DNA of 64,000 nt, taken from assembly GCA_964628445.1 (NCBI GenBank), contig CAZVOP010000002.1, positions 20,421 through 84,420 of the forward strand, read 5' to 3'. The translations under genes and the position numbers were made by a program. Source of the stretch: an uncultured Pseudobdellovibrionaceae bacterium (GTDB lineage: Bacteria; Bdellovibrionota; Bdellovibrionia; Bdellovibrionales; UBA1609). Position 1 is the stretch's first letter. The number at the start of each line of letters is the position of its first letter. Under the pieces are notes generated by a model. The model was not told where the DNA came from. It saw nothing but the letters and a program-made list of their open reading frames with translations, and made no database searches. Shown piece after piece: positions 1-64,000 of this stretch.

Positions 1-595
1 TCGAATCTCGCGCCTGCAACAGGTCGCGCGAGATCTCGATCAGTTTATCGGAGAGCTTATTGATCTGCCCATGTTTGGCCCCTTTGATTTTCGAAAAAAC
101 CCTGAACTCCAAAACAAATTGGGAAACTGGATCGTAAAAATTAAAATAGGAAGACCAATACTCGAGCTGATCATAAGAGCAAGCGCCAAAAACTTTACGC
201 CCGTTCGCCCCGGCCAAAACACCCTTGACCGTTTTCCCGCCAACTTTAAAACTGAACGGTCGCGGCTTTAAAGTTTTGTCGCAAGTGATGACGTCGGTGA
301 TTTGACCTTCATAAGGATTGCGGCGCGCCGCGAATATATTTTGGATATTGGCGAACTGCACTTCACACATTTGTGTAGCAGCATTCTCATCTTGGATTTG
401 CGTGCCCCTGGCCTGCACTTCAAGATCCGGCCCCTCAAAAACCGAACTGAATCCGGCTGCGCCATCCGATTTCGATTGGGCCTCATTGGTTTTTAAATGA
501 AAGCGGTGATTCAATTCAAAGTGAGTGGCGGGAATAGTTTGCGAAAAAACGCCGATCGAGAAAATCAAATATGTGAGGATTTGAAGTGGCGGCAT
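1..595 (-). CDS. hypothetical secreted protein, 3' end cut by window edge
   Basis: Not in the ORF track because there is no stop inside the window. From ATG (complement of 593-595) the minus-strand frame stays open for 198 codons down to position 2; I checked every triplet for tta/cta/tca. The product begins MPPLQILTYLIFSIGVFSQT, which is signal-peptide-like. It is co-oriented with the 635-1309 gene, 39 nt downstream. Confidence 0.5.
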   Translation of the reverse strand, partial: MPPLQILTYLIFSIGVFSQTIPATHFELNHRFHLKTNEAQSKSDGAAGFSSVFEGPDLEVQARGTQIQDENAATQMCEVQFANIQNIFAARRNPYEGQITDVITCDKTLKPRPFSFKVGGKTVKGVLAGANGRKVFGACSYDQLEYWSSYFNFYDPVSQFVLEFRVFSKIKGAKHGQINKLSDKLIEISRDLLQARDS

Positions 596-634
596 AAGCG
601 CAACCATACCCGAGGGCCAGGACCGAGTCTACTG

Positions 635-1309
635 TTAGCCGCCGCCCCGGCGACGACCGCCGGCGCCTCCACCATTACCGCCGCCCCGTTGTTTCCCGCC
701 GCCAGCGCCTTGGCCTTTATGCTTTCCCATTTTATTGCGGCCGCGACCCGCTTTTTGCCCTGCCCCAGAAGCATTTGCCCCTGCCCCGGCATTGGAGCCC
801 GAAGCCACGCCGTTCTTTTTGCCGGGCCATGTTTTTTCTGCACCGCCGGAGGGAGCATTGTTTTTACCTTCTAATGGCGGAAGTCCTCGCGCCACGCGTT
901 CTTGGATCTCTGTTCTCCAGGCGGGGTCTGCTTTAATGGCACAGCAAAGCTCGTTCACATTTTTCAGTGCGGACTTTTCCCAGATTTTATCGTCCCAGGG
1001 ATTAATCAGAAATCGCCCGTCGCTGAGATGCTTTTCACCATTCTCGATCCATACCTTCTCTTCACTCATCAGATCTTCGCGGCGCTGACTGATCGCCAGC
1101 AACGGGTTGATTTGCGCTTCGAGCTTATTGGCGCGATTGAGAAAATCTTTTTCGGCGCGCTCGGCGGCGCTCAAACCATCGATGCGCGCAGTGCTTAAAT
1201 AAACCTCGATCGCCGTGCGCTCGTGCGAAGTCAGCTCCGCCGAAGCCGCACCACTAAATAAAATGAGTATTGATAAGAGTTTACTGCCCGCCACTGGCGC
1301 CACCGGCAT
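635..1309 (-). CDS. hypothetical secreted protein with Gly/Arg-rich C-terminal tail
   Basis: 224-aa ORF with a hydrophobic N-terminus (LLSILILFSGAASA). The last ~65 aa are almost only G/A/N/K/R (GRGRNKMGKHKGQGAGGGKQRGGGNGGGAGGRRRGGG). No family recognised. Confidence 0.65.
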   Translation of the reverse strand: MPVAPVAGSKLLSILILFSGAASAELTSHERTAIEVYLSTARIDGLSAAERAEKDFLNRANKLEAQINPLLAISQRREDLMSEEKVWIENGEKHLSDGRFLINPWDDKIWEKSALKNVNELCCAIKADPAWRTEIQERVARGLPPLEGKNNAPSGGAEKTWPGKKNGVASGSNAGAGANASGAGQKAGRGRNKMGKHKGQGAGGGKQRGGGNGGGAGGRRRGGG

Positions 1310-1856
1310 CTTGCTTATTCGTCGTGGGACCCGAGTCTCCGTCCGGAGAGTTCACGTCATCCTCGCCGTCCGGGAATTTTTGTCCGGCAGCACCACTCGC
1401 CTCGCCGGCGCGGCCGCCTGAGCTACGCGGAGAGCTTCGAACCTGGGTGATACCCGCACAGGCGGCCGCTGTCGCCATACGCAGACGTGTAAGCTCGCCC
1501 TTACGTTTATGCTCCATAATCTCCGCGGTGCTCGTGCGCTGTTCGCGAATCTTATTGCCGATAAAAACCCGGCGTTTTTCAACAAGAGCATTTGCTTCCA
1601 AATATTGTTGCTGATCCAAAGCTTTAAATTTCGCTTCGAATTCCTCAAGCCGCGTATTTAACGGCGCGAGATAACTCGCTGAGGCCGCGCCCGGGCCGCT
1701 GAGTTTTTGGTCGATGTAAGCTTTGACTTCCGGACTAAGCTGGACCGGCCCACAGGCCACCGCTCCCCCCGGTTTAGAGAAATAGTGAAAAGCGAAGTAC
1801 CCGCCCCCCACCAAAACCAAAATGCCAAGTAAGATTTCAAGACGTCCAGTCTTCAA
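1281..1856 (-). CDS. hypothetical membrane-anchored protein
   Basis: 191-aa ORF with a single N-terminal TM helix (LEILLGILVLVGGGYFAFHYF) and a Gly/Ser/Asp-rich tail. It overlaps the downstream gene by 29 nt. Confidence 0.65.
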   Translation of the reverse strand: MKTGRLEILLGILVLVGGGYFAFHYFSKPGGAVACGPVQLSPEVKAYIDQKLSGPGAASASYLAPLNTRLEEFEAKFKALDQQQYLEANALVEKRRVFIGNKIREQRTSTAEIMEHKRKGELTRLRMATAAACAGITQVRSSPRSSGGRAGEASGAAGQKFPDGEDDVNSPDGDSGPTTNKQDAGGASGGQ

Positions 1857-1920
1857 AATGATTAACCTCAGTCTTGAAGTTTACATAGAAGGATGTCGCC
1901 TTTGCAACCCGAGCAGGACC

Positions 1921-2898
1921 TTAGTTCCCGCCGCCGGCTGGTCCAGCGGGTCCTGCCCCTCCGCCGCCGCCGCCAAATGTCGGTGCTGGCGTAATGATCG
2001 GCGCATTGTAACCAGATCCTAACGATGGCCCTGATCCGCATACCCTCTGACAATTGCATTTGGGCTGATTGTTGTTATCGAATCCATCCATGTAAGCAAT
2101 CACCGCGATACCTTTTTGTGGCCCTCCAGGGCACGTGACGACTGGGCAATTGTCAGAAGTGCCATAGCCTTGGTCGGTGACTGCTCGGGTCAAATCGCAT
2201 GAAATCTGCTTGTTCTCCGCGACAACGACATCGCATTCCTGCAAGTGACTTGTCGTATCAAAAACACCCATGATGGGAATAGTGCGTGCGCGAAAAGCAC
2301 CGCCGAGCCACGGGGTAGAACCTCCCGGCCCACTAAACTGAATTACTACGTCAAGCGGAATGGCCCGCCAAGTTTCGCCATTATTTTTAACGACGTTCGT
2401 GACGGAAGGCGCCTCCGGAGTGCCGTCTGAATTGGTGTCGCGAGTCTGAATCTTAATACTGGAAACATAGAGAGCGGGCGTGATTCTGTTGTATTGCGCG
2501 CCAGTGAGGGGGTTGACTGATTGCTCCGCCGAAACTAGCCGGGTGGCGACGGCATCCGCCTGAAGATTCCAAAGTTGCAACATTTGCACCGAAATCGAGT
2601 TGGTCGCGACAGGATCCCATTGGATAGGCGCACCATTATAGCTCGCGCGAATGGCGTGATCGCATAGACCTTTTTGCGCCAAAACCCCCTGAACAAACCG
2701 TTGCAAGTTGTCCGTCTCACTCTGAATACTTGCTCGCTGCATAACGCGAGTCATGCCTTCATAAATGGAAGCCAAGGTCGCGGCAACAATGCCCATAACG
2801 GCGACGGCGATAAGGACACCGATCAGAGTCATTCCACGTTGTGATTTCACATTTACCTCATATGCTTTCCAGGGCTTGGTGTCAGTCATTTCTTTCAT
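1921..2898 (-). CDS. prepilin-type N-terminal domain protein (pseudopilin-like, Glu5 replaced), paralog B
   Basis: The leader MKEMTDTKPWKAYEVNVKSQRG is followed by MTLIGVLIAVAVMGIVAATLASIY, a class III signal-like segment. The start was chosen at 2898 because it forms an ATGA overlap with the stop of the upstream paralog. The protein has 8 Cys and ends GGGGGGAGPAGPAGGGN. Confidence 0.7.
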   Translation of the reverse strand: MKEMTDTKPWKAYEVNVKSQRGMTLIGVLIAVAVMGIVAATLASIYEGMTRVMQRASIQSETDNLQRFVQGVLAQKGLCDHAIRASYNGAPIQWDPVATNSISVQMLQLWNLQADAVATRLVSAEQSVNPLTGAQYNRITPALYVSSIKIQTRDTNSDGTPEAPSVTNVVKNNGETWRAIPLDVVIQFSGPGGSTPWLGGAFRARTIPIMGVFDTTSHLQECDVVVAENKQISCDLTRAVTDQGYGTSDNCPVVTCPGGPQKGIAVIAYMDGFDNNNQPKCNCQRVCGSGPSLGSGYNAPIITPAPTFGGGGGGAGPAGPAGGGN

Positions 2899-3908
2899 GG
2901 AAGAAGGCAAACGTTCGTATGAAATAATCCTTTTGGGGCTGGACCTGAAATGCAGCGTTCATTCTCAGTGGGGCACTGATCGTGCACCGGCTGCGTGCAC
3001 GCAGGCCAAGGACCAAGAGGCTGGGCGGTCGGATCCTGTTTCCAAATAAAAGGCCAGCGGCCACAAATTCTTTGGCAATCGCACAGCGGCTGGCCCGTGC
3101 TCGTAAAACCTCTTAAAAAAACCACACTCCCCAGATCCTTGGGCAGCTCTGCAGGACATGTCGCTGGCGGGCACGCGGCATGTCCCGAATCAAAGTTAGC
3201 CCGCTGTTGATCAACCAAAGTATTGCCCGAATAACATTCGCTTTGGCGACTGCCTGCGATGGAATCGTCACAGCGGACAATATTATTTGCGATATCCACG
3301 ACAGCGACAAAGGGAATGATCCGCGGCTTAAACGCTCCCCCCATCCATTCCGTCCCCGGGATCGGTTTATTTGCGCCGTCGACCGGCCCGCGAAACTCAA
3401 TCCTCAGTTCTGCCGGAACGTTGACAAAATCTTGGCCCTGAAATTTTACTTTTACCTCAGTTGCTGGATCCGGAAACCCGTCGCCATTCAGGTCTCGCGT
3501 CTGCAAAGAAATCTTATCGATGAACAAGCCGTCGGTAATCTTATTGGCTCCAGCAACTGAAGACGCGACAGCATAAGGCGCGGAAATACTGTCATTCATT
3601 ACAACCATATCTATAGTTCTTTGAGTGTAAGGCTTCGGCCAGTTGATCAACCCCCCGCCCGAAGTTCTCAGCGCATTGCCGCAAAATAATCTTTGCGCCA
3701 TCAAATCCTGCACCTTCTTTTGCAGATTATCGACTTCACGTTGCATGGAGGAGCGTCTCATGACCTTGCCCATGTTCTCATACATCGTGGCCAAGATCAG
3801 AACCAGCACGCCGACAATGGCGACGGAGATCAGCGCGCTGATGATGCTCACGCCGCGATTTGAGCCCAGATTAAACTTACTCAAGTATTTCACTGATCGG
3901 CTTCCCAT
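2895..3908 (-). CDS. prepilin-type N-terminal domain protein (pseudopilin-like, Glu5 replaced), paralog A
   Basis: The leader MGSRSVKYLSKFNLGSNRG is followed by VSIISALISVAIVGVLVLILATMY. It shares these blocks with paralog B: YE.M..VM.R.S.Q.E.DNLQ, QTRD.N.DG.P, W.GGAF..R.IP, TCP, QP.C.CQR.CG. It has 12 Cys. Confidence 0.7.
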   Translation of the reverse strand: MGSRSVKYLSKFNLGSNRGVSIISALISVAIVGVLVLILATMYENMGKVMRRSSMQREVDNLQKKVQDLMAQRLFCGNALRTSGGGLINWPKPYTQRTIDMVVMNDSISAPYAVASSVAGANKITDGLFIDKISLQTRDLNGDGFPDPATEVKVKFQGQDFVNVPAELRIEFRGPVDGANKPIPGTEWMGGAFKPRIIPFVAVVDIANNIVRCDDSIAGSRQSECYSGNTLVDQQRANFDSGHAACPPATCPAELPKDLGSVVFLRGFTSTGQPLCDCQRICGRWPFIWKQDPTAQPLGPWPACTQPVHDQCPTENERCISGPAPKGLFHTNVCLLP

Positions 3909-5943
3909 CCGGAACGTAAGTTGGCTTCACATTCAAAAGTTTCATCACCGTGGGATACTGCTCAATATGACTTATTGGCCGCTTCATTTCATAGTTTTTC
4001 TTAACACCTGGACCAACAATTATAAAAGGCGTCCATAGACCCTTTTCCTGATCCGTCAAAATGCCCTGCTTGTAACCCGCTTTAAGCGAGCCCACGAAAA
4101 CCTTCAAATCCGACGTCACGTCTTCAATCCAACCATAACCGGCCCGATTGGCAACCACCAAATCGCCGACGCGCTCCGCAGGAAGCCCCCAATCTTTAGC
4201 TTCCTCGCGAGTATGAATCGCGGCTAGCGGTTTTTCACCGTCGGCATCCCTTAAATTTTCCAATGCTTCGGCGACTTGCGCACGAAATTTTTTATATTCC
4301 GCACCCGACGCCGGCCAATAATCCCCGCCTAAGCCTTTTGGGTTTACGAAAATGTGATTCATGTTGAGAAACACGACGCGTGTTTTATCCCAATCAATGC
4401 GCAAAGTGTCGGTCGCGGGATCGCGCGAAAATTTCAGCCAACCTTTGCTGGCAAAAAAATTATTGAGGCGGACTTCATAATTCAACGGCACCGCGCCATG
4501 ATCCGAACTGAGCACCACATAAGCCGAGCCGTCCCGGGCATCCATGGCCTGGCCGATCATCTCATCGACATGCCGGTACATCGCAAGCACTTCGCCCCAC
4601 AACTGCTCACGCTCGGACTCTTTATAGCTTGCGTATTTTTTAGCGTGTGGATCCAGCGCTCCCATCCACCAGCGGCTGGTCAGCATTTGGTTCGGCGAAT
4701 AAATGCTTTGAATGAAAACATCCTGCCGGCCGTTTTGCAAAAAATAGTTCTCAGCCTGTTTGTGCCAGGCAAAAGACATCTCCGACTCTTCAAGGAAGGT
4801 GGCTTTGTCTTCATCAAAATAAATCAGCTGAGGGGGGAAATTATCGACAAAATCAACCATGGGTCCCGCCGCTTTATGCAAGTCCTCACTGATGTTATTC
4901 GGCACGGCGACGCTTTCATTCAACCCGTCATACAAAACTCGGAAACGAAAAAAACCTTTTTTGCCCAGCTTTTCAACTTTCACCCGGGTTTGAGTGGGAA
5001 AGGTAAGGCTCGACATATCCTGCTCGATGCCCAACCTTTGCGGCATGTCCATCTGGTAATTCTGTTGCAAGCGATAAACTAACTTCAACTCGAACCAGCT
5101 GCTCCAATGGCCCTCGTCCAAACTAAATAATATCTGTTTTTTATCCAACGAGAACACGGCGCGGTCATAATTTTCGACACCGTCATCCAAGGTGTCGATC
5201 AAGAGCGCGAATAAATCCGCGTCCCAGCTGCGTAAGTTCACCTCAAGAGGGGGCGAATAGCTCTTGGGCAAATCCATCGCCCAGCCTTCTGGCTTGCGAC
5301 TGCCGATGAATTCGGTCAGTTTTTTTCCGATTTGGAAAACCTTGTCGTTCCACCCTAAGTTTTCGCGAAAATCCACATCGTCATTCGAATGAAAAATAAG
5401 ATTGGGGAATTCAACGCCCCACCCGCCCCAGCGGCCTTTGACCACGGCGCCGCGGGTCAACTCGGGCGGAGTGGATCCGGGAATGGAAAGCAAACTGACG
5501 ACCCAGCCCGCCTGCTCGAGCGTAAACCAAAACGGGTCCAGGGTTTTGGCGACGGAACTAAAGCCTGTGCGCGGAACGATTTTTAACGGATAGCCAGGAA
5601 CGCGGATCGGGCCGTCGGCGACGCCGTGACGAATCGGCATCACGCCGGTGAAGAGGGTCGCGAAATTGACTGGAGTGTGACTGGGAAAAACCGGGATCGA
5701 ATAGCCGTATGAGCCCTCATCCATCATGCGCTTGATGTTGGGCAGCTTCCCCTCTCGCGCCCATTTGAAAAGCTGAAACAAATCCGGATCGGCGCGCAGA
5801 CCGTCGGGCACAAACCAATACAGCTTCCATGAGCGAGTCGGCCCGGGCGCCTTATGTTGCCGCGCAACAATAATAATGGAGATGCCGAGGAGAAGACTCC
5901 CGACTATGATGAGCAACCATCTTTTCATTTGAAGGGTCAGCAT
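3877..5943 (-). CDS. alkaline-phosphatase superfamily enzyme, nucleotide pyrophosphatase/phosphodiesterase type, N-terminal membrane anchor
   Basis: 688 aa. Motifs: WFVPDGLRAD, FPSHTPVNFATLFTGVMPIRHG (Thr nucleophile context) and VVLSSDHGA. N-terminal TM segment WLLIIVGSLLLGISIIIV. The start could instead be ATG at 5928 (MKRW...). Confidence 0.8.
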   Translation of the reverse strand: MLTLQMKRWLLIIVGSLLLGISIIIVARQHKAPGPTRSWKLYWFVPDGLRADPDLFQLFKWAREGKLPNIKRMMDEGSYGYSIPVFPSHTPVNFATLFTGVMPIRHGVADGPIRVPGYPLKIVPRTGFSSVAKTLDPFWFTLEQAGWVVSLLSIPGSTPPELTRGAVVKGRWGGWGVEFPNLIFHSNDDVDFRENLGWNDKVFQIGKKLTEFIGSRKPEGWAMDLPKSYSPPLEVNLRSWDADLFALLIDTLDDGVENYDRAVFSLDKKQILFSLDEGHWSSWFELKLVYRLQQNYQMDMPQRLGIEQDMSSLTFPTQTRVKVEKLGKKGFFRFRVLYDGLNESVAVPNNISEDLHKAAGPMVDFVDNFPPQLIYFDEDKATFLEESEMSFAWHKQAENYFLQNGRQDVFIQSIYSPNQMLTSRWWMGALDPHAKKYASYKESEREQLWGEVLAMYRHVDEMIGQAMDARDGSAYVVLSSDHGAVPLNYEVRLNNFFASKGWLKFSRDPATDTLRIDWDKTRVVFLNMNHIFVNPKGLGGDYWPASGAEYKKFRAQVAEALENLRDADGEKPLAAIHTREEAKDWGLPAERVGDLVVANRAGYGWIEDVTSDLKVFVGSLKAGYKQGILTDQEKGLWTPFIIVGPGVKKNYEMKRPISHIEQYPTVMKLLNVKPTYVPDGKPISEILE

Positions 5944-6860
5944 TGCTTAAACTTTTCTCTCTGCCGATTGTCATCGGCATTACTCTTGGGATCGTCTTTC
6001 CTTACCAGTCCATGTCGATGGTTTGGTTGAGTTCGGTGTTTTTAGTGCTCTTGTTTCTATTCAATACTTTGGCCATCGATCCGAAGCAACTTTTCAAGAT
6101 ATCCAAGAGCGAATGGCGGCAATCGTTAGTGACGATGACGCTGATCTTTCTCATCTTGCCCATGATGCAGGCGGCGGCGGCGTTAACTTTTTTAAAGGAT
6201 CGGGATTTTGCCCTGGGCGTCGTGGTGGCCAGCTGCGCCCCCTCGGCTTTGGTGATTCCGTTTTTTTCGCGGCTACGCGGCGGCAACGCGCCTTTGGCGC
6301 TGGTGAACGTGGTGGCCTCTTCGTTGATGTGCCCGGTGATGATCGTCGCCGTTCTTTATATGACCGGGTTGAATTCCGTGTTTATCGACGTGCGCGCCCT
6401 TGGACTTTATCTGTTCGCGCTGACGGCTCTCCCCCTGCTGCTGAGCCTAATTCTGATCTGGTGGAGACCGAAGATTTCCGCAACTGTCGCGCCAAGCTTG
6501 CCGTACCTAAATTCTTTTTTACTTGCCGCCCTTATGTTTATCTTGGTCGGCTGCTCGCTGAATCAATTCCCCATCCGTCTCCTTTGGAGCGGCGATTTAT
6601 TGCCTCTGCTGGTCTTCTTCGCGCTCACCGAATTTGGGATTTACTTTGCGGCGCATCAGTGCGCTAGACTTTTTATTGGGTCCTCCGACAGTGAGACGAT
6701 GGCTTTAAGTCTGTCCACTCGAAATTTCGCGGTCAGCGCCAGTCTACTTCTGTTTTTTTATCCCAAAGCCGCGATTCCGTCGGCCATCGGCCTGATGATC
6801 CATGCGGGATTTTTCCAATGGCTGGCCCTAAATAAGAAGAATGACAAGGCCGCGAACTAA
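5943..6860 (+). CDS. polytopic membrane transporter, bile acid:Na+ symporter (BASS/SBF)-like
   Basis: 305 aa with about 9-10 hydrophobic helices. The segment ASCAPSALVIPFFSRLRGGNAPLAL resembles the BASS signature region. The TTG start at 5943 abuts the divergent gene's ATG, so the true start may be ATG at 6012. Confidence 0.55.
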   Translation: MLKLFSLPIVIGITLGIVFPYQSMSMVWLSSVFLVLLFLFNTLAIDPKQLFKISKSEWRQSLVTMTLIFLILPMMQAAAALTFLKDRDFALGVVVASCAPSALVIPFFSRLRGGNAPLALVNVVASSLMCPVMIVAVLYMTGLNSVFIDVRALGLYLFALTALPLLLSLILIWWRPKISATVAPSLPYLNSFLLAALMFILVGCSLNQFPIRLLWSGDLLPLLVFFALTEFGIYFAAHQCARLFIGSSDSETMALSLSTRNFAVSASLLLFFYPKAAIPSAIGLMIHAGFFQWLALNKKNDKAAN

Positions 6861-6905
6861 TGTGAACATCTTTGCAGTGAACTCAAAAATACTTGGAGTG
6901 TGTCC

Positions 6906-7976
6906 ATGATGTCTCGTTATTCGACCGTGCTCGCATTTTTGATGCTTTCCGCCGGCCAAACGGCCTTGGCCAAAACACAAACAGTCAGCGTCTGCCTGCC
7001 GGCATTTCGCGAAGAACTGACGACCCTTGCCGTATTGGCCGCCGAAGACCTCGGCTCCTTCTCACGCCAAGGCATAAAGATCGACATCAAGCTTAAAGGT
7101 CCGCTTGAGCGCGAGCCCTATTCGATCAAGCAATCGACGCCCGATCTCGGCATGAGTGACTTAAAGGTTTCGCAAAATGTCGCCAAAGGCCACTGCGACT
7201 TCGGAACAAGCGTCGTCGACACGATGATCGTGGCTCCCACCGATATCCTTGAGGCCACCGAACCGGTTCTGGTCAGCTCCTACAATAAAGATTACGACAC
7301 TCATCTCGTCGTCGCGAAAAACTCGCCGATCAAAACTTTAAAAGACCTCAAAGGTAAACGCATTCGCATGGGCCAAATTCCAAACGGCATGGCTCTTGAC
7401 GGGTTATTGAAAAAAGAGGGCCTGAGTCTAAAAGATGTGGAACAGGTTCACTTCGTTCCCGTGACGCAAGTTTTGGCCATGCTCGAAAACGGGAAGCTCG
7501 ACGCCGCCATCACCTATGTCCCCACCATGCCTTACATGTTGGCCAGCGGAAAAGTCCGTGTATTGAGTCAAAATTTGCTGGGCAATTTGACCGGCGAGCC
7601 GCTTCCCCACTCTTTAATCGTGGTGAACAAAAAATTTCGCACGAAAAATCCGGAGCTCTTCAAGAGTTTCATGACGGCGCTTGATGAGGCGCAAAAGCAT
7701 TTCGCGCGCAACCCCAGTCAGATCGCGGCCACCCTTTCAAAACATTCCAAGTTCTTACGCGCGGGAGAGTGGAAGCTCGATCCGGTCGTGACCGAAAGAT
7801 CCGGCGCTTATATCGGCAAAATCAATTTAGCGGATTTGACGAAGGATGAGCCGGCACGTTTGCAAGTGGCCAACGGGGTTCGCGCTTACACGGGAAAATT
7901 GAAAGCCGCGAAATACTTTGAGCACACCAACGATCTCTCGCGCTGGTTTGGCGCAAACGTCCAAGCGGCGCTCTAA
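6906..7976 (+). CDS. periplasmic substrate-binding protein, NMT1/THI5 (SsuA/TauA-like) family
   Basis: Signal peptide MMSRYSTVLAFLMLSAGQTALA. The segment KGKRIRMGQIPNGMALDGLLKKEGLSLKDVEQVHFVPVTQVLAMLENGKLDAAITYVP is typical of this SBP family. TGGAG lies 7 nt before ATG 6906. Confidence 0.7.
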   Translation: MMSRYSTVLAFLMLSAGQTALAKTQTVSVCLPAFREELTTLAVLAAEDLGSFSRQGIKIDIKLKGPLEREPYSIKQSTPDLGMSDLKVSQNVAKGHCDFGTSVVDTMIVAPTDILEATEPVLVSSYNKDYDTHLVVAKNSPIKTLKDLKGKRIRMGQIPNGMALDGLLKKEGLSLKDVEQVHFVPVTQVLAMLENGKLDAAITYVPTMPYMLASGKVRVLSQNLLGNLTGEPLPHSLIVVNKKFRTKNPELFKSFMTALDEAQKHFARNPSQIAATLSKHSKFLRAGEWKLDPVVTERSGAYIGKINLADLTKDEPARLQVANGVRAYTGKLKAAKYFEHTNDLSRWFGANVQAAL

Positions 7977-9361
7977 TCCTCACGGCAAGATTCGTTAAAA
8001 AGAGGTGTCGTGGCGCCATAGGCGCCCGGTAGCTTCAATTGAAATTCATAGCGGTACCAAAGCGTAAAATTCTTTAACCGGGTCTGGTTTATCCGCCACC
8101 ATTTTTGACAAAAGTAATTCGCCAATTGAGCCCTCACCTCGGGCTTCAATGATATCCCGCCATGATAGCGACTTCGTACAAACGACAGCCAACGCGAGTT
8201 CGGCAGCCGGCTTGCGTAATTCTCCGGCCTAGTGAAAAGCGGAGGTTCCGCCTTCATTGTGAAGAGATCCACTTTATCGCCGTTCACCGTTTCTCCTTCG
8301 GCCACATAGATCCCGGCTTCGGGCGCGGGCGCCGGCGAAAACATTGTCCAGCGTTGATCAAGCCCAAGCGTGCGCACAAGTCTCGCGAGAGGGCGGGGAA
8401 AATTATCTTTGTAGTCAAAAAGCGTATGAAAATTCCAGAACAGCAAAATTAAAAATGAAGCCGCCGCCGCAGCTTGGATCAGCGGATCCAGCGGACGCAA
8501 GCGATCTGTCTTCACGCACATCCGAAACGGTTTTAAGATCCTAAACGACTCCAACTCACGCCAAAATTCGCCGGGCAACAGAAGCAATAAAAAAACGATA
8601 TCGAAAAATCCGAACAAACCGATACGCAGGCTCATTACGAACAGCACATGCATCAATGCGAACGAAAAGAATAAAAATATTCTGAACGGAGCGAAGAACC
8701 AGGGGCTAAAAAAGAAAAACGGGCCGATGCGCTCCAACAGCAACACGCCGATGGAACTCAATTGCAGAATCGGCAGCGGAAGATTGCCCAGTTGATGCCC
8801 AAAGGCCGAGGTGAACGTATCCCCCTTCAAGGCGTTGTAGACGCCCAAACCTTGGATCACCCAAACATCAAACGATTTAAAAAAGCCGGTGAACACATAA
8901 ATAATAGCGATCTGCCCTAGCACGCCCGCTGAGGCGAAGCTGGTGAATTCCGTCGCCTCGTCCCCGGGCTTTCGCCCCACCGGCAAAAAGAGGGACCAAA
9001 AGAGCATCACCAGCATCAACTGATCGGCGCCGAAAAAAATTTCCGGCGTGCGTAGCGTAAAAGAAAATAAAATAGAATAGGCCACGACCACGGAGAGACG
9101 CGGAAAAAAATTGCGGACTAAGTTTATCCCGCATGCGGCCAGCAAAAACCACAGAAACAAAATATACCCGTATGCGGTGGAAACACTCAGTAAGCTTGGA
9201 AAAACGGGAGGGTTTGAAGCCAAGCCCCCATCCGATAAAAAATCCCAATTGGCCGGCAAAAAACTAAGAGTGTGGAAAAGCAACGCCACCCCAATCCCAA
9301 TGCGAAACAGCCGCAAGGACCGGTAATCGATGGAAAAGGCGCGCTTCAGACGGTGGTGCAT
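7973..9361 (-). CDS. HTTM domain (vitamin K-dependent gamma-carboxylase-like) membrane protein
   Basis: 462 aa. The N-terminus SIDYRSLRLFRIGIGVALLFHTL and the multi-TM layout fit the HTTM domain. Read by eye only. Confidence 0.6.
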   Translation of the reverse strand: MHHRLKRAFSIDYRSLRLFRIGIGVALLFHTLSFLPANWDFLSDGGLASNPPVFPSLLSVSTAYGYILFLWFLLAACGINLVRNFFPRLSVVVAYSILFSFTLRTPEIFFGADQLMLVMLFWSLFLPVGRKPGDEATEFTSFASAGVLGQIAIIYVFTGFFKSFDVWVIQGLGVYNALKGDTFTSAFGHQLGNLPLPILQLSSIGVLLLERIGPFFFFSPWFFAPFRIFLFFSFALMHVLFVMSLRIGLFGFFDIVFLLLLLPGEFWRELESFRILKPFRMCVKTDRLRPLDPLIQAAAAASFLILLFWNFHTLFDYKDNFPRPLARLVRTLGLDQRWTMFSPAPAPEAGIYVAEGETVNGDKVDLFTMKAEPPLFTRPENYASRLPNSRWLSFVRSRYHGGISLKPEVRAQLANYFCQKWWRINQTRLKNFTLWYRYEFQLKLPGAYGATTPLFNESCRED

Positions 9362-9453
9362 GTAGACTTGGAACCTATGGCGAGATCCGGCGCCAGTAAA
9401 GTAAAGCGGATGACTCTGCGCTTCAGCAGGCCAAACTGTAGTAGAGTGGCCGA

Positions 9454-11835
9454 ATGTCCTCGAGGAATTTGCAACTTGGCGTCGCGGAATTCGCGCTTCC
9501 CGTACCCCGCATCGGCAGCATTGAGGCCTACTCAGGCTTCGGGCCCCTTCCTAACGTGGGCGCCGACATCCATGCCGCAATCCAAGTCGAGCGCATCCGT
9601 CTGCACAACGTTTACGTTCCCGAAAAATGGATCAGCCACACCTTCACGCACAAAAAGTATAAAATCACCGTCGGTGGACGCATGGACGGTTATATCCCGG
9701 GCCTTCCGCCACTGATCGAAGAAATCAAAACGGCCTATCAACTCGACAACCTGGCCAAAGCACTTGAGCGCAATCCTTTCCACCCCTACCGTTTGCAACT
9801 GCAAACTTACGCTTACCTGCATTACCTGAACACCGGTGTACTGCCCGCAACCCGCTTGCACATGGTTTGCGCGCGCACCAAAGACAGCAAGGATTTGCAC
9901 GAACCGCTTGAGCTCAAACTTTTTGAAGAGTGGCTCGGCCGTAGGCTTGATGAAATCGTGAGTGAGGATGAAGCCTTTGAGAAACTAAAACAGCGGCGCA
10001 GGAAATCCGCAGCCGGTTTTCAATTTCCGTTTAAGCAACCCCGTCCCGGCCAGCCCGAGTTGATCGCGACCATTGAGAAAGGCTTGGGAAAAAACGGAAA
10101 GCTTCTCTTGCAAGCGCCGACGGGCCTTGGCAAAACCGCGGCTGTGACCTTTCCCGTTTTGAAGGAAGCGATGGCGCGCGGGCAAAAGGCGGTCTATGTG
10201 ACGGCCAAAAACAGCCAGCACACGGTCGCCGAGGATGCGGCCCGCCGACTTCAAGAAACCGGGGCTAAAGTCAAAGCGCACACCATCCACGCCAAAAGCA
10301 AAATGTGTTTGAAGGATGAAACGCTCTGCAATCCCGAGTACTGCGAATTTGCCAAAGACTATTACACCAAAGTGCACGACAACAATCTGCTCGAAAAGCT
10401 GCGCAAGAAAAAAAATCTCAGCGCCAAAACTTTTGCGAAAGTGGGCCGTGAATTTGAGGTCTGCCCGTTTGAGCTTCAGCTCGACACTCTCGCGCATGCG
10501 GATTTGGTGATCTGCGATTACAACTATGTGTTCTCACCGCGCAATATCATGGGCCGCCTCACCGCCAGCGGCTACGGCAAGACTCAGCCACCGAACTTGA
10601 TCGTGGATGAAGCGCACAATCTGCCCGGTCGCGCCAACGAATATTTCTCGGCCGCTTTGAACGCCGGCGAACTCGATGCCTTGGTCGCCCGGGCGACCCA
10701 TCTTACAGACGAGTTGCAGGAACAAATGAACGGGATCAGCATCGCTTCAAGATTTCGCATCCGGGCTTGCGCGCCTGAGGGATTTGAACACCGGGCTTCG
10801 AAAGTCGACTTCGATCCCGAGGATTTTGTCGAGCTCCTCGCCCGGTCGCAAGAGCTGCTCGCCAATTATCTGAATTCCGGCATTGCACTCATGCGCCAAG
10901 ATCCGGTGCTCACCTTCTGCAACAATATTTCGAATTTCGCGCAAAGCTTGCTCAATAAAACCGATGAGTTCTTCTGCACCTACACGCCTGAAGGGCCGGC
11001 TCTTAAGGTCACCTGTTGCGACGCCTCGAATTGGCTGCGCGAAGTCTATACCCAGTTCGCCAATACCGTGGCCTTTTCGGCGACCATCAAACCGTTCGAT
11101 TACTACTCAAAAATTTTGGGACTTGAGGGCGAAGACCTTACTACCGCCGAATTTCTTTCGCCGTTTCCAAAAGAACGAAGGAAGCTCCTTATTATCCCGC
11201 AAGTTTCCACGCGCTTAAAAGACCGTGCCGACAACTACGGCAAAATCACATCGGCGATCGAACGCATCGTGGCGGTCAAGCCGGGGAATTACTTCGTCTT
11301 CTTTCCGAGCTTCGATTTCCTCAATAAAGTCGCCGGCCGGCTTTCGCTTCCCGGTTTTGAAATTCTTCTCCAGCCGCGTGAAATGCGGCGTGAGGCCGTC
11401 GATCAATATCTCGAAAAATTGCGCGCGCAAGAAAGGCCCACGCTGATCATGGCCGTGCAAGGCGGCGTCTTCGCCGAAGGCATCGATTATCCGGGCGAAA
11501 TGTTGATCGGTGCCATCGTTGTCGGCCCCGCCCTTCCCACGTTTGATTTCGAACGCGAACTCTTACGCGAATATTATGAAAGTAAATTCGGCAACGGCTT
11601 CGACTATGCGTACACTTTTCCAGCCATGGCGAAAGTCATTCAGAGCGCCGGCCGCGTGATCCGCTCAAGCCAAGATCGCGGCCTGATCGTTTTGATGGAC
11701 CGCCGTTTTGTGCATGCGAATTATCTGCAATCCATGCCGCTCGACTGGGGGATCGATCAGCCGCAGAATTTAGTTTCGACCTCGATCCTCAAAGATATCG
11801 AAAATTTTTGGCAAGAAACTAAGGAAGACATCTAA
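9454..11835 (+). CDS. XPD/DinG-family (Rad3-like) Fe-S DNA helicase with N-terminal PD-(D/E)XK (RecB-like) nuclease domain
   Basis: Helicase motifs: Walker A LLLQAPTGLGKTA, DEAH box LIVDEAHNLP, motif VI QSAGRVIRS. A four-Cys insert (KMCLKDETLCNPEYCEF...VCPFE) fits the XPD Fe-S domain. The N-terminal ~125 aa carry GGRMDGY-x9-LIEEIKT (D...ExK) and YRLQLQTYAYL (QxxxY). Confidence 0.85.
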   Translation: MSSRNLQLGVAEFALPVPRIGSIEAYSGFGPLPNVGADIHAAIQVERIRLHNVYVPEKWISHTFTHKKYKITVGGRMDGYIPGLPPLIEEIKTAYQLDNLAKALERNPFHPYRLQLQTYAYLHYLNTGVLPATRLHMVCARTKDSKDLHEPLELKLFEEWLGRRLDEIVSEDEAFEKLKQRRRKSAAGFQFPFKQPRPGQPELIATIEKGLGKNGKLLLQAPTGLGKTAAVTFPVLKEAMARGQKAVYVTAKNSQHTVAEDAARRLQETGAKVKAHTIHAKSKMCLKDETLCNPEYCEFAKDYYTKVHDNNLLEKLRKKKNLSAKTFAKVGREFEVCPFELQLDTLAHADLVICDYNYVFSPRNIMGRLTASGYGKTQPPNLIVDEAHNLPGRANEYFSAALNAGELDALVARATHLTDELQEQMNGISIASRFRIRACAPEGFEHRASKVDFDPEDFVELLARSQELLANYLNSGIALMRQDPVLTFCNNISNFAQSLLNKTDEFFCTYTPEGPALKVTCCDASNWLREVYTQFANTVAFSATIKPFDYYSKILGLEGEDLTTAEFLSPFPKERRKLLIIPQVSTRLKDRADNYGKITSAIERIVAVKPGNYFVFFPSFDFLNKVAGRLSLPGFEILLQPREMRREAVDQYLEKLRAQERPTLIMAVQGGVFAEGIDYPGEMLIGAIVVGPALPTFDFERELLREYYESKFGNGFDYAYTFPAMAKVIQSAGRVIRSSQDRGLIVLMDRRFVHANYLQSMPLDWGIDQPQNLVSTSILKDIENFWQETKEDI

Positions 11836-12391
11836 AGGCGGCAAGCCAAGTGTCCCAATCACGCGAGCTGTCGCGTGCCGTAAACCCCTCAACACGCAGC
11901 GCTTGCCCGCTGTGCTTGCAAAAGACAAAAAGATAAATGGATCTCTTCGCGAACTCTTCGTCGGCACAAACACCGAAAGTGTTTCTTGCAGTGGCGGCGG
12001 CTTGAATGCGCAAATAAAGCGAAGTTTCATTTTCTTTCTCTTCAATCTTCGGCCAAAAACGTTTTGGGCAGGAGACGATATTGCTGGTCATGCCGGGATA
12101 AGGCGATTTCTCTTCGCGAAAAAGACTGCGCATCAAAAAAATCTTCTGACTCATTTGAATTCGTGCCAGCTCTTCTGTCGTGTGGCGAAGTAAGCGGACT
12201 TTATACTCGGCATCGTCCGTACTCGCAGAAAAATCCTTATGCAAATCGCCATGCAGACGCGCTTCTTTTAACTCAGGAATCTCGACGGGCCACTGGACCT
12301 TTGCGCTCCTGAAGCTCCATGCGAAAGGCAAAGCCGCGAGAGCGAGCACAATACAAATCAGCTTGATGTTCCTAGACCCTATTGCTTTCAT
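11819..12391 (-). CDS. hypothetical secreted protein
   Basis: The ORF runs 11819-12424. ATG at 12391 gives MKAIGSRNIKLICIVLALAALPFAWS, a signal peptide. No family recognised. Confidence 0.5.
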   Translation of the reverse strand: MKAIGSRNIKLICIVLALAALPFAWSFRSAKVQWPVEIPELKEARLHGDLHKDFSASTDDAEYKVRLLRHTTEELARIQMSQKIFLMRSLFREEKSPYPGMTSNIVSCPKRFWPKIEEKENETSLYLRIQAAATARNTFGVCADEEFAKRSIYLFVFCKHSGQALRVEGFTARDSSRDWDTWLAAFRCLP

Positions 12392-12423
12392 TACCGGGCA
12401 ACGTATATGATTCTTCACCAGCA

Positions 12424-13989
12424 ATGAAGCTTAAAGAGATCCGATTTCTCATCATTGATTGTCAAACCACCGGGATGCGGCCGAGCGCGGGGCAAATATT
12501 GGAGCTGGCGTGGTCTTTAAGCGATTCGGAAAATATTGAATCCAGCCTGATTGAACTTGACGGTAAAAATATTCCGCCGCGAGTGAGCGAATTGACCGGC
12601 ATCACCGACGCCGATCTCAAGGACGCCAAACCTTTAAAAGAAGTCTTCGCCGCATTTTCCGACACGCTCCATCAGATCGACAAGCCGGCCGTGGCACTCA
12701 TTCACTATGCGCAATTCGAGCGTCCCTTTCTTAGCGATCTCTTTCTCAAGCACGGGATCCAGGAAGTCCCCTTCGAAATTTTGTGTACCCATCGCATGAC
12801 GAAAAAACTTTTCCCCAACCTGCCCAGTCAAAATATCCGCGGCACCGCCGGTTTTTTCGGCGACCCGGTCAGTGCGATCAAACGCTCCGGCAGCCACGTG
12901 CGCGCGACTAAACAAATTTGGCAAGGCTTACTCGCAAAGCTCAGCGAACAAGGGATCGAAGATCTTCCCGCGTTAAAAGAATGGCTCGGCGATAAAACTA
13001 AAGTCACTAAAGGCAAATACGATTACCGTATCGAATCAAGCAAACGCCTGAATCTGCCCGACGTTCCCGGCGTTTACCGTATGCTGGCGAAAAGCGGCGA
13101 GATCCTCTATGTCGGCAAGGCCACTTCGCTCAAGAGCCGGGTGAACAGTTATTTCCGTGGCAAGGCCGGCCGCGACCGCCGCAAACTCGAAATGCTGGCG
13201 CAAGTTTGGGACTTGAACGTGACAGAGTGCAAGTCGGCCCTCGAGGCGGCCCTGCTCGAGGCCGACGAGATCAAAAAACACAATCCACCTTACAACGTGA
13301 TGATGAAAAAAGGCCGCCGGCACCTGGTGTTTTACGCCAAGGATTTTTCGGCCGTATCGCGCACCCAAGACACCGAACATCCGCTTGGGCCGTTTCGTAA
13401 CAGCAATTGGATCGAACATTTACGCGCGCTGAACCGTTCGATTGAAAGCGGGTTGTTCGAGCAAATTTTCTTCGACTACGTTCCGCCCCTTCAATTGCGC
13501 GAGGCCTTTTCTCTTTTTTGCCGTACACACGACTTATTGGAGAGCCGAATCCGCGGGGTACGCTCACTTTTGGCCTTCGGCCTCAATTCTTACCGCCGGT
13601 TTGAAGAGCCCGAAGACGACGTCGATACGGACGGTGAAGAAGAGGAAAAAATTGACGTCGATCATCCCCTCGACGCCGAAGGCCGGCGCCTATTTACCGA
13701 CGCAGAGGTCGCCGAAAAATTCGAGCGCCTCTTTCGCCGCGCCGGCGCCGAACATTGGCGCGGACGCCATATGACCAGGCTGCTGAACGCCGACGTGATT
13801 TATCAGCACGCCGGTGAAGCACGCAAACTCAGCTTCACCCATGGCCACCTTACCGCGCGCGAAGGGAACCCGGACTCCGCGCGCCATACTCCGTGGCACG
13901 ATCTCGATGTGGAAACCTTCGACCGCATGTCGGTGTTGCTCTCGGAGCTTGAAAAATATGAACATCGAATTGAATGGCGGGATCTATGA
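12424..13989 (+). CDS. DnaQ-like exonuclease-fold domain fused to GIY-YIG (UvrC/Cho N-terminal type) nuclease domain
   Basis: N-terminus FLIIDCQTTG...IHYAQFERPFL shows exonuclease-fold motifs, but in degenerate form. The middle region has PGVYRMLAKSGEILYVGKATSLKSRVNSYF and EAALLEADEIKKHNPPYNV (GIY-YIG). The start was taken at ATG 12424 (MKLKEIR). Confidence 0.8.
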   Translation: MKLKEIRFLIIDCQTTGMRPSAGQILELAWSLSDSENIESSLIELDGKNIPPRVSELTGITDADLKDAKPLKEVFAAFSDTLHQIDKPAVALIHYAQFERPFLSDLFLKHGIQEVPFEILCTHRMTKKLFPNLPSQNIRGTAGFFGDPVSAIKRSGSHVRATKQIWQGLLAKLSEQGIEDLPALKEWLGDKTKVTKGKYDYRIESSKRLNLPDVPGVYRMLAKSGEILYVGKATSLKSRVNSYFRGKAGRDRRKLEMLAQVWDLNVTECKSALEAALLEADEIKKHNPPYNVMMKKGRRHLVFYAKDFSAVSRTQDTEHPLGPFRNSNWIEHLRALNRSIESGLFEQIFFDYVPPLQLREAFSLFCRTHDLLESRIRGVRSLLAFGLNSYRRFEEPEDDVDTDGEEEEKIDVDHPLDAEGRRLFTDAEVAEKFERLFRRAGAEHWRGRHMTRLLNADVIYQHAGEARKLSFTHGHLTAREGNPDSARHTPWHDLDVETFDRMSVLLSELEKYEHRIEWRDL

Positions 13990-15056
13990 TTTTGTTCTTA
14001 CTTCTCAGCCTCACCGCCGCGGCGGCCTCGGCCGAGCCCAAACTCGACCAACTCAAAATCGATCCCGGTTTTAAGATTTCGCTCTACGCTTATCCGGTAA
14101 AAGACGCCAGATCCATGGCTATGGGGCCGGACGGCATCGTTTTTGTCGGCACAAAAAGCGAAGGTTCAGTCTACGCGCTCATGCCGGATAAAAACGGCGA
14201 CGGCAAAAGCGACGCCATTATTCCGGTGGCTAAAAATCTAAATTCACCGAACGGCGTGGCTTTCAAAGGCGGCGATTTGTTCGTGGCTGAAATCGACCGC
14301 ATCTTGCGTTTTAAGAATATCGCTAAGAATTTGCGCGCCGCCAAGCCCGAGACATGGGGCCCGTCTTTTCCCGACAAGGCCCATCACGGTTGGAAATACA
14401 TCGCCTTCGGCCCCGACGGCTGGCTTTATGTTCCGGTCGGCGCTCCCTGCAACATCTGCCTTGAAAAGCCGGATCTATTCGCGGCCATCCACCGTATATC
14501 GCCGGACGGCAAAAAAAGAGAATTGGTCGCAAGCGGCGTGCGCAACACCGTCGGTTTCGATTGGTCTCCCTCAGATAAATCATTATGGTTTACAGACAAC
14601 GGCCGCGATTGGATGGGCGACGATCTGCCGCCTTGCGAGCTGAATCGCGTCGCTAAGAACGGAAAAAATTACGGCTTTCCCTATTGCCATGGAACGGGCG
14701 TTCTAGATCCTGAATTCGGCAAAGGAAAGAACTGCAAAGATTATGTTCCACCGAAACACGAATTCCCCGCGCACAGCGCCCCTCTCGGAATGAAATTCAT
14801 CACCAAAAATCCTGCGCTCAAAGGTTCAATTCTGGTCGCGGAACATGGCTCGTGGAATCGCTCGACGCCGATCGGTTATCAAGTGACCAAGATTCAAATC
14901 AACGGCGATAAAGCGGTGAAGGCCAGCCCGTTCTTAAGTGGATTTTTAAAGGGCTCGTCGGCTTGGGGCCGGCCGGTGGACATCTTGGAGATGGAGGACG
15001 GGTCCATCTTAATTTCAGATGACGAAGCCGGCGCGATTTACCGCGCCAGCTTATGA
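13986..15056 (+). CDS. PQQ-dependent sugar (glucose/sorbosone) dehydrogenase family beta-propeller protein, secreted
   Basis: Motifs: SPNGVAF..GDLFVAE, WFTDNGRDWMGDDLPPCELN, NYGFPYCHG. The start at 13986 gives signal peptide MILFLLLSLTAAAASA and an ATGA overlap with the upstream stop. Confidence 0.8.
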   Translation: MILFLLLSLTAAAASAEPKLDQLKIDPGFKISLYAYPVKDARSMAMGPDGIVFVGTKSEGSVYALMPDKNGDGKSDAIIPVAKNLNSPNGVAFKGGDLFVAEIDRILRFKNIAKNLRAAKPETWGPSFPDKAHHGWKYIAFGPDGWLYVPVGAPCNICLEKPDLFAAIHRISPDGKKRELVASGVRNTVGFDWSPSDKSLWFTDNGRDWMGDDLPPCELNRVAKNGKNYGFPYCHGTGVLDPEFGKGKNCKDYVPPKHEFPAHSAPLGMKFITKNPALKGSILVAEHGSWNRSTPIGYQVTKIQINGDKAVKASPFLSGFLKGSSAWGRPVDILEMEDGSILISDDEAGAIYRASL

Positions 15057-15161
15057 AATTAGTTCAGCTTAAGACAAGCGATCGCGGGGTTATAGCGTTC
15101 GGCTCTGTTCGAGGATTGAAAACGGTTTCTGTTTTGGCGCCCTCCTGCTAAACGCCTATCC

Positions 15162-15965
15162 ATGACGATATTTCCAGAAGACCCCCGCTCCTATATCCGC
15201 CAAGAATACGAACAACGCCATAAGCGCAACCCGGCTTACTCGTGGCGCTCATTCGCCCGCGATTTAAAAATGAGCCCGTCGATGCTAAGCGAGTTCATCA
15301 AGGGCCGCTACGGACTCTCGCGCGCGAAAGCGACCTTCGTGGCACAAAGCATTCGGCTGGATAATGCGCACACCGAACACTTTATCGATTTGCTCGAAGC
15401 CGGCTTTCACCGCTTGCCCACGCATCGCGAGCTGGCCCGCATGCGCGCCAGTGAGCGAATCTCCCATGCCAGCACCGGGATCACGCGCGAAACTTTGTCG
15501 CTGCTGCTGGACTGGACTTATTTTGCGATGATGGAAATCATCGGACTCGAAAAAGGTCATGCCGCACGCAAAGGCCGCTGGCTTGAACCGTTCCGGCATT
15601 GCGCTCAAAAAGCCGAGGAAGCGATAGGCCGGCTTCTTGAGCTTAAACTGATCAAAGAAGAAAATGGCGTGTTCTCGCCCTCCGAAGACATCACCGTCAC
15701 CGGCGAGCAACTGGATGAGGAAGACACGCGCCGTTTGCACTCCCAAGTTCTCGAACTTGGACGCCAAGCACTTGACGGACTGCCCAGCGATCAGCGCGAG
15801 GCCATTTCGGTCTTCGGTTCGGTTTGTTCAGAAGATTTTAACGAGATGAAGAAAGAGTTGAACGATTCCTTCTTAAAAGTTTTGAACAAATACGCCAGCC
15901 GGCCCGGCGCCGATTCGGTCCATTGTTTCGCCCTTCAAGCCTTTCCGGTTTACAAGAAGGATTAA
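15162..15965 (+). CDS. TIGR02147/DUF4423-type protein (HTH-like N-terminus)
   Basis: The N-terminus SYIRQEYEQRHKRNPAYSWRSFARDLKMSPSMLSEFIKGRYGLS matches, from memory, the family expanded in Bdellovibrio and Fibrobacter. Confidence 0.65.
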   Translation: MTIFPEDPRSYIRQEYEQRHKRNPAYSWRSFARDLKMSPSMLSEFIKGRYGLSRAKATFVAQSIRLDNAHTEHFIDLLEAGFHRLPTHRELARMRASERISHASTGITRETLSLLLDWTYFAMMEIIGLEKGHAARKGRWLEPFRHCAQKAEEAIGRLLELKLIKEENGVFSPSEDITVTGEQLDEEDTRRLHSQVLELGRQALDGLPSDQREAISVFGSVCSEDFNEMKKELNDSFLKVLNKYASRPGADSVHCFALQAFPVYKKD

Positions 15966-16092
15966 GGATCGCCCACAGAGGCAATTTTCCCCGTCTCGGT
16001 CAATTCGCCTCGGCCTTTTCACTCTGCCGTCGTTTGATTCTTTGTCCCCTTGGAATTAAATGTGCAAACCTATCCTCTTGAGCGGAGGAAAA

Positions 16093-17676
16093 ATGGGATC
16101 GGCATATTTTGACGCACATTCATTATGGCAACAATCGGATAAACCTCTCTTCACTTCGCTGAGTGAAAACATTCGCGTCGACACCTGCGTCGTGGGTGGA
16201 GGCATTGCCGGCCTCACCACCGCCTATCTTATGGCCAAAGCCGGCCAGAAAGTCGCCGTTTTGGATCGCGAAAGACTTGGGCTTGGCGAAACCGGCCTCA
16301 CTTCGGCGCACCTGGCGTCGGCCCTCGATGAGGGCTTTGTGAAGCTGCAAAAAGCCCATGGTCATGAAGGAGCCCGGCTTGCAGCCGAAAGTCATTCACG
16401 CGCCATCGACTTAATCGAACAAATCCAGCGTGAAGAAAACATCGCTTGCGAGTTCAAACGCGTGAGCGGCTATTTATTTTTGGACCCGCAAAAAGATATC
16501 GACTATTTGCTGTCGGAGCTCAAGGCCGCCCATGAGTCCGGCCTGGCCGGAGCCAAACTCTTACCGCGCTCTCCCTCCGTGCTCTTCGATAGCGGCCCCT
16601 GCATTCACTATCCCAATCAAGCGCAATTTCATCCGATGAAATATATCGACGGCCTGGCGCACGCGATTCAAAAGATGGATGGCCATATTCTCACCCACTC
16701 GGAAGTGACCGCGATCAAAGGCGGAACCAATGCTTTTGTCCGTACCCGCCAAGGATTCAAAGTCGAATGCGACAATATCGTCGTGGCCACCAATGTCCCG
16801 ATCAACAACATGGTCGCCATTCACACCAAAAACGCCGCCTACCGCAGCTACATTATCGGTCTGCCCGTGCCGCCGGAAAAAGTGCAAGACATGCTGCTGT
16901 GGGATACCGCCGATAAATATCATTACATCCGCTTCGTCAAAGATCCCGCGACCGACGAAGACATTCTCCTTATCGGCGGCGAAGATCACCGCACCGGTCA
17001 GGGTAAGGATCCTGAAACCCATTTCGATAATCTGCGCCGCTGGGTGGAGAATCATTTCGATATCCCCGCGCGCCCGATTACTCGTTGGTCCGGTCAAATC
17101 ATGGAACCCGTCGACGGCTTGGCTTACATCGGCCTCAATCCGATGGATGCAAAAAATGTTTATGTGATCACCGGCGATTCCGGCCACGGCCTTACGCACG
17201 GATCGCTTGGGGCGATTTTGATCAGGGACCTTATTTTTGGCCACAAGAATCCGTGGGCGGAACTCTATGATCCCTCCAGATTGTATTTTCGCAGCCTGGG
17301 AACCTATTTGCGTGAAGCCACGCAAAGCACGATGCCTTACAGCGACTGGTTTTCCGACGGAGATGTGGATAGCCCGCAGCAAATCGAAGCCGGCGAAGGG
17401 GCGATCATCCGCGAAGGCTTGCACAAAGTCGCAGTTTACAAAGACGATATGAACCGGCTGCATTGCTTTTCCGCGGTGTGCACGCATTTGGGCGGATGCG
17501 TGCGCTGGAATGCGGCCGAAAAAACTTGGGATTGCCCTTGTCACGGCTCAAGATTCGACCGCTTCGGACAAGTGCTGAACGGCCCTGCCATTAAAGAGCT
17601 CGAAGCGGTTTCCGACATGACCATTACCGCCGAAGAAGTCGAAGGCATTATTCCCGAACCGACGGTCGAAGCTTAA
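16093..17676 (+). CDS. FAD-dependent oxidoreductase with C-terminal Rieske [2Fe-2S] domain
   Basis: Dinucleotide fold VVGGGIAGLTTAY and Rieske motif CTHLGGCV...CPCHGSRF. GGAGG lies 5 nt before ATG 16093. Confidence 0.85.
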   Translation: MGSAYFDAHSLWQQSDKPLFTSLSENIRVDTCVVGGGIAGLTTAYLMAKAGQKVAVLDRERLGLGETGLTSAHLASALDEGFVKLQKAHGHEGARLAAESHSRAIDLIEQIQREENIACEFKRVSGYLFLDPQKDIDYLLSELKAAHESGLAGAKLLPRSPSVLFDSGPCIHYPNQAQFHPMKYIDGLAHAIQKMDGHILTHSEVTAIKGGTNAFVRTRQGFKVECDNIVVATNVPINNMVAIHTKNAAYRSYIIGLPVPPEKVQDMLLWDTADKYHYIRFVKDPATDEDILLIGGEDHRTGQGKDPETHFDNLRRWVENHFDIPARPITRWSGQIMEPVDGLAYIGLNPMDAKNVYVITGDSGHGLTHGSLGAILIRDLIFGHKNPWAELYDPSRLYFRSLGTYLREATQSTMPYSDWFSDGDVDSPQQIEAGEGAIIREGLHKVAVYKDDMNRLHCFSAVCTHLGGCVRWNAAEKTWDCPCHGSRFDRFGQVLNGPAIKELEAVSDMTITAEEVEGIIPEPTVEA

Positions 17677-17713
17677 GCGAAGTTCAGCTAAATTTATCTG
17701 TGCCGGTTTTTAT

Positions 17714-19156
17714 TTGTCCTGCCTCTTGATCCATGCGATACCGGGCCAATTCCAAAGGTCCAAGTTGCGAAAAGCCGGTATTGATTTTTTCATATACGCG
17801 ATCGTATTGCTCTCCAGCATCGCTGCGGTGTACGCGCTGATTCATCTTGGTGCCACTCAGTATCCTGTCACGATCCATCCGGGCCTTCCGGCCTCCGCGC
17901 CGGGCACGCCCGGTTCATTGCATCAAATGTTGATTTCCCTACTCGTCGTGATTGCCGCGGCCAGAGTTCTTGGCTCAGCCGCCACGGCTCTTCGCCAACC
18001 GCGCGTGGTCGGCGAAATTATCGGAGGCTTGCTGCTTGGCCCCTCTTTCCTAGGCCTGTACTTTCCCGAAACCGCGGCCCTCTTGCTGCCCGCATCGGTC
18101 TTCCCGTTCCTGTCGATCATCGCGCAAATCGGAGTGCTGCTTTTTATGTTCACGATCGGGTTGGATTTGGATCTCGATGCTCTTCGCCGCGCGGGACGAA
18201 CCGCCCTTGCCGTCTCACACGCGAGTATCATCTTTCCGTTCCTTCTTGGGATCATTCTCGCCCTCTCGATTTTTCCGTCGATGGCGCCGTTGGGAGTGGG
18301 TTTTCCCGGTTTTGCGCTTTTTATCGCCATTGCCATGTCGATCACAGCCTTTCCGGTCCTCGCGCGCATCCTTAGCGATTTCAAAATGGAGCGCACACCG
18401 ATCGGCGTGTTGGCGTTAAGTTGTGCGGCAATCGACGACGCCAGTGCGTGGTGTTTATTGGCCTTGGTCGTCGGAATTCTTAACGCCACGGTCGGCGGAG
18501 CCGCAGTCACCACGGCGTTGACCCTTGCTTACATTCTTGTGATGCTGTTCTTTATCCGGCCGCGGCTGGCGCGCTTGATCTCCCGGATAGACGGATCCAC
18601 GGATCGCATTTCCGAAGGCGCATTGGCCTTGATTTTGATGGGCCTACTGCTTTCGGCGTCCCTTACCGAGGCGATCGGTATCCACGCGCTTTTTGGCGCA
18701 TTCTTTCTTGGCGCCATTATTCCGTATGAAAGCAAAGTCGCCGTCGACTTGACCGCCCGATTGCAAGATCTTGTCCGCGTTTTCTTTTTACCGGCGTTCT
18801 TCGCGTTCACCGGACTTCGCACCGAAATCGGTTTGCTCCAATCCAAATCCGATTTGATCCTTTGTTTGCTGGTGATCGCGCTCGCCACAATCGGGAAATT
18901 CGGAGGTGCTTTTGTCGCCGCCAAACTCAGCGGCCTCAAGACACGCGAGTCAGCCGTTATCGGCGTGCTTATGAACACGCGCGGCTTGGTCGAGCTTATC
19001 GTTTTGAATGTGGGCCTTGATTTACACGTGCTTTCCCCGCGCTTGTTCACCATTTTGGTGATTATGGCCGTGACGACGACACTTGCCACGGGGCCGGGAC
19101 TTCTGCTGCTCGGCCATGGGGCGATATCGGGACGTAAAACCACGCCTGCCAATTGA
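17714..19156 (+). CDS. cation:proton antiporter, CPA2 (Kef/NapA-like) family
   Basis: QPRVVGEIIGGLLLGPS signature and about 12 TM helices. The start is uncertain: either TTG 17714 with an extra N-terminal TM, or ATG 17927. Confidence 0.8.
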   Translation: MSCLLIHAIPGQFQRSKLRKAGIDFFIYAIVLLSSIAAVYALIHLGATQYPVTIHPGLPASAPGTPGSLHQMLISLLVVIAAARVLGSAATALRQPRVVGEIIGGLLLGPSFLGLYFPETAALLLPASVFPFLSIIAQIGVLLFMFTIGLDLDLDALRRAGRTALAVSHASIIFPFLLGIILALSIFPSMAPLGVGFPGFALFIAIAMSITAFPVLARILSDFKMERTPIGVLALSCAAIDDASAWCLLALVVGILNATVGGAAVTTALTLAYILVMLFFIRPRLARLISRIDGSTDRISEGALALILMGLLLSASLTEAIGIHALFGAFFLGAIIPYESKVAVDLTARLQDLVRVFFLPAFFAFTGLRTEIGLLQSKSDLILCLLVIALATIGKFGGAFVAAKLSGLKTRESAVIGVLMNTRGLVELIVLNVGLDLHVLSPRLFTILVIMAVTTTLATGPGLLLLGHGAISGRKTTPAN

Positions 19157-19214
19157 TTGGCTGCAAATCGTGGCAACTAACTTGCAAATCCAAAGGCTAT
19201 TGAAGGAGGTCTTC

Positions 19215-19472
19215 ATGGCTATTGTATGGACAATCATCATCGGTTTTGTGATCGGGCTTGTGGCGCGTTTTCTGCTGCCGGGACGTGATCCCATGGGCTT
19301 CGTATTCACTTGTTTGCTCGGCGTGATCGGCGCGTTGATCGCTCAATTTATGGGCCAAGCCATGGGGCTTTATGGTCCCGGCGAGCCGGCTGGTTTCTTT
19401 GGCTCGGTCATCGGCGCCATGATTTTACTGGTGGTGGCGCGCAGCCTAACCAACAAGCGCGGCGTGATTTGA
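19215..19472 (+). CDS. GlsB/YeaQ/YmgE family stress-response membrane protein
   Basis: MAIVWTIIIGFVIGLVARFLLPGRDPMGFVFTCLLGVIGALIA is typical of the family. GGAGG at 19205-19209 precedes ATG 19215. Confidence 0.85.
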   Translation: MAIVWTIIIGFVIGLVARFLLPGRDPMGFVFTCLLGVIGALIAQFMGQAMGLYGPGEPAGFFGSVIGAMILLVVARSLTNKRGVI

Positions 19473-19493
19473 ATTTTATATTATATCCCCCCG

Positions 19494-19520
19494 GGCCACG
19501 CGCGCTGTGACGGCGTGGCC
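19494..19520 (+). terminator. possible hairpin terminator
   Basis: GGCCACGC (19494-19501) pairs perfectly with GCGTGGCC (19513-19520) around an 11-nt loop. Only a weak T tract (CCCCTTTGG) follows. Confidence 0.35.
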
Positions 19521-19600
19521 GCCCCTTTGGCTTGAAAAATTTCCCCTCCGTCCGCGTGAGTTAACTGCGCTATGTTGCATCTTCTTATCAAGGAGTTCAC

Positions 19601-20959
19601 ATGCGCACGATCGCCCTGGCACTAGCGATTTTATTTTCTGTTTCCAGCCACGCCAATCAAGCCGCCGAGAAAACTTGCGAGCAGCTGATTGCGGATCTTG
19701 CCGGCATCAGCCCCGAAGGCAAAGAACTCGAACGCATTCGAAAAACAAAAAACGATCTTGAGCAGGCGTTAGCCGACGACGTTCGCGCGCAATACCGATT
19801 GCTCGGCGTTTCGCAAATGCGCGCCGTTCAAATTTATGAGCGCGTGCTGTTCTTACTGGCCCGCGGCGATACGCGCGAATTGGTTCCGCTTCTGCGTCCC
19901 TATTTTTCAAACGTCTATGACAACTTTAAAATTTTGCGGGCCGTCGGTAAACAGATCACCGCCTTAAAAGCAGAGCATCCTGTAAAACGCACGGAACTGG
20001 CCGAGCTGGAAAAGCGTTTTGTCCAAGCCAGCAAGCCCTTCGGTGAATACTACGGCGGCTTCGATGCCTTCAGTGGGCTTTTGCAATCGGTTGTCGACGG
20101 CAAAGGCGTGGACGATGCGGCCGACATCGCCTCGGATGGCGACGATACCGGCAAGAACATCCATATGAATCTGACGTCCCAGCCCGCCAAGGCCGCGGCC
20201 AAGCGCGCGCTCAATGTCCTTAAGCCCTCCGCCGATCCCCAATGGCTTCCTCACTTGGCGAAAGAAGACGCCGAGCCTTCCCTCGACGAAATCCGTGCGA
20301 TGTTCAAACACAACATTCATGCCGTGATCGCCAAACTGCAAAAAGATCAAAAAGACCAACAGTACACGCACAATGTCTGGCGTAAAGGTGTGCACTATCT
20401 CGCCAACTTTTATTTAACCCTGACCGATCGCAGTTTTATTCCCGAGCGCTATCGCAAGTGGCTGGTGCGTTTGACCGGCATCGCCTATGACCAAATGATG
20501 ATCGAGCGTTATCTCGATAAAGTTCAAGCGATCGTCGATGTGGCCCGCAACCGTTCTTCCACCGGCAATATCATTTTGAGCGATGACGATGAGACACTGC
20601 AACTGCAGACGCGGCTCTTGATGGAGTTACGGGCGACCGGCGTGGGGGAAGATTTACTCACGACCTTCGCGCGTCTGGGCTATCACACCGACAGCTGGGT
20701 GAATCTTAAAAAGTATGTCGATAAAAAAGCCGAAGAATCCAAGACCGCGACCCAAGCTTACGTGGAACTCGCGGCCAGCATGCGCGATGCTGAACAACGC
20801 AAAGCCGAGCTTGGAACACTGCCGTTTACTTACGATCCGGCGGCACGCCACCAATTGATTTTCGTCAGCATTCAGTTGGCCTGGCTGGCGGGAACCGAGG
20901 AATGGGTGCGCCACTTCGGCATTCCGTGGTCGCATCAAATCGCCAATTATTTATTCTAA
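19601..20959 (+). CDS. hypothetical secreted protein
   Basis: 452 aa. AAGGAG lies before the ATG; signal peptide MRTIALALAILFSVSSHA. No family recognised. Confidence 0.6.
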   Translation: MRTIALALAILFSVSSHANQAAEKTCEQLIADLAGISPEGKELERIRKTKNDLEQALADDVRAQYRLLGVSQMRAVQIYERVLFLLARGDTRELVPLLRPYFSNVYDNFKILRAVGKQITALKAEHPVKRTELAELEKRFVQASKPFGEYYGGFDAFSGLLQSVVDGKGVDDAADIASDGDDTGKNIHMNLTSQPAKAAAKRALNVLKPSADPQWLPHLAKEDAEPSLDEIRAMFKHNIHAVIAKLQKDQKDQQYTHNVWRKGVHYLANFYLTLTDRSFIPERYRKWLVRLTGIAYDQMMIERYLDKVQAIVDVARNRSSTGNIILSDDDETLQLQTRLLMELRATGVGEDLLTTFARLGYHTDSWVNLKKYVDKKAEESKTATQAYVELAASMRDAEQRKAELGTLPFTYDPAARHQLIFVSIQLAWLAGTEEWVRHFGIPWSHQIANYLF

Positions 20960-21078
20960 GAAGTCCACCGTGGCCCGGCGTTACGTGAGTACCGCAGGGG
21001 CCTTTTATAAGCTGACTAAATCTTACAGAATGCCATAATTTCTCGACCCGAACCTGAAATCGCGTTAGCTATCTAGGG

Positions 21079-21750
21079 ATGTTTCACTTTTGCTTCTCCC
21101 TCCTTTCGGCCTTGGTGCTCGCGAGTCCAATCTCCTTCGCGAAGACCGCTTTCGACCAGGCAGCGGTAAACATTCCCCGTTTTCGTATCGTTAATGAAGC
21201 GATCTTCGCGGGAGGCAATCCGGTCTCCAATGCGGACGGCGAAAAAGGTCTCGAAGCCTTGCTCTTTTTGAATGTTTCCACGGTGATCAATCTTCAGGGC
21301 GGCGATATCGATGACAGCTTCACCGGCATCATCGCGGGCCTGCGGCAAAAGGGCGAGTGGCCCGAGGCCATCGCACAAGAGAAAGCTTATTTCGAAAGCC
21401 GTCATAAAACATATTTTAATTTCCCGCTGAATTCTCATGCACCAAAGACGGCGCAAGAAGATCTCGACATCCAAGCCGCGCTCTTGCTCATGAGTGAGGC
21501 GACTCCCGAGCGGCCGCTTTTTATTCATTGCGAACACGGCGCGGACCGCACCGGCTTATTGATCGCGTTGTTTCGGGTTGTTCATCAAGGCTGGAGCCCC
21601 GAAGACGCCCACAAAGAATGGGTGGCCAACGGACACTCCCGTTTAAGTCGGCTTTTCACCGGCCACCTCGACGATTACTTCTATCGCGTGACCGGCTACT
21701 CACCCGTTATGCAAGCAAGCAAAGCTTCTTGCACGCAACTGCTCAATTAA
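21079..21750 (+). CDS. secreted protein tyrosine/dual-specificity phosphatase family protein
   Basis: Signal peptide MFHFCFSLLSALVLASPISFA. The CX5R active-site loop reads IHCEHGADRTG. Confidence 0.75.
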   Translation: MFHFCFSLLSALVLASPISFAKTAFDQAAVNIPRFRIVNEAIFAGGNPVSNADGEKGLEALLFLNVSTVINLQGGDIDDSFTGIIAGLRQKGEWPEAIAQEKAYFESRHKTYFNFPLNSHAPKTAQEDLDIQAALLLMSEATPERPLFIHCEHGADRTGLLIALFRVVHQGWSPEDAHKEWVANGHSRLSRLFTGHLDDYFYRVTGYSPVMQASKASCTQLLN

Positions 21751-21753
21751 AAA

Positions 21754-22020
21754 TCACCCGGCCCGTCGGCGTGGTCCGTTGAAGCGGCTGAAGCCGGTCG
21801 GTGAACTGGTCAAGGGTTTGATCTTTTGCTCGCCTACGGGCATATGGCCTGCCGGCAACATGCCATGCTCTTTTAAGGTCGCCTGCTTTTGTTCCAGCGC
21901 CTTCCACATAAAACCGCGTTTGGAGCCGCGTGCGGCTTTCATCGCGGGCTTTGCTTTCGCCGTGGTCTTCATTTTTGCTTTAGTTTTGGGCTTCGCTTGC
22001 GGCTTCGATTTTTTCGGCAT
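21754..22020 (-). CDS. small Lys/Ala-rich basic protein
   Basis: The ATG at 22020 is preceded by GGAGG. The product begins MPKKSKPQAKPKTKAKMKTTAKAKPAMKAARGSKRG. No family recognised. Confidence 0.55.
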   Translation of the reverse strand: MPKKSKPQAKPKTKAKMKTTAKAKPAMKAARGSKRGFMWKALEQKQATLKEHGMLPAGHMPVGEQKIKPLTSSPTGFSRFNGPRRRAG

Positions 22021-22170
22021 ATGGCCTCCGTATGCATTGCTCTTCGGCGCGGCCCCGATCAAAGTGTAGTCTCAGTTTGAACGTCTTAATTTGAGTGCAA
22101 TCTTTACAGATCGCGTAAGTCCGCAGCCGAATTGACAAATCGCGAGCCCCCTTCATACACTGCCCGCCAA

Positions 22171-24684
22171 ATGAAGATTATCGCACCGATCAGTGGCCAA
22201 ATAATTCCGCTCGAAAAGGTTCCTGATCCCGTTTTCGCACAGAAAATGGTCGGTGATGGAATTGCCATTGACCCCACGGAAAATATTTTGCGTAGCCCGA
22301 TCGACGGCGAGGTGGTTCAGCTTCACCCTTCTCATCATGCGATCAGCGTCCGCGCGGCCGACGGCACGACGATCCTTATGCACATCGGCCTTGAAACGGT
22401 GGCTCTTAAAGGCAAAGGTTTTAGCCCAAAAGTGAAAGTCGGAGATCAGGTCAAAACCGGCCAACCTTTGATCGAATTTGACACCGATGAAATCGCGCAA
22501 GCTGCAAAAAGTCTGATCACTTTGATTCTCTTCACCGGCGAAGCCGGCATCTTCAACCGGGCGCAGGGAACCGTAAAGGCCAACCAAGACACAATCTTCG
22601 AGTTAAAAGCGGAAACTAAGCAAACCCGAACCAACACAAACTCCGCTTCCGCCGCTTCTCCGCAAGTCAAAATCAATTTGCCCACCGGATTTCATGCGCG
22701 TCCTGCCGCCGTGATGGCCGGAATGGCCAAGAATTATAAATCGGAAATCGAAGTCTTAAAGAAGGACAAAAAGGCCAACGCCAAATCCGTCGTCAGCATT
22801 CTTTCTCTCGAGATGGAGTACGGCGACGTGATCCACTTTCAGGCGCAAGGCGAAGATGCCGAGCAAGCGGTGAACGAGCTTGCCGAACTGGTGCAAGATT
22901 TGCGTGAAGCGCACAGCGAACCCGCGCCAAAACCGGCGGCGGCTGAAAAACGCTCAAGCCTTGATCCGAATGTTTTGACCGGTGTCGCGATTTCACCGGG
23001 CCTGGCGATCGGGCGCGTACATCAAATGAAGCCCGAGACCTTCAATGTCCAAGAGAAGTCGACCTCCGCGCCCGATAAAGAAAAATCGCAACTCACGACC
23101 GCTCTCAATGCCGCCACCCGCGAACTCGAAAATTTAATGGAGCAGGTCAAGAGCCAAGCCAACGCCGCGCAAGCCCCGATCTTCGCCGCTCACCTTGAGA
23201 TTTTAGGCGACCCCGACATTTTGCAAATGGCGGCGAAGCTGATCGACCAAGGTAAAAGCGCAGCCTTCGCTTGGCAAAAGACCGTCGAGGATCACGCCGG
23301 GCGTTTAGCGAAGTTAAATAACGAATTGCTTGCGGGCCGCGCCAATGATTTGCGCGATGTCGGCCGCCGGGTCCTTAAACAATTGGCTCCAACCAAAGAA
23401 GCTAAGCCGATCGAGCTCGGCAACAATTCCATCTTGATCGCCGAAAACTTAACGCCTTCTGAAACCGTGCAGATCGACCGTCACAAGGTCGTGGCCTTTT
23501 GCACCACGACCGGCGGCGCGACTTCACACGTGGCGATCCTTGCGCGCTCATTAGGCCTCCCCGCGATCGCCGGCGCCGACGCCAAGGTCTTGGGTATCCC
23601 TGACGGCTCCGAGGTCATCCTCGACGGCGACCAAGGCGAAATCCGTTTGAACCCGTCAGCACAGCAGAAAAAAGAAATTGAACGCCTGCAGGGCGAGCAA
23701 CATCAACGGCGCGAAGCCGCGCTTTCGCTCGCTCATCAACCGGCCCTCACTCGCGACGGTCAACGCATCGAAGTCGCGGCCAATATCGGCAGCGTCGAAG
23801 ACGCTAAGCAAGCGGTCGAGCTCGGCGCCGACGGCGTGGGCCTGCTGCGCTCGGAATTTTTATTTTTGGAACGCGACACCGCGCCAAGCGAAGAAGAACA
23901 GTACCAAGTTTACCAAGACATTGCCGATGCCTTGGGAAACAAACCCTTGGTGATCCGCACCCTGGATGTCGGAGGCGATAAACCTCTTCGCTATTTGCCG
24001 ATGCCGGCCGAAGAAAATCCTTTCCTCGGCGTGCGCGGAATTCGCATCGGATTAGTGCGCCCCGATATTTTGCGCACCCAGTTGCGCGCGATCTTACGTG
24101 TAAAAAGTGAAGGCAAACTGCATGTGATGTTCCCGATGATCTCGACGCTCAATGAATTCCGCGAGGCCAAGGCCATCCTCGAAGACGAGCGGCAAAAATT
24201 AAAAGCCAAGCCCGTCGCCATCGGAGTCATGATCGAAGTCCCCTCCGCCGCTCTGATCGCCGATGTGCTCGCGCAAGAAGTGGATTTTTTCTCGATCGGC
24301 ACCAACGATCTCACCCAGTACACTTTGGCCATGGACCGCGGGCATAAAGATTTGGCCAAGCAAGTGGACGCGCTTCATCCCAGCGTTTTGAAATTGATCG
24401 AGATGACCGCTCAGGCCGGCAACCGCCACGGCAAATGGGTCGGCGTATGTGGAGGATTGGCCAGCGACCTCAATGCGGTCGCGATTCTTTTGGGTCTCGG
24501 CGTGCGTGAGCTCAGTGTCAGCCTGCCTTCGATTCCTCTGGTGAAATCGCGGGTGCGTGAAAGTACTCTCGGTGATGCACAAGGCTTAAGTGAGCACGCT
24601 TTGCTTTTAAAAAGCGGTGATGAAGTCCGCGAGTTGGAAAAAAAATCCCGTGAATCACAAGGAATGAAACATGCCGATCGCTAA
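22171..24684 (+). CDS. PTS multiphosphoryl transfer protein: EIIA(Glc-type)-HPr-Enzyme I fusion
   Basis: EIIA(Glc-type): [19 protein letters not shown]...HPSHHAISV. HPr: [11 protein letters not shown]. Enzyme I: [40 protein letters not shown]. Confidence 0.9.
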
Positions 24685-26404
24685 AACAATGTTCTCTTAC
24701 TTACAAAAAATCGGCAAAGCCCTGATGCTGCCGGTGGCGGTCTTGCCGGTCGCGGGATTGTTGCTGGGTATCGGCAGCGCGAAATTCATGCTCCTGCCCA
24801 TGGCGCTTTCAAGTATCATGGCCCACAGTGGCGGCGCGATCTTCGGCAATCTTCCGCTCCTTTTCGCGGTGGGCACGGCCCTAGGATTAGCCAATAATGA
24901 CGGCGTCAGCGCCTTAAGCGCGGTCGTCGGCTACGTGGTTTTGTTAGCCACTATGGGGGCTACGGCGAAGGTTGTAGGCATCGACACCAAGGAGATCATG
25001 GGGATCGCCACGGTCGACACCGGGGTCTTCGGCGGTATCTTGGTGGGAATCCTCGCGGCGGTCCTGTTCAATAGGTTTTACCGCATACAGCTTCCTCCTT
25101 ATTTAGGATTTTTCGCCGGCAAGCGCTCGGTGCCGATCCTCACCGCCGGCGCAGCCGTCTTAACGGGCTTGGCTCTGATGGTGATTTGGCCTCCGATCGG
25201 AGGCTCCATCGCCGCATTCTCGAAATGGGCGGCCAGCGAGAATCCCGCCGCAGCCTTCACTCTTTACGGATTTGTCGAGCGCCTGCTTCTCCCCTTCGGC
25301 CTTCACCACATCTGGAATGCTCCGTTCTTCGTCGAAGTCGGCAGCTATACGGATGCCAGCGGCCAAGTTTTAAAAGGTGAGATCGCGCGCTACATCGGCG
25401 GCGATCCCACCGCCGGAAACTTGGCTGGCGGATATTTATTTAAAATGTGGGGGCTCCCCGCCGCCGCAATCGCCATGTGGCGGATGGCAAAGCCTGAGAA
25501 CCGCAAAAAAGTCGGCGGGATCATGATCTCCGCGGCTTTGACCTCGTTCATCACCGGCATTACCGAGCCGATCGAGTTTTCGTTTTTGTTTGTGGCGCCC
25601 CTACTTTATTTCGCCCACGCCGTCTTGTGCGCCTTGGGATTTTATTTGTGTATCGCGCTCGGGATCAAACACGGAATGACGTTCTCGCACGGCTTGATCG
25701 ACTTTATCGTTTTGTATCCGCAATCGCACCGGGCCCTTTGGTTTTTTGTCCTGGGTCCGCTGTGGGCGCTTCTTTATTACGGGATGTTCACGTTTGCGAT
25801 CTCCAAATTCAACTTGCGAACTCCTGGTCGCGAAGACGAAGCCGACGCTTTGGCCGACAACAGCTTGTCCACTTCAGGCTCCGAAAAATCGCGCGACCTT
25901 GTCGCGGCTTTCGGGGGGCGCGAAAATATTTTGAACCTGGATGCCTGCATCACCCGGCTTCGTGTGGTCGTGGCCGACAAGAAAAAGGTTTCCGTCGAAA
26001 AGTTAAAGGCGCTTGGCGCAACCGGCGTGTTGATGGTGGCCGACGGGGTTCAAGCTATCTTCGGGACACAGTCGGAAAACCTGAAGACCGATATGGAAAG
26101 ATATTTGGGCGGCGAAGTGAGTGCGGCACCGGCAATGAAGACGCCGGACTTGCCGGTTCAAGGCGGACCGCCGACCGAGGACGCCAAAGATTTGCTCAAC
26201 GCTCTCGGCGGCGCGGGAAACTTGATTTCGTCAAGGCTTGTCGCCTACACGCGGGTGCGCGTGGAAGTGAAAGACCCCGGAAAACTGAGTGCGGATGGCT
26301 TGAAAGCCGCAGGCGCGCAAGAGATGCAGGAAATTCGTCCTGGCTTGTATCATTTAATTTTGGGTGAAAAAGCCCAGGCGATGGCTGCGGCGTTTAACGC
26401 GTGA
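24671..26404 (+). CDS. PTS EIICB component, glucose/N-acetylglucosamine family, with an extra C-terminal EIIB-like repeat
   Basis: The N-terminus [19 protein letters not shown] and a polytopic EIIC region fit the family. EIIB site [13 protein letters not shown]. The last ~74 aa repeat the EIIB pattern with Ala in place of Cys. It overlaps the upstream gene by 14 nt. Confidence 0.9.
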
Positions 26405-26436
26405 GGGGGCGCGCGCTTTAGGCAAGAAGCCTTCTT

Positions 26437-26985
26437 CTAGTTTTTAATTTCCACTGCACCGTCACGAGCCACTTGGCGTTTGCGCGAACCCGGCACGGAA
26501 AGCTTGTCCACTTTTGGAATGGCACTGCGAAGCGCATCTTCAGAGGCGTAAAATCCCATGTAAGTGTAACGCCTCACGAGTTCAAAGAACTCACGGCCCT
26601 TTTCTTCGCCACGACGACGAAGCTTCTTCACTTCCAAAGCCTGAATGATATCGCGCCGCTGTTCCGGCCGCAGCTTTACAAACTCCTGGCCGTAAAGCCT
26701 GCGCGAGTGATTGTCGATCCACTTCAAACCGGAGTGAAAGCGATCTTGAATCTCGGGATCATAAGTGATTTGGAAATCGATAAACTCATTGGCCTTGGCC
26801 TCACGCGCACCCGGCATTTCATCGTCGTGCAAAATGGTTTCAGTTAAGACTTTAAGAGTTTGAAATTCGGCGGGCTTAAAGATCTTGGGGCGATAGGGCT
26901 TAGCTTTACCCGCAGCAAGGCTGCTCAAGGGAAAGAAGAGCATAAATAAAACCATAAACGTCAAGTGACGCGCCGATCCAGCCAT
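26437..26985 (-). CDS. gluconate 2-dehydrogenase subunit 3-like family protein (orphan)
   Basis: ATG 26985 follows AGGAAAGGGGGAAGGA; signal peptide MAGSARHLTFMVLFMLFFPLSSLAA. The segment ETILHDDEMPGAREAKANEFIDFQI resembles that family. There is no GMC oxidoreductase partner nearby. Confidence 0.5.
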   Translation of the reverse strand: MAGSARHLTFMVLFMLFFPLSSLAAGKAKPYRPKIFKPAEFQTLKVLTETILHDDEMPGAREAKANEFIDFQITYDPEIQDRFHSGLKWIDNHSRRLYGQEFVKLRPEQRRDIIQALEVKKLRRRGEEKGREFFELVRRYTYMGFYASEDALRSAIPKVDKLSVPGSRKRQVARDGAVEIKN

Positions 26986-27058
26986 TCCTTCCCCCTTTCC
27001 TATTTTTAGCAAAGCCCGCAGCGAGTGTACAGTCTACCTTGCGGTGCGCTACATGCGA

Positions 27059-28276
27059 TTAGGTGCTCAGAATTTCCGAGGCGTAGATTTTTCCAAGTTC
27101 TACACCGGGCTGATCAAAGGCGTCTACGTCCATATACTCACCCAATTGCGCAATGACCATCTGCCACAGCATGAAAAGAGCGCCCAAAGTACGCTCGTTC
27201 AAACTTTCGATGGACATTGTGGAATTCGAAATCCCGCTTTCTTGCAAAGATCTCTCAAAAGCTTCGGCTTCGGCATTGAGTACGCGGCCCAAAGAAACCT
27301 GCCGCTCGAAAAACGGCATCTCGGGAAATAACGACGGCTTGAAGACATCGCTCGAATTTTCAACGGCTCTCACGCGCGTGATAAAAATATATTTGTCTCT
27401 CACCGACTCGAGCAACTGTTGCACCAGTGAGTGCTGATCGCGCGGCCCCCGGCAGGCCATCGGCGTGCTGGCGCGTGGAGCCGGAGCGCCCCCGCGGTCC
27501 AATTTTTTACCCAAAGATTCGCCCCACAGTTGCTGCCACCACTCACCCAAAATCCGGGCGCTTTCGGAATAACACCACATCTGCGTGATCCATTCTTGCC
27601 GCTCCCATGACCCTAATATTTCGGCGCTCAACTGTGTGGCCAATTCCTGGTTTTTCAACGCCCAGGCCGCGCCCGCCCGGAATTCAGTCAGCTTCAAGCC
27701 CAAAAGGCCTGCGGGAAACATCCCCGCCGCACTCAACACCGAAAATCGGCCGCCCACATTTTTCGGGATCCACAGCACCGGCAATTTTTCTTTCACCGCC
27801 CACTTTTGCAAGGCGCCCTCACCCGGGCTGGCGATAACCGTGCATTGCGAACTCTTCAGCCAGCCCGGCTCGTTGGCGCTTAAGCGCTCAACCCATGAAA
27901 GGGTTTCGAGCGTGTTTCCGCTTTTTGAAACGATAACCACATGCTTGTCTTTCCATTCCGGCCCTCCGAGCCCGCGCAACTGTTGCCACACGTCGGGATC
28001 GGGAGATTCAAGAAACGTCATGTGCACGGAATTTTGCTGATGCAAGGCTTGGTAAATCACTTGCGTCCCAAGACTCGACCCGCCGATTCCTATAATTAAA
28101 ATTCGTTTGGTCGGGCGACATTGTTTCAGGCGGTCATCGAGCGCCTTCCATTCGGAATCTCGCTCGGTCAACTGCGTGAAACCCGCTTCGGGACGCGTAA
28201 GAACTTTGCGCCAAGCTTCGTCGAGTTTCACCTTGATACGATGGTCGGGGTTTTTGACATTGTGTAAGTGAATCAT
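27059..28276 (-). CDS. pgi: glucose-6-phosphate isomerase
   Basis: Motifs IGIGGSSLG, VSKSGNTLET, GGRFSVLSAAG and DQHS..QQL. 405 aa, the short form. Confidence 0.85.
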   Translation of the reverse strand: MIHLHNVKNPDHRIKVKLDEAWRKVLTRPEAGFTQLTERDSEWKALDDRLKQCRPTKRILIIGIGGSSLGTQVIYQALHQQNSVHMTFLESPDPDVWQQLRGLGGPEWKDKHVVIVSKSGNTLETLSWVERLSANEPGWLKSSQCTVIASPGEGALQKWAVKEKLPVLWIPKNVGGRFSVLSAAGMFPAGLLGLKLTEFRAGAAWALKNQELATQLSAEILGSWERQEWITQMWCYSESARILGEWWQQLWGESLGKKLDRGGAPAPRASTPMACRGPRDQHSLVQQLLESVRDKYIFITRVRAVENSSDVFKPSLFPEMPFFERQVSLGRVLNAEAEAFERSLQESGISNSTMSIESLNERTLGALFMLWQMVIAQLGEYMDVDAFDQPGVELGKIYASEILST

Positions 28277-28471
28277 TATTCATAAAAATAGCATCGGCTC
28301 TTTTCTTTGTCAGTCTCAAATTGATGCGTAAAACTAGCAGGCAGTGTTCATGACATTGTCAGAAGCCGTGGGCCGGCTTGCCCTTTAGTGCCTTGGGGGT
28401 GCCATAAGTCCAAGCCGGGTTCTTGCTTTAGCTAAGGACGGGGACCACAACACGAAGAAGGGGTCGCTGTT

Positions 28472-29575
28472 ATGAACTCATACATAAGACGTACATTTTT
28501 GATCGTAACATTAGCCGCGATACCGTCGTTCTGGAATGCTTGCGGCAAGGTCGGTTTTGAATCCGGCAGCGCGAATTACAAAAGCTGCGTCGCCATGGGC
28601 GCCGATCTCTCAAACTGCTTTCATGTCGGCGACGTCACCTACCATGACGTCAGCCAATCGGTCACCGTGACCGCAAATTCCAACGTCGATATTCTTTTCG
28701 TGGTCGACAACTCGGGCTCGATGCAAGAAGAGCAAATCGGCATCGGCAACAAGATCAACGGCTTTCTCGATAAAATCAAAGACTTGAACTGGCAAATCGC
28801 CGTCACTACGACCGATTCCGCATCCGCGACCGTCGCCGGCAACGGCAACGCCCGCAATTGGGGCGACGGACAATTTCGTCCATTCGACTCCGACACCGGC
28901 AATCAATTCATCTTGCGCTCGACGCAAGTGAACGCGATGACCGCACAAACCCAGTTGGCCAACGCCATCAATGTCGGCATTTTAGGAAGCGGCGACGAGC
29001 GCGGGATCAACGCCACCTATCGTGCGATCGAGCGTGCCGCTTCGCCAAGCATCAATAAAGATTTTCTGCGCGCCGACTCGAAACTTGCCGTGGTCTTGAC
29101 TTCCGACGAAGACGAATGCTCCAACGGCTCGAGCAATTGCTCGGGCGGGAACGCTTCGAGAAGCGTTCCGCAGAACGTGTTAAACCTGATCGCCGCCCAA
29201 TACGGAACCGGCAAAGGCTTCTCATTCAACTCGATCATTTATATTCCGGGGGATGCTTCGTGCACGACGGGCGCCAATGCAGGCAACAGCTATAAACAAC
29301 TTTCGACTCTAACCAACGGCGTAGTGGCTTCCGTTTGCTCTTCGGACTTCACGACTCCGCTCGCCAATATCGGTAGTCGCGTGGTCAATTTGGTGAATTC
29401 GGCGACCTTAAGTTGCACGCCCGAAGACATCAACAACGACGGTAAGCCCGATCTGCAAATCAACCTCGCCGATGGCACCGTGGTCACCAGCGGTTACACT
29501 TTGGCCGGCAAACAAGTCAGTTTCTCCAACCCACTGCCCGAGGGCACGCACCGCTTTTTTTATTTCTGTAAATAA
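28472..29575 (+). CDS. lipoprotein with von Willebrand factor A domain
   Basis: Lipobox-like FWNACGK. vWA MIDAS motif DILFVVDNSGSM. A Cys-rich middle region. Confidence 0.75.
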   Translation: MNSYIRRTFLIVTLAAIPSFWNACGKVGFESGSANYKSCVAMGADLSNCFHVGDVTYHDVSQSVTVTANSNVDILFVVDNSGSMQEEQIGIGNKINGFLDKIKDLNWQIAVTTTDSASATVAGNGNARNWGDGQFRPFDSDTGNQFILRSTQVNAMTAQTQLANAINVGILGSGDERGINATYRAIERAASPSINKDFLRADSKLAVVLTSDEDECSNGSSNCSGGNASRSVPQNVLNLIAAQYGTGKGFSFNSIIYIPGDASCTTGANAGNSYKQLSTLTNGVVASVCSSDFTTPLANIGSRVVNLVNSATLSCTPEDINNDGKPDLQINLADGTVVTSGYTLAGKQVSFSNPLPEGTHRFFYFCK

Positions 29576-29593
29576 GAGGCTGGCGGAGGCGGA

Positions 29594-29659
29594 TTAGCCC
29601 GCTCCCAAAACCGACAAAATGCCCAAGCAGATCACAACCGTCCATAAAGAAAAATCCAT
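29594..29659 (-). CDS. candidate 21-aa hydrophobic micro-protein
   Basis: Below the ORF-track cut-off. AGGAGG is followed by a 6-nt spacer and then ATG (complement of 29657-29659). The product is MDFSLWTVVICLGILSVLGAG, then TAA. Confidence 0.3.
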   Translation of the reverse strand: MDFSLWTVVICLGILSVLGAG

Positions 29660-29820
29660 GTTAGGCCTCCTAAGATCTTATAAAAGCAACCCTTGAGCCG
29701 GGCCAGCCACCGTTTAAATGCCGGCAGGACCGCTTGGGTGTGAACCGCCTGCCTTATGTCGAACAAAATACGTCACTTAATGGCTTTCCCTTAAGGCCCG
29801 CCTGCGCTAAGTTATAAGCC

Positions 29821-29955
29821 ATGCAAAACACGCAAACCGCGACCCCCAAAAATACCGAAAGCAAAGAGCAGCTCATCAATCGCCTGCTAAAAAAAGCCAC
29901 GCTGGATTTTAAGTGCTGCGGCGGCCAGGGCAAATGCCGGACGGTCACCAAGTAA
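29821..29955 (+). CDS. candidate 44-aa Cys-rich peptide
   Basis: Below the ORF-track cut-off. The product is MQNTQTATPKNTESKEQLINRLLKKATLDFKCCGGQGKCRTVTK. Its TAA shares one nt with the next ATG (TAATG at 29953-29957). There is no clear SD. Confidence 0.35.
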   Translation: MQNTQTATPKNTESKEQLINRLLKKATLDFKCCGGQGKCRTVTK

Positions 29956-30443
29956 TGAGCCTGGCCGCTCTTGACGTTGTGCTCGCCTACAAAAACGACG
30001 ATGTGGTCAGCCGTTTTGCCGATGATCACAACGTCACGCTTGCCGATGCCGCCGAGATCTTTACCGAGACAAAACGCTGGCTGTGGATAACCGCCAAGGG
30101 CCGGGCCAGTGAATCCGAGTTCGTGGCGGTGCCGCTTTTTAATGAAGCCTACGCCATCGATATGATGTGGCATACATTTATTTTATTTACACAAGATTAT
30201 GCCGATTTCTGCGCACGTTTCTTCGGCGCCTTTATTCACCATCAGCCCAAAAGCCAGGCTGAAACGCTGAAGTGGCGCGCACGGATCGAGAGCGATCCCG
30301 AGGGGGCAAAGCTTGAACGCGAGCAAAACCTGCGCAAAGTTTACGAATACCTATACGACGAGGTTGGACCGGAGATCCTGGTCAAGTGGTGCGAGGATTT
30401 TCCCGCACGTTTTAAAAAATTAAACGCCGCTCACCCATGTTAA
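29955..30443 (+). CDS. hypothetical protein with WHxH-type motif (resembles DUF1399/glycine-rich-domain-protein core)
   Basis: YAIDMMWHTFILFTQDYADFCARFFGAFIHH. The start is uncertain: GTG 29913, ATG 29934 or ATG 29955. The 3' end overlaps the GNAT gene. Confidence 0.6.
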   Translation: MSLAALDVVLAYKNDDVVSRFADDHNVTLADAAEIFTETKRWLWITAKGRASESEFVAVPLFNEAYAIDMMWHTFILFTQDYADFCARFFGAFIHHQPKSQAETLKWRARIESDPEGAKLEREQNLRKVYEYLYDEVGPEILVKWCEDFPARFKKLNAAHPC

Positions 30444-31003
30444 AAATCAGACCGTTCACCGCAGACGATCTCGCCAAAGTTAAGGAATTTACCGACCGCG
30501 AAATCGGCGCGGGTTATTATTCGGACACAGAGTTACAAAATATTTTTGCGCGCTCGCACAAGGATGGAGTCATGTGCTCGCTGCTCATCGAAAACAGGGC
30601 CGGCGAGATCAAAGGCATCCGACTTTCCTACCCGCAGGGGCAGTGGCAAAGCGGAAAGGGCCAAGGCCTTCACCCCGAAAAATGGCCGCACCCTCTCCAA
30701 GACACGGCCTATTTTCAATCCTTGTTTTTGTCCGCTGACTTACAAGGCCAAGGCTTTGGCGGAAAAATCTCGGCAGAGGCTCTTCGCCTGTTGCGTCAGA
30801 GCGGCGCGAAGGGCGTGGTTTGCCATTCATGGAAGGAAAGCCCGAATAATTCTTCGACGCGCTATCTGCTTAAATTGGGCTTTAGTGTCGTTGCCGAGCA
30901 TCCCGGCTATTGGCGCGAGGTGAACTATAACTGTACTCGCTGCGGCAAACCGCCTTGCCAGTGTACAGCCTTGGAAATGTATTTAAATATGGATTCCCTA
31001 TGA
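30437..31003 (+). CDS. GNAT family N-acetyltransferase
   Basis: The acetyl-CoA loop LQGQGFGGKISAEAL fits the Q/RxxGxG/A pattern. 188 aa. Confidence 0.8.
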   Translation: MLKIRPFTADDLAKVKEFTDREIGAGYYSDTELQNIFARSHKDGVMCSLLIENRAGEIKGIRLSYPQGQWQSGKGQGLHPEKWPHPLQDTAYFQSLFLSADLQGQGFGGKISAEALRLLRQSGAKGVVCHSWKESPNNSSTRYLLKLGFSVVAEHPGYWREVNYNCTRCGKPPCQCTALEMYLNMDSL

Positions 31004-32175
31004 GCACATCTTATTGGTTGGACCGTTCAAAATCAGGTGGCGGAAAAACGTATGACGCCGTCATTATCGGCGCCGGCATCTCCGGCTTAAGCACGGCCTT
31101 TTGGCTGAACAAAGAAGACCCCAGTTTAAAGATCGCGGTGATCGAGAAATCGCGCCTGGCCTTTGGCGCCAGCGGCCGCAACGCCGGCTTCATCACATGC
31201 GGCTCGGTTGAGCACTTCAACCGCATGATCAATAAACATGGTTTGGATCAAGCGACGGAAATTTGGCGATTTGCGCAAGAAAACCTGCGCTTGCTTAAAG
31301 AAGAAATCATTCAAGACAGCGGCACCGACCTCGAATTCGAGCACAATGGCGCTTACTCGCTGGCCGCGCAAGACAACGAATTCGAAGAGCTTAAAAATTG
31401 CGCCTCGATCATGAACAAGCTCAATATCCGTACCGAGGTTTACAATAGTGCGGAAGTTCGCGAGCGCGCCGGTGCCCAGGGTTTTGTCGGCGGAATTAAA
31501 TATCTCGACGACGCCAGCATCAACCCTGTCAAGCTGGTCAATAAATTGCGTTCGAAAGTGAATATCGATTTATTTGAAGGCGTCGAAGCTTATAAAATTG
31601 AGATCGCCAAAGACGATGAAAATTTGCGCACAGTGCGCACCGACCTCGGTGACTTCACGGCACCCATGATTTTGCTGAACTTAAACGGTTACTCTTCGAC
31701 TCTTCATCCGTGGTTTAAAGATAAGATCTACGCCACCCGCGGCCAGTGCCTGATGATGGCGCCGGTGAAACGCTTTATGGAAGGCCCGTGCTACGCCAAT
31801 TTTTATCTCGATTATTTCCGCCAGCTGCCCAGCGGGCAATTGCTGATCGGCGGTTTCCGCCAGGTCGAGAAAGAATCCGAAGTGGGCACCTCGGATCACA
31901 TCACCGAGCCTATACAAAAAGCGCTCAATGAATTCGTGATGAAGCACTTGCCCCAGTATAAGGATTCCGAAGTCACGCATCGTTGGTCGGGCGTCATGGG
32001 CTTTGCCAAAGACGGGGAACCCATGGTCGGCTCTATTCCCGACGATCCACAGATATTTTTCGCGGGCGGCTATACGGCCCACGGAATCGGGCTCGCCTTC
32101 CACACGACGAAGCGCTTGGTGGACGTGGTGTTTGGGCGCGAGATCCCGCGGTGGCTCTCCGCACGCCGTTTTTAG
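31000..32175 (+). CDS. FAD-dependent oxidoreductase (DAO / glycine-D-amino-acid oxidase-like)
   Basis: YDAVIIGAGISGLSTAFWL. ATG 31000 forms an ATGA overlap with the GNAT stop. Confidence 0.8.
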   Translation: MSTSYWLDRSKSGGGKTYDAVIIGAGISGLSTAFWLNKEDPSLKIAVIEKSRLAFGASGRNAGFITCGSVEHFNRMINKHGLDQATEIWRFAQENLRLLKEEIIQDSGTDLEFEHNGAYSLAAQDNEFEELKNCASIMNKLNIRTEVYNSAEVRERAGAQGFVGGIKYLDDASINPVKLVNKLRSKVNIDLFEGVEAYKIEIAKDDENLRTVRTDLGDFTAPMILLNLNGYSSTLHPWFKDKIYATRGQCLMMAPVKRFMEGPCYANFYLDYFRQLPSGQLLIGGFRQVEKESEVGTSDHITEPIQKALNEFVMKHLPQYKDSEVTHRWSGVMGFAKDGEPMVGSIPDDPQIFFAGGYTAHGIGLAFHTTKRLVDVVFGREIPRWLSARRF

Positions 32176-32198
32176 GCTGCCTAACTTTACCATAGTCC

Positions 32199-33581
32199 AT
32201 GCAAGGACTTCACGTGGCTGCAATGTGGTTGCCTGACATTGAGCTTCTGAATTATCCCTTCAAGGTGATCAAACAGACGTTCAGTTTTCTTCTTAGTGCG
32301 CTCATTGCCTTAGCTCCTTTGGAGAGCCACGCCCATGCTTTAAGACTGATTCTCGAGACCGGCCTCAAAGACACCGACAGCACCCGACTCGCCGTCGATT
32401 TTGGCGAGATGACTTTTGATGAATTGGGCCGCCTGCCGGAAAAGCTTCAGCAAAATTCCGACATTTTACCCGGCCGCTCTGAACCTTTGATTGTGCATGC
32501 CTTCGTTCCGTCCGATCTCGATCAAGCCGCAAAAGATGAATTCGCAGCCAACGTGCAAGAGCAGCTCAGCCGCCATCACCGCAAGCTCACGATCACCGTT
32601 CTCACCGTCGACATAGATCTCGAACAGGCACAACGCGATCACGATGAAGCCAACTTAAGCCTGGTTGATCCAAGTCTGGTGCACGCCAATGACGAGCAAC
32701 TTTCCTCGCTGCAAGTCTGGCGCGGCCGTTTCAAAGAATCGATCAACAACTATAAACGTTGGCTAAAGAGCGGCTACACCAAGGACAAAGACGAGCGTGT
32801 GGGCGGCTGGATCGGCAAAGCGCGCGGCATGGCCAGTGCCTCCGTGTGGTTTGGATTTAACCACGCCAGCTGGTCGACCGCTTTTCAAATCCCCGCTTCA
32901 TTTTTTCTGGATTGGTTTTTTTCGAAATACGAACGCAAAGTCGATATTTTCAAAGCCACGCATCGCTTACCCGGTGAAAACGTTCCCGGATTAAAATATG
33001 TGGTGCGGTTTTACAACGACCGCCCGCTACTGAAATCATGGATCATCGGGAATCTGATCGGCTTTACCGCCAACTCCTATTTCCGCTTTTGGAGTTGGGT
33101 CGAGGACCCGGTGCGCACAAGCGCCCCGTGGTCACCCGATGCGCTGGCGACATACACCGGGCTCTTGAGCATCGGCAATCTATCCGCCGCGTTCGGCGCG
33201 CAGGGTCCGCGAATTTTACGTAAAAAGGGGTACATCAGCTCGCGCAGCGAATATTATCTCTACACCAGTTACGGAGCGATCTTTCAGGTGGGCGGCTGGT
33301 TATACGGACTAGGGTGGAATTGGCCGGCGCTCGCACTGGCCTCGGGCGAATCTCTATTTAAGATCGGACTCTATACGGCCGCCCGCTTTAGCCCCAATAA
33401 GGATCCGCGCGCGATCGTCTTACATTCCGGATTGAATGAAAAAGAAGCCACCGAACTTCTCTACCGTGTAGGCTTGGAAAAAAGCGAACTGAAGTCGTTC
33501 AAAAAAGAAGATTTTGACCGCGTTATCCGCCGCCTTAAACGTCAACCGGGTTGTGAAGAAGAACTCAATTCAGAGGAGTGA
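32199..33581 (+). CDS. hypothetical membrane protein
   Basis: 460 aa with several hydrophobic helices in the C-terminal half. No family recognised. Confidence 0.55.
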   Translation: MQGLHVAAMWLPDIELLNYPFKVIKQTFSFLLSALIALAPLESHAHALRLILETGLKDTDSTRLAVDFGEMTFDELGRLPEKLQQNSDILPGRSEPLIVHAFVPSDLDQAAKDEFAANVQEQLSRHHRKLTITVLTVDIDLEQAQRDHDEANLSLVDPSLVHANDEQLSSLQVWRGRFKESINNYKRWLKSGYTKDKDERVGGWIGKARGMASASVWFGFNHASWSTAFQIPASFFLDWFFSKYERKVDIFKATHRLPGENVPGLKYVVRFYNDRPLLKSWIIGNLIGFTANSYFRFWSWVEDPVRTSAPWSPDALATYTGLLSIGNLSAAFGAQGPRILRKKGYISSRSEYYLYTSYGAIFQVGGWLYGLGWNWPALALASGESLFKIGLYTAARFSPNKDPRAIVLHSGLNEKEATELLYRVGLEKSELKSFKKEDFDRVIRRLKRQPGCEEELNSEE

Positions 33582-33583
33582 CC

Positions 33584-34078
33584 ATGCTGCAAATTATTTT
33601 TTCCGTTTTCCTTTCGCTCGCCGCTTGCGCGTCGGGCAACTCGCTCACCAAAAAAGACATCGTGGACCGGCAAAACATCCAGTCTCTTCACGGCAGCGCC
33701 AATTTGCTCATGGCCTTGGCCGATCATTCGGTCAAATTGGATTGCCCGATTTCTTCGGAAGAAGCTTTGCGCCTGATCAATCCGCTCCACGCTTTGATTG
33801 ACGAGCGCGTGCAAGTGGAGAGCGAGCTGGCCTTAAAGAATCCCAAAGAGTATTGGGACAGACGCAGCATCGACACTTGCGAACAGCGTTGCGAATGCGG
33901 GTTGTGGGTCAAAGTTTTTGAAAACGCGCCCAAAGCCTTCGGGCTAAAGAAAGTCGAAGGACTTCGCGCCAAGGCCGCCGCGCAAAAACCGAGCGCTTTA
34001 GAAACTTGCGTCAAGGACCAACGCTGGTTCTGCAAAAGCGAATTGCGGGATTTCTTGGCTCAAGAATTAAAAAAATAA
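33584..34078 (+). CDS. hypothetical lipoprotein
   Basis: GAGGAG lies 6 nt before ATG 33584. The product begins MLQIIFSVFLSLAACASG, which contains a lipobox. Confidence 0.6.
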   Translation: MLQIIFSVFLSLAACASGNSLTKKDIVDRQNIQSLHGSANLLMALADHSVKLDCPISSEEALRLINPLHALIDERVQVESELALKNPKEYWDRRSIDTCEQRCECGLWVKVFENAPKAFGLKKVEGLRAKAAAQKPSALETCVKDQRWFCKSELRDFLAQELKK

Positions 34079-34079
34079 T

Positions 34080-34451
34080 CTAAAACGGTTTATAGACGGC
34101 GAGATAGGCCGCGGCTCCGCCTAAAATGAATATCAAAAACCAAGCGTAGCGGGCCGAGGCGGGCTTGCGGATGACCACCGCGCTCAAGCCCCCAAGAATC
34201 AACCAAATACAAAGCTTTGCGATCACCCAACCGGGAAGCCCGTCGTGCCCCATTCCCAAGCGCGCAAGCAAACCAAAGCCGCCGACAAGGGCCAGAAGCA
34301 AACCTATACCGTGAGTGCCGGCAGCCATTCTTCGCCACGCAAAGCTGCGCCCGCCGCCGTCAATGGCATGCATGGCGAGGCCGCCAAGCGACATCACCAC
34401 CATGAACACGCCGGTCAAATGAACGACCTTGTAAACTGCATAAGGAATCAT
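34080..34451 (-). CDS. small 4-TM membrane protein
   Basis: 123 aa with four hydrophobic helices. It starts 2 nt downstream of htpX. Confidence 0.6.
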   Translation of the reverse strand: MIPYAVYKVVHLTGVFMVVMSLGGLAMHAIDGGGRSFAWRRMAAGTHGIGLLLALVGGFGLLARLGMGHDGLPGWVIAKLCIWLILGGLSAVVIRKPASARYAWFLIFILGGAAAYLAVYKPF

Positions 34452-34452
34452 G

Positions 34453-35358
34453 TTAAGCGACGTAACCTTTCAAACGCTCAATGCGCTCTTCTAGAGGAGG
34501 ATGAGTCGAAAACAAGCGCATAAAGCCGCCCGCGTGGCTGGAAATCTTCAAAGTCTGCACCACCGGCGAAGCATCTTGAGCGACGACGTCGAAAGTGCGC
34601 TGCAATCCTTGAAGCGCGTGAATCATGCTGTCGCGGCCGGCGAGCATGGCGCCGCCACGGTCCGCCCGAAATTCACGTGCCCGCGAAAACCAGGCGACGA
34701 CGATCGAGCCAAGAATCATGAACACGACTTCAAGCGCCATCGACACCAGGTAAAACGACATCCCGCCGCCCGATCTGCGGCCTTCTCCGTCGCGCGAGGA
34801 GGTGATTGCAAATGCAATCGCGCGCGCAAGGAACATCACGAAAGCGTTGATCACGCCTTGGATTAAAGTCATCGTCACCATGTCGCCGTTGGCGACGTGT
34901 GAAATTTCATGGCCAAGTACGCCGCGCACCTGTTCATTATTCATCGAGCGCAAAAGCCCGCTCGACACCGCCACTAAAGCCCGTGATTTGGTCGGACCCG
35001 TCGCAAAAGCATTGGGTTCCGGCGATTCATAGATTCCCACTTCAGGCATCTTCGGCAATTTCGCCGCGCGCGCCAACTGGTGCACGGTGTCCACCAATGC
35101 ACGTAGCTCGGGATCGCGCACGTCGGGACTGATCACCTTCACGCCCATCATCCATTTCGCCATCATGCGCGAGATCGCGAGCGAAATAAAAGCGCCGCCC
35201 ATACCCCATACCAAGCAAAAAATCGCCAGTGATTCATAATCCATTCCGTAGGCATTCAAATACGGACGGACCCCGAGAAGATTCAGAACAAGCGAGATAG
35301 TAACGACCACCAACAAATTCACTAAAATAAATAGACCAAATCTTTTGATCCAAGCCAT
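34453..35358 (-). CDS. htpX: zinc metalloprotease HtpX (M48)
   Basis: Collinear with E. coli HtpX as recalled: NAFATG, HEISHVANGDMVTMTLIQGVINAF, REFRADRGGA, STHPPLEERI. Confidence 0.95.
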   Translation of the reverse strand: MAWIKRFGLFILVNLLVVVTISLVLNLLGVRPYLNAYGMDYESLAIFCLVWGMGGAFISLAISRMMAKWMMGVKVISPDVRDPELRALVDTVHQLARAAKLPKMPEVGIYESPEPNAFATGPTKSRALVAVSSGLLRSMNNEQVRGVLGHEISHVANGDMVTMTLIQGVINAFVMFLARAIAFAITSSRDGEGRRSGGGMSFYLVSMALEVVFMILGSIVVAWFSRAREFRADRGGAMLAGRDSMIHALQGLQRTFDVVAQDASPVVQTLKISSHAGGFMRLFSTHPPLEERIERLKGYVA

Positions 35359-35445
35359 GTCGAACCTCCGTTAAAAAAGACGACTAAGGACAACAATATA
35401 CACTCTTACCGGGCCGGAGAAAAGGCGATATGGAATGAACAAAAT

Positions 35446-36738
35446 TTAATCTGAAGGGCGCTCGGCGCCCCCGGCATCGTTCGGGATTTCCTTCGGTATA
35501 GCGATAAAAAAGGAACCCGGCTGCATCATTATGCCCGCAGTAAGTTCCGATTTGGGCCCTTCCCCGGCATACAGATCTACCCGGCCTGGATTCATCTCTG
35601 TATCCCCGGTGTCCTGGGCGATGGCCATCGACAGATGGTCTTTCCACGTGATCACGCCGCCATCCGCTTCGGGCACTTTCGTTTGGATGATGATGGGCAC
35701 GCCGATCGGTATAGCTTTGCGATTGACCGCAACGGAAACCATCGGCGTTAGGGGGATATTCACCGCGCTCATGGGCGGCGATTCTTGCATCCGGAAAAAA
35801 GTGTAGCGCCGGTCAACTTTTAAAGCCGGCCCGAGCAAAGCGGGATTTTCCGCGAAGAATTTCCTTAAACCGGGAATGGTGAGTTCCGAATCCGGCAAAT
35901 TGAAACACTTTAAAAGCGGCACGAGGCCTACGGATTCCAAACCGTTGTGCGAGTCAAAATTCAGCATGACTTTTCTCTTGAGTTTTCCGGCCGCATTCAC
36001 ATAGCCGATGCCGGAGCCCTCGATCTGCAAAATGTAAAGATCCAGCAAGCTCTTGGCGTAAGCGATTTCGAGTCCCTTGCTTTTCAAAACGCCCTTGCCC
36101 TCGATTTCCGCGCGATCATAATAAGGCACCAAGCCTTCACTGGTTTTACGCCGCCAAACTTTGACACCGGAATCGACGACTGAAATTAGATCTTTGGGCG
36201 TTTTGTAGATCGGATATTTAAATACCTTGGTTCGTTTCAGGGATATTTCGATGCCGGGGGTATTGTAGGCTGAAACCATGATGCCGGCGTCTTTGGCGCT
36301 TAAGATTTTAAACCAACTGAACTCGGTTTTGGCATTTTCCATGACCTCAGAAAAACTTTTCCCGGCCGCGATAAACGACAACAGTTTTTCGTTGGTCATA
36401 ATGCACCACTCATGGCGCGACACCAATCGTTTGCCAATCTGAAAAAGCGTGGTGAGATCCTGGCGTTTGCAGGCGTCAAGTTGCCGCTCAAGCGCCAGTT
36501 TAAAATCCTTCAAATCGCCTCGGGCCGTCTCGAACTTCGGTAAATCGACCGGTTCCACCGCAACCAGCGAGTCGTCAGGCGCAAGTATGCTTTCACGAAC
36601 AGGTGCATTGCGCTTGATGCAAGCTTCGTAATCTTTCGGCATGTCCATGGCGAAGGCGAATGCGTTCAAGCTCAAAGCGAAAACCCAAAACACTTTAACT
36701 CTCCTAAGGTCGAGGCGGGAACGGCTTGGCAGATTCAT
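35446..36738 (-). CDS. MltA-like lytic murein transglycosylase paralog (divergent 3D domain)
   Basis: Signal peptide VFWVFALSLNAFAFA. MltA-type blocks: LVPYYDRAEIEG, LQIEGSGIGYV, RRYTFFR, IAQDTG, GRVDLYAGEG. Confidence 0.75.
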   Translation of the reverse strand: MNLPSRSRLDLRRVKVFWVFALSLNAFAFAMDMPKDYEACIKRNAPVRESILAPDDSLVAVEPVDLPKFETARGDLKDFKLALERQLDACKRQDLTTLFQIGKRLVSRHEWCIMTNEKLLSFIAAGKSFSEVMENAKTEFSWFKILSAKDAGIMVSAYNTPGIEISLKRTKVFKYPIYKTPKDLISVVDSGVKVWRRKTSEGLVPYYDRAEIEGKGVLKSKGLEIAYAKSLLDLYILQIEGSGIGYVNAAGKLKRKVMLNFDSHNGLESVGLVPLLKCFNLPDSELTIPGLRKFFAENPALLGPALKVDRRYTFFRMQESPPMSAVNIPLTPMVSVAVNRKAIPIGVPIIIQTKVPEADGGVITWKDHLSMAIAQDTGDTEMNPGRVDLYAGEGPKSELTAGIMMQPGSFFIAIPKEIPNDAGGAERPSD

Positions 36739-36779
36739 TGGTCCGCCTTATCCTAAAGATACCCCATACGGAGAATCAC

Positions 36780-38225
36780 ATGAAACGGAAAGCTTCAGGC
36801 CTAGTCATTTGTTTTGCCCTTAGTACGCTCGGCGCTTGCACATCGAACGCCAAGCATGACTCACGCAGGCCTGCCTCGCTTATCGAAAATATCTCCACGG
36901 AAACGGCGCTCAGCGAAGTGATGAATGAGCAAAAAAGCTTGAACGAAGTTGAGAATCTGGCGATGACCGTCGCGCGCATTTACTTTCGCACTCAAGATTA
37001 CGTGCGCCAATTCGACCTGGAATTGGAAACCGCGCTAAAAAATCCCGAAGCTCCGGGCGCAAGAGATCTGATGACCGGTTGGACCTATGCGACCCTGATG
37101 GCCAGCCGCATGCTTTCCGAAGCGGCAACCGAGCGCATTGTCACTCAATATGAAAGTTTGATGACGTCTTACTGGGAAGCCTTGGACAAGAACACCGATG
37201 CGCGGGAAATCGCCCGCCAATTGATGGACTTTCGAAATAGCATCAACGAGGCGCGCTTTCTCACCGGCGCAAACCGGCTCGCCCTTCAAGATCTCGCGGC
37301 GGAGTTGAGCGTCGTGCCGCTTAAAACTTATACCGAATACCACGGCCCTCAAGCTCGCATACCCAGCGACGTCGCCTCGATACAAGACTTCAAATCGTTT
37401 TTATTTAAAGACAATGTCGAGCTTGCCGCTTTCGTGAATGAAAGTGGGAATCGCGCGGATTTAACCGCAAAGATTCAGCAAGCCCTGGCCAATGAGAAAG
37501 TTCTCCACCGGAACGTCATCTTGATGTCACCCATGATTCAAGTGCAACTCAAAGCCAACTCGGCCACGCGCGCGCCGCAAGCGATTGGGCCGGACGCGGG
37601 GGCCAGCGGCAATATTTCCGGAGAGAATTTTCCCAAAGGCACTTGGGCCCTCACCTTCGACGACGGACCCAGCCGTTTTACCTTGCAAATTCTCGCGAAC
37701 TTGCAAAGCCATGGCTTAAAAGCGAGTTTCTTTTGGCTGGCCCAAAACGTCAACTCGCCCGGCGCCGCCAAATACATCCAAGCCGCCAAGGCCGCGGGCA
37801 TGGATCTGAATAATCACTCTTACTCACACGCGAATTTGGTGAATCAAGGGGCCGCAGGCTTACAGCGCGAGATCGTCACCTCAACCGCCATCGAAACCCA
37901 AGCTTTTGGTTTCGCGCCGAAATATTTCCGCTGCCCTTACGGCTCGGGCCTGAACACGCCCCGCGTGCGCAGCATGATCGCCGGGCAAAATATGGTGCAT
38001 GTTTTTTGGAACGTCGACAGTCTCGATTGGCAAGACCACAATCCAGCAAGCATCGCCAAAAGGGTGCGCTCGCAAATGGAGCTGCAGGGGCGCGGGATCA
38101 TTTTGTTTCACGACATCCATCCGCAATCGGTCACCGCCAGCAACATGATCATGGACGATTTGGCGTCCAGCCGCTGGCGCTCACGCACGATCGACCAGAT
38201 CGTTAAAGAATTGAATGGCAAATAA
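36780..38225 (+). CDS. lipoprotein polysaccharide (peptidoglycan-type) deacetylase, NodB domain
   Basis: Lipobox STLGAC. All five NodB motifs are present: LTFDDGPS, HSYSH, FRCPYG, VDSLDW, ILFHDIH. The ~280-aa N-terminal domain is unrecognised. Confidence 0.85.
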   Translation: MKRKASGLVICFALSTLGACTSNAKHDSRRPASLIENISTETALSEVMNEQKSLNEVENLAMTVARIYFRTQDYVRQFDLELETALKNPEAPGARDLMTGWTYATLMASRMLSEAATERIVTQYESLMTSYWEALDKNTDAREIARQLMDFRNSINEARFLTGANRLALQDLAAELSVVPLKTYTEYHGPQARIPSDVASIQDFKSFLFKDNVELAAFVNESGNRADLTAKIQQALANEKVLHRNVILMSPMIQVQLKANSATRAPQAIGPDAGASGNISGENFPKGTWALTFDDGPSRFTLQILANLQSHGLKASFFWLAQNVNSPGAAKYIQAAKAAGMDLNNHSYSHANLVNQGAAGLQREIVTSTAIETQAFGFAPKYFRCPYGSGLNTPRVRSMIAGQNMVHVFWNVDSLDWQDHNPASIAKRVRSQMELQGRGIILFHDIHPQSVTASNMIMDDLASSRWRSRTIDQIVKELNGK

Positions 38226-39636
38226 TTTTCGGCCTAAGCATCTTAAGTTCATCGCCGCGGCTCTTTATGTCGTCTCACTCGCGGCGATGAAGATTTACAG
38301 CTCCGACAATTCCTTCTCGCTCTCCTTCGCCTCAAGCGATCCTATTTTGTCGTGCCTCGAGGAGAATCGCCGCAAAAATTGGGAGAACAGCAAAGACAAA
38401 GAGCCTACCCGGCCGGAGGATGAATATCCGGTTTCGCCCTACACGTACAGCGCGGTGAGCGCCGACGAACTGCCTAAGATTTGCCAAGACGGCGATTTAG
38501 GAAAATTCCAGGCCGCCTTAGAGAAACAAATCACGCGCTATCGCTCAATGAGACCCGAAGCGCACGCCAAAAAGAAATTCAAATTCGGCTGCAAGGTTTA
38601 TACGCGCCAAGAGTATGCGCTCGACACCAACGTCAAAATGCTCGAGATTGCGCGCAAATCGGGCTCCTTCCCCGCCTTCATTTCGCGCGCCAGTCATGAA
38701 TTCGACTGGTACCGGAGCGACGGCCGCCTTGACGACAGCGAAAATTATCCCGCGCTAAAAAAAGGCACCATGCAGTTCACCGCTTACTATCTGCCGGCGC
38801 CGCTCGAAGCTTCGCGCAAGCCCACTGAACTTTTGCGCCACCCGTTTTACAAAGTTCCGCCCGAGGTTGTGCATCTTGAAAACGATGAACCCGGAGATTG
38901 CGGCAAAGATCCAATCACCGGCAAAGCCGTTCGTTGGTGTTCTAAGCGAGAGGGCAAGTACTTTCCCCTGCCCAAGCGCAAGGACATCGATGCCGGTGGC
39001 GCCCTCAAAGATCAAGGTTTGGAGATCGGTTACGTCGCCGACCCGATCGATATCGCCTTCTTAATGGTGCAGGGCTCGGGCTCGCTGAATATCACCGAGG
39101 AAGACGGCTCCAAGCATGTGGTGCGGATCAACTACGGCGGGCAAAACGGCGGAATTCGTTACATGTTGTCCAGTATTTTAAAGTGCGCGGGCGCGGGCAA
39201 AGATCAATACTCCTCGATGAACGGCATTCGCGAGTACTTACGCAAAAAACCGCGAGCGCGGGCACGCCTGTTGAACTATGACGAGACCTACATATTTTTT
39301 AACGAGCAGGATGTCGGTCCCTTCGGCGTCGAAGACATCCCGATCACAGATCGCAGCACGATCGCCACCGATGTGAAAGTAATCCCGACTGGTGCCGTAA
39401 CGCTATTTAACCTGGAGAGGCCCGAAGGCCGCGTGGGCGAATGCGACCACATCACCAGCATGGCCGTCGCCCAAGATGTCGGCGGTGCCATTAAGGGTGC
39501 GCATGTCGATTGGTACCAAGGTGAGGGCGACGTGGCCGCAAGCCGCGCCAATAAGGTCAATAGCGCCGGCGTGCTTTACGTGGCGGTCCCAAAGGGTGCC
39601 GGGCGTGAAATCCCCGGCTGCAATGATTTGAACTGA
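38215..39636 (+). CDS. mltA: MltA-family lytic murein transglycosylase
   Basis: Blocks LMVQGSGSL, TYIFFNE, TIATD and VAQDVGGAIKGAHVDWYQGEG (3D domain). It overlaps the deacetylase gene by 11 nt. Confidence 0.8.
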   Translation: MANNFRPKHLKFIAAALYVVSLAAMKIYSSDNSFSLSFASSDPILSCLEENRRKNWENSKDKEPTRPEDEYPVSPYTYSAVSADELPKICQDGDLGKFQAALEKQITRYRSMRPEAHAKKKFKFGCKVYTRQEYALDTNVKMLEIARKSGSFPAFISRASHEFDWYRSDGRLDDSENYPALKKGTMQFTAYYLPAPLEASRKPTELLRHPFYKVPPEVVHLENDEPGDCGKDPITGKAVRWCSKREGKYFPLPKRKDIDAGGALKDQGLEIGYVADPIDIAFLMVQGSGSLNITEEDGSKHVVRINYGGQNGGIRYMLSSILKCAGAGKDQYSSMNGIREYLRKKPRARARLLNYDETYIFFNEQDVGPFGVEDIPITDRSTIATDVKVIPTGAVTLFNLERPEGRVGECDHITSMAVAQDVGGAIKGAHVDWYQGEGDVAASRANKVNSAGVLYVAVPKGAGREIPGCNDLN

Positions 39637-39663
39637 GACCGCCAAGCGTGCTATGACGTCGAA

Positions 39664-40170
39664 ATGAGCCCGAAAAACCCCCTCCATAAACAACTCGACG
39701 AACAGAAATTTCTGCACGGGGCCGCCTATGTCGAACAGGCCACCAAAGGGCCAAAGATTCTCACCACGGCCGAGCTCGCTTACTTGAACCAAATGCTCAC
39801 CGACAAAAACCGCGAGCCTTGGCGTCTTGAGCCGATGGCCGTGACGATTCCGACCGGAAAAACGCATCACTTCAATATATTAAGCAATCCCATTCCGCTC
39901 GCCCGCGAAATTATCGGCGACGCTTTCAGCGAAGCCGGAAACGGCGACGTCCGCGATGCGGCTTTGCACATCTATTCCAGACTTATCCTCGCGCATTTGT
40001 TCAACGACGCCAACCGCCGTACCGCCGCCTTGGCCGTGCTGTGGCTGCTGCGTTCGAACAACGCTTCGATCGATCCCATTGAGCTTGAGAAATTCCCGGT
40101 GGGGGATCTGCGCGACCCCGGCGACCTCGCCAAACTTGCGGAAAAACTGAAATCACTTATTGAGCGCTAG
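39664..40170 (+). CDS. Fic/Doc family protein, Doc-like motif
   Basis: HLFNDANRRTAALAV compared with the P1 Doc motif H-x-F-x-D-A-N-K-R-T as recalled. 168 aa. Confidence 0.7.
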   Translation: MSPKNPLHKQLDEQKFLHGAAYVEQATKGPKILTTAELAYLNQMLTDKNREPWRLEPMAVTIPTGKTHHFNILSNPIPLAREIIGDAFSEAGNGDVRDAALHIYSRLILAHLFNDANRRTAALAVLWLLRSNNASIDPIELEKFPVGDLRDPGDLAKLAEKLKSLIER

Positions 40171-40183
40171 GGGTTCATTGTCC

Positions 40184-41503
40184 ATGAGCAAACTCACGGC
40201 AACCGCTTTCTTGTTGTGGTCCGCGGCAGGGATTTCCTGTGCACATGTCTCACGCAAACCCGCGCAGTTTTCCGCAAAATCGGATCCCACGACGTGCCGG
40301 GAAGCCTTCGATGTATCTCTCGATCTCGAACCGGTCCGGCTTGGGCGCGAACAACAGTTGCGCGATTTCTCCATGGTCCTCGCCGTGGTCGCGGAAAAGT
40401 TTCCAGCTATGATTCAAGACTTCATGGCCCGCGCGGCGGACCACCCGGCGTGCGAAGACGAACGCAATGTCAAAAATTTCGCCGCCGAAATCCAGTACCG
40501 CTTGGATTATGTCTTCACCCGCATCGATCAATTCGGCAACGAAGATCAGGTCGCGCTTGCACTGAAGGAATCTTCCCTGCCGATGCAATATATCGCGCAA
40601 TTGTGCCCGCCGGCCGAGCTTAAAGAACGCTTAAATAAAAAAAACGCCGAATATGAAAACCTCAGCCGGCAATTGGATCCACGTTTCGAAGCCTTAAAGC
40701 ACGAGTTCGAAAAAGCTTTCACTATGCTCAAAGATTTGCGTAGGGATTATGCCCATTTTCAAGCCACCCGTAAGGCCGCCAAATGCGCTCCTCTCCCCGT
40801 CCCGGTTTGGCGTAAGAATCTTAATCGCTCCCTCGTCCGCATCGGCGTGAACTTCGGCCACGGTTCCGGCTTTTACGTCGCGGCGCCTGACGGACGCTTT
40901 CTGGTCACCGCTTCACACGTGACCGGCTTAAGCACGATCAATGCTGAGCAAGACGTGCAGCTGTCGTCGTCTGAAACGAATATAAAAAAGAAGGACCCGC
41001 TTCGCGATGTATTTTATCTTGAGCCCGGGTACGTCGATCAGGGGCGCGACATCACCTTCAAGAAAATCAAAACAAGCGGGCCATTCATCCCTGTCGTTAA
41101 GACGGGCGAGCGGCCGGAGCTGAATCAGAAATTTTATCTCACCGGATTTCCCAGCGTGAGCGGCGGAAAATTGCTGGGATTACAATGCTTGTTCAAAGGC
41201 TTTAGCGACGGCCCGCAAGGCAAAGATGTCTTCTACGCCATGGAATGCCCGGGGCGGCCGGACATCAAAGGCATGTCGGGCGGCGCCGCCGTCGGTAGTG
41301 ACGGACGAGTGTGGGGCGTGGTCGTTTCCACCCAAACATATACATCCTTTGCTTACGTCGCCCCACTGTCCAGCGATGAGGCCGGAAACTTGAAGCTCGG
41401 TATTCAACAAAATTTTATCAGCGATCTTTGCTATGACCGCCACGACATCGAGCCCCACCGCTGCCAAGTCATGCCCAATATGTACGAAGAGAATGTGCCC
41501 TGA
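40184..41503 (+). CDS. secreted trypsin-like (S1) serine peptidase with unrecognised N-terminal domain
   Basis: Signal peptide [40 protein letters not shown] supplies the His and GMSGGAAV the Ser. Confidence 0.75.
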
Positions 41504-41598
41504 CGGCCGCCTGCGGCCCTATTTTCGACTTTAAACACTGCATCGTCTTTGACCGGCGTCTCGTAACGGTGCTAAATCTTTGGATCTTCCCAAACAGT

Positions 41599-41675
41599 CG
41601 GGGCGTGGCGCAGCCTGGTAGCGCGTTTGCTTCGGGAGCAAAAGGTCGCTGGTTCGAATCCAGTCGCCCCGACCA
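41599..41675 (+). tRNA. tRNA-Pro (anticodon CGG)
   Basis: Acceptor stem CGGGGCG/CGCCCCG. Also present: D arm GCGCAGCCTGGTAGCGC, anticodon stem TTTGC/GCAAA with loop TTCGGGA, T arm GGTTCGAATCC, discriminator A and encoded CCA. Confidence 0.95.
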
Positions 41676-42322
41676 AATTAAGTTCTCGAAAGTAAGAAGG
41701 ATTCTTACAAAATCAAAACTTAAGGTTCTACGGTTGATCTTCGTCTTTCCTAAAATTTAAGCTTCGTAACTCAAATTCTAAGAAGTTCTTGGGCTTGGGC
41801 GGATCCCTTTATCTAGCCTTCTGACGCATCACTTCTTGTCCAGACAAGAAGCGCTGCGTTCCACTACGAACCGAGAAGAGCCCAAACAAGTGTTTTATAA
41901 ACAGGTCATTTCTCCATCGCAAGGTACATGGCATTCCGAAGTTTTTGTTCCGATTTCCCGTTGGCCTGAAGCTGTTTTGTATTCCCAGAAGAGATGAACA
42001 GTAAATTGAAATCTGGCGCCCGTTTCATCTGTCATCATATCTGAAACTTGAGCTTGTGCGATGACGTTTCCCATCGGCGTTTCATGGCCGCTGAGCTGCT
42101 TCGCTTCGACCTTAAGTAAAAGTTTACCGTCGTTCAGAAATCCTGGATTGCCGGCAAATTTTTACTCTCGTTCAAAACAGCAAACACAACTCATGAACAA
42201 GAGAGGTCTTTATGGAACACTACGGAGTCGTTCTTAGGAATCGGGCATGTTTTTCATTTAAGCGTTCCTCGTTGACCAAATAGCTAGCGTGCCATATGTC
42301 CATCCCAAACCTGGAGTTATAG

Positions 42323-42733
42323 ATGAAAAAGAATCTAGCAATTTTATTAGTGCTCGGCACCTTTACCTTGAATGCATTCGCGATTGATTTCAAATCAATG
42401 GCGGGTCGTTTTTCTCTTGATAAAGGGAACTCTCCAGGCATTTGTATTGATCAAACTCTTTTAATTGGTTCGAGTTCAGACAAATCAGTTTTTATTGATG
42501 GTTTCGCCATCAATTGGCTGAGCGATGTTAACGACGGTTGGCAACTCGATGGTTATGGCGTCAATTATGTTAAAGCTACGTTTGATGGCACCACATTGAC
42601 TAAAAGCATTCGTGGGATTGAGGGAGTCAGGTCCACTACTTGGGCTATTGATTCAAATAATCAACGCTTAGTTATGAACCAATATTCTTATGGCCAGTTG
42701 TCCAATACTTGCAGTTTCACACGAGACCTTTAA
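42323..42733 (+). CDS. small hypothetical secreted protein
   Basis: TGGAG lies before the ATG; signal peptide MKKNLAILLVLGTFTLNAFA. 136 aa. Confidence 0.6.
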   Translation: MKKNLAILLVLGTFTLNAFAIDFKSMAGRFSLDKGNSPGICIDQTLLIGSSSDKSVFIDGFAINWLSDVNDGWQLDGYGVNYVKATFDGTTLTKSIRGIEGVRSTTWAIDSNNQRLVMNQYSYGQLSNTCSFTRDL

Positions 42734-42833
42734 TCCATATAGCCCCCCAATCTGATTAACCTCTTGAAGGTACTGGGGTGGAATTACCCCGGACCAATTT
42801 ATAGTTCTGATTTTCTGAAAATCCGCGTCGCGC

Positions 42834-43394
42834 TCAAGCTTGAAGTCGATAGCGAAGATAGATCCAGCCTTTGCTGAAGCGACGCTCGTCGAGCAGATCA
42901 AGTCTAATAGAGTAATTTTTGGGGAAGACCGGGATGACAGGGAAGGCGCCACTGATCGTCGTTGGAGCGACGAACAGATGAATTTCATCGACAAGCCCCG
43001 CGCGGATCGCTTGTGCGGCAAGGGTTGGACCACCCACGCACAGATCACCCGGCGACTTAGCTTTCATTTCGCGAATCTTTTGTTCGTCGAAATCCCGCTC
43101 AATGCGAGTTTTCTTGGTAGTCACTGAATCTATTGTTTTGGAATAAATAATTTTGTCGGCCAATTGCCATACTCGCCCGAACTCTTGATCATCCGCTCCC
43201 ATATTTTGAACATCCGGCGTTTCCCAGAAAGACATTGTCTCGTAATTTTTACGTCCGTATAGGTACGTTTTAAAAGGACGCATGACTTCAGTGATAAAGG
43301 CAGTTGAACCTTCAGTAGGTATAGACCAATCATAGTGCCCATCCCCGATATAACCATCCAGTGACATGACAGAAGCGTAGATTAGTTTAGCCAT
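42834..43394 (-). CDS. dihydrofolate reductase-like (RibD C-terminal domain) family protein
   Basis: MAKLIYASVMSLDGYI...YLYGRKNYETM...CVGGPTLAAQAIRAGLVDEIHLFVAP. Confidence 0.8.
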   Translation of the reverse strand: MAKLIYASVMSLDGYIGDGHYDWSIPTEGSTAFITEVMRPFKTYLYGRKNYETMSFWETPDVQNMGADDQEFGRVWQLADKIIYSKTIDSVTTKKTRIERDFDEQKIREMKAKSPGDLCVGGPTLAAQAIRAGLVDEIHLFVAPTTISGAFPVIPVFPKNYSIRLDLLDERRFSKGWIYLRYRLQA

Positions 43395-43432
43395 CGTTTA
43401 ACATCCTTTCTCTCACTTTCCCGACTCCTTAT

Positions 43433-44173
43433 TTACTTTCGCAGATTGATCTTTGTTAAATATTCGAGACAAGAACTCGTTCCAGCATAGTTCGGCATTA
43501 TTTTACTTAGATACTGAACCCGCGATTGTATCGGAGCTTTACTCGAAACTATTCGGTAGTCCGCAAACTGTGGATCTTCACTGAACTCTGTTACGCCTTT
43601 GGCGACCAGTTCCTTAAAAAAATTTCCGCCATCGCCTGCACTGCGATGGGTGCGCATCAATACCGTATGAGTAATATCAACGGCGTAGTAGGTCAAAAGG
43701 GTACCCCAAAAGGCCTCCGATGGCTGAAAGCTTTCGATTGATATAAGTCCAGTCAACGTTTGATCAAGCAAAGCTACGCCATAAACGGCGCCACTGGCTG
43801 CAACGGCCAAAGGTAATGACTTCAAACTTCGCATCGCGATATACGGAACTTTGCTTTTAAAGGCAGTCTTCCACGAAATATCAAAAGCGTAAATCCTTCC
43901 ATGCTTGTCAAGAATGTACGGCCATCCCCTAAACAACACAAGTTTTGAAACTGACCCGCGCCGGCTGATTCGCATTAAGTGACTTTCGCCGTTTGCGAGC
44001 ATACTGAGCAGATAAGCCGTGTCGTCGTCGCCGAGGACAACCCCAGAGCGTTGGGTGGCTTGCCCCTGAACGATAGTGACGTCACCAAATTTCATCGGCA
44101 ACCGGTTTTGGGCAAAGGCATTGGGAATGAAACAAAGAGTAACTAATACGTAAGGTAAGAGTAATTTCGGCAT
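43433..44173 (-). CDS. hypothetical secreted protein (island operon gene 5)
   Basis: Signal peptide MPKLLLPYVLVTLCFIPNAFA. It starts 13 nt after the upstream stop. No family recognised. Confidence 0.6.
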   Translation of the reverse strand: MPKLLLPYVLVTLCFIPNAFAQNRLPMKFGDVTIVQGQATQRSGVVLGDDDTAYLLSMLANGESHLMRISRRGSVSKLVLFRGWPYILDKHGRIYAFDISWKTAFKSKVPYIAMRSLKSLPLAVAASGAVYGVALLDQTLTGLISIESFQPSEAFWGTLLTYYAVDITHTVLMRTHRSAGDGGNFFKELVAKGVTEFSEDPQFADYRIVSSKAPIQSRVQYLSKIMPNYAGTSSCLEYLTKINLRK

Positions 44174-44186
44174 AAAAACCTTTCTA

Positions 44187-45080
44187 TTAAAAATTATCTT
44201 TCATCGGAGATTGCTCCTCGGAAATCTGAACTCTCATTACGCGGAAATTGGTCGAATAACCCCTGAGCGCCGAGAGCCAACTTCCTTCAATGTTAAAAAG
44301 TTGTTTATAGTCTATCTTGAGTTGCTTTCCGGTGAGCATCATCATCACCACATGATCGAACAGATCTTTGTCGTCGATACTTAGTCGAGTAAAACTTGAA
44401 CCGCCTTTGGACTCTTGAACCGTAATTTCGTAGGTCTTAAACAAGAGATGATCCATGGTTGCTTTTATGATGTGACCTTGGAGCGTACCACTTGTTAGCC
44501 CCACCATATCCTCAGAAGGGGCCTCGCCTTGCCCGATGGCAAACGATGCTGGAGCGTTGAAGTCGGGATTTACGGGCCATATTTTCGTAACAAAATTGTC
44601 AGTTCCGGCAAATACCGCTCGAAGCGAAGGAAGTTTAATCGCACCCGCCGCATCAGTGACAGCGCGAGTGTAATAGATCACAACCGGGGTTACAGAGGCC
44701 TTGTTAAATCTTTCATAGAGTTGCGGATCAACGGAGCTGAATTGCCAAGGATTTTTGCCGATAATGCAATCCTTAGCTACAGCTTTGAGCGCGTACTGCT
44801 TTCTATTTTCGTTCGCCAAACTCTGGGCGGCCGCCGTTTCACGCTCCAGGCAATCGTGATCCATTATTGTCATCGGAGTAGAATCGAAGCCCATCATCAA
44901 TTCGCCCTCATAATGCCAAAACCAATGCGAGCTAAATTGCAAAATCACACCAAGTCGAAACCCTTCCTCGCTATAAAGAGGATTGGGTGACCATCGAACC
45001 CTTGGTATTCCCTCTGGCAGCGATTCAGCACGTAAATTCGGAGTCAGTATAAAAATCAAAAGTAAGAGCACAACTTTCAT
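44187..45080 (-). CDS. hypothetical secreted protein (island operon gene 4)
   Basis: ATG 45080 is preceded by AAGGGGAAAGGGTGG. Signal peptide MKVVLLLLIFILTPNLRA. It starts 2 nt after the upstream stop. Confidence 0.6.
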   Translation of the reverse strand: MKVVLLLLIFILTPNLRAESLPEGIPRVRWSPNPLYSEEGFRLGVILQFSSHWFWHYEGELMMGFDSTPMTIMDHDCLERETAAAQSLANENRKQYALKAVAKDCIIGKNPWQFSSVDPQLYERFNKASVTPVVIYYTRAVTDAAGAIKLPSLRAVFAGTDNFVTKIWPVNPDFNAPASFAIGQGEAPSEDMVGLTSGTLQGHIIKATMDHLLFKTYEITVQESKGGSSFTRLSIDDKDLFDHVVMMMLTGKQLKIDYKQLFNIEGSWLSALRGYSTNFRVMRVQISEEQSPMKDNF

Positions 45081-45082
45081 AT

Positions 45083-46180
45083 TTACCACCCTTTCCCCTT
45101 GGCGAAGGTTTTAAGATTTTCGGCACTAAAATCAAATCGTATTGCGAGCACCGGCCTAAAATCCTTAAGATTAGTTACCAATTCGATTTCCTTGTCAGCC
45201 TCGTCATTCGACAAAAGAAATACCACCGGCCACCCTTCAGTCCTCATGAAGGGAACTTTGTAAAGCGACTCGAGCGTCTTCAGCCCAGTTATACAATCCC
45301 TGATTTTGAGGTCGCCGAAACGGCTGCATTCCACTCCGAGGCCATGACTTGCAATCGCGTTTTTCAACCCATTCAGAATATTGCGATCCCTTGTTAGGGC
45401 AGACTTGCGGGCGAGAGTTTCTAAATTAATCGATGGCTCTCGAATAGCTTGGTAAAGCTCATCCCTGCCGGCCGAAGCTTTCAGATCGAGCTTAAATTCC
45501 ATTGCCTCTTCGTGAGGGCCTTGGAAACGATCAGTAACGTAGATCGATTCCTCGGGCCCATCGAAGAGGCTAAGATCTTGTTTGGCCAGCGCCGTCAAGT
45601 TCATCAATGCGTTCCATTTTTCGGAAACTGAAAGGTGGGGATCAAAAGTTATCGGTATTGACAGATTGTCCTGAAGGTCCGCGAGTCCTTCATTAAATTG
45701 AGAATACAACGAGAGCCTTTTTTTAAATGAAGACCCGAGCATTGCCGCGTTGACAAACTCGGCCATTTGAAAAGAAGTCATTTGAAATGGCAAATACAGT
45801 TGAAGGTCTGTTTCGAATTCTTCAACCAAGGGACTCGCCGAATCCGTTAAAACAATTTTTAGTACAGGACCTGTGTTTTTTCCGGATAGAAATAATGATT
45901 CATGCAATCCCGTAGCAAAAGTACGCAAACCTCTTGCACACTTTACGTCTGTTATTTTATGAAAAAGTCCGCTTTTACATTCAATTCTAAACCCATAAGA
46001 ATTCAGAATTCTCCGAGGCAAATCACGACTGATTCCATGTACGCTCTGATCGGGCAAAGAGAGCAGTTCTTCGAAGAGCTCCCATGCATTTCGGAGATTC
46101 GAATTCATTTTTGACGGCTCTACGACCCCAGCGTGAGCCGCGATGGTCAAGAAGCAAAGGATGGTACAGATCGCTCTCAT
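45083..46180 (-). CDS. hypothetical secreted protein (island operon gene 3)
   Basis: ATG 46180 gives MRAICTILCFLTIAAHAG and an ATGA overlap with the upstream stop. Confidence 0.6.
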   Translation of the reverse strand: MRAICTILCFLTIAAHAGVVEPSKMNSNLRNAWELFEELLSLPDQSVHGISRDLPRRILNSYGFRIECKSGLFHKITDVKCARGLRTFATGLHESLFLSGKNTGPVLKIVLTDSASPLVEEFETDLQLYLPFQMTSFQMAEFVNAAMLGSSFKKRLSLYSQFNEGLADLQDNLSIPITFDPHLSVSEKWNALMNLTALAKQDLSLFDGPEESIYVTDRFQGPHEEAMEFKLDLKASAGRDELYQAIREPSINLETLARKSALTRDRNILNGLKNAIASHGLGVECSRFGDLKIRDCITGLKTLESLYKVPFMRTEGWPVVFLLSNDEADKEIELVTNLKDFRPVLAIRFDFSAENLKTFAKGKGW

Positions 46181-47265
46181 CGCAGGCGACCAATAGGCTG
46201 GAGACCCAACTGTTGATTGATTTGGCCCAAGTGGGCTCTCAGCCATGGCTCATATAAACTTGCGACCTGAATTTTTATTTGGCCCAAATATGTAATATAA
46301 ATTTGAGGCGATGCGATGGGGGTTCGCAGGAGATCCTCGAGCTCCTTCATTTGCTCGTCCCAGCTTGCTAAAATCACTTTTTGATATTCACTTTGCGGAG
46401 GAAGAATGGCTCGATCGACGTAGTGATACCCCAAGCCCTCTCCCGCCAGAGCCAAGCCGCGCGTTCCAAAAACAAGTCCAGGCTGAACTGCTGCGGGTAC
46501 GACAATGAAAAGTCTCTCGGCCATCGTAGCCACCGCGGCTGGTGCAAATTCCCAAAAGACAAGAGAAGTGACTGTGGCTAAAGCGAGAACTCCCCAGGAT
46601 ACTTCATTTCTAAAATCCTCCTGCTGGGTCGCGACTTTCAATAACCGATCGGTGATTCGTTCGAGTCCGAAAAGCCCCGGGTTTCCTAAAACATCACGAT
46701 TGAAGCGGGAGAGATCCCTCACGAGGAGATCGAAATTTTCATTGATGGCATCTCGGTTTTCAAAGTGACACGAGGAATGTATGTGTCGATCAATGGTTCC
46801 GTAGCCGGCCTCGCTCTCATTTATAAAAAGAGCATGCAGACCGAATAGGCCGGGTATTAATAGGCGCAGGCGTGTGGAAGTCAATAAGTCTTCATCGGTC
46901 ATCTGGTCGATTTTTTTGAAAGTCCCCAGTGATTGAATGGGTCGATCTATCTGTTTTACGAGCTCTCTTAGAACCCTTGAATAGCGGTCACAGAATCTTA
47001 GGTGACCTGGGGATGTGTTGCGAAATTGGTTTTGCAGAAGATTGGCCTCTTTATGAATGCGACGCTGTAGAATCTCCTTTTCTGATCGAGAAAGAATTGG
47101 CGGAGATCCATGCATCATTTCCCAGTATATTCTCTGCACCGGCTCATTCGCCCAACTGTCGTTACAAGAAAGGCCAAACATAACCGTCAAAGCTATAACC
47201 GCAATTCTTCGATAGAAAAGGCGCGCTCTTCGAGCGCGCCTTTTCTTGGCTTCCTGGATATTCAA
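46177..47265 (-). CDS. hypothetical membrane/exported protein with Arg-rich N-terminus (island operon gene 2)
   Basis: MNIQEAKKRRARRARLFYRRIAVIALTVMFGLSC is followed by an internal hydrophobic stretch, VSWGVLALATVTSLVFWEFAPAAVA. It starts 1 nt after the upstream stop. Confidence 0.6.
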   Translation of the reverse strand: MNIQEAKKRRARRARLFYRRIAVIALTVMFGLSCNDSWANEPVQRIYWEMMHGSPPILSRSEKEILQRRIHKEANLLQNQFRNTSPGHLRFCDRYSRVLRELVKQIDRPIQSLGTFKKIDQMTDEDLLTSTRLRLLIPGLFGLHALFINESEAGYGTIDRHIHSSCHFENRDAINENFDLLVRDLSRFNRDVLGNPGLFGLERITDRLLKVATQQEDFRNEVSWGVLALATVTSLVFWEFAPAAVATMAERLFIVVPAAVQPGLVFGTRGLALAGEGLGYHYVDRAILPPQSEYQKVILASWDEQMKELEDLLRTPIASPQIYITYLGQIKIQVASLYEPWLRAHLGQINQQLGLQPIGRLR

Positions 47266-47266
47266 T

Positions 47267-49231
47267 TTACTGACCTCTTTGCGGGGGCTCCTCGTAAATC
47301 AACGAGATCTGGCTAAGTCGTTCATCGGGCACCAGGCTTTCTAAATATACAGTCTGGTAATCTTGGCCATGTTCATGACCGCGGCCATATGCCGAATAGT
47401 ATAGTCCATATAGAGGAATGGCAGATCCTGCACCGGCAGTGAGCGCCCATGATTTATCGAAACTTCTGAGCGCCGGCTTAACCGCATCGACCGCACCACC
47501 GTACACTCGACGTGATCCACTTGCGGCATCTCTAACGGATTCTTTCGCCATCTGAGCAAAATTATGGCTCGCCTCAGACACTTTATCCCTCGCTAAAGAA
47601 ATCTTTTGGCCGAGTTTATTACCGGGCCCTTCGTCCGCCGCGGCAACTTGGGTTTCATCCAATGTGCTCTGTGAAGGATGAATTTCCTCACCGCTATTCA
47701 TAGGCACAATTCCTTCAGCTTCGGCCTCCGCACGGGTCGGCGAAATATGAGTAGCACTTTCAGCCAATTGCGTGTCGAATTCTGCTTCGATATTTTCACT
47801 AGGTATGCGCGTAGAAATCACCGCTCCGGAATCCGTATCCACTATTTTAGCAAACTCGCGACCACCAAGCTCAGGCGCCTTATATTCGATGCTTTTTATA
47901 AAATCCTCGGCTTCGTGCACCGTCATTTTTTTGGACGAGACTGGCCGCCTTCCAAGCACGCCGAGAGTACGCGGCAGGCTAAACAAAATGACACGCTCAG
48001 TGTCGAGCCTTACGCCGTCAAAAGTGTCACTGACCGCATATCGAAATCCGGGCAAATTCGTCGGGTTGAACATTTGGAATTCGGTCTCAAGTTTCGTAAC
48101 AGGAACAAGATCCAAAGCACGAATACCCTCATCAGACACTCCAAGCGCTTTTAAATTTCTCTCGGCTACCTGCTCTGCAGGCAGACGTTTTATGGATTTT
48201 ATGGAACTGATTGCACTAGAAGTGCGGGCGGCCAAAGAGCGGACTCCATTGCTCGCGCTCATAATGGCTTCACGCGCGCGAGAAGTGCCACCCTTGAACA
48301 TTGTGCCAATTCTAGGATATTCATGAACTACGTCACGCATGCGATCCAAGCCATGAAAGCCAGCAACTGTTCCAATCGCGACGGAGCCTCCAGCTATCAA
48401 CAGTCCATCACGCAATACATCTGCGTTCTGATCATCCTTGATTCTTTGATCAAGGTTGGCCTGCAAATATGCCACCCGCCTCGTGGTGTCTTTGTCATAA
48501 AGATTTCTTTCAGAGAGATGGCGAATCCCCAGTTGGACTTCCATTATTTTTGCACGGGCCATTTCCGGTTCGTTAAAAATCTCATCTATAAGCTTAAAGG
48601 TCAGCGGTTCAATACGAGCGGGGTTGCCTTCCGAGACCAAGGCCGCAAGCAATGTTGTTGTTTCATCTGCGGGTCTCACCGCTGAGAAAACATCACTTCG
48701 TGGCTCTGGACCAGTCACTAACACGACTTGCCTTAGAGCCTCTAAATTCTTTTCGCGCAAATTTTGTGAGGCCTCTCTTGATTCATCCATAGAATCGCGC
48801 CGATTCACGGAGTCCAACGGAGGACGAAGGGCGGCGCCTATGGCTGAGGCTTTATCTCCAAGGTAATCTTTGGTACTTGATGCACCATTAGAGACATAGT
48901 CTTTTGCATCAGCTAATTTATTCTCGATCAGACTCCCCCAAGGGACCGAATGCGGATTGTCTTTGTCGCGGTTCATTTCCGCTTGGCTCGCATTTTTATC
49001 AGATTGAGCATGTTGAGAATCAGAATTGGCCACCTGAACATTCGAGTTATCAGAATTTGAATTTTTGGACTCTTTGGCTTCTTGAGACGGTTCCTCCTGC
49101 TTTTTATTAGGCTGCTGATCTTCTTGGTGGGTAGACTTTTGTGGGGCAGGCTTTGGCGATTCGTCTTTGCTGCAACCCACCGTTAGAATGCAGCAAGTAG
49201 ATAGTGCTGCCAAAATCGTAGTATGTCTCAT
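47267..49231 (-). CDS. hypothetical lipoprotein with low-complexity N-terminal region (island operon gene 1)
   Basis: GGAGG lies 6 nt before ATG 49231. The product begins MRHTTILAALSTCCILTVGCSKDE (lipobox), followed by a ~70-aa Q/K/E/S/N/D-rich segment. Confidence 0.65.
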   Translation of the reverse strand: MRHTTILAALSTCCILTVGCSKDESPKPAPQKSTHQEDQQPNKKQEEPSQEAKESKNSNSDNSNVQVANSDSQHAQSDKNASQAEMNRDKDNPHSVPWGSLIENKLADAKDYVSNGASSTKDYLGDKASAIGAALRPPLDSVNRRDSMDESREASQNLREKNLEALRQVVLVTGPEPRSDVFSAVRPADETTTLLAALVSEGNPARIEPLTFKLIDEIFNEPEMARAKIMEVQLGIRHLSERNLYDKDTTRRVAYLQANLDQRIKDDQNADVLRDGLLIAGGSVAIGTVAGFHGLDRMRDVVHEYPRIGTMFKGGTSRAREAIMSASNGVRSLAARTSSAISSIKSIKRLPAEQVAERNLKALGVSDEGIRALDLVPVTKLETEFQMFNPTNLPGFRYAVSDTFDGVRLDTERVILFSLPRTLGVLGRRPVSSKKMTVHEAEDFIKSIEYKAPELGGREFAKIVDTDSGAVISTRIPSENIEAEFDTQLAESATHISPTRAEAEAEGIVPMNSGEEIHPSQSTLDETQVAAADEGPGNKLGQKISLARDKVSEASHNFAQMAKESVRDAASGSRRVYGGAVDAVKPALRSFDKSWALTAGAGSAIPLYGLYYSAYGRGHEHGQDYQTVYLESLVPDERLSQISLIYEEPPQRGQ

Positions 49232-49437
49232 TGTGACCTCCATGGTAAAATCTTAGGTTCACCCGTGTGAATCAATTCATCTCATCCATAACGAATCGCG
49301 ACGATCGAAGGCCACGGCCCGCCTGGTTTTGGAAATCGATTCGAGTGCATTTGATGTGCCATTCAGAAATAAAAAGTTGTGAAGGTAATTATTGAGCCAT
49401 ATTGATATTCACAGCGATGATGAGCGCGAATTTGTAT

Positions 49438-49854
49438 TTACTGTTTATATTTAGCGTACTCTTGTTTTTGACGCCTCCGGTAAAAAAGCGTTGAGCGATT
49501 AAAGCCGAAGTAGCGAACAGCCTTTCTCCGGCTCATGCCAAAGCGTTGTTTTACGGTGGCGACTAAATCTTCGGGTGATCTCGAGGCTAACAATTTGTTT
49601 GTTTTAATGAAATCGGTAAGAACCTGAATGTGAAGTAAGCAATCCGAAAGGTGTTTTTTTAAAGACCTGTTTTGGCGCTCCAGCGAACGGAACCGATCAA
49701 ATTGTTCAGTCGTCATTTCGCCGAATTTGCGCTTCCATAGATAGGCGGTGCGAATGTTCAGGCCCAGGCGCTCGGCCACTGTCGTAAGTTTTTCACCGCG
49801 TCTTACCGCGCTAAGGAACTCTTTGATTTGTTTATCTGAAAATTCTCGTCTCAT
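49438..49854 (-). mobile_element. IS3-family transposase OrfA-like HTH protein without a DDE domain (IS remnant or domesticated)
   Basis: MRREFSDKQIKEFLSAVRRGEKLTTVAERLGLNIRTAYLWKRKFGE fits the IS3/IS911 OrfA HTH. The tail, FGMSRRKAVRYFGFNRSTLFYRRR, resembles the start of OrfB. No catalytic ORF follows. Confidence 0.6.
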
Positions 49855-50090
49855 TTAGACAAGTGATGCTAAAAGTGGTCCAATCTATAAGTTAAGTCAG
49901 GCTGTTGTGCTTGCGGTATTGCCCACTTAAACGTTTTCAATTTTCCGATTTTGCCCCGTTTTCTCTAAACTATAAACTATGACAAAAATGTTGATAATGG
50001 CTTTTTTCAGGATCAAGAATTTCCGTTTGGCGTGCTAAGTCGAGTCGATATAAAATCAGTAAGGGCATATTTTTTGCTCGCGGAAAGAGC

Positions 50091-50912
50091 ATGTCAGATT
50101 TCAAGACTCCATTTTTCATTTTGCTTTTTTCCCACGCGATCATCATCTCTGGATGCCGGAAAAATGTTCACAGCGGAAAGTTTAGTTCTCCTAACAAAGA
50201 TCAGACAACGAAGACCGAGCCGAATCCCTCAAATAGACCTATGCCGCAGGCTGACGATACACCTTTCAAAGACGATCGAACTAAACTTGCTCAGGAACTT
50301 TGGGCGACAACATTGGGTGAGATGTTCAATGAATATTTGTTTGGTGTAGCCGGAGCATCGGCAATACCCAAGCAGTCGCAACTCTTAGTCGACCGCATTT
50401 TTGACAAACCCTACCTACTCATCACTCGAATTGCGGCACTTCAATTCCTAAGTGAAGACCTCTACTCGGAAGGTCGGATGACGGAAGATGCGACGCGAAG
50501 GCTTCTCATTCTTGAGGGAGCCGTTTCTGAAAGACGATTATCCCGCGTCGAGGCCGGCTATTTTTCTCTCATTGAGCAAGCGATTCCGTTTGTCCTAGTT
50601 TCAATTCCCTTTGGCTCACCAGCTGTTCGAGAAGAGGTCATGCATGGAGTTCGAAATCTCGCGACCAGATTTAAATCGATGTGGTCACCGGGATCTGAAA
50701 CCCTGGAGACAATCAATTGGCATCGCCTAGGAATGCGAAATGCAATTAACGGTTATCAATTCGCAAAAGCGCTTCAATTTCTCGTCAATACCTATGGTCC
50801 CTATTCAACAGCTTACTTAATTGCTTATCCATACATCAAGGCATCTACGCAAGGACCTAATCGCGACTTCTTGCTAAGGTCAGATCGTTTGCTACAAATG
50901 GACCCTCTTTAG
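50091..50912 (+). CDS. hypothetical lipoprotein
   Basis: MSDFKTPFFILLFSHAIIISGCRKN contains a lipobox. No family recognised. Confidence 0.6.
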   Translation: MSDFKTPFFILLFSHAIIISGCRKNVHSGKFSSPNKDQTTKTEPNPSNRPMPQADDTPFKDDRTKLAQELWATTLGEMFNEYLFGVAGASAIPKQSQLLVDRIFDKPYLLITRIAALQFLSEDLYSEGRMTEDATRRLLILEGAVSERRLSRVEAGYFSLIEQAIPFVLVSIPFGSPAVREEVMHGVRNLATRFKSMWSPGSETLETINWHRLGMRNAINGYQFAKALQFLVNTYGPYSTAYLIAYPYIKASTQGPNRDFLLRSDRLLQMDPL

Positions 50913-50932
50913 CGACCTTCGCGCCAGGAAAG

Positions 50933-51000
50933 AAAGATCGATGGGCCGTGCTGTCCGGACTTGCGCCGGCCCCGCGAAGGGAGCCGGGCCATCGATCTTT
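50933..51000. terminator. long-stem inverted repeat between convergent genes (possible bidirectional terminator)
   Basis: AAAGATCGATGG (from 50933) pairs perfectly with CCATCGATCTTT (ending 51000). Further imperfect GC pairs extend the stem, and the central region is GC-rich. Confidence 0.45.
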
Positions 51001-51015
51001 GATTAAAATTAACGC

Positions 51016-52449
51016 TTACGGCAGACCGTAGATCTGCACGCTATTCACATCGAGATAGAACGGGCCCGGGTACTTGACCGGATCGGCGACGGTATGCCAG
51101 CCCGTGGTGAGCGGACCGGCGACTTCCACGTCCATCAACACCTGATATTTGGCATTGGTCGGAATACCGTTCGTGTAAGTCGCAATCAGCTTCCCGTCCA
51201 GATAGATATTGATGCTCTTACCGGGGCGGTATTCCACTCCGTACACATGATAAGCGGCTGAAAGATCCATGCCCGAATCTTTAATGACTTGGGATGCGCC
51301 TGAACCGTGGAAGTTCGAAGCGATGACATTGTTCGGGTTCGTGGATCCGCGGGTGTAGCCGGATTCGATCACGTCAATTTCGGGTCCGTTCGCACTGAGC
51401 AGCCACAAGCCGGCCCATGCGCCATAGCGGGAATCGGGCATCCGCGCGCGGAATTGAACGTAACCACCGCTCGCCGGAAGGTAAAGCTTGCCGAAACTGC
51501 TCACGGCGGCTGAAGAAAAGGAATATCCCAAATTCGAGAAGTGGCTGCTGGCTTTCATAATGAATCTCAGATTGCCGTTGCCACCCACCAAGCTGTTGCC
51601 CGTGATGTTGGTGCCAGTTCCATACGGATACGGATCATAGTACTGAATATTGAATGAGTTCGAACACGAGCTGTTGCAATTCATGCCCGAATAAGGACTC
51701 GCTAAATGGCCTTGGTCGCCCCAGCGTCCGTACTGATCGTCACCCATATACGGATTCCATTTTGTCGCATCTAAAGCCGCGGCCGTGAATTTATCTTCAA
51801 AGATCAATTGCGCGGAAGAGTAACCAACAGGAGCCGCCAGTGACGTTGAATCCGGAGCCGGAGCCGGCGTAGGCGTAGGTGTTGGCGTAGGTGTAGGTGT
51901 GGGAGGCGGCGGAGCGCTGGCCACAACCATCACCACGTTGTCGATCGAGACGTTGCTCGCGACATCTCCCATATCGAAGTTCAGGCTGGCGCCCGAGTCG
52001 GAAGATTTGGGTGTAAATGTAAAATTAAATGTCTTCCATTTAGTGCTTACGTTGAAGTGATTGAGACTGTACCAACTGTAAGGAGAAACCGCTTGCTGAA
52101 CGCCGACTTCAAGACTGCGAGCCTTGGAGGCTTTGGCCGAAAACGTAACGGTCACGGACTGCCCGGCAACAAGAGGAAGCCCCGTCTGTCTCAAGGCTGC
52201 ACAGTACGCACATCCTGAGACGGATTTCCAAACTTGTATGGCCTCCGAATAGGTTCCGGCCGTGCGACTCGCCGAATCCAGGTACTGAGTCCCGGTCGCG
52301 CCGCCCGAAAGAAGAAAACTCCAGGATGTTAAGCCGGATTCGAAAGATCCATTCTTAATCACGTTCGTCGCGGCGTTGCCTTGTGCTGAGAAGATGGTGA
52401 ACAGCGCACAATATAAGCTTCTCCACCACCACTGTTGATTCGTTGCCAT
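51016..52449 (-). CDS. secreted glycoside hydrolase family 16-like beta-glucanase with N-terminal CBM-like domain and Pro/Thr linker
   Basis: GH16 blocks: GAWAGLWLL, GPEIDVIESGY (ExDxxE), AAYHVYGVEYRPGKSINIYLDG. The N-terminal NVIKNGSFESGLTSWSF is CBM4/9/22-like. Confidence 0.8.
   Translation of the reverse strand: MATNQQWWWRSLYCALFTIFSAQGNAATNVIKNGSFESGLTSWSFLLSGGATGTQYLDSASRTAGTYSEAIQVWKSVSGCAYCAALRQTGLPLVAGQSVTVTFSAKASKARSLEVGVQQAVSPYSWYSLNHFNVSTKWKTFNFTFTPKSSDSGASLNFDMGDVASNVSIDNVVMVVASAPPPPTPTPTPTPTPTPAPAPDSTSLAAPVGYSSAQLIFEDKFTAAALDATKWNPYMGDDQYGRWGDQGHLASPYSGMNCNSSCSNSFNIQYYDPYPYGTGTNITGNSLVGGNGNLRFIMKASSHFSNLGYSFSSAAVSSFGKLYLPASGGYVQFRARMPDSRYGAWAGLWLLSANGPEIDVIESGYTRGSTNPNNVIASNFHGSGASQVIKDSGMDLSAAYHVYGVEYRPGKSINIYLDGKLIATYTNGIPTNAKYQVLMDVEVAGPLTTGWHTVADPVKYPGPFYLDVNSVQIYGLP
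51853..51912 (-). repeat. short tandem CCN/ACN repeat encoding a PPPPTPTPTPTPTPTPAPAP linker
   Basis: Read directly: 20 codons of Pro alternating with Thr or Ala inside the GH16 gene. Confidence 0.9.
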
Positions 52450-52559
52450 AGTTAACCCCCAATAAAAGTTGTGACCTCTACAAACGAGCCTACGGACGGA
52501 TGGGAAAAGTTGAAACTGACAAACATGGTGATGTGAGGAGGGCGTCCTGACAAATTTGG

Positions 52560-54044
52560 TTATGAGGCCTGCGTCTTAAGCTGAGACGTGAATTTATAAC
52601 CGGCCGGGCGTTTTGTGGGGCCGATTCGCTGCAGTTCTCCGGACTCGATCGCTTTGCGCAAGAGACGATGGGTGGAGGTGGTCGATATTCCGAGTTCACG
52701 CTGAATCTGAGCTGCCGAAAAAATAGAAAGATCGGTAAACGCAGTTTTCAGCCTCTGCACCTGAAGAAAATGTGAATCGGTTGGGCAGCGCTCGCGCGAG
52801 ACCCGAAACGAAAATTCCCCGAGAATTTTCAACGAATAAAATTCCTGATCGCAAAGGATGTCCACCGGTATGCGTGCCGACTCCAGCCATCGGCGCGTCC
52901 GGCGAATGATCTGATGCACTCGATCCGGCGACGTCGAAATATTGAAATGTTCTTCGGGAAATAAAGCCGAGTGAAGTCCCGCGATTTGATTGGGCTGATA
53001 GAAATCCCTGAGCAGAATCTCAATCAGCTGATGACATTTAAAATTTGCGCGAAGTCCCGAGTGTCCGTCGATTTCGCCCGACGCGAGGTCAAAGCAAGGC
53101 GCGGATTCCGGGCCCACGACAAAGGTCTCTTGATCAGGCCTCCGGCCGAACTCGCGCCAAATGCGCTCGCGGAAGCCGGACAAAGGCGAACCGAAATAGA
53201 GATGAAGAAATCTCGGCTCCTCAAAGCGAACCTTCAAAGAGTAAAGATCGGCCTCGCGCAAGGCATTCCATTGGCGATTGGTTTCGGCCAATTGACGAAG
53301 CTCATTGAACGGTTCGAGGCTTTTGGCGTCCAAGCCGTCCAAAATCAATTTCAATTTGTTGGCGAAGAAATGAGTGCTGTTGCTCCCGCCATCGAAATGC
53401 CGAAGCGCCAAATCAACGGCCCGTCTTGCCAAGAGAAAATTCCCTTCCTCAAGATGGATTTGCCCAAGCAGCGCGTGGTTGTAGTTTTCCAGATGGAAGT
53501 GGCCGCGTTCTTTCGACAATTGAATATTTTTGTCCGCCAAGACTGAGGCTTGATTGAAGTGACCGCATTCCGAGTGCGCGAAAGCGAGATTCGATTGGCC
53601 GACGAGAGCCGCATCCGGTGAAAGTTCGCAGCTGAGATAATTTTCCAGACTGGGAATGGCCGCTGAAAATTCCCAACGGGCAAAGTACACAAAAGCGCGG
53701 ATCAAATTCACTTCAGGCACGGCGCGGGCGTCGAGGCGCTCCAATTTTTTTAGGGCCTCATGGACGGCGCCGCTGCGTAACAGAAGTGCGGCGTACTCCG
53801 TGATTTCCTCAGGCCTTGCGGAGTCACTGTTCGTCCTGAACTCGGCCTGATTGACTAAGCGATCGAGCAAACGGAGGCCCATCGAATACTGGCCGGCGCG
53901 CCGGCAAATCTTGGCGAGAGGAAGGCGCCACTCCCTCGGCACGCGCATCGGCTTAATCTGAGAAAGATGCTTGGCCGCCTCACGGGATTTTCCGCCGCGA
54001 ATCAAGGCGTCACAGGATGCGATTAACGTCTCAAATTGGTTCAT
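52560..54044 (-). CDS. putative transcriptional regulator: TPR-like repeats plus C-terminal winged-HTH-like segment
   Basis: 494 aa, helical-repeat rich. The C-terminus reads FSAAQIQRELGISTTSTHRLLRKAIESGELQRIG. It is divergent from the GH16-like genes. Confidence 0.55.
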   Translation of the reverse strand: MNQFETLIASCDALIRGGKSREAAKHLSQIKPMRVPREWRLPLAKICRRAGQYSMGLRLLDRLVNQAEFRTNSDSARPEEITEYAALLLRSGAVHEALKKLERLDARAVPEVNLIRAFVYFARWEFSAAIPSLENYLSCELSPDAALVGQSNLAFAHSECGHFNQASVLADKNIQLSKERGHFHLENYNHALLGQIHLEEGNFLLARRAVDLALRHFDGGSNSTHFFANKLKLILDGLDAKSLEPFNELRQLAETNRQWNALREADLYSLKVRFEEPRFLHLYFGSPLSGFRERIWREFGRRPDQETFVVGPESAPCFDLASGEIDGHSGLRANFKCHQLIEILLRDFYQPNQIAGLHSALFPEEHFNISTSPDRVHQIIRRTRRWLESARIPVDILCDQEFYSLKILGEFSFRVSRERCPTDSHFLQVQRLKTAFTDLSIFSAAQIQRELGISTTSTHRLLRKAIESGELQRIGPTKRPAGYKFTSQLKTQAS

Positions 54045-54152
54045 TCAAATGGTCCTATCCCTTTGACGGATCGGATGAATCTGTAAACGGCAAAAGGGGC
54101 TTAAGCCGGGCCGGACCCGGATTTTTCCATCATTGTCAGTTGGTGCCGATGG

Positions 54153-54187
54153 CATCCCCAATATACAATAGATGTATATTGGGGATG
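54153..54187. promoter_or_regulatory. perfect 15-bp inverted repeat (operator or 5'-UTR hairpin candidate)
   Basis: CATCCCCAATATACA (54153-54167), spacer ATAGA, TGTATATTGGGGATG (54173-54187). It lies in the divergent intergenic region. The right arm contains one candidate ATG (54185) and ends 12 nt before the other (54200). Confidence 0.5.
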
Positions 54188-54199
54188 GGGTTCGTCCGT

Positions 54200-55645
54200 A
54201 TGGGAATTAAGCAAAATGCGCGTGCTCTTATTCGGTCCACGGTTCTCGTCGCGAGCGCCACCGTTTTGCTCACGCTTTTTCAAAACTGCAGTAACGTCAG
54301 CAATGGATCAAAGAACTCGTCCAGTCGTTCCTTGAACGGTGGAGAAGGAACCGACGGAAAAGTCTATCGAAACTACGCGCTCTGCACGGGCGGCAACGTC
54401 GATGTGGCGAACATAGTCGTGGTTTCCCCCGATTTGCAATCGGCAACGATGGTGCGGGAAAACTGCGCGAATCTTTCCGTCCCGGCGGCGGTCGCGATTA
54501 AGAGCCTCCAATTCGGCATCGAGAATCCCGACGCCTTCGTGTTGAACGGAAGCAACTATGACCGGCAACAAAATTTAGTCAGCCAGCAAGTGACGGTTCA
54601 ATGGTGCCGGACAGTTGCGAATGACACCGAGATCAGGATTTGGAAATATCTCAATTCCTCATCCGGCTTTTTTGGCAGCATCACGCAGAGTGCGGGAGCG
54701 AATTCGGAGGCCCTGTTGCTCGATCCGAACACTACCGGTCCCGGCAATTACGCGACTCTCCCCGATCAGTCGAGCCAGTTCCGTCTGACGTCGAACGGCG
54801 GAACTGCGTCGCTGACCTATTCCATCGACGGCGGGCCGCAAAAAACCGTTTCGAATTTGACCTGCGGAACGCAAACTTTGCCTCCCCCGCCGGCCGTTTC
54901 TTCAGGTCTATCGGCGCCGCAGGGTTACGCAGCCTCTTTGCTGACCTTTGAAGATCGGTTTTTAAATTCCAGTTTGGACGCGACGAAGTGGATCCCGCAG
55001 ATCGCCGATCAGAACGGGATTTGGCGTCAAAGCGTGCCCGCTCCCTATTCGGCTCCGAATAGCGGTGGATATGAGGCCCAGTTTTACGATCCCCAGCACG
55101 CGATCACCGGCGGCGGATTGAACCTGGTCGCGACAAAGGATTCGAGCTTCGCGGGTTATTCGTGGCGCTCCGGTTGCGTCTCGTCGCATGGATTATTTTA
55201 TTTGCCGAGCGGCTACGTTCAGGTGCGCGCCCGCTTCCCGGATTCTTCATCGGGCATGTGGGCCGGAATCAATTTTTACGAGGGTGGTGCGAATTTCGGA
55301 ATCGCATCGGGGTATTTGGGCGGTTTGAGTCCCAATCAAAACGTCTTCGGCAATCTTTTGTCGCCTGGGAATTCGCAAACCGTATTTGATACGGGCGCGG
55401 ATCTCTCTGCGGATTATCATGTTTATGGGGTGGAATACCGGCCGGGGGTTTCGATCAAAATGTACATCGACGGAAAGCTTTTTGCGGCTTACACAAATAA
55501 TATTCCGACAGGTACGTACGAGATCGTGCTGAACCTCGCGGTCGCGCAAAACGCGGCGGCTTGGCATACGTTGCCGACTGGAGCGACTCCTTCGCCGAGC
55601 GAGTTCGATATCAGCGACGTTCAGGTTTATAATTTGCCGCCTTGA
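54200..55645 (+). CDS. GH16-like lipoprotein paralog lacking the catalytic ExDxxE motif
   Basis: MGIKQNARALIRSTVLVASATVLLTLFQNCSN contains a lipobox. GH16 blocks are retained (GMWAGINFY, ADYHVYGVEYRPGVSIKMYIDG), but the active-site position reads GANFGIASGY. The start could be 54185. Confidence 0.7.
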   Translation: MGIKQNARALIRSTVLVASATVLLTLFQNCSNVSNGSKNSSSRSLNGGEGTDGKVYRNYALCTGGNVDVANIVVVSPDLQSATMVRENCANLSVPAAVAIKSLQFGIENPDAFVLNGSNYDRQQNLVSQQVTVQWCRTVANDTEIRIWKYLNSSSGFFGSITQSAGANSEALLLDPNTTGPGNYATLPDQSSQFRLTSNGGTASLTYSIDGGPQKTVSNLTCGTQTLPPPPAVSSGLSAPQGYAASLLTFEDRFLNSSLDATKWIPQIADQNGIWRQSVPAPYSAPNSGGYEAQFYDPQHAITGGGLNLVATKDSSFAGYSWRSGCVSSHGLFYLPSGYVQVRARFPDSSSGMWAGINFYEGGANFGIASGYLGGLSPNQNVFGNLLSPGNSQTVFDTGADLSADYHVYGVEYRPGVSIKMYIDGKLFAAYTNNIPTGTYEIVLNLAVAQNAAAWHTLPTGATPSPSEFDISDVQVYNLPP

Positions 55646-55656
55646 TTGATGAATGG

Positions 55657-56754
55657 ATGGGGAGATCAATGTTTCCGGGTCTAATTCTAACGATGTTTTT
55701 GCTGATTGGTTGCACCCAGAAATTTGGGTCATCAAAGCTTGCCGACTCGGGAAGTTCAGCGTCGATCAACGGCGTTTGCGGAAGTGCCGGCGGCGTCGCC
55801 GTTTCAAGCGCGCCCTCTATGAATCTTTGCAGCAAAGGAACTCCGTCGGCCGTCACGGGTGCCGATCCCTTTGACTGGACATGCAATGGCATCAATGACG
55901 GAACGAACGCTTCGTGTTCCGCTCCACGATCAACGTTGTCTCCTCCTGCCGGCTACATGGCCTCACAGTTAATTTTTGAAGACAAGTTCACTTCGGCAGC
56001 GCTTGACGTGGCCAAGTGGAATCCTTGGATGGGTGAAGACACGTATGGACGCTGGGGCAATCAGGGAAATCTTCCCGCACCTTACTCCGGTCAAAACTCT
56101 GGAAGTTTTCAGATTCAGTATCTTGACCCCTATCCATATGGACATAGTACGAACACGACGGGCGAACATCTGGTGGGGGGAAATGGCTTGCTCAGCCTGA
56201 TCGCCAGTCCGAGCGACCATTTCGCCAGCCAAGATTACACTTGGGCCTCCGCATGTATTTCTTCTTACGGAAAAGCCTATATTCCAGCAACAGGTGGCTA
56301 TGCGCAGTTTCGAGCCAAGATGCCTGACACGAGATATGGCGCATGGCCGGGTATATGGTTTATGCCGAACGCCGGATCGGATGGAGAAGAATTCGACCTC
56401 CATGAAGGCGGATACTTTGCATCGGGAGCGCCCGACAGCAATTACGTGCTGGCCTCACACTGGTGGGGAGGGGCCGCCAATCAGATCGTCCAAAACACAG
56501 GCGTAGATCTCTCGGCGGATTATCATGTCTACGGCGTCGAGTACCTCCCGGGACAATCTTGGAAAGTCTATCTCGATGGAAATCTGATGGCGACGTGGAC
56601 CTCCGGCATTTCCACCAACGCGAAATATGAATTGATCATCGAGATGGAGATGGCCGGCTCTTTGGCCTCCGGTTGGCACACCGTGGCCGATCCGGTCAGC
56701 CATCCGGGTCCCTTCAAGTTTGAGATATCTGACGTGCAGATTTATCAGCATTGA
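55657..56754 (+). CDS. GH16-like beta-glucanase lipoprotein
   Basis: Lipobox LLIGCTQ. GH16 blocks: GAWPGIWFM, GEEFDLHEGGY (ExDxxE), ADYHVYGVEYLPGQSWKVYLDG. Confidence 0.8.
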   Translation: MGRSMFPGLILTMFLLIGCTQKFGSSKLADSGSSASINGVCGSAGGVAVSSAPSMNLCSKGTPSAVTGADPFDWTCNGINDGTNASCSAPRSTLSPPAGYMASQLIFEDKFTSAALDVAKWNPWMGEDTYGRWGNQGNLPAPYSGQNSGSFQIQYLDPYPYGHSTNTTGEHLVGGNGLLSLIASPSDHFASQDYTWASACISSYGKAYIPATGGYAQFRAKMPDTRYGAWPGIWFMPNAGSDGEEFDLHEGGYFASGAPDSNYVLASHWWGGAANQIVQNTGVDLSADYHVYGVEYLPGQSWKVYLDGNLMATWTSGISTNAKYELIIEMEMAGSLASGWHTVADPVSHPGPFKFEISDVQIYQH

Positions 56755-57041
56755 TGAGAACGCTCGAAACACCTGCCCGCGCGCCCCGCGTCGGCGGGTT
56801 AGACTCAAAAAATATAAGACAGATAAATCGCGATTTGAAAAGAATCCTAGGCGAGGCTCGGCTAAACATTAGCCTTAAATGACCCACCGACCCCCGCCGT
56901 TTTTTTTCAAATAATCCGCGCCGCCTGAAATTGCGCCATTTCCGACCGATGCGACCCTATGCATTTCTCGTCGAACATTCTGTTTTCTGAATTTTGATCA
57001 CCCAGTTCAATTCCACATGCTGTTAAGATCTCCCCTTATTT

Positions 57042-57073
57042 AGAAGAGAGGATCACAATCACACCTCTCTCCT
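57042..57073 (-). terminator. possible hairpin terminator
   Basis: AGAAGAGAGG (57042-57051) pairs with CCTCTCTCCT (57064-57073) with one mismatch. It sits just downstream of the 57088 stop on the minus strand. There is no clear U tract. Confidence 0.3.
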
Positions 57074-57087
57074 GAATAAGCAAAAAA

Positions 57088-57726
57088 CTAGTGACCGCCT
57101 CCGTCCTTAGGGCCAATCATCGGCCAACGGACATTTTCCCAACGCTCATTTGAAATATCCTTACAGTACGGAAATAGAAACATGCCCAGCTTAGACAATC
57201 CGGCAACAGTCAAGCCGTCAGCAGGAAATTCGACTGTGACTTCCACGCCTGGCGAAATCGGAAACGAGAGCTTTCGCATTTTAGATTTGCTCTCGACAGA
57301 GGGCTCACCAGTAGTTTCGGGATTTGCCTCGGTTGATTTAGGAGTGGTCTTTGCCTTTACAGACTGCTTACTTGTCGCTCCATTTGTTTTTGCTGAAGAC
57401 TTCTTTGAGTTAAGGGAACGTTCCCATGCGGCCGGATCATCGGACCATTGGAAAAAGTCTTCAAGCAGGTTCTTTACGCGTGAACGATAGACCTCGAGGC
57501 TGTTGCCTTTAAATGCGAGCGCATTTTTATTTTTGAAGCGCTCATAGAGGACCTCGAAGTTATCATTCACGAAGCCAACGGTCTGCTCTTCGGGATCGAG
57601 GCCGTCAAAAAACTTTTTGGCGGCAACCCTGCGGCCAACGGCGGTATTCCTTGGGATGATTGATTTGTTTTCGAGATGATCTAAAAACGCGATTACATCG
57701 TTGACGGACTTCTGAGTTACGGACAT
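57088..57726 (-). CDS. hypothetical protein
   Basis: ATG 57726 is preceded by AAGGGGGAA. The product begins MSVTQKSVNDVIAFLDHLENK and has a Ser/Lys/Thr-rich middle. No family recognised. Confidence 0.55.
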   Translation of the reverse strand: MSVTQKSVNDVIAFLDHLENKSIIPRNTAVGRRVAAKKFFDGLDPEEQTVGFVNDNFEVLYERFKNKNALAFKGNSLEVYRSRVKNLLEDFFQWSDDPAAWERSLNSKKSSAKTNGATSKQSVKAKTTPKSTEANPETTGEPSVESKSKMRKLSFPISPGVEVTVEFPADGLTVAGLSKLGMFLFPYCKDISNERWENVRWPMIGPKDGGGH

Positions 57727-58394
57727 GTATTCCCCCTTTAGGAATTTAGTTTGTAAATTTGAAGACAAACACCCGGCCGGGAAGTTCAATCTACAAAGGT
57801 AATATGGACCGCCAGTAAATTTCGTCAAGGCTCGCTCCGAACAAATTTAAAAAAAATTTCCCAAAACATGACCATTGACGTAAGCACATCGCGGCGCTGA
57901 AATAAATCAATCCCGACATCCGCAAAATACGTAAAATAGAATAGATATTTTAGATAGTTAATGCGACATAGCCAAATGCTGAGACGTGGTGAACAGGGCG
58001 CGGACACCAAAGTTCAGAATCGAATCTTTAAGTATTTATTTTGATGAATCCCATTCGACTATCGTCAGTGAATAATGAGGTAGTCGTTTCGGACACTAGA
58101 TAGCGGAATCATTGATCATCACCTTGCCCCCAATTTACCCGCACAGTTACCGCCTGCGGGCGAGCAAGGTCTACCGATTCATTTTTCACGGGATCAAAAA
58201 TATTCTTTCCCAGTACGGAAGCTTGGTTGGGCAAGCATGGAGCAACCATGACCAAGATTTCGCACTTGTAACGTCCATTCCCGATGTTGAACACAGTGTC
58301 ACTCACCTGCTAAAATATTTACCATTCGCCCCGCTCGGTGGTTGCAATCATCCAAATGTAAATCCAGACTTGAAATTTAAATGGGGGAGTTTTC

Positions 58395-58805
58395 ATGAAA
58401 TGGATGTTCATCGCCGTTTTTGCGTTGTCGGCCTTTGTGGCGCAAGTGGCGTCTGCGTCTCCGGACTGCATTGAAAATTATTGGGACATGGGTGAAGGTG
58501 TGGCCGTGGTCGGCTTTCAGTGCGGCAGCCAAGGCGATGGGATCGGACCTGAAGAAGGGCGGCTCTTTTTCTGCCAGCGCGAAACCTTGCTCGCCAAAGG
58601 TGTCTGTACCGGGAGCAACCAATCGATCGCTTGCCGTTGGCAAGAGAGCACAACCTCTTGGCTTTGCCATGAGCAACCAAATGGAAATGCGCGCTTCGAT
58701 GCCGCCATCAAAAGAATTTCAGCAAACCAAATCCACTATCAAGCCAAATCCCACTTCAATGAAGTCGATTTGATCGGGACTCTTATCCCGACGGCTGCGA
58801 AATGA
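58395..58805 (+). CDS. small secreted Cys-rich protein
   Basis: GGGGGAG lies before the ATG; signal peptide MKWMFIAVFALSAFVAQVASA. The mature part has 6 Cys. Confidence 0.6.
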   Translation: MKWMFIAVFALSAFVAQVASASPDCIENYWDMGEGVAVVGFQCGSQGDGIGPEEGRLFFCQRETLLAKGVCTGSNQSIACRWQESTTSWLCHEQPNGNARFDAAIKRISANQIHYQAKSHFNEVDLIGTLIPTAAK

Positions 58806-59965
58806 GTTGTCCTGCTTTGCGGGCGCAGTGTGAAAAAATCATTCTCATTGCGCTGTGCCTATTTGCAGCCTCACCTGCTGTTGCCGCACCCCTCTGGGAG
58901 TTGAATCAACTTTCCATTTTGATGCCGCTGCCGGAGCGCGAGGCCCCAAACCACCTTTGGGCTCCCAAAACCAGAGTGCGTGACGGAGTTCCTCTGCCTG
59001 AGCAAGTGTATCAAGCTTTACCTCTGCTGGTGATTCCAGGTGATCGCAATTGGCTGTTTGAACATCTGCGTGTAGTGGCCGTGCGGATCGATCCCTGCTT
59101 TATTGAAGGGAGCGAGCCTTGCCAAAAGCAAATTCGCTTCGTCTGGCAGCCGGTCGAGCAAGTGAACGGCGTTTGGCGAACTCTCGATGCCGCGATTCAC
59201 ACCTTTCATCTGCTGGATGATCGCTCGTGGAGCGACCTCGTTGCGGAACTTGCAAAGCTCAATAAGAAATTTCCCATTCCACCGAATCTGCCCCTTGGCA
59301 TTCACCCTCTGCTTAAAGTCCAAGGCATGACCGGAGCCTTTGCAACGGAACTCGCACGCATCTTGATTGGGCATATTCGCGAGAAAAATTTTATTCGCGC
59401 TACGGCGATGACCGTGAACACTGAGGGCACCATTTGGGTGTTCACTGGATTCGATGTCAAAGACGGACAGCTTACGCGAACGTCCATCCCCAAGACCGAC
59501 AACGTGGCGCAAGCCTTTTTTTCGAATTTGAAAGGAAGCCCGGAATACATCACGCGAATGAATCCCGAACCATCGGGGGAACAACTATTTCTGACTTTGC
59601 TGTCGGATTCTTTTCAGGCGAAACAAAAAATGAGCCAAAATGACGTTGTTGAGGTGGTTCGCAAATCTTTGGAGTTCGGCAATCCAAGACTCTCCAACCC
59701 GGGAACCGTGGACTGCGCAAGTTGCCATGCCGCTCGCGCCCTGCCCGCCTGGGGGCAAGTCAATTTTCCGAACTGGGATTGGCAAGGGCTGTTCGCAAAA
59801 GAGATCTTTCGCGGCCAAGGGAATTTAAACAACACCAGCATCAGGCCTGAGCGCACGAATGTTTTACGATCCTTCGGTTATTTTGAAAGCGATCCCGCAA
59901 TCTCGCCGCGAGTGATTCACGAGACGTCATTAGCCGCGGAATTGATGAATCAAGCTCCGGAATAG
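58802..59965 (+). CDS. hypothetical secreted protein with a single CXXCH motif
   Basis: ATGA overlap with the upstream stop. Signal-like LIALCLFAASPAVAA. The motif occurs in GTVDCASCHAARAL. Confidence 0.6.
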   Translation: MSCPALRAQCEKIILIALCLFAASPAVAAPLWELNQLSILMPLPEREAPNHLWAPKTRVRDGVPLPEQVYQALPLLVIPGDRNWLFEHLRVVAVRIDPCFIEGSEPCQKQIRFVWQPVEQVNGVWRTLDAAIHTFHLLDDRSWSDLVAELAKLNKKFPIPPNLPLGIHPLLKVQGMTGAFATELARILIGHIREKNFIRATAMTVNTEGTIWVFTGFDVKDGQLTRTSIPKTDNVAQAFFSNLKGSPEYITRMNPEPSGEQLFLTLLSDSFQAKQKMSQNDVVEVVRKSLEFGNPRLSNPGTVDCASCHAARALPAWGQVNFPNWDWQGLFAKEIFRGQGNLNNTSIRPERTNVLRSFGYFESDPAISPRVIHETSLAAELMNQAPE

Positions 59966-59970
59966 AGCCT

Positions 59971-60801
59971 ATGAAAAAGCCGATCTGCATCCTCGCACTT
60001 ATGTTGTTGTTGGTTTGGCTGACGCCTACGAAGCCCATTGATCCGTGGAATCTGCTCAGCCCGAAAAAAATTGCGATCATGATTACGGCGCTGACGCTGA
60101 TACAAATCATGGGTTCAGCAATGGCGCAATTCTTGGGCGCAAGAGCCGGAGCGATTCTAACCGGATTTTTCGGCGGCCTAATTTCAAGTACCGCGACCAC
60201 AGCTTCGCTGGCACGAAGAAGCAAAATTCCAAACGACGTGCAGCGAGAGACCGGAATTCTCACTTTTCTTTCTGCAACGGCGGCCATGCTGTTTGAGGCG
60301 GCGGGCTTAGTTCTTACCGGTACGGATGAAATCCATTATACCCTGTCATTGATATTTCTTGGGCCACTTTTGACATCGGGACTGATGCTCTTATTCTACT
60401 CAAGAAACATTCCTCACCGGGAGTCGCGTCTTGAGTCCTCGGATTTTAAAATAGCTTCGATTTTAAAACTCTCGGCATTTATCATTGCAATACTCACCCT
60501 ATCTAAAATCTTACAGAATGCTTTCGGACAATACGGGCTTATTGGTCTAACATTTATTGTTTCACTGTTTGAAATTCATGGCTCTGTCATTGCAAATGTT
60601 CAGTTGCACGATTTAGGCACGATAAGCGTTCCCCTTCTCGGTGGATTGCTGGCTCTGTCCATCATCGCCTCCTATCTTTCCAAACTATTTTTGATATCGA
60701 CCTTGGGAAGTTCCGCACTCAAGCGCCAAGCGATTAAAGCCACCAGCCTTCTATTTTTATCGCTGCTTATAAGTTGGTCTCTTTTTATCGGCCTCGTCTA
60801 G
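59971..60801 (+). CDS. polytopic membrane protein (DUF4010-like)
   Basis: 276 aa with multiple TM helices. LTGFFGGLISSTATTASLARRSK resembles the DUF4010 core as recalled. Confidence 0.55.
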   Translation: MKKPICILALMLLLVWLTPTKPIDPWNLLSPKKIAIMITALTLIQIMGSAMAQFLGARAGAILTGFFGGLISSTATTASLARRSKIPNDVQRETGILTFLSATAAMLFEAAGLVLTGTDEIHYTLSLIFLGPLLTSGLMLLFYSRNIPHRESRLESSDFKIASILKLSAFIIAILTLSKILQNAFGQYGLIGLTFIVSLFEIHGSVIANVQLHDLGTISVPLLGGLLALSIIASYLSKLFLISTLGSSALKRQAIKATSLLFLSLLISWSLFIGLV

Positions 60802-60825
60802 AAGAGAATGCACTGGCCTTAAGGC

Positions 60826-61602
60826 TTATGAGCTTCGCTTTGGTAATATAACTTCAGTAGATCTCAATTGTTCACATTGCGGCTCAGAGCCTGCACACGC
60901 ACGCCCCTGCACACTTAACTTTCCCGAGGCGGGGGTGAATTCGAAATTGGACAGTTCGATATGGCCTTCGGCCGGTTGATCTTGACCAAGGCCTTGGCAT
61001 TTCAGCGCACTCAGTTTTTGTTCGGAATCGAGTTGAAAGACGCAAGTGGCTTCGCGGTCAAGACGGGCCAGCCTCTGCCCGAAGCCGTCGGCGAACCATA
61101 TTGTTCGCATCGTGATGCGAATTTCTGAATTTTCAAAATTAAAGCGCGCGATATTTTGAAAATCCGCATTGGCGCAATTCTCCGTGGCATCCAAAACGAC
61201 GGCAGAGATGGGCTTATCCTCTTTGGTGTTGTCTTGCGTGATGCGCAGGCGGGACTTAAATTTAGGGCACTGATCGAGCGTCACTTCCAGCCGATCTTCC
61301 TTCTGATGTGATTTCAAGAATGACGAAACCGCGCGAAAGGGCGATGTGACGTTCTTCTGAATGGGATTTTGCAGGGCCCAAAAGCTCAAGAAGGCGCCGT
61401 CGGCTTCGTCGAGTGCGCTCAGCAGAATATGAAATTTGGCCGGCGTCACGTAACTCTTGCGCGCGCTCTTTGAGCTCTCGGCCTTCTTTTTCTTGGCCGG
61501 CGCTTTGTGAGTCGCACCGTCACGCGAACAAGCCGCCGCGGCGATCAAAACCGCGACAAGAAGAACCGTCATTATTCCGAACTGAGCACTTTGCCGACCC
61601 AT
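60826..61602 (-). CDS. hypothetical lipoprotein
   Basis: ATG 61602 gives MGRQSAQFGIMTVLLVAVLIAAAACSRD, which contains a lipobox. The start is uncertain. Confidence 0.55.
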   Translation of the reverse strand: MGRQSAQFGIMTVLLVAVLIAAAACSRDGATHKAPAKKKKAESSKSARKSYVTPAKFHILLSALDEADGAFLSFWALQNPIQKNVTSPFRAVSSFLKSHQKEDRLEVTLDQCPKFKSRLRITQDNTKEDKPISAVVLDATENCANADFQNIARFNFENSEIRITMRTIWFADGFGQRLARLDREATCVFQLDSEQKLSALKCQGLGQDQPAEGHIELSNFEFTPASGKLSVQGRACAGSEPQCEQLRSTEVILPKRSS

Positions 61603-61751
61603 GGACCTTCCGATGAATATGAAGATAACTTGAAAATGCAAAGCCCAGGCCTCATGAGATCGAATTGGCGGCGCTCCCACCATACGTCTAGTGCGAAAAT
61701 GACAAAGATCGGCGTTTGAGCGCGAGTTTTGGACCTGCTAATCTATTGTTA

Positions 61752-62876
61752 ATGCCTGGATTGAAAAAATGGATTTTTTCAACATTCACCGTCCTTCTGA
61801 TATTTGGCGACGCCGCCTGGGCGGAGCTGCCCTCGCGCGAGCCGAGCGCACGCTCCACTAAACGCCCGCGCCCCACTGTGATGGAAAAGAAAACCCCGTA
61901 TTTCGCGACCGCATCGCTGTCCACCGCCATTGGGTTGTTCGGCGAAAAAGAAAATCAGCCGGCCAGTGCCCGCATTGGCGGCGGTAAGGCCAGCGCTGGA
62001 AGCGTTCCCAACGCGGCCAACGTGCTTCTCATCGGGGGGCATAACCTCTCCGAGCGCGACAAAATTACCGCCCTCTATTTATACAGCCATCACTATTTGG
62101 ACCGCGATGACAGCGGCGCAACGATTTCCTTTTTGCCGCCCCAGCAATTGTTCGGACTCGGTTACACTCACCAGTTTCTAAAAGAGCTGGCCTTTGACTT
62201 CGCCTACACTTATCTCGACACGACCGGCATTCAAGATCCGACGTTGAGCCTCGAGTACAAAGGTAAACTGGACGAGTTTGATAAAAATCTAGGTTGGAGT
62301 TTAGGATTGGGCGCAAGCTTGCCTTTTTCCTACCGCAGCTACGAGCTCGCCAAAGTGACGACGCTCTCCACCAACGGTGGACTCCGTTATCATCAAGGCT
62401 CATGGGATTGGACCACACGCCTCTCTTATTCTTACACCATTTATGAAAACTCGGACGTCCTGCTGGATGAAGAAGAAGACGATGGCGCGGCCGGAGTCTC
62501 ACCGGGCGGAAGCCTTTTCGAAGAGTACGACAGCGAGTATGCCGACGGTTCAGGACTTCCCAGCTATGACGTCAACTATCTCTCACGCGAGCTATCGGGA
62601 ACCCGCGGCAACATGGGCGTCACCTATAAACTCAATTCGATGTGGGAAGTGGGAAGCGCCGGCGGCCTATCGTACAGCTACCTCAGCCACGCGTACGCAC
62701 GCTGGACAAGCAATATCACGGTCATGTCCATCGGCTTTAGCTTCAAGGGGTTTGCGATCGATATGGCCGCGACACTCACTTCATCGAAAGAAAAAACCGA
62801 CGATCCCACGTTTCCTGAAAAATGGGGCGGCCGCATCGGACTGGCTTACAAGCTGCCGCTGATTGGAACGCCTTAG
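61752..62876 (+). CDS. hypothetical secreted / possible outer-membrane protein
   Basis: ATG 61752 gives MPGLKKWIFSTFTVLLIFGDAAWA. The protein is Y/G/S/T-rich with alternating segments. No family recognised. Confidence 0.5.
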   Translation: MPGLKKWIFSTFTVLLIFGDAAWAELPSREPSARSTKRPRPTVMEKKTPYFATASLSTAIGLFGEKENQPASARIGGGKASAGSVPNAANVLLIGGHNLSERDKITALYLYSHHYLDRDDSGATISFLPPQQLFGLGYTHQFLKELAFDFAYTYLDTTGIQDPTLSLEYKGKLDEFDKNLGWSLGLGASLPFSYRSYELAKVTTLSTNGGLRYHQGSWDWTTRLSYSYTIYENSDVLLDEEEDDGAAGVSPGGSLFEEYDSEYADGSGLPSYDVNYLSRELSGTRGNMGVTYKLNSMWEVGSAGGLSYSYLSHAYARWTSNITVMSIGFSFKGFAIDMAATLTSSKEKTDDPTFPEKWGGRIGLAYKLPLIGTP

Positions 62877-62932
62877 ACGCATGCATACGCTTACATATTG
62901 AACGCGGCGGATAGATGAACTAAATTCGCAAT

Positions 62933-63628
62933 ATGAAGCGATCCATGCATACCGAATCTCACCGCTCTGAACACATCAATTGGCTTCGGGCCGCCGTCCT
63001 CGGTGCAAATGACGGAATTGTATCCACCGCAAGCCTTATCGTCGGGGTTGCCGCCGCAAACTCCTCGCACCACAACATTTTGCTTACGGGAATCGCGGGC
63101 CTCGTTGCCGGCGCCATGTCCATGGCCTCCGGCGAATACGTTTCGGTGAGTTCCCAGTCAGACACCGAAAATGCCGATCTCAATCGCGAAAGAAAAGAAC
63201 TTGCCTCCAACATCGAATATGAACGCGCGGAACTTTCGCAAATCTATGTCCACAGAGGCCTCGAGCCAAAGCTGGCCGCGCAAGTCGCAGAACAACTGAT
63301 GGCCCATGATGCGCTCGGAAGTCACGCCCGGGACGAACTCGGCATCACGGAGACTCTCCGCGCGCGTCCTCTACAGGCCGCCTTGGCTTCTGCGATCGCG
63401 TTCTCCGCGGGGGCCGCACTACCACTGGCGATGACACTTGTGGCGTCTCCAAAAAATCTGATCGCCCTTGTCTCTGGAGCGTCTCTCGTATTTTTGGTTA
63501 TGCTCGGAGGCCTTGCCGCACATGTCGGGGGTGCCAATATCTGGAAAGGTTCAGCCCGAGTTGGATTTTGGAGCGCATTAGCTATGGCCATCACCGCCGG
63601 CATTGGAGCGATGTTCGGGACAGGTTGA
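62933..63628 (+). CDS. VIT1/CCC1 family iron/manganese transporter
   Basis: HRSEHINWLRAAVLGANDGIVSTASLIVGVAAA is followed by a soluble helical insert and C-terminal TM helices. Confidence 0.85.
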   Translation: MKRSMHTESHRSEHINWLRAAVLGANDGIVSTASLIVGVAAANSSHHNILLTGIAGLVAGAMSMASGEYVSVSSQSDTENADLNRERKELASNIEYERAELSQIYVHRGLEPKLAAQVAEQLMAHDALGSHARDELGITETLRARPLQAALASAIAFSAGAALPLAMTLVASPKNLIALVSGASLVFLVMLGGLAAHVGGANIWKGSARVGFWSALAMAITAGIGAMFGTG

Positions 63629-63664
63629 ACACTCACCTTCGGCGCCGAAGGTGAATGGGGTGCC

Positions 63665-64000
63665 TTAGATCTGACGCAAAATCTCGTGGATCGCTTTTTG
63701 ATCTTTATCTTCCAGCGCCTTTTCGATTTTCAGACTGGCCAGATCTTGTCCGATCGTGAGGACCGCGGCGATTTGCCCCTGCTTATAAAAAGCCACGGCA
63801 CCGCTGCCGCCCTTCAGGTTTCCATGCACCTCCGCCTTAGTCCAATCTCTGGCATTGCCCACGTAATTTAAAACGATGCCGAATTGCTGGCTCCAAAAAA
63901 ACGGAATGTCATTGTGCTCCTGATTTTGCCCCAACATATTCAGAGCCGCGCTCTGGCCTTGGCGCTGCGCCACGGCCCAATGTTCCGCGCGATAACGTCC
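63665..64000 (-). CDS. FAD-dependent pyridine nucleotide-disulfide (ferredoxin reductase/AIF-like) oxidoreductase, C-terminal part only
   Basis: The frame stays open to the window edge (GRYRAEHWAVAQRQGQSAALNMLG...). PFFWSQQFG...VAFY..G.IAAV is typical of the Reductase_C domain. Confidence 0.7.
   Translation of the reverse strand, partial: GRYRAEHWAVAQRQGQSAALNMLGQNQEHNDIPFFWSQQFGIVLNYVGNARDWTKAEVHGNLKGGSGAVAFYKQGQIAAVLTIGQDLASLKIEKALEDKDQKAIHEILRQI

Follow-up and report, generated by a model that had tools for sequence, protein, structure and literature searches.

Do the closely packed genes at positions 42834-49231 of this DNA, most of which encode putative exported proteins that resemble no recognised family, form a functional unit, and what could such a unit do? 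The window, i.e. the whole stretch of 64,000 nucleotides that was analysed, comes from an uncultured Pseudobdellovibrionaceae bacterium. In the original prediction these genes were read as a tightly coupled six-gene operon on a tRNA-linked island, encoding five exported proteins of unrecognisable family and a DHFR-like protein. The ORF listing bore out six minus-strand genes (g1-g6) at these coordinates, and also the predicted junctions (from g1 to g6: 1 nt, a 4-nt ATGA overlap, 2 nt, 13 nt and 38 nt). A tightly coupled, envelope-targeted and signal-peptide-bearing set of proteins without recognisable family does exist at this locus, and comparison with other loci indicates that the cassette is a real and new cell-envelope module, whose unit is five genes and not six. 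All features are listed in Table 1.

Table 1. Features of the cassette and its surroundings (positions in the window).
Feature	Coordinates	Strand	Description
tRNA-Pro (CGG)	41599..41675	+	1.16 kb from g6; edge of low-G+C stretch
g6	42834..43394	-	186-aa RibD_C/DHFR-like reductase, downstream of g5
g5	43433..44173	-	246 aa, predicted signal peptide
g4	44187..45080	-	297-aa beta-rich protein, predicted periplasmic, signal peptide
g3	45083..46180	-	365-aa predicted periplasmic protein, signal peptide; start overlaps g2 stop
g2	46177..47265	-	362 aa, TTG start 1 nt after g1 stop, predicted Sec signal peptide
g1	47267..49231	-	654-aa predicted lipoprotein, counted from second ATG (ORF listing)
g0	49438..49854	-	138-aa IS3 OrfA-like HTH protein, directly upstream of g1, same strand
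u273	50091..50912	+	273-aa predicted lipoprotein, short g1 paralogue, divergent from g0 and g1

The database entries for the proteins of this window (654, 365 and 297 aa) back the starts of g1, g3 and g4, the chosen start codons also agree with the N-termini of homologues, and a GGAGG motif 5' of the g1 start is conserved between the window and the locus L001. Because homologues of each of g1-g5 are conserved in other loci, we regard them as genuine genes and not chance ORFs. Homologues of g1-g4 were found together, usually with g5, in 13 other metagenome or MAG loci (L001-L003, L006-L009, L011-L014 and the P0002 and P0004 contigs) at 20-60% identity, and the co-occurrence of the cassette genes thus survives outside this genome. 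Most loci keep the gene order, with rearrangements in L006 and L007. Overlaps of 4 nt or gaps of only a few nt are found repeatedly, albeit not at every junction, and a g2 homologue also follows the remotest g1 relative that was examined (profile E 4e-7). The distribution is patchy and accessory. So far the carriers are uncultured bacteria only, and the sole named source among the cassette loci is a Bdellovibrionales MAG. The last gene, g6, was rightly read as RibD-C/DHFR-like: it matches PF01872 (E 5.9e-13, positions 2-195 of 197) with 49.5 bits against a gathering cut-off of 24.1, while staying under every NCBIfam equivalog cut-off. No g6 homologue was present in 11 distinct further loci with sequence, nor among the Pfam-annotated neighbours on the P0002 and P0004 contigs. 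Of the six-gene operon, g1-g5 stand as genes that recur together, whereas g6 is found with them in none of the other loci; we take g6 to be a neighbour only, outside the conserved system, which may be co-transcribed with the cassette in this genome.

The cassette lies in a low-G+C stretch at approximately 42-50 kb (0.45-0.49 vs 0.52-0.55). No integrase ORF or remnant, att-like direct repeat or transposase catalytic gene was found around it, and no tRNA lay in the fetched flanks of any of six other loci that were scanned. Of the tRNA-linked island there remain the tRNA-Pro gene and the G+C dip, in this genome only. Several other cassette loci are surrounded by housekeeping genes (LpxK, rpsD, rpmE, ffh/rpsP). 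The genomic surroundings of the cassette here abound in genes for secreted lytic enzymes (MltA, deacetylase, protease, GH16), a Cap15-like and an HTH_17 gene lie upstream of the cassette in L001, and histidine kinases or response regulators occur near it in L002 and L006; the kinase neighbours are not conserved. The gene g0 matches PF01527 (E 1.1e-9) and NF033516 at positions 2-128 of 369 only, i.e. it shares the HTH_Tnp_1 and leucine-zipper part of the transposase model with IS3-family OrfA proteins (InsN-like HTH). A reading of g0 as an IS3 insertion sequence was rejected: it encodes the OrfA HTH alone, and the 206 nt of non-coding DNA between g0 and g1 leave no room for an OrfB (DDE) partner, which is missing. 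A g0 homologue (41% identical) occupies the same position in L001. Since OrfB/DDE is lacking and this orphan arrangement is kept in L001, g0 is not an active insertion sequence, and it may be a regulator. Its synteny is limited to L001, the closest relative; the other loci with sequence lack g0.

That g1-g5 belong to no recognisable family, as claimed from the sequence alone, holds in Pfam, NCBIfam, PADLOC and PHROGs, with no match for any of the five, and profile searches against PDB sequences were equally empty. PADLOC returned no family for any of the proteins at E up to 1. Neither the sensitive profile searches (all five families) nor the structure searches (g1 and g4) assigned a known family, and novelty at the level of structure refers to the g1 and g4 models. 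No enzyme or NTPase family was detected in 41 g1-family members or in the cassette members among 24 scanned g2-g5/u273 sequences; the sole YkuD match among these 24 belongs to a non-family neighbour in L009. The five cassette families are also mutually unrelated (hhalign probabilities <=1.1%).

Both g1 and its short paralogue u273 have the signal peptide ending in a lipobox Cys that marks predicted bacterial lipoproteins (LTVGC in g1, ISGC in u273). Among the representatives of the 41 clusters of g1 homologues, at least 90% retain the lipobox Cys, and a PROSITE-style lipobox regex matches 35 of the 41. In g1, Cys20 is followed by a disordered, polar low-complexity linker of ~75 aa, the length of which differs widely between family members, by amphipathic helices, and by a helical domain (160-245). 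The next element is a hydrophobic helix with small-xxx-small spacing (H1, 274-294; S283-G287-G291). An insert that contains an alpha/beta domain (350-500) separates it from a second hydrophobic helix (H2, 595-615), after which the conserved tail YLESLVP follows. H1 is only moderately hydrophobic (1.4-2.2 Kyte-Doolittle units). Net charge per 20 residues, taken over 37 family members, changes from -0.9 to +1.7 across H1 and from +0.9 to -2.2 across H2. This bias fits the positive-inside rule, so g1 appears to carry a cytoplasmic insert. In a 'mini' member of the family (P0042), an 18-aa Arg-rich loop connects the two helices. The AF2 model of g1 has a pLDDT of 72.6 with cores above 90; the segments 160-290 and 350-500 are modelled confidently, and neither profile search nor Foldseek of the model yielded a Pfam, PDB or BFVD match. 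The linker, the helical domain, the hydrophobic helix and the Tyr-rich tail of g1 all recur in the paralogue u273, which is devoid of the alpha/beta insert. BLASTP relates u273 to g1 at E 0.001, Jackhmmer ties it to the g1 family, and hhalign gives a probability of 93.5% (E 2.3e-7). With u273-like genes placed inside the cassette in L011 and L006, u273 is best regarded as a further cassette component, which extends the system beyond the coordinates first noted.

Signal peptides were identified on g2-g5 as predicted, and only the proposed type of the g2 signal did not stand. The window copy of g2 has a twin Arg, and the n-region and twin Arg vary or are missing in other homologues, which rejects a Tat substrate; likewise, the Cys of GLSC is not conserved and homologues have AXA-like sites, which rejects a lipoprotein. 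Because neither the Arg-rich n-region nor this Cys is conserved, the g2 signal is predicted to be an ordinary Sec signal peptide with a SWA|NE-type site. The internal hydrophobic stretch noted in g2 is present and conserved in homologues. Mature g2 (~330 aa) consists of a predicted periplasmic domain in which the Cys pair C92/C166 is invariant, a conserved hydrophobic helix (222-243), a weaker second helix (0.4-1.7 Kyte-Doolittle units) and a C-terminal domain; the loop between the helices has on average 1.0 K/R and 0.09 D/E. In the partner protein g3, the Cys pairs C68/C81 and C285/C296 are invariant and the C-terminal KGW is conserved. In L002, L009, L012, L013 and the P0002 contig, g2 and g3 form a single ORF (685-729 aa where complete) in which the g3 signal peptide is gone. 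From this fusion in at least five loci, a direct interaction of g2 and g3 is predicted.

For g4, which has an invariant Cys pair (C77/C105), the AF2 model is poor (pLDDT 61.6, pTM 0.64), and Foldseek of this model against PDB gave nothing below E 0.027. A PDB profile match to a designer PPR protein was spurious, with 0 stretches passing. The g5 protein is probably periplasmic; its motifs GWPYILDK and GGNFF are conserved, and it has internal segments of weak hydrophobicity. Sequence-confirmed g5 genes adjoin g4 in L002, L003, L011 and L012, and the P0002 and P0004 contigs have, in the g5 position, an ORF whose length (246 and 251 aa) suits g5, judged by size only. Where g5 is inverted, it still abuts g4: it is convergent in L002, L011 and L012, and in these and in P0004 (size only) lies 0-6 nt from the g4 stop.

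Signal peptides on g2-g5, the lipobox of g1 and u273 and the invariant Cys pairs of g2, g3 and g4 all point to an extracytoplasmic location. We propose, as a reading with about an even chance of being right, that g1-g5 and u273 are subunits of one accessory envelope complex with an anchor in the inner membrane and the bulk of its mass on the periplasmic side; complex formation, topology and inner-membrane localisation are what we infer here from gene linkage, the g2-g3 fusions and sequence features. In this complex, g1 would be acylated at Cys20 and its helical N-domain would be periplasmic. H1 and H2 would dip into or cross the inner membrane and bracket a cytoplasmic insert of ~300 aa with the alpha/beta domain, and the YLESLVP tail would again be periplasmic. 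The paralogue u273 would be the g1 scaffold minus the insert. After Sec export, g2 would form two periplasmic all-alpha domains linked by a re-entrant or transmembrane hydrophobic hairpin and would bind g3 directly, and g3, g4 and g5 could be disulfide-stabilised periplasmic subunits. The export signals claimed for the five proteins are thus present, but g1 and probably g2 would be membrane-embedded instead of simply exported. Since no subunit has a recognisable catalytic or NTP-binding motif, we favour a structural, scaffolding or gating role over an enzyme or ATP-driven machine, for example an oligomeric membrane assembly via glycine-zipper-like helices. As a counterpoint, a long disordered linker in g1 would serve no evident purpose if one membrane held both its lipid anchor and its hairpin, and the moderately hydrophobic helices of g1 and g2 could be buried helices of soluble proteins.

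Such helices also recall toxins that need to stay soluble, and it is conceivable, if unlikely, that the cassette encodes a secreted multi-component weapon, with g1 and g2 released as soluble all-alpha proteins whose hidden hydrophobic hairpins insert into a target (prey) membrane, in the manner of the bi- and tripartite alpha-pore-forming toxins of the ClyA family, and g3-g5 acting as accessory or receptor-binding proteins. All-helical by eye, g2 has its conserved hydrophobic helix-loop-helix about two-thirds along the protein, which matches the general plan of ClyA/YaxAB/Hbl-type toxins. With the ClyA family (ClyA, YaxAB/XaxAB, AhlABC/SmhABC, Hbl/Nhe) the cassette also shares tandem genes and proteins of ~350 aa, and this likeness, including the central hydrophobic g2 element and its moderate hydrophobicity, is seen at the sequence level only. 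The patchy accessory distribution and the low-G+C stretch beside an IS-like gene would fit a weapon or niche factor, as would the nearby secreted lytic enzymes and a Bdellovibrionales MAG as the single named carrier. However, neither g1 and g2 nor their homologues resemble a toxin family in Pfam, NCBIfam or PDB sequences, and the cassette components are non-paralogous and include a lipoprotein and beta-rich subunits, whereas ClyA-type components are paralogous. Moreover, the lipoproteins g1 and u273 and a charge pattern that indicates a resident membrane topology with a cytoplasmic insert are incompatible with release from the cell, and secretion-system genes are unlinked in the loci inspected.

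It is also tempting to consider trans-membrane signalling, in which g2-g5 would sense an envelope or prey cue and the g1 insert would relay it inward, perhaps to g0. The sole subunit with a predicted cytoplasmic domain is g1, and this domain is its best-conserved and best-modelled part (pLDDT >90, 350-500); furthermore, an HTH gene lies directly upstream in the window and L001, and kinase or response regulator genes occur in the vicinity of the L002 and L006 cassettes. Yet we judge this reading to be quite improbable: g0 is confirmed in L001 only, the kinase neighbours are not conserved, insert-free 'mini' paralogues are nonetheless retained, and the cytoplasmic domain matches no signalling domain (PAS-like structures at Foldseek E 2 or worse, probability 0.11 or less). 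Potentially, g1-type proteins are doubly anchored tethers, with a lipid anchor in the outer membrane, a hairpin in the inner membrane and the disordered linker in between. Together with g2-g5 they would form an undescribed trans-envelope apparatus with new folds, perhaps for prey attack or invasion remodelling in maybe Bdellovibrio-like predators, a speculation to which we likewise assign a low probability. Finally, that the genes are mobile-element cargo, anti-phage defence or unrelated and merely adjacent is very improbable and largely refuted, as the low G+C, the tRNA-Pro 1.2 kb away, the IS3 OrfA-like gene and the Cap15-like and HTH_17 genes of L001 stand against the lack of PADLOC or PHROG matches, of any occurrence in phage, plasmid or IMG/VR collections and of integrase, att repeats and transposase catalytic genes, against the housekeeping surroundings of other loci and against export signals on all products, which are unusual for defence systems, while conserved order and gene fusion over 13 loci exclude chance adjacency.

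If the proposed envelope complex holds, the cassette would be a self-contained module of the envelope with five to six subunits from families without a described relative, and the modelled g1 and g4 would have no similar solved structure. The 13 loci and the five alignments provide a basis for defining new Pfam families, the g2-g3 fusion predicts a direct interaction, and the g1 topology model is testable. Studies of predatory bacteria gain in it a candidate for lineage-specific machinery of the envelope or of predation; structural biologists gain at least one domain (g1 160-290 and 350-500) that is modelled with confidence and lacks a Foldseek match in PDB. This significance is potential, as metagenomes commonly contain conserved gene clusters for hypothetical exported proteins.

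Among known systems, g1 shares with the SlyB/Pcp glycine-zipper lipoproteins the predicted lipid anchor and a pair of Gly/Ala/Ser-rich small-xxx-small helices, which are adjacent in the 'mini' versions. However, none of the 41 g1-family members matches the Gly-zipper_Omp or Rick_17kDa_Anti families of Pfam (E 0.01 or better), g1 proteins are of far greater size, their two helices being separated by an insert of 300 aa, and their charge bias suggests insertion into the inner and not the outer membrane. In profile searches, no subunit showed homology to the signature families of Tol-Pal, the T4P alignment complex, Gld/T9SS, Lpt, Mla or Bam. Compared with Tol-Pal, PilMNOP and GldKLMN, the cassette has no sequence or profile similarity, its g1 and g4 models have no counterpart among solved structures, it is devoid of an OmpA-like, secretin or beta-propeller partner, and the membrane-embedded acidic residue of the TolQR/ExbBD/GldL motors is not apparent in its alignments. 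The likeness to these systems is one of architecture only. By analogy, the cassette would share with them translational coupling, a lipoprotein whose disordered linker is long, further proteins that combine one or two membrane helices with large periplasmic domains, soluble periplasmic partners and, likewise, an operon without a dedicated ATPase.

In this study, we observed that five genes for exported proteins (g1 to g5) recur together as a cassette in other loci, and that the sixth gene of the run (g6) stands apart from them. The ORF listing of the window yielded the six minus-strand genes of the original prediction, with the predicted spacing: 1 nt between g1 and g2, an ATGA overlap of g2 with g3, then gaps of 2, 13 and 38 nt. 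The shorter gene starts proposed there are favoured because database copies of the window's own g1, g3 and g4 proteins have 654, 365 and 297 aa, homologue N-termini agree with these starts and a GGAGG ahead of the g1 start is kept in the window and in the metagenomic locus L001. In the same two loci, g2 begins with a TTG 1-3 nt past the g1 stop, and this conserved weak start is consistent with translational re-initiation coupling. The lipobox of g1 was confirmed: at least 90% of the 41 representatives of its family have the cysteine, and 35 of the 41 match a PROSITE-style lipobox. The signal peptides of g3, g4 and g5 are present and of ordinary type. A Tat-like or lipoprotein signal had been suggested for g2; however, neither its Arg-rich n-region nor the GLSC cysteine is conserved across homologues, which have AXA-like cleavage sites instead, and we read g2 as a putative plain Sec substrate, neither Tat nor lipoprotein. 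The RibD-C/DHFR-like nature of g6 was borne out (PF01872, E 5.9e-13), whereas its place in a six-gene unit was not, as it lacks a counterpart in any other locus. Perhaps co-transcribed here, g6 is a neighbour and not a system member.

Word-index searches recovered only three homologues for g1 and, for g3, nothing beyond the query; a first metagenome scan using g1 motifs and exact look-ups for the window's g4 and g5 found none. An exhaustive HMMER profile search with g1 over 1.84 billion representatives gave 41 clusters at E <=1e-3 (20 at <=1e-30). Genomic context was taken for g1-family members across this E range, and the families were mapped with tblastn and jackhmmer. Wherever a locus extended far enough, homologues of g1, g2, g3 and g4 stood together. 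Spacings of -4 nt or of a few nt are seen repeatedly across loci, though not at every junction, and locus G+C ranges from 42 to 61%. The flanking genes vary, are often housekeeping genes (LpxK, rpsD, rpmE, ffh/rpsP, acyl-CoA dehydrogenase) and differ between loci; therefore, the cassette stands by itself as a module, with no larger conserved neighbourhood around it. All 20 representatives whose source was looked up derive from metagenomes or MAGs, the sole named source being a Bdellovibrionales MAG (MBX3022124.1, locus L002). Two distinct cassettes, L012 and L013, come from one sequencing run (SRR10663367).

Order of cassette genes in metagenome and MAG loci.
Locus	Gene order	Remarks
L001	g0 - g1 - g2 - g3...	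then contig end
L002	g1 - g2g3 fused - g4 - g5 inverted	
L003	g1 - g2 - g3 - g4 - g5	516/372/374/295/246 aa; g1 identity only ~23-27%
L006	g1 - g2 - g3, then second g1 paralogue - u273-like - g4	
L007	g3-like - g1 - g2 - g4 - g1 paralogue	
L008	g2 - g3 - g4	
L009	g1 - g2g3 fused - g4	
L011	g1 - g2 - u273-like - g3 - g4 - g5 inverted	
L012	g1 - g2g3 fused - g4 - g5 inverted	
L013	g1 - g2g3 fused...	then contig end
L014	g1 - g2...	then contig end
P0002 contig	634 - 685 - 299 - 246 aa	by gene size; g1 and g4 sequence-confirmed
P0004 contig	657 - 344 - 367 - 303 aa, then 251 aa inverted	by gene size; g1 and g4 sequence-confirmed

The fifth gene is co-directional with g4 in the window and in L003. 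In three loci it lies in reverse orientation at the same place, converging on g4, with 0-6 nt separating it from the g4 stop; the g5-g4 linkage is maintained without co-transcription in these lineages. Extra component copies also occur, namely a stand-alone second g4 and a second partial cassette. Outside the predicted coordinates, the window holds u273, a divergently transcribed gene for a 273-aa lipoprotein that is a short paralogue of g1 (BLASTP E 0.001; hhalign probability 93.5%, E 2.3e-7). It keeps the linker, helical domain, hydrophobic helix and Tyr-rich tail, without the alpha/beta insert; u273-like genes lie within two other cassettes, and further 'mini' g1-family members exist, e.g. 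P0042. Also outside those coordinates lies g0, whose 138-aa product matches the HTH part (OrfA) of an IS3 transposase and lacks an OrfB/DDE partner. L001 carries an orphan homologue (41% identity) at the same position upstream of g1. The two loci are only about 50% identical, yet both keep this position, and g0 was not found in the loci more remote from these. In this sub-lineage, it may serve as a regulator derived from a domesticated transposase fragment. In one sub-clade, g1 is directly preceded by two conserved, divergent genes for signal-peptide proteins (about 175 aa and about 320-384 aa, no Pfam match). In L009 the pair is followed by a P-loop GTPase of MMR_HSR1 type (679 aa) whose C-terminal part bears a hydrophobic hairpin; this protein is like dynamin in layout only.

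Coordinates of features in the window and in cassette loci.
Sequence	Positions	Strand	Feature
Window	42834-49231	-	six predicted ORFs
Window	47267-49231	-	g1
Window	46177-47265	-	g2
Window	47263-47265	-	TTG start of g2
Window	45083-46180	-	g3
Window	44187-45080	-	g4
Window	43433-44173	-	g5
Window	42834-43394	-	g6
Window	49438-49854	-	g0
Window	50091-50912	+	u273
Window	22132-26404	+	sugar PTS
Window	35446-41503		cell-wall-active/secreted run
Window	41676-42322		stretch past tRNA-Pro
Window	42323-42733	+	orphan signal-peptide protein
Window	51016-56754		GH16 genes
L001	2312-2848	+	g0 homologue
L001	4853-4855		TTG start of g2
L002	14895-15665	-	inverted g5
L011	15588-16373	-	inverted g5
L012	14937-15695	-	inverted g5
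L011	1444-2343	+	second g4
L006	14500-17834		second partial cassette
L011	12776-13636		u273-like gene
L006	16137-16898		u273-like gene
L009	500-4032	-	signal-peptide pair region
L003	3-995	-	signal-peptide pair region
L011	8054-9746	-	signal-peptide pair region

The claim that g1 to g5 belong to no recognisable family stood, since Pfam, NCBIfam, PADLOC and PHROGs were all without match. Neither profile searches (all five families) nor structure searches (g1 and g4) placed the proteins in well-known families, and hhalign found the five mutually unrelated. Pfam over the 41 g1-family members gave noise only. The same held for Pfam and NCBIfam over 24 sequences (g2-g5/u273-family members and a gene neighbouring the L009 cassette), apart from a YkuD match, rejected as a cassette feature because it belongs to that neighbour. 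Profiles of all five families, run against PDB sequences, produced nothing credible; a designer-PPR match of g4 (E 7e-6) was dismissed as compositional, with no passing stretch, and SHERP, YtxH and calnexin matches to g1 were attributed to amphipathic or low-complexity segments. For g4, AlphaFold modelling from six sequences gave a mediocre structure (pLDDT 61.6, pTM 0.64), which had no Foldseek match in the PDB, only OB-like partial alignments (best E 0.027, TM about 0.1). The g1 model, built from 41 diverse sequences, reached a mean pLDDT of 72.6, with cores at roughly 160-290 and 350-500 above 90; Foldseek gave no match, the best E values being 1.8 against the PDB and 0.46 against BFVD.

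This g1 model predicts mainly long helices and one alpha/beta domain. Two Gly/Ala/Ser-rich hydrophobic helices, H1 (274-294) and H2 (595-615), bracket an insert of about 300 aa. The net charge per 20 residues, taken over 37 family members, changes from -0.9 to +1.7 across H1 and from +0.9 to -2.2 across H2. By the positive-inside rule, this bias would place the insert in the cytoplasm, and the N-domain and YLESLVP tail in the periplasm. In P0042, an Arg-rich loop of 18 residues links H1 to H2. Invariant cysteine pairs in g2 (C92/C166), g3 (C68/C81 and C285/C296) and g4 (C77/C105) point to an oxidising, extracytoplasmic location. In g2g3 fusions the g3 part follows g2 without a signal peptide; therefore, the g2 C-terminus and g3 must share one compartment. 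On that basis the hydrophobic region of g2 has periplasm on either side and forms a hairpin, transmembrane or re-entrant, or is not embedded in the membrane at all. Of its two helices the first is conserved and hydrophobic and the second weak, with roughly one K/R and hardly any D/E in the intervening loop. Internal hydrophobic segments of g5 were rejected as transmembrane helices, being weakly hydrophobic and not conserved; in the window copy, judged by eye, the charges flanking them run opposite to the positive-inside rule. We treat g5 as periplasmic.

At lower window coordinates than the six ORFs, genes with cell-wall-active and secreted products follow one another; they encode two lytic transglycosylases (MltA/3D), a polysaccharide deacetylase, a protein with a Fic domain and a secreted protease of trypsin-like type. 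The roughly 650 bp past tRNA-Pro lack both a convincing ORF and any trace of an integrase, and next to them is an orphan 136-aa signal-peptide protein without a homologue in any other locus fetched. On the other side lie three genes of the GH16 family, one of which encodes a CBM_4_9 domain and a Pro/Thr linker; they have repeated segments of 59-96 nt in common and therefore represent a paralogous glycoside-hydrolase cluster adjoining the cassette. The two MltA-type transglycosylases, deacetylase, protease and GH16 genes would fit a predatory lifestyle, as a reading of gene content and not a classification. An 850-aa phosphotransferase protein that fuses EIIA, HPr and EI, followed by an EIICB permease, makes up a complete two-gene sugar PTS. 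Promoter and terminator scans did no better than shuffles, and Rfam, run on the window and nine loci, reported only the tRNA and no riboswitch.

Translational coupling, conserved order, g2-g3 fusions, the retention of g5 beside g4 despite inversion and the paralogue pattern argue that g1 to g5 act as one assembly. No catalytic or nucleotide-binding signature was found in any of them. In the reading that the evidence supports best, their products would form one complex anchored at the inner membrane, with its bulk in the periplasm, serving as structure, scaffold or gate; small-xxx-small helices would likely mediate oligomerisation. We consider this reading about evenly poised between right and wrong. 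That the genes encode a secreted set resembling alpha-pore-forming toxins, as the g2 layout and the accessory distribution might suggest, is unlikely given that g1 is a lipoprotein with a predicted cytoplasmic insert and that the components are not paralogous. A trans-membrane signalling module is quite unlikely. Mobile-element cargo, a defence system or chance adjacency is very improbable and largely excluded by the conserved linkage, the lack of PADLOC or PHROG matches, the failure to find att-type direct repeats or integrase remnants beside tRNA-Pro, and plasmid, phage and IMG/VR searches without match. The remaining probability lies with functions that we could not name.

Literature searches found no description of the cassette. 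Groups of conserved genes for hypothetical exported proteins are common, which is a caveat to its novelty. In summary, the cassette is a real, conserved and structurally novel module that yields testable predictions. In the comparisons made, it did not qualify as a ClyA-type toxin, a glycine-zipper lipoprotein or a defence system. We rate it as probably outside every known kind of system, 'new' here meaning unassignable and known from sequence rather than function. Nor did it qualify as an envelope sub-complex of the Tol-Pal, PilMNOP or GldKLMN type, and its likeness to these is one of architecture alone.
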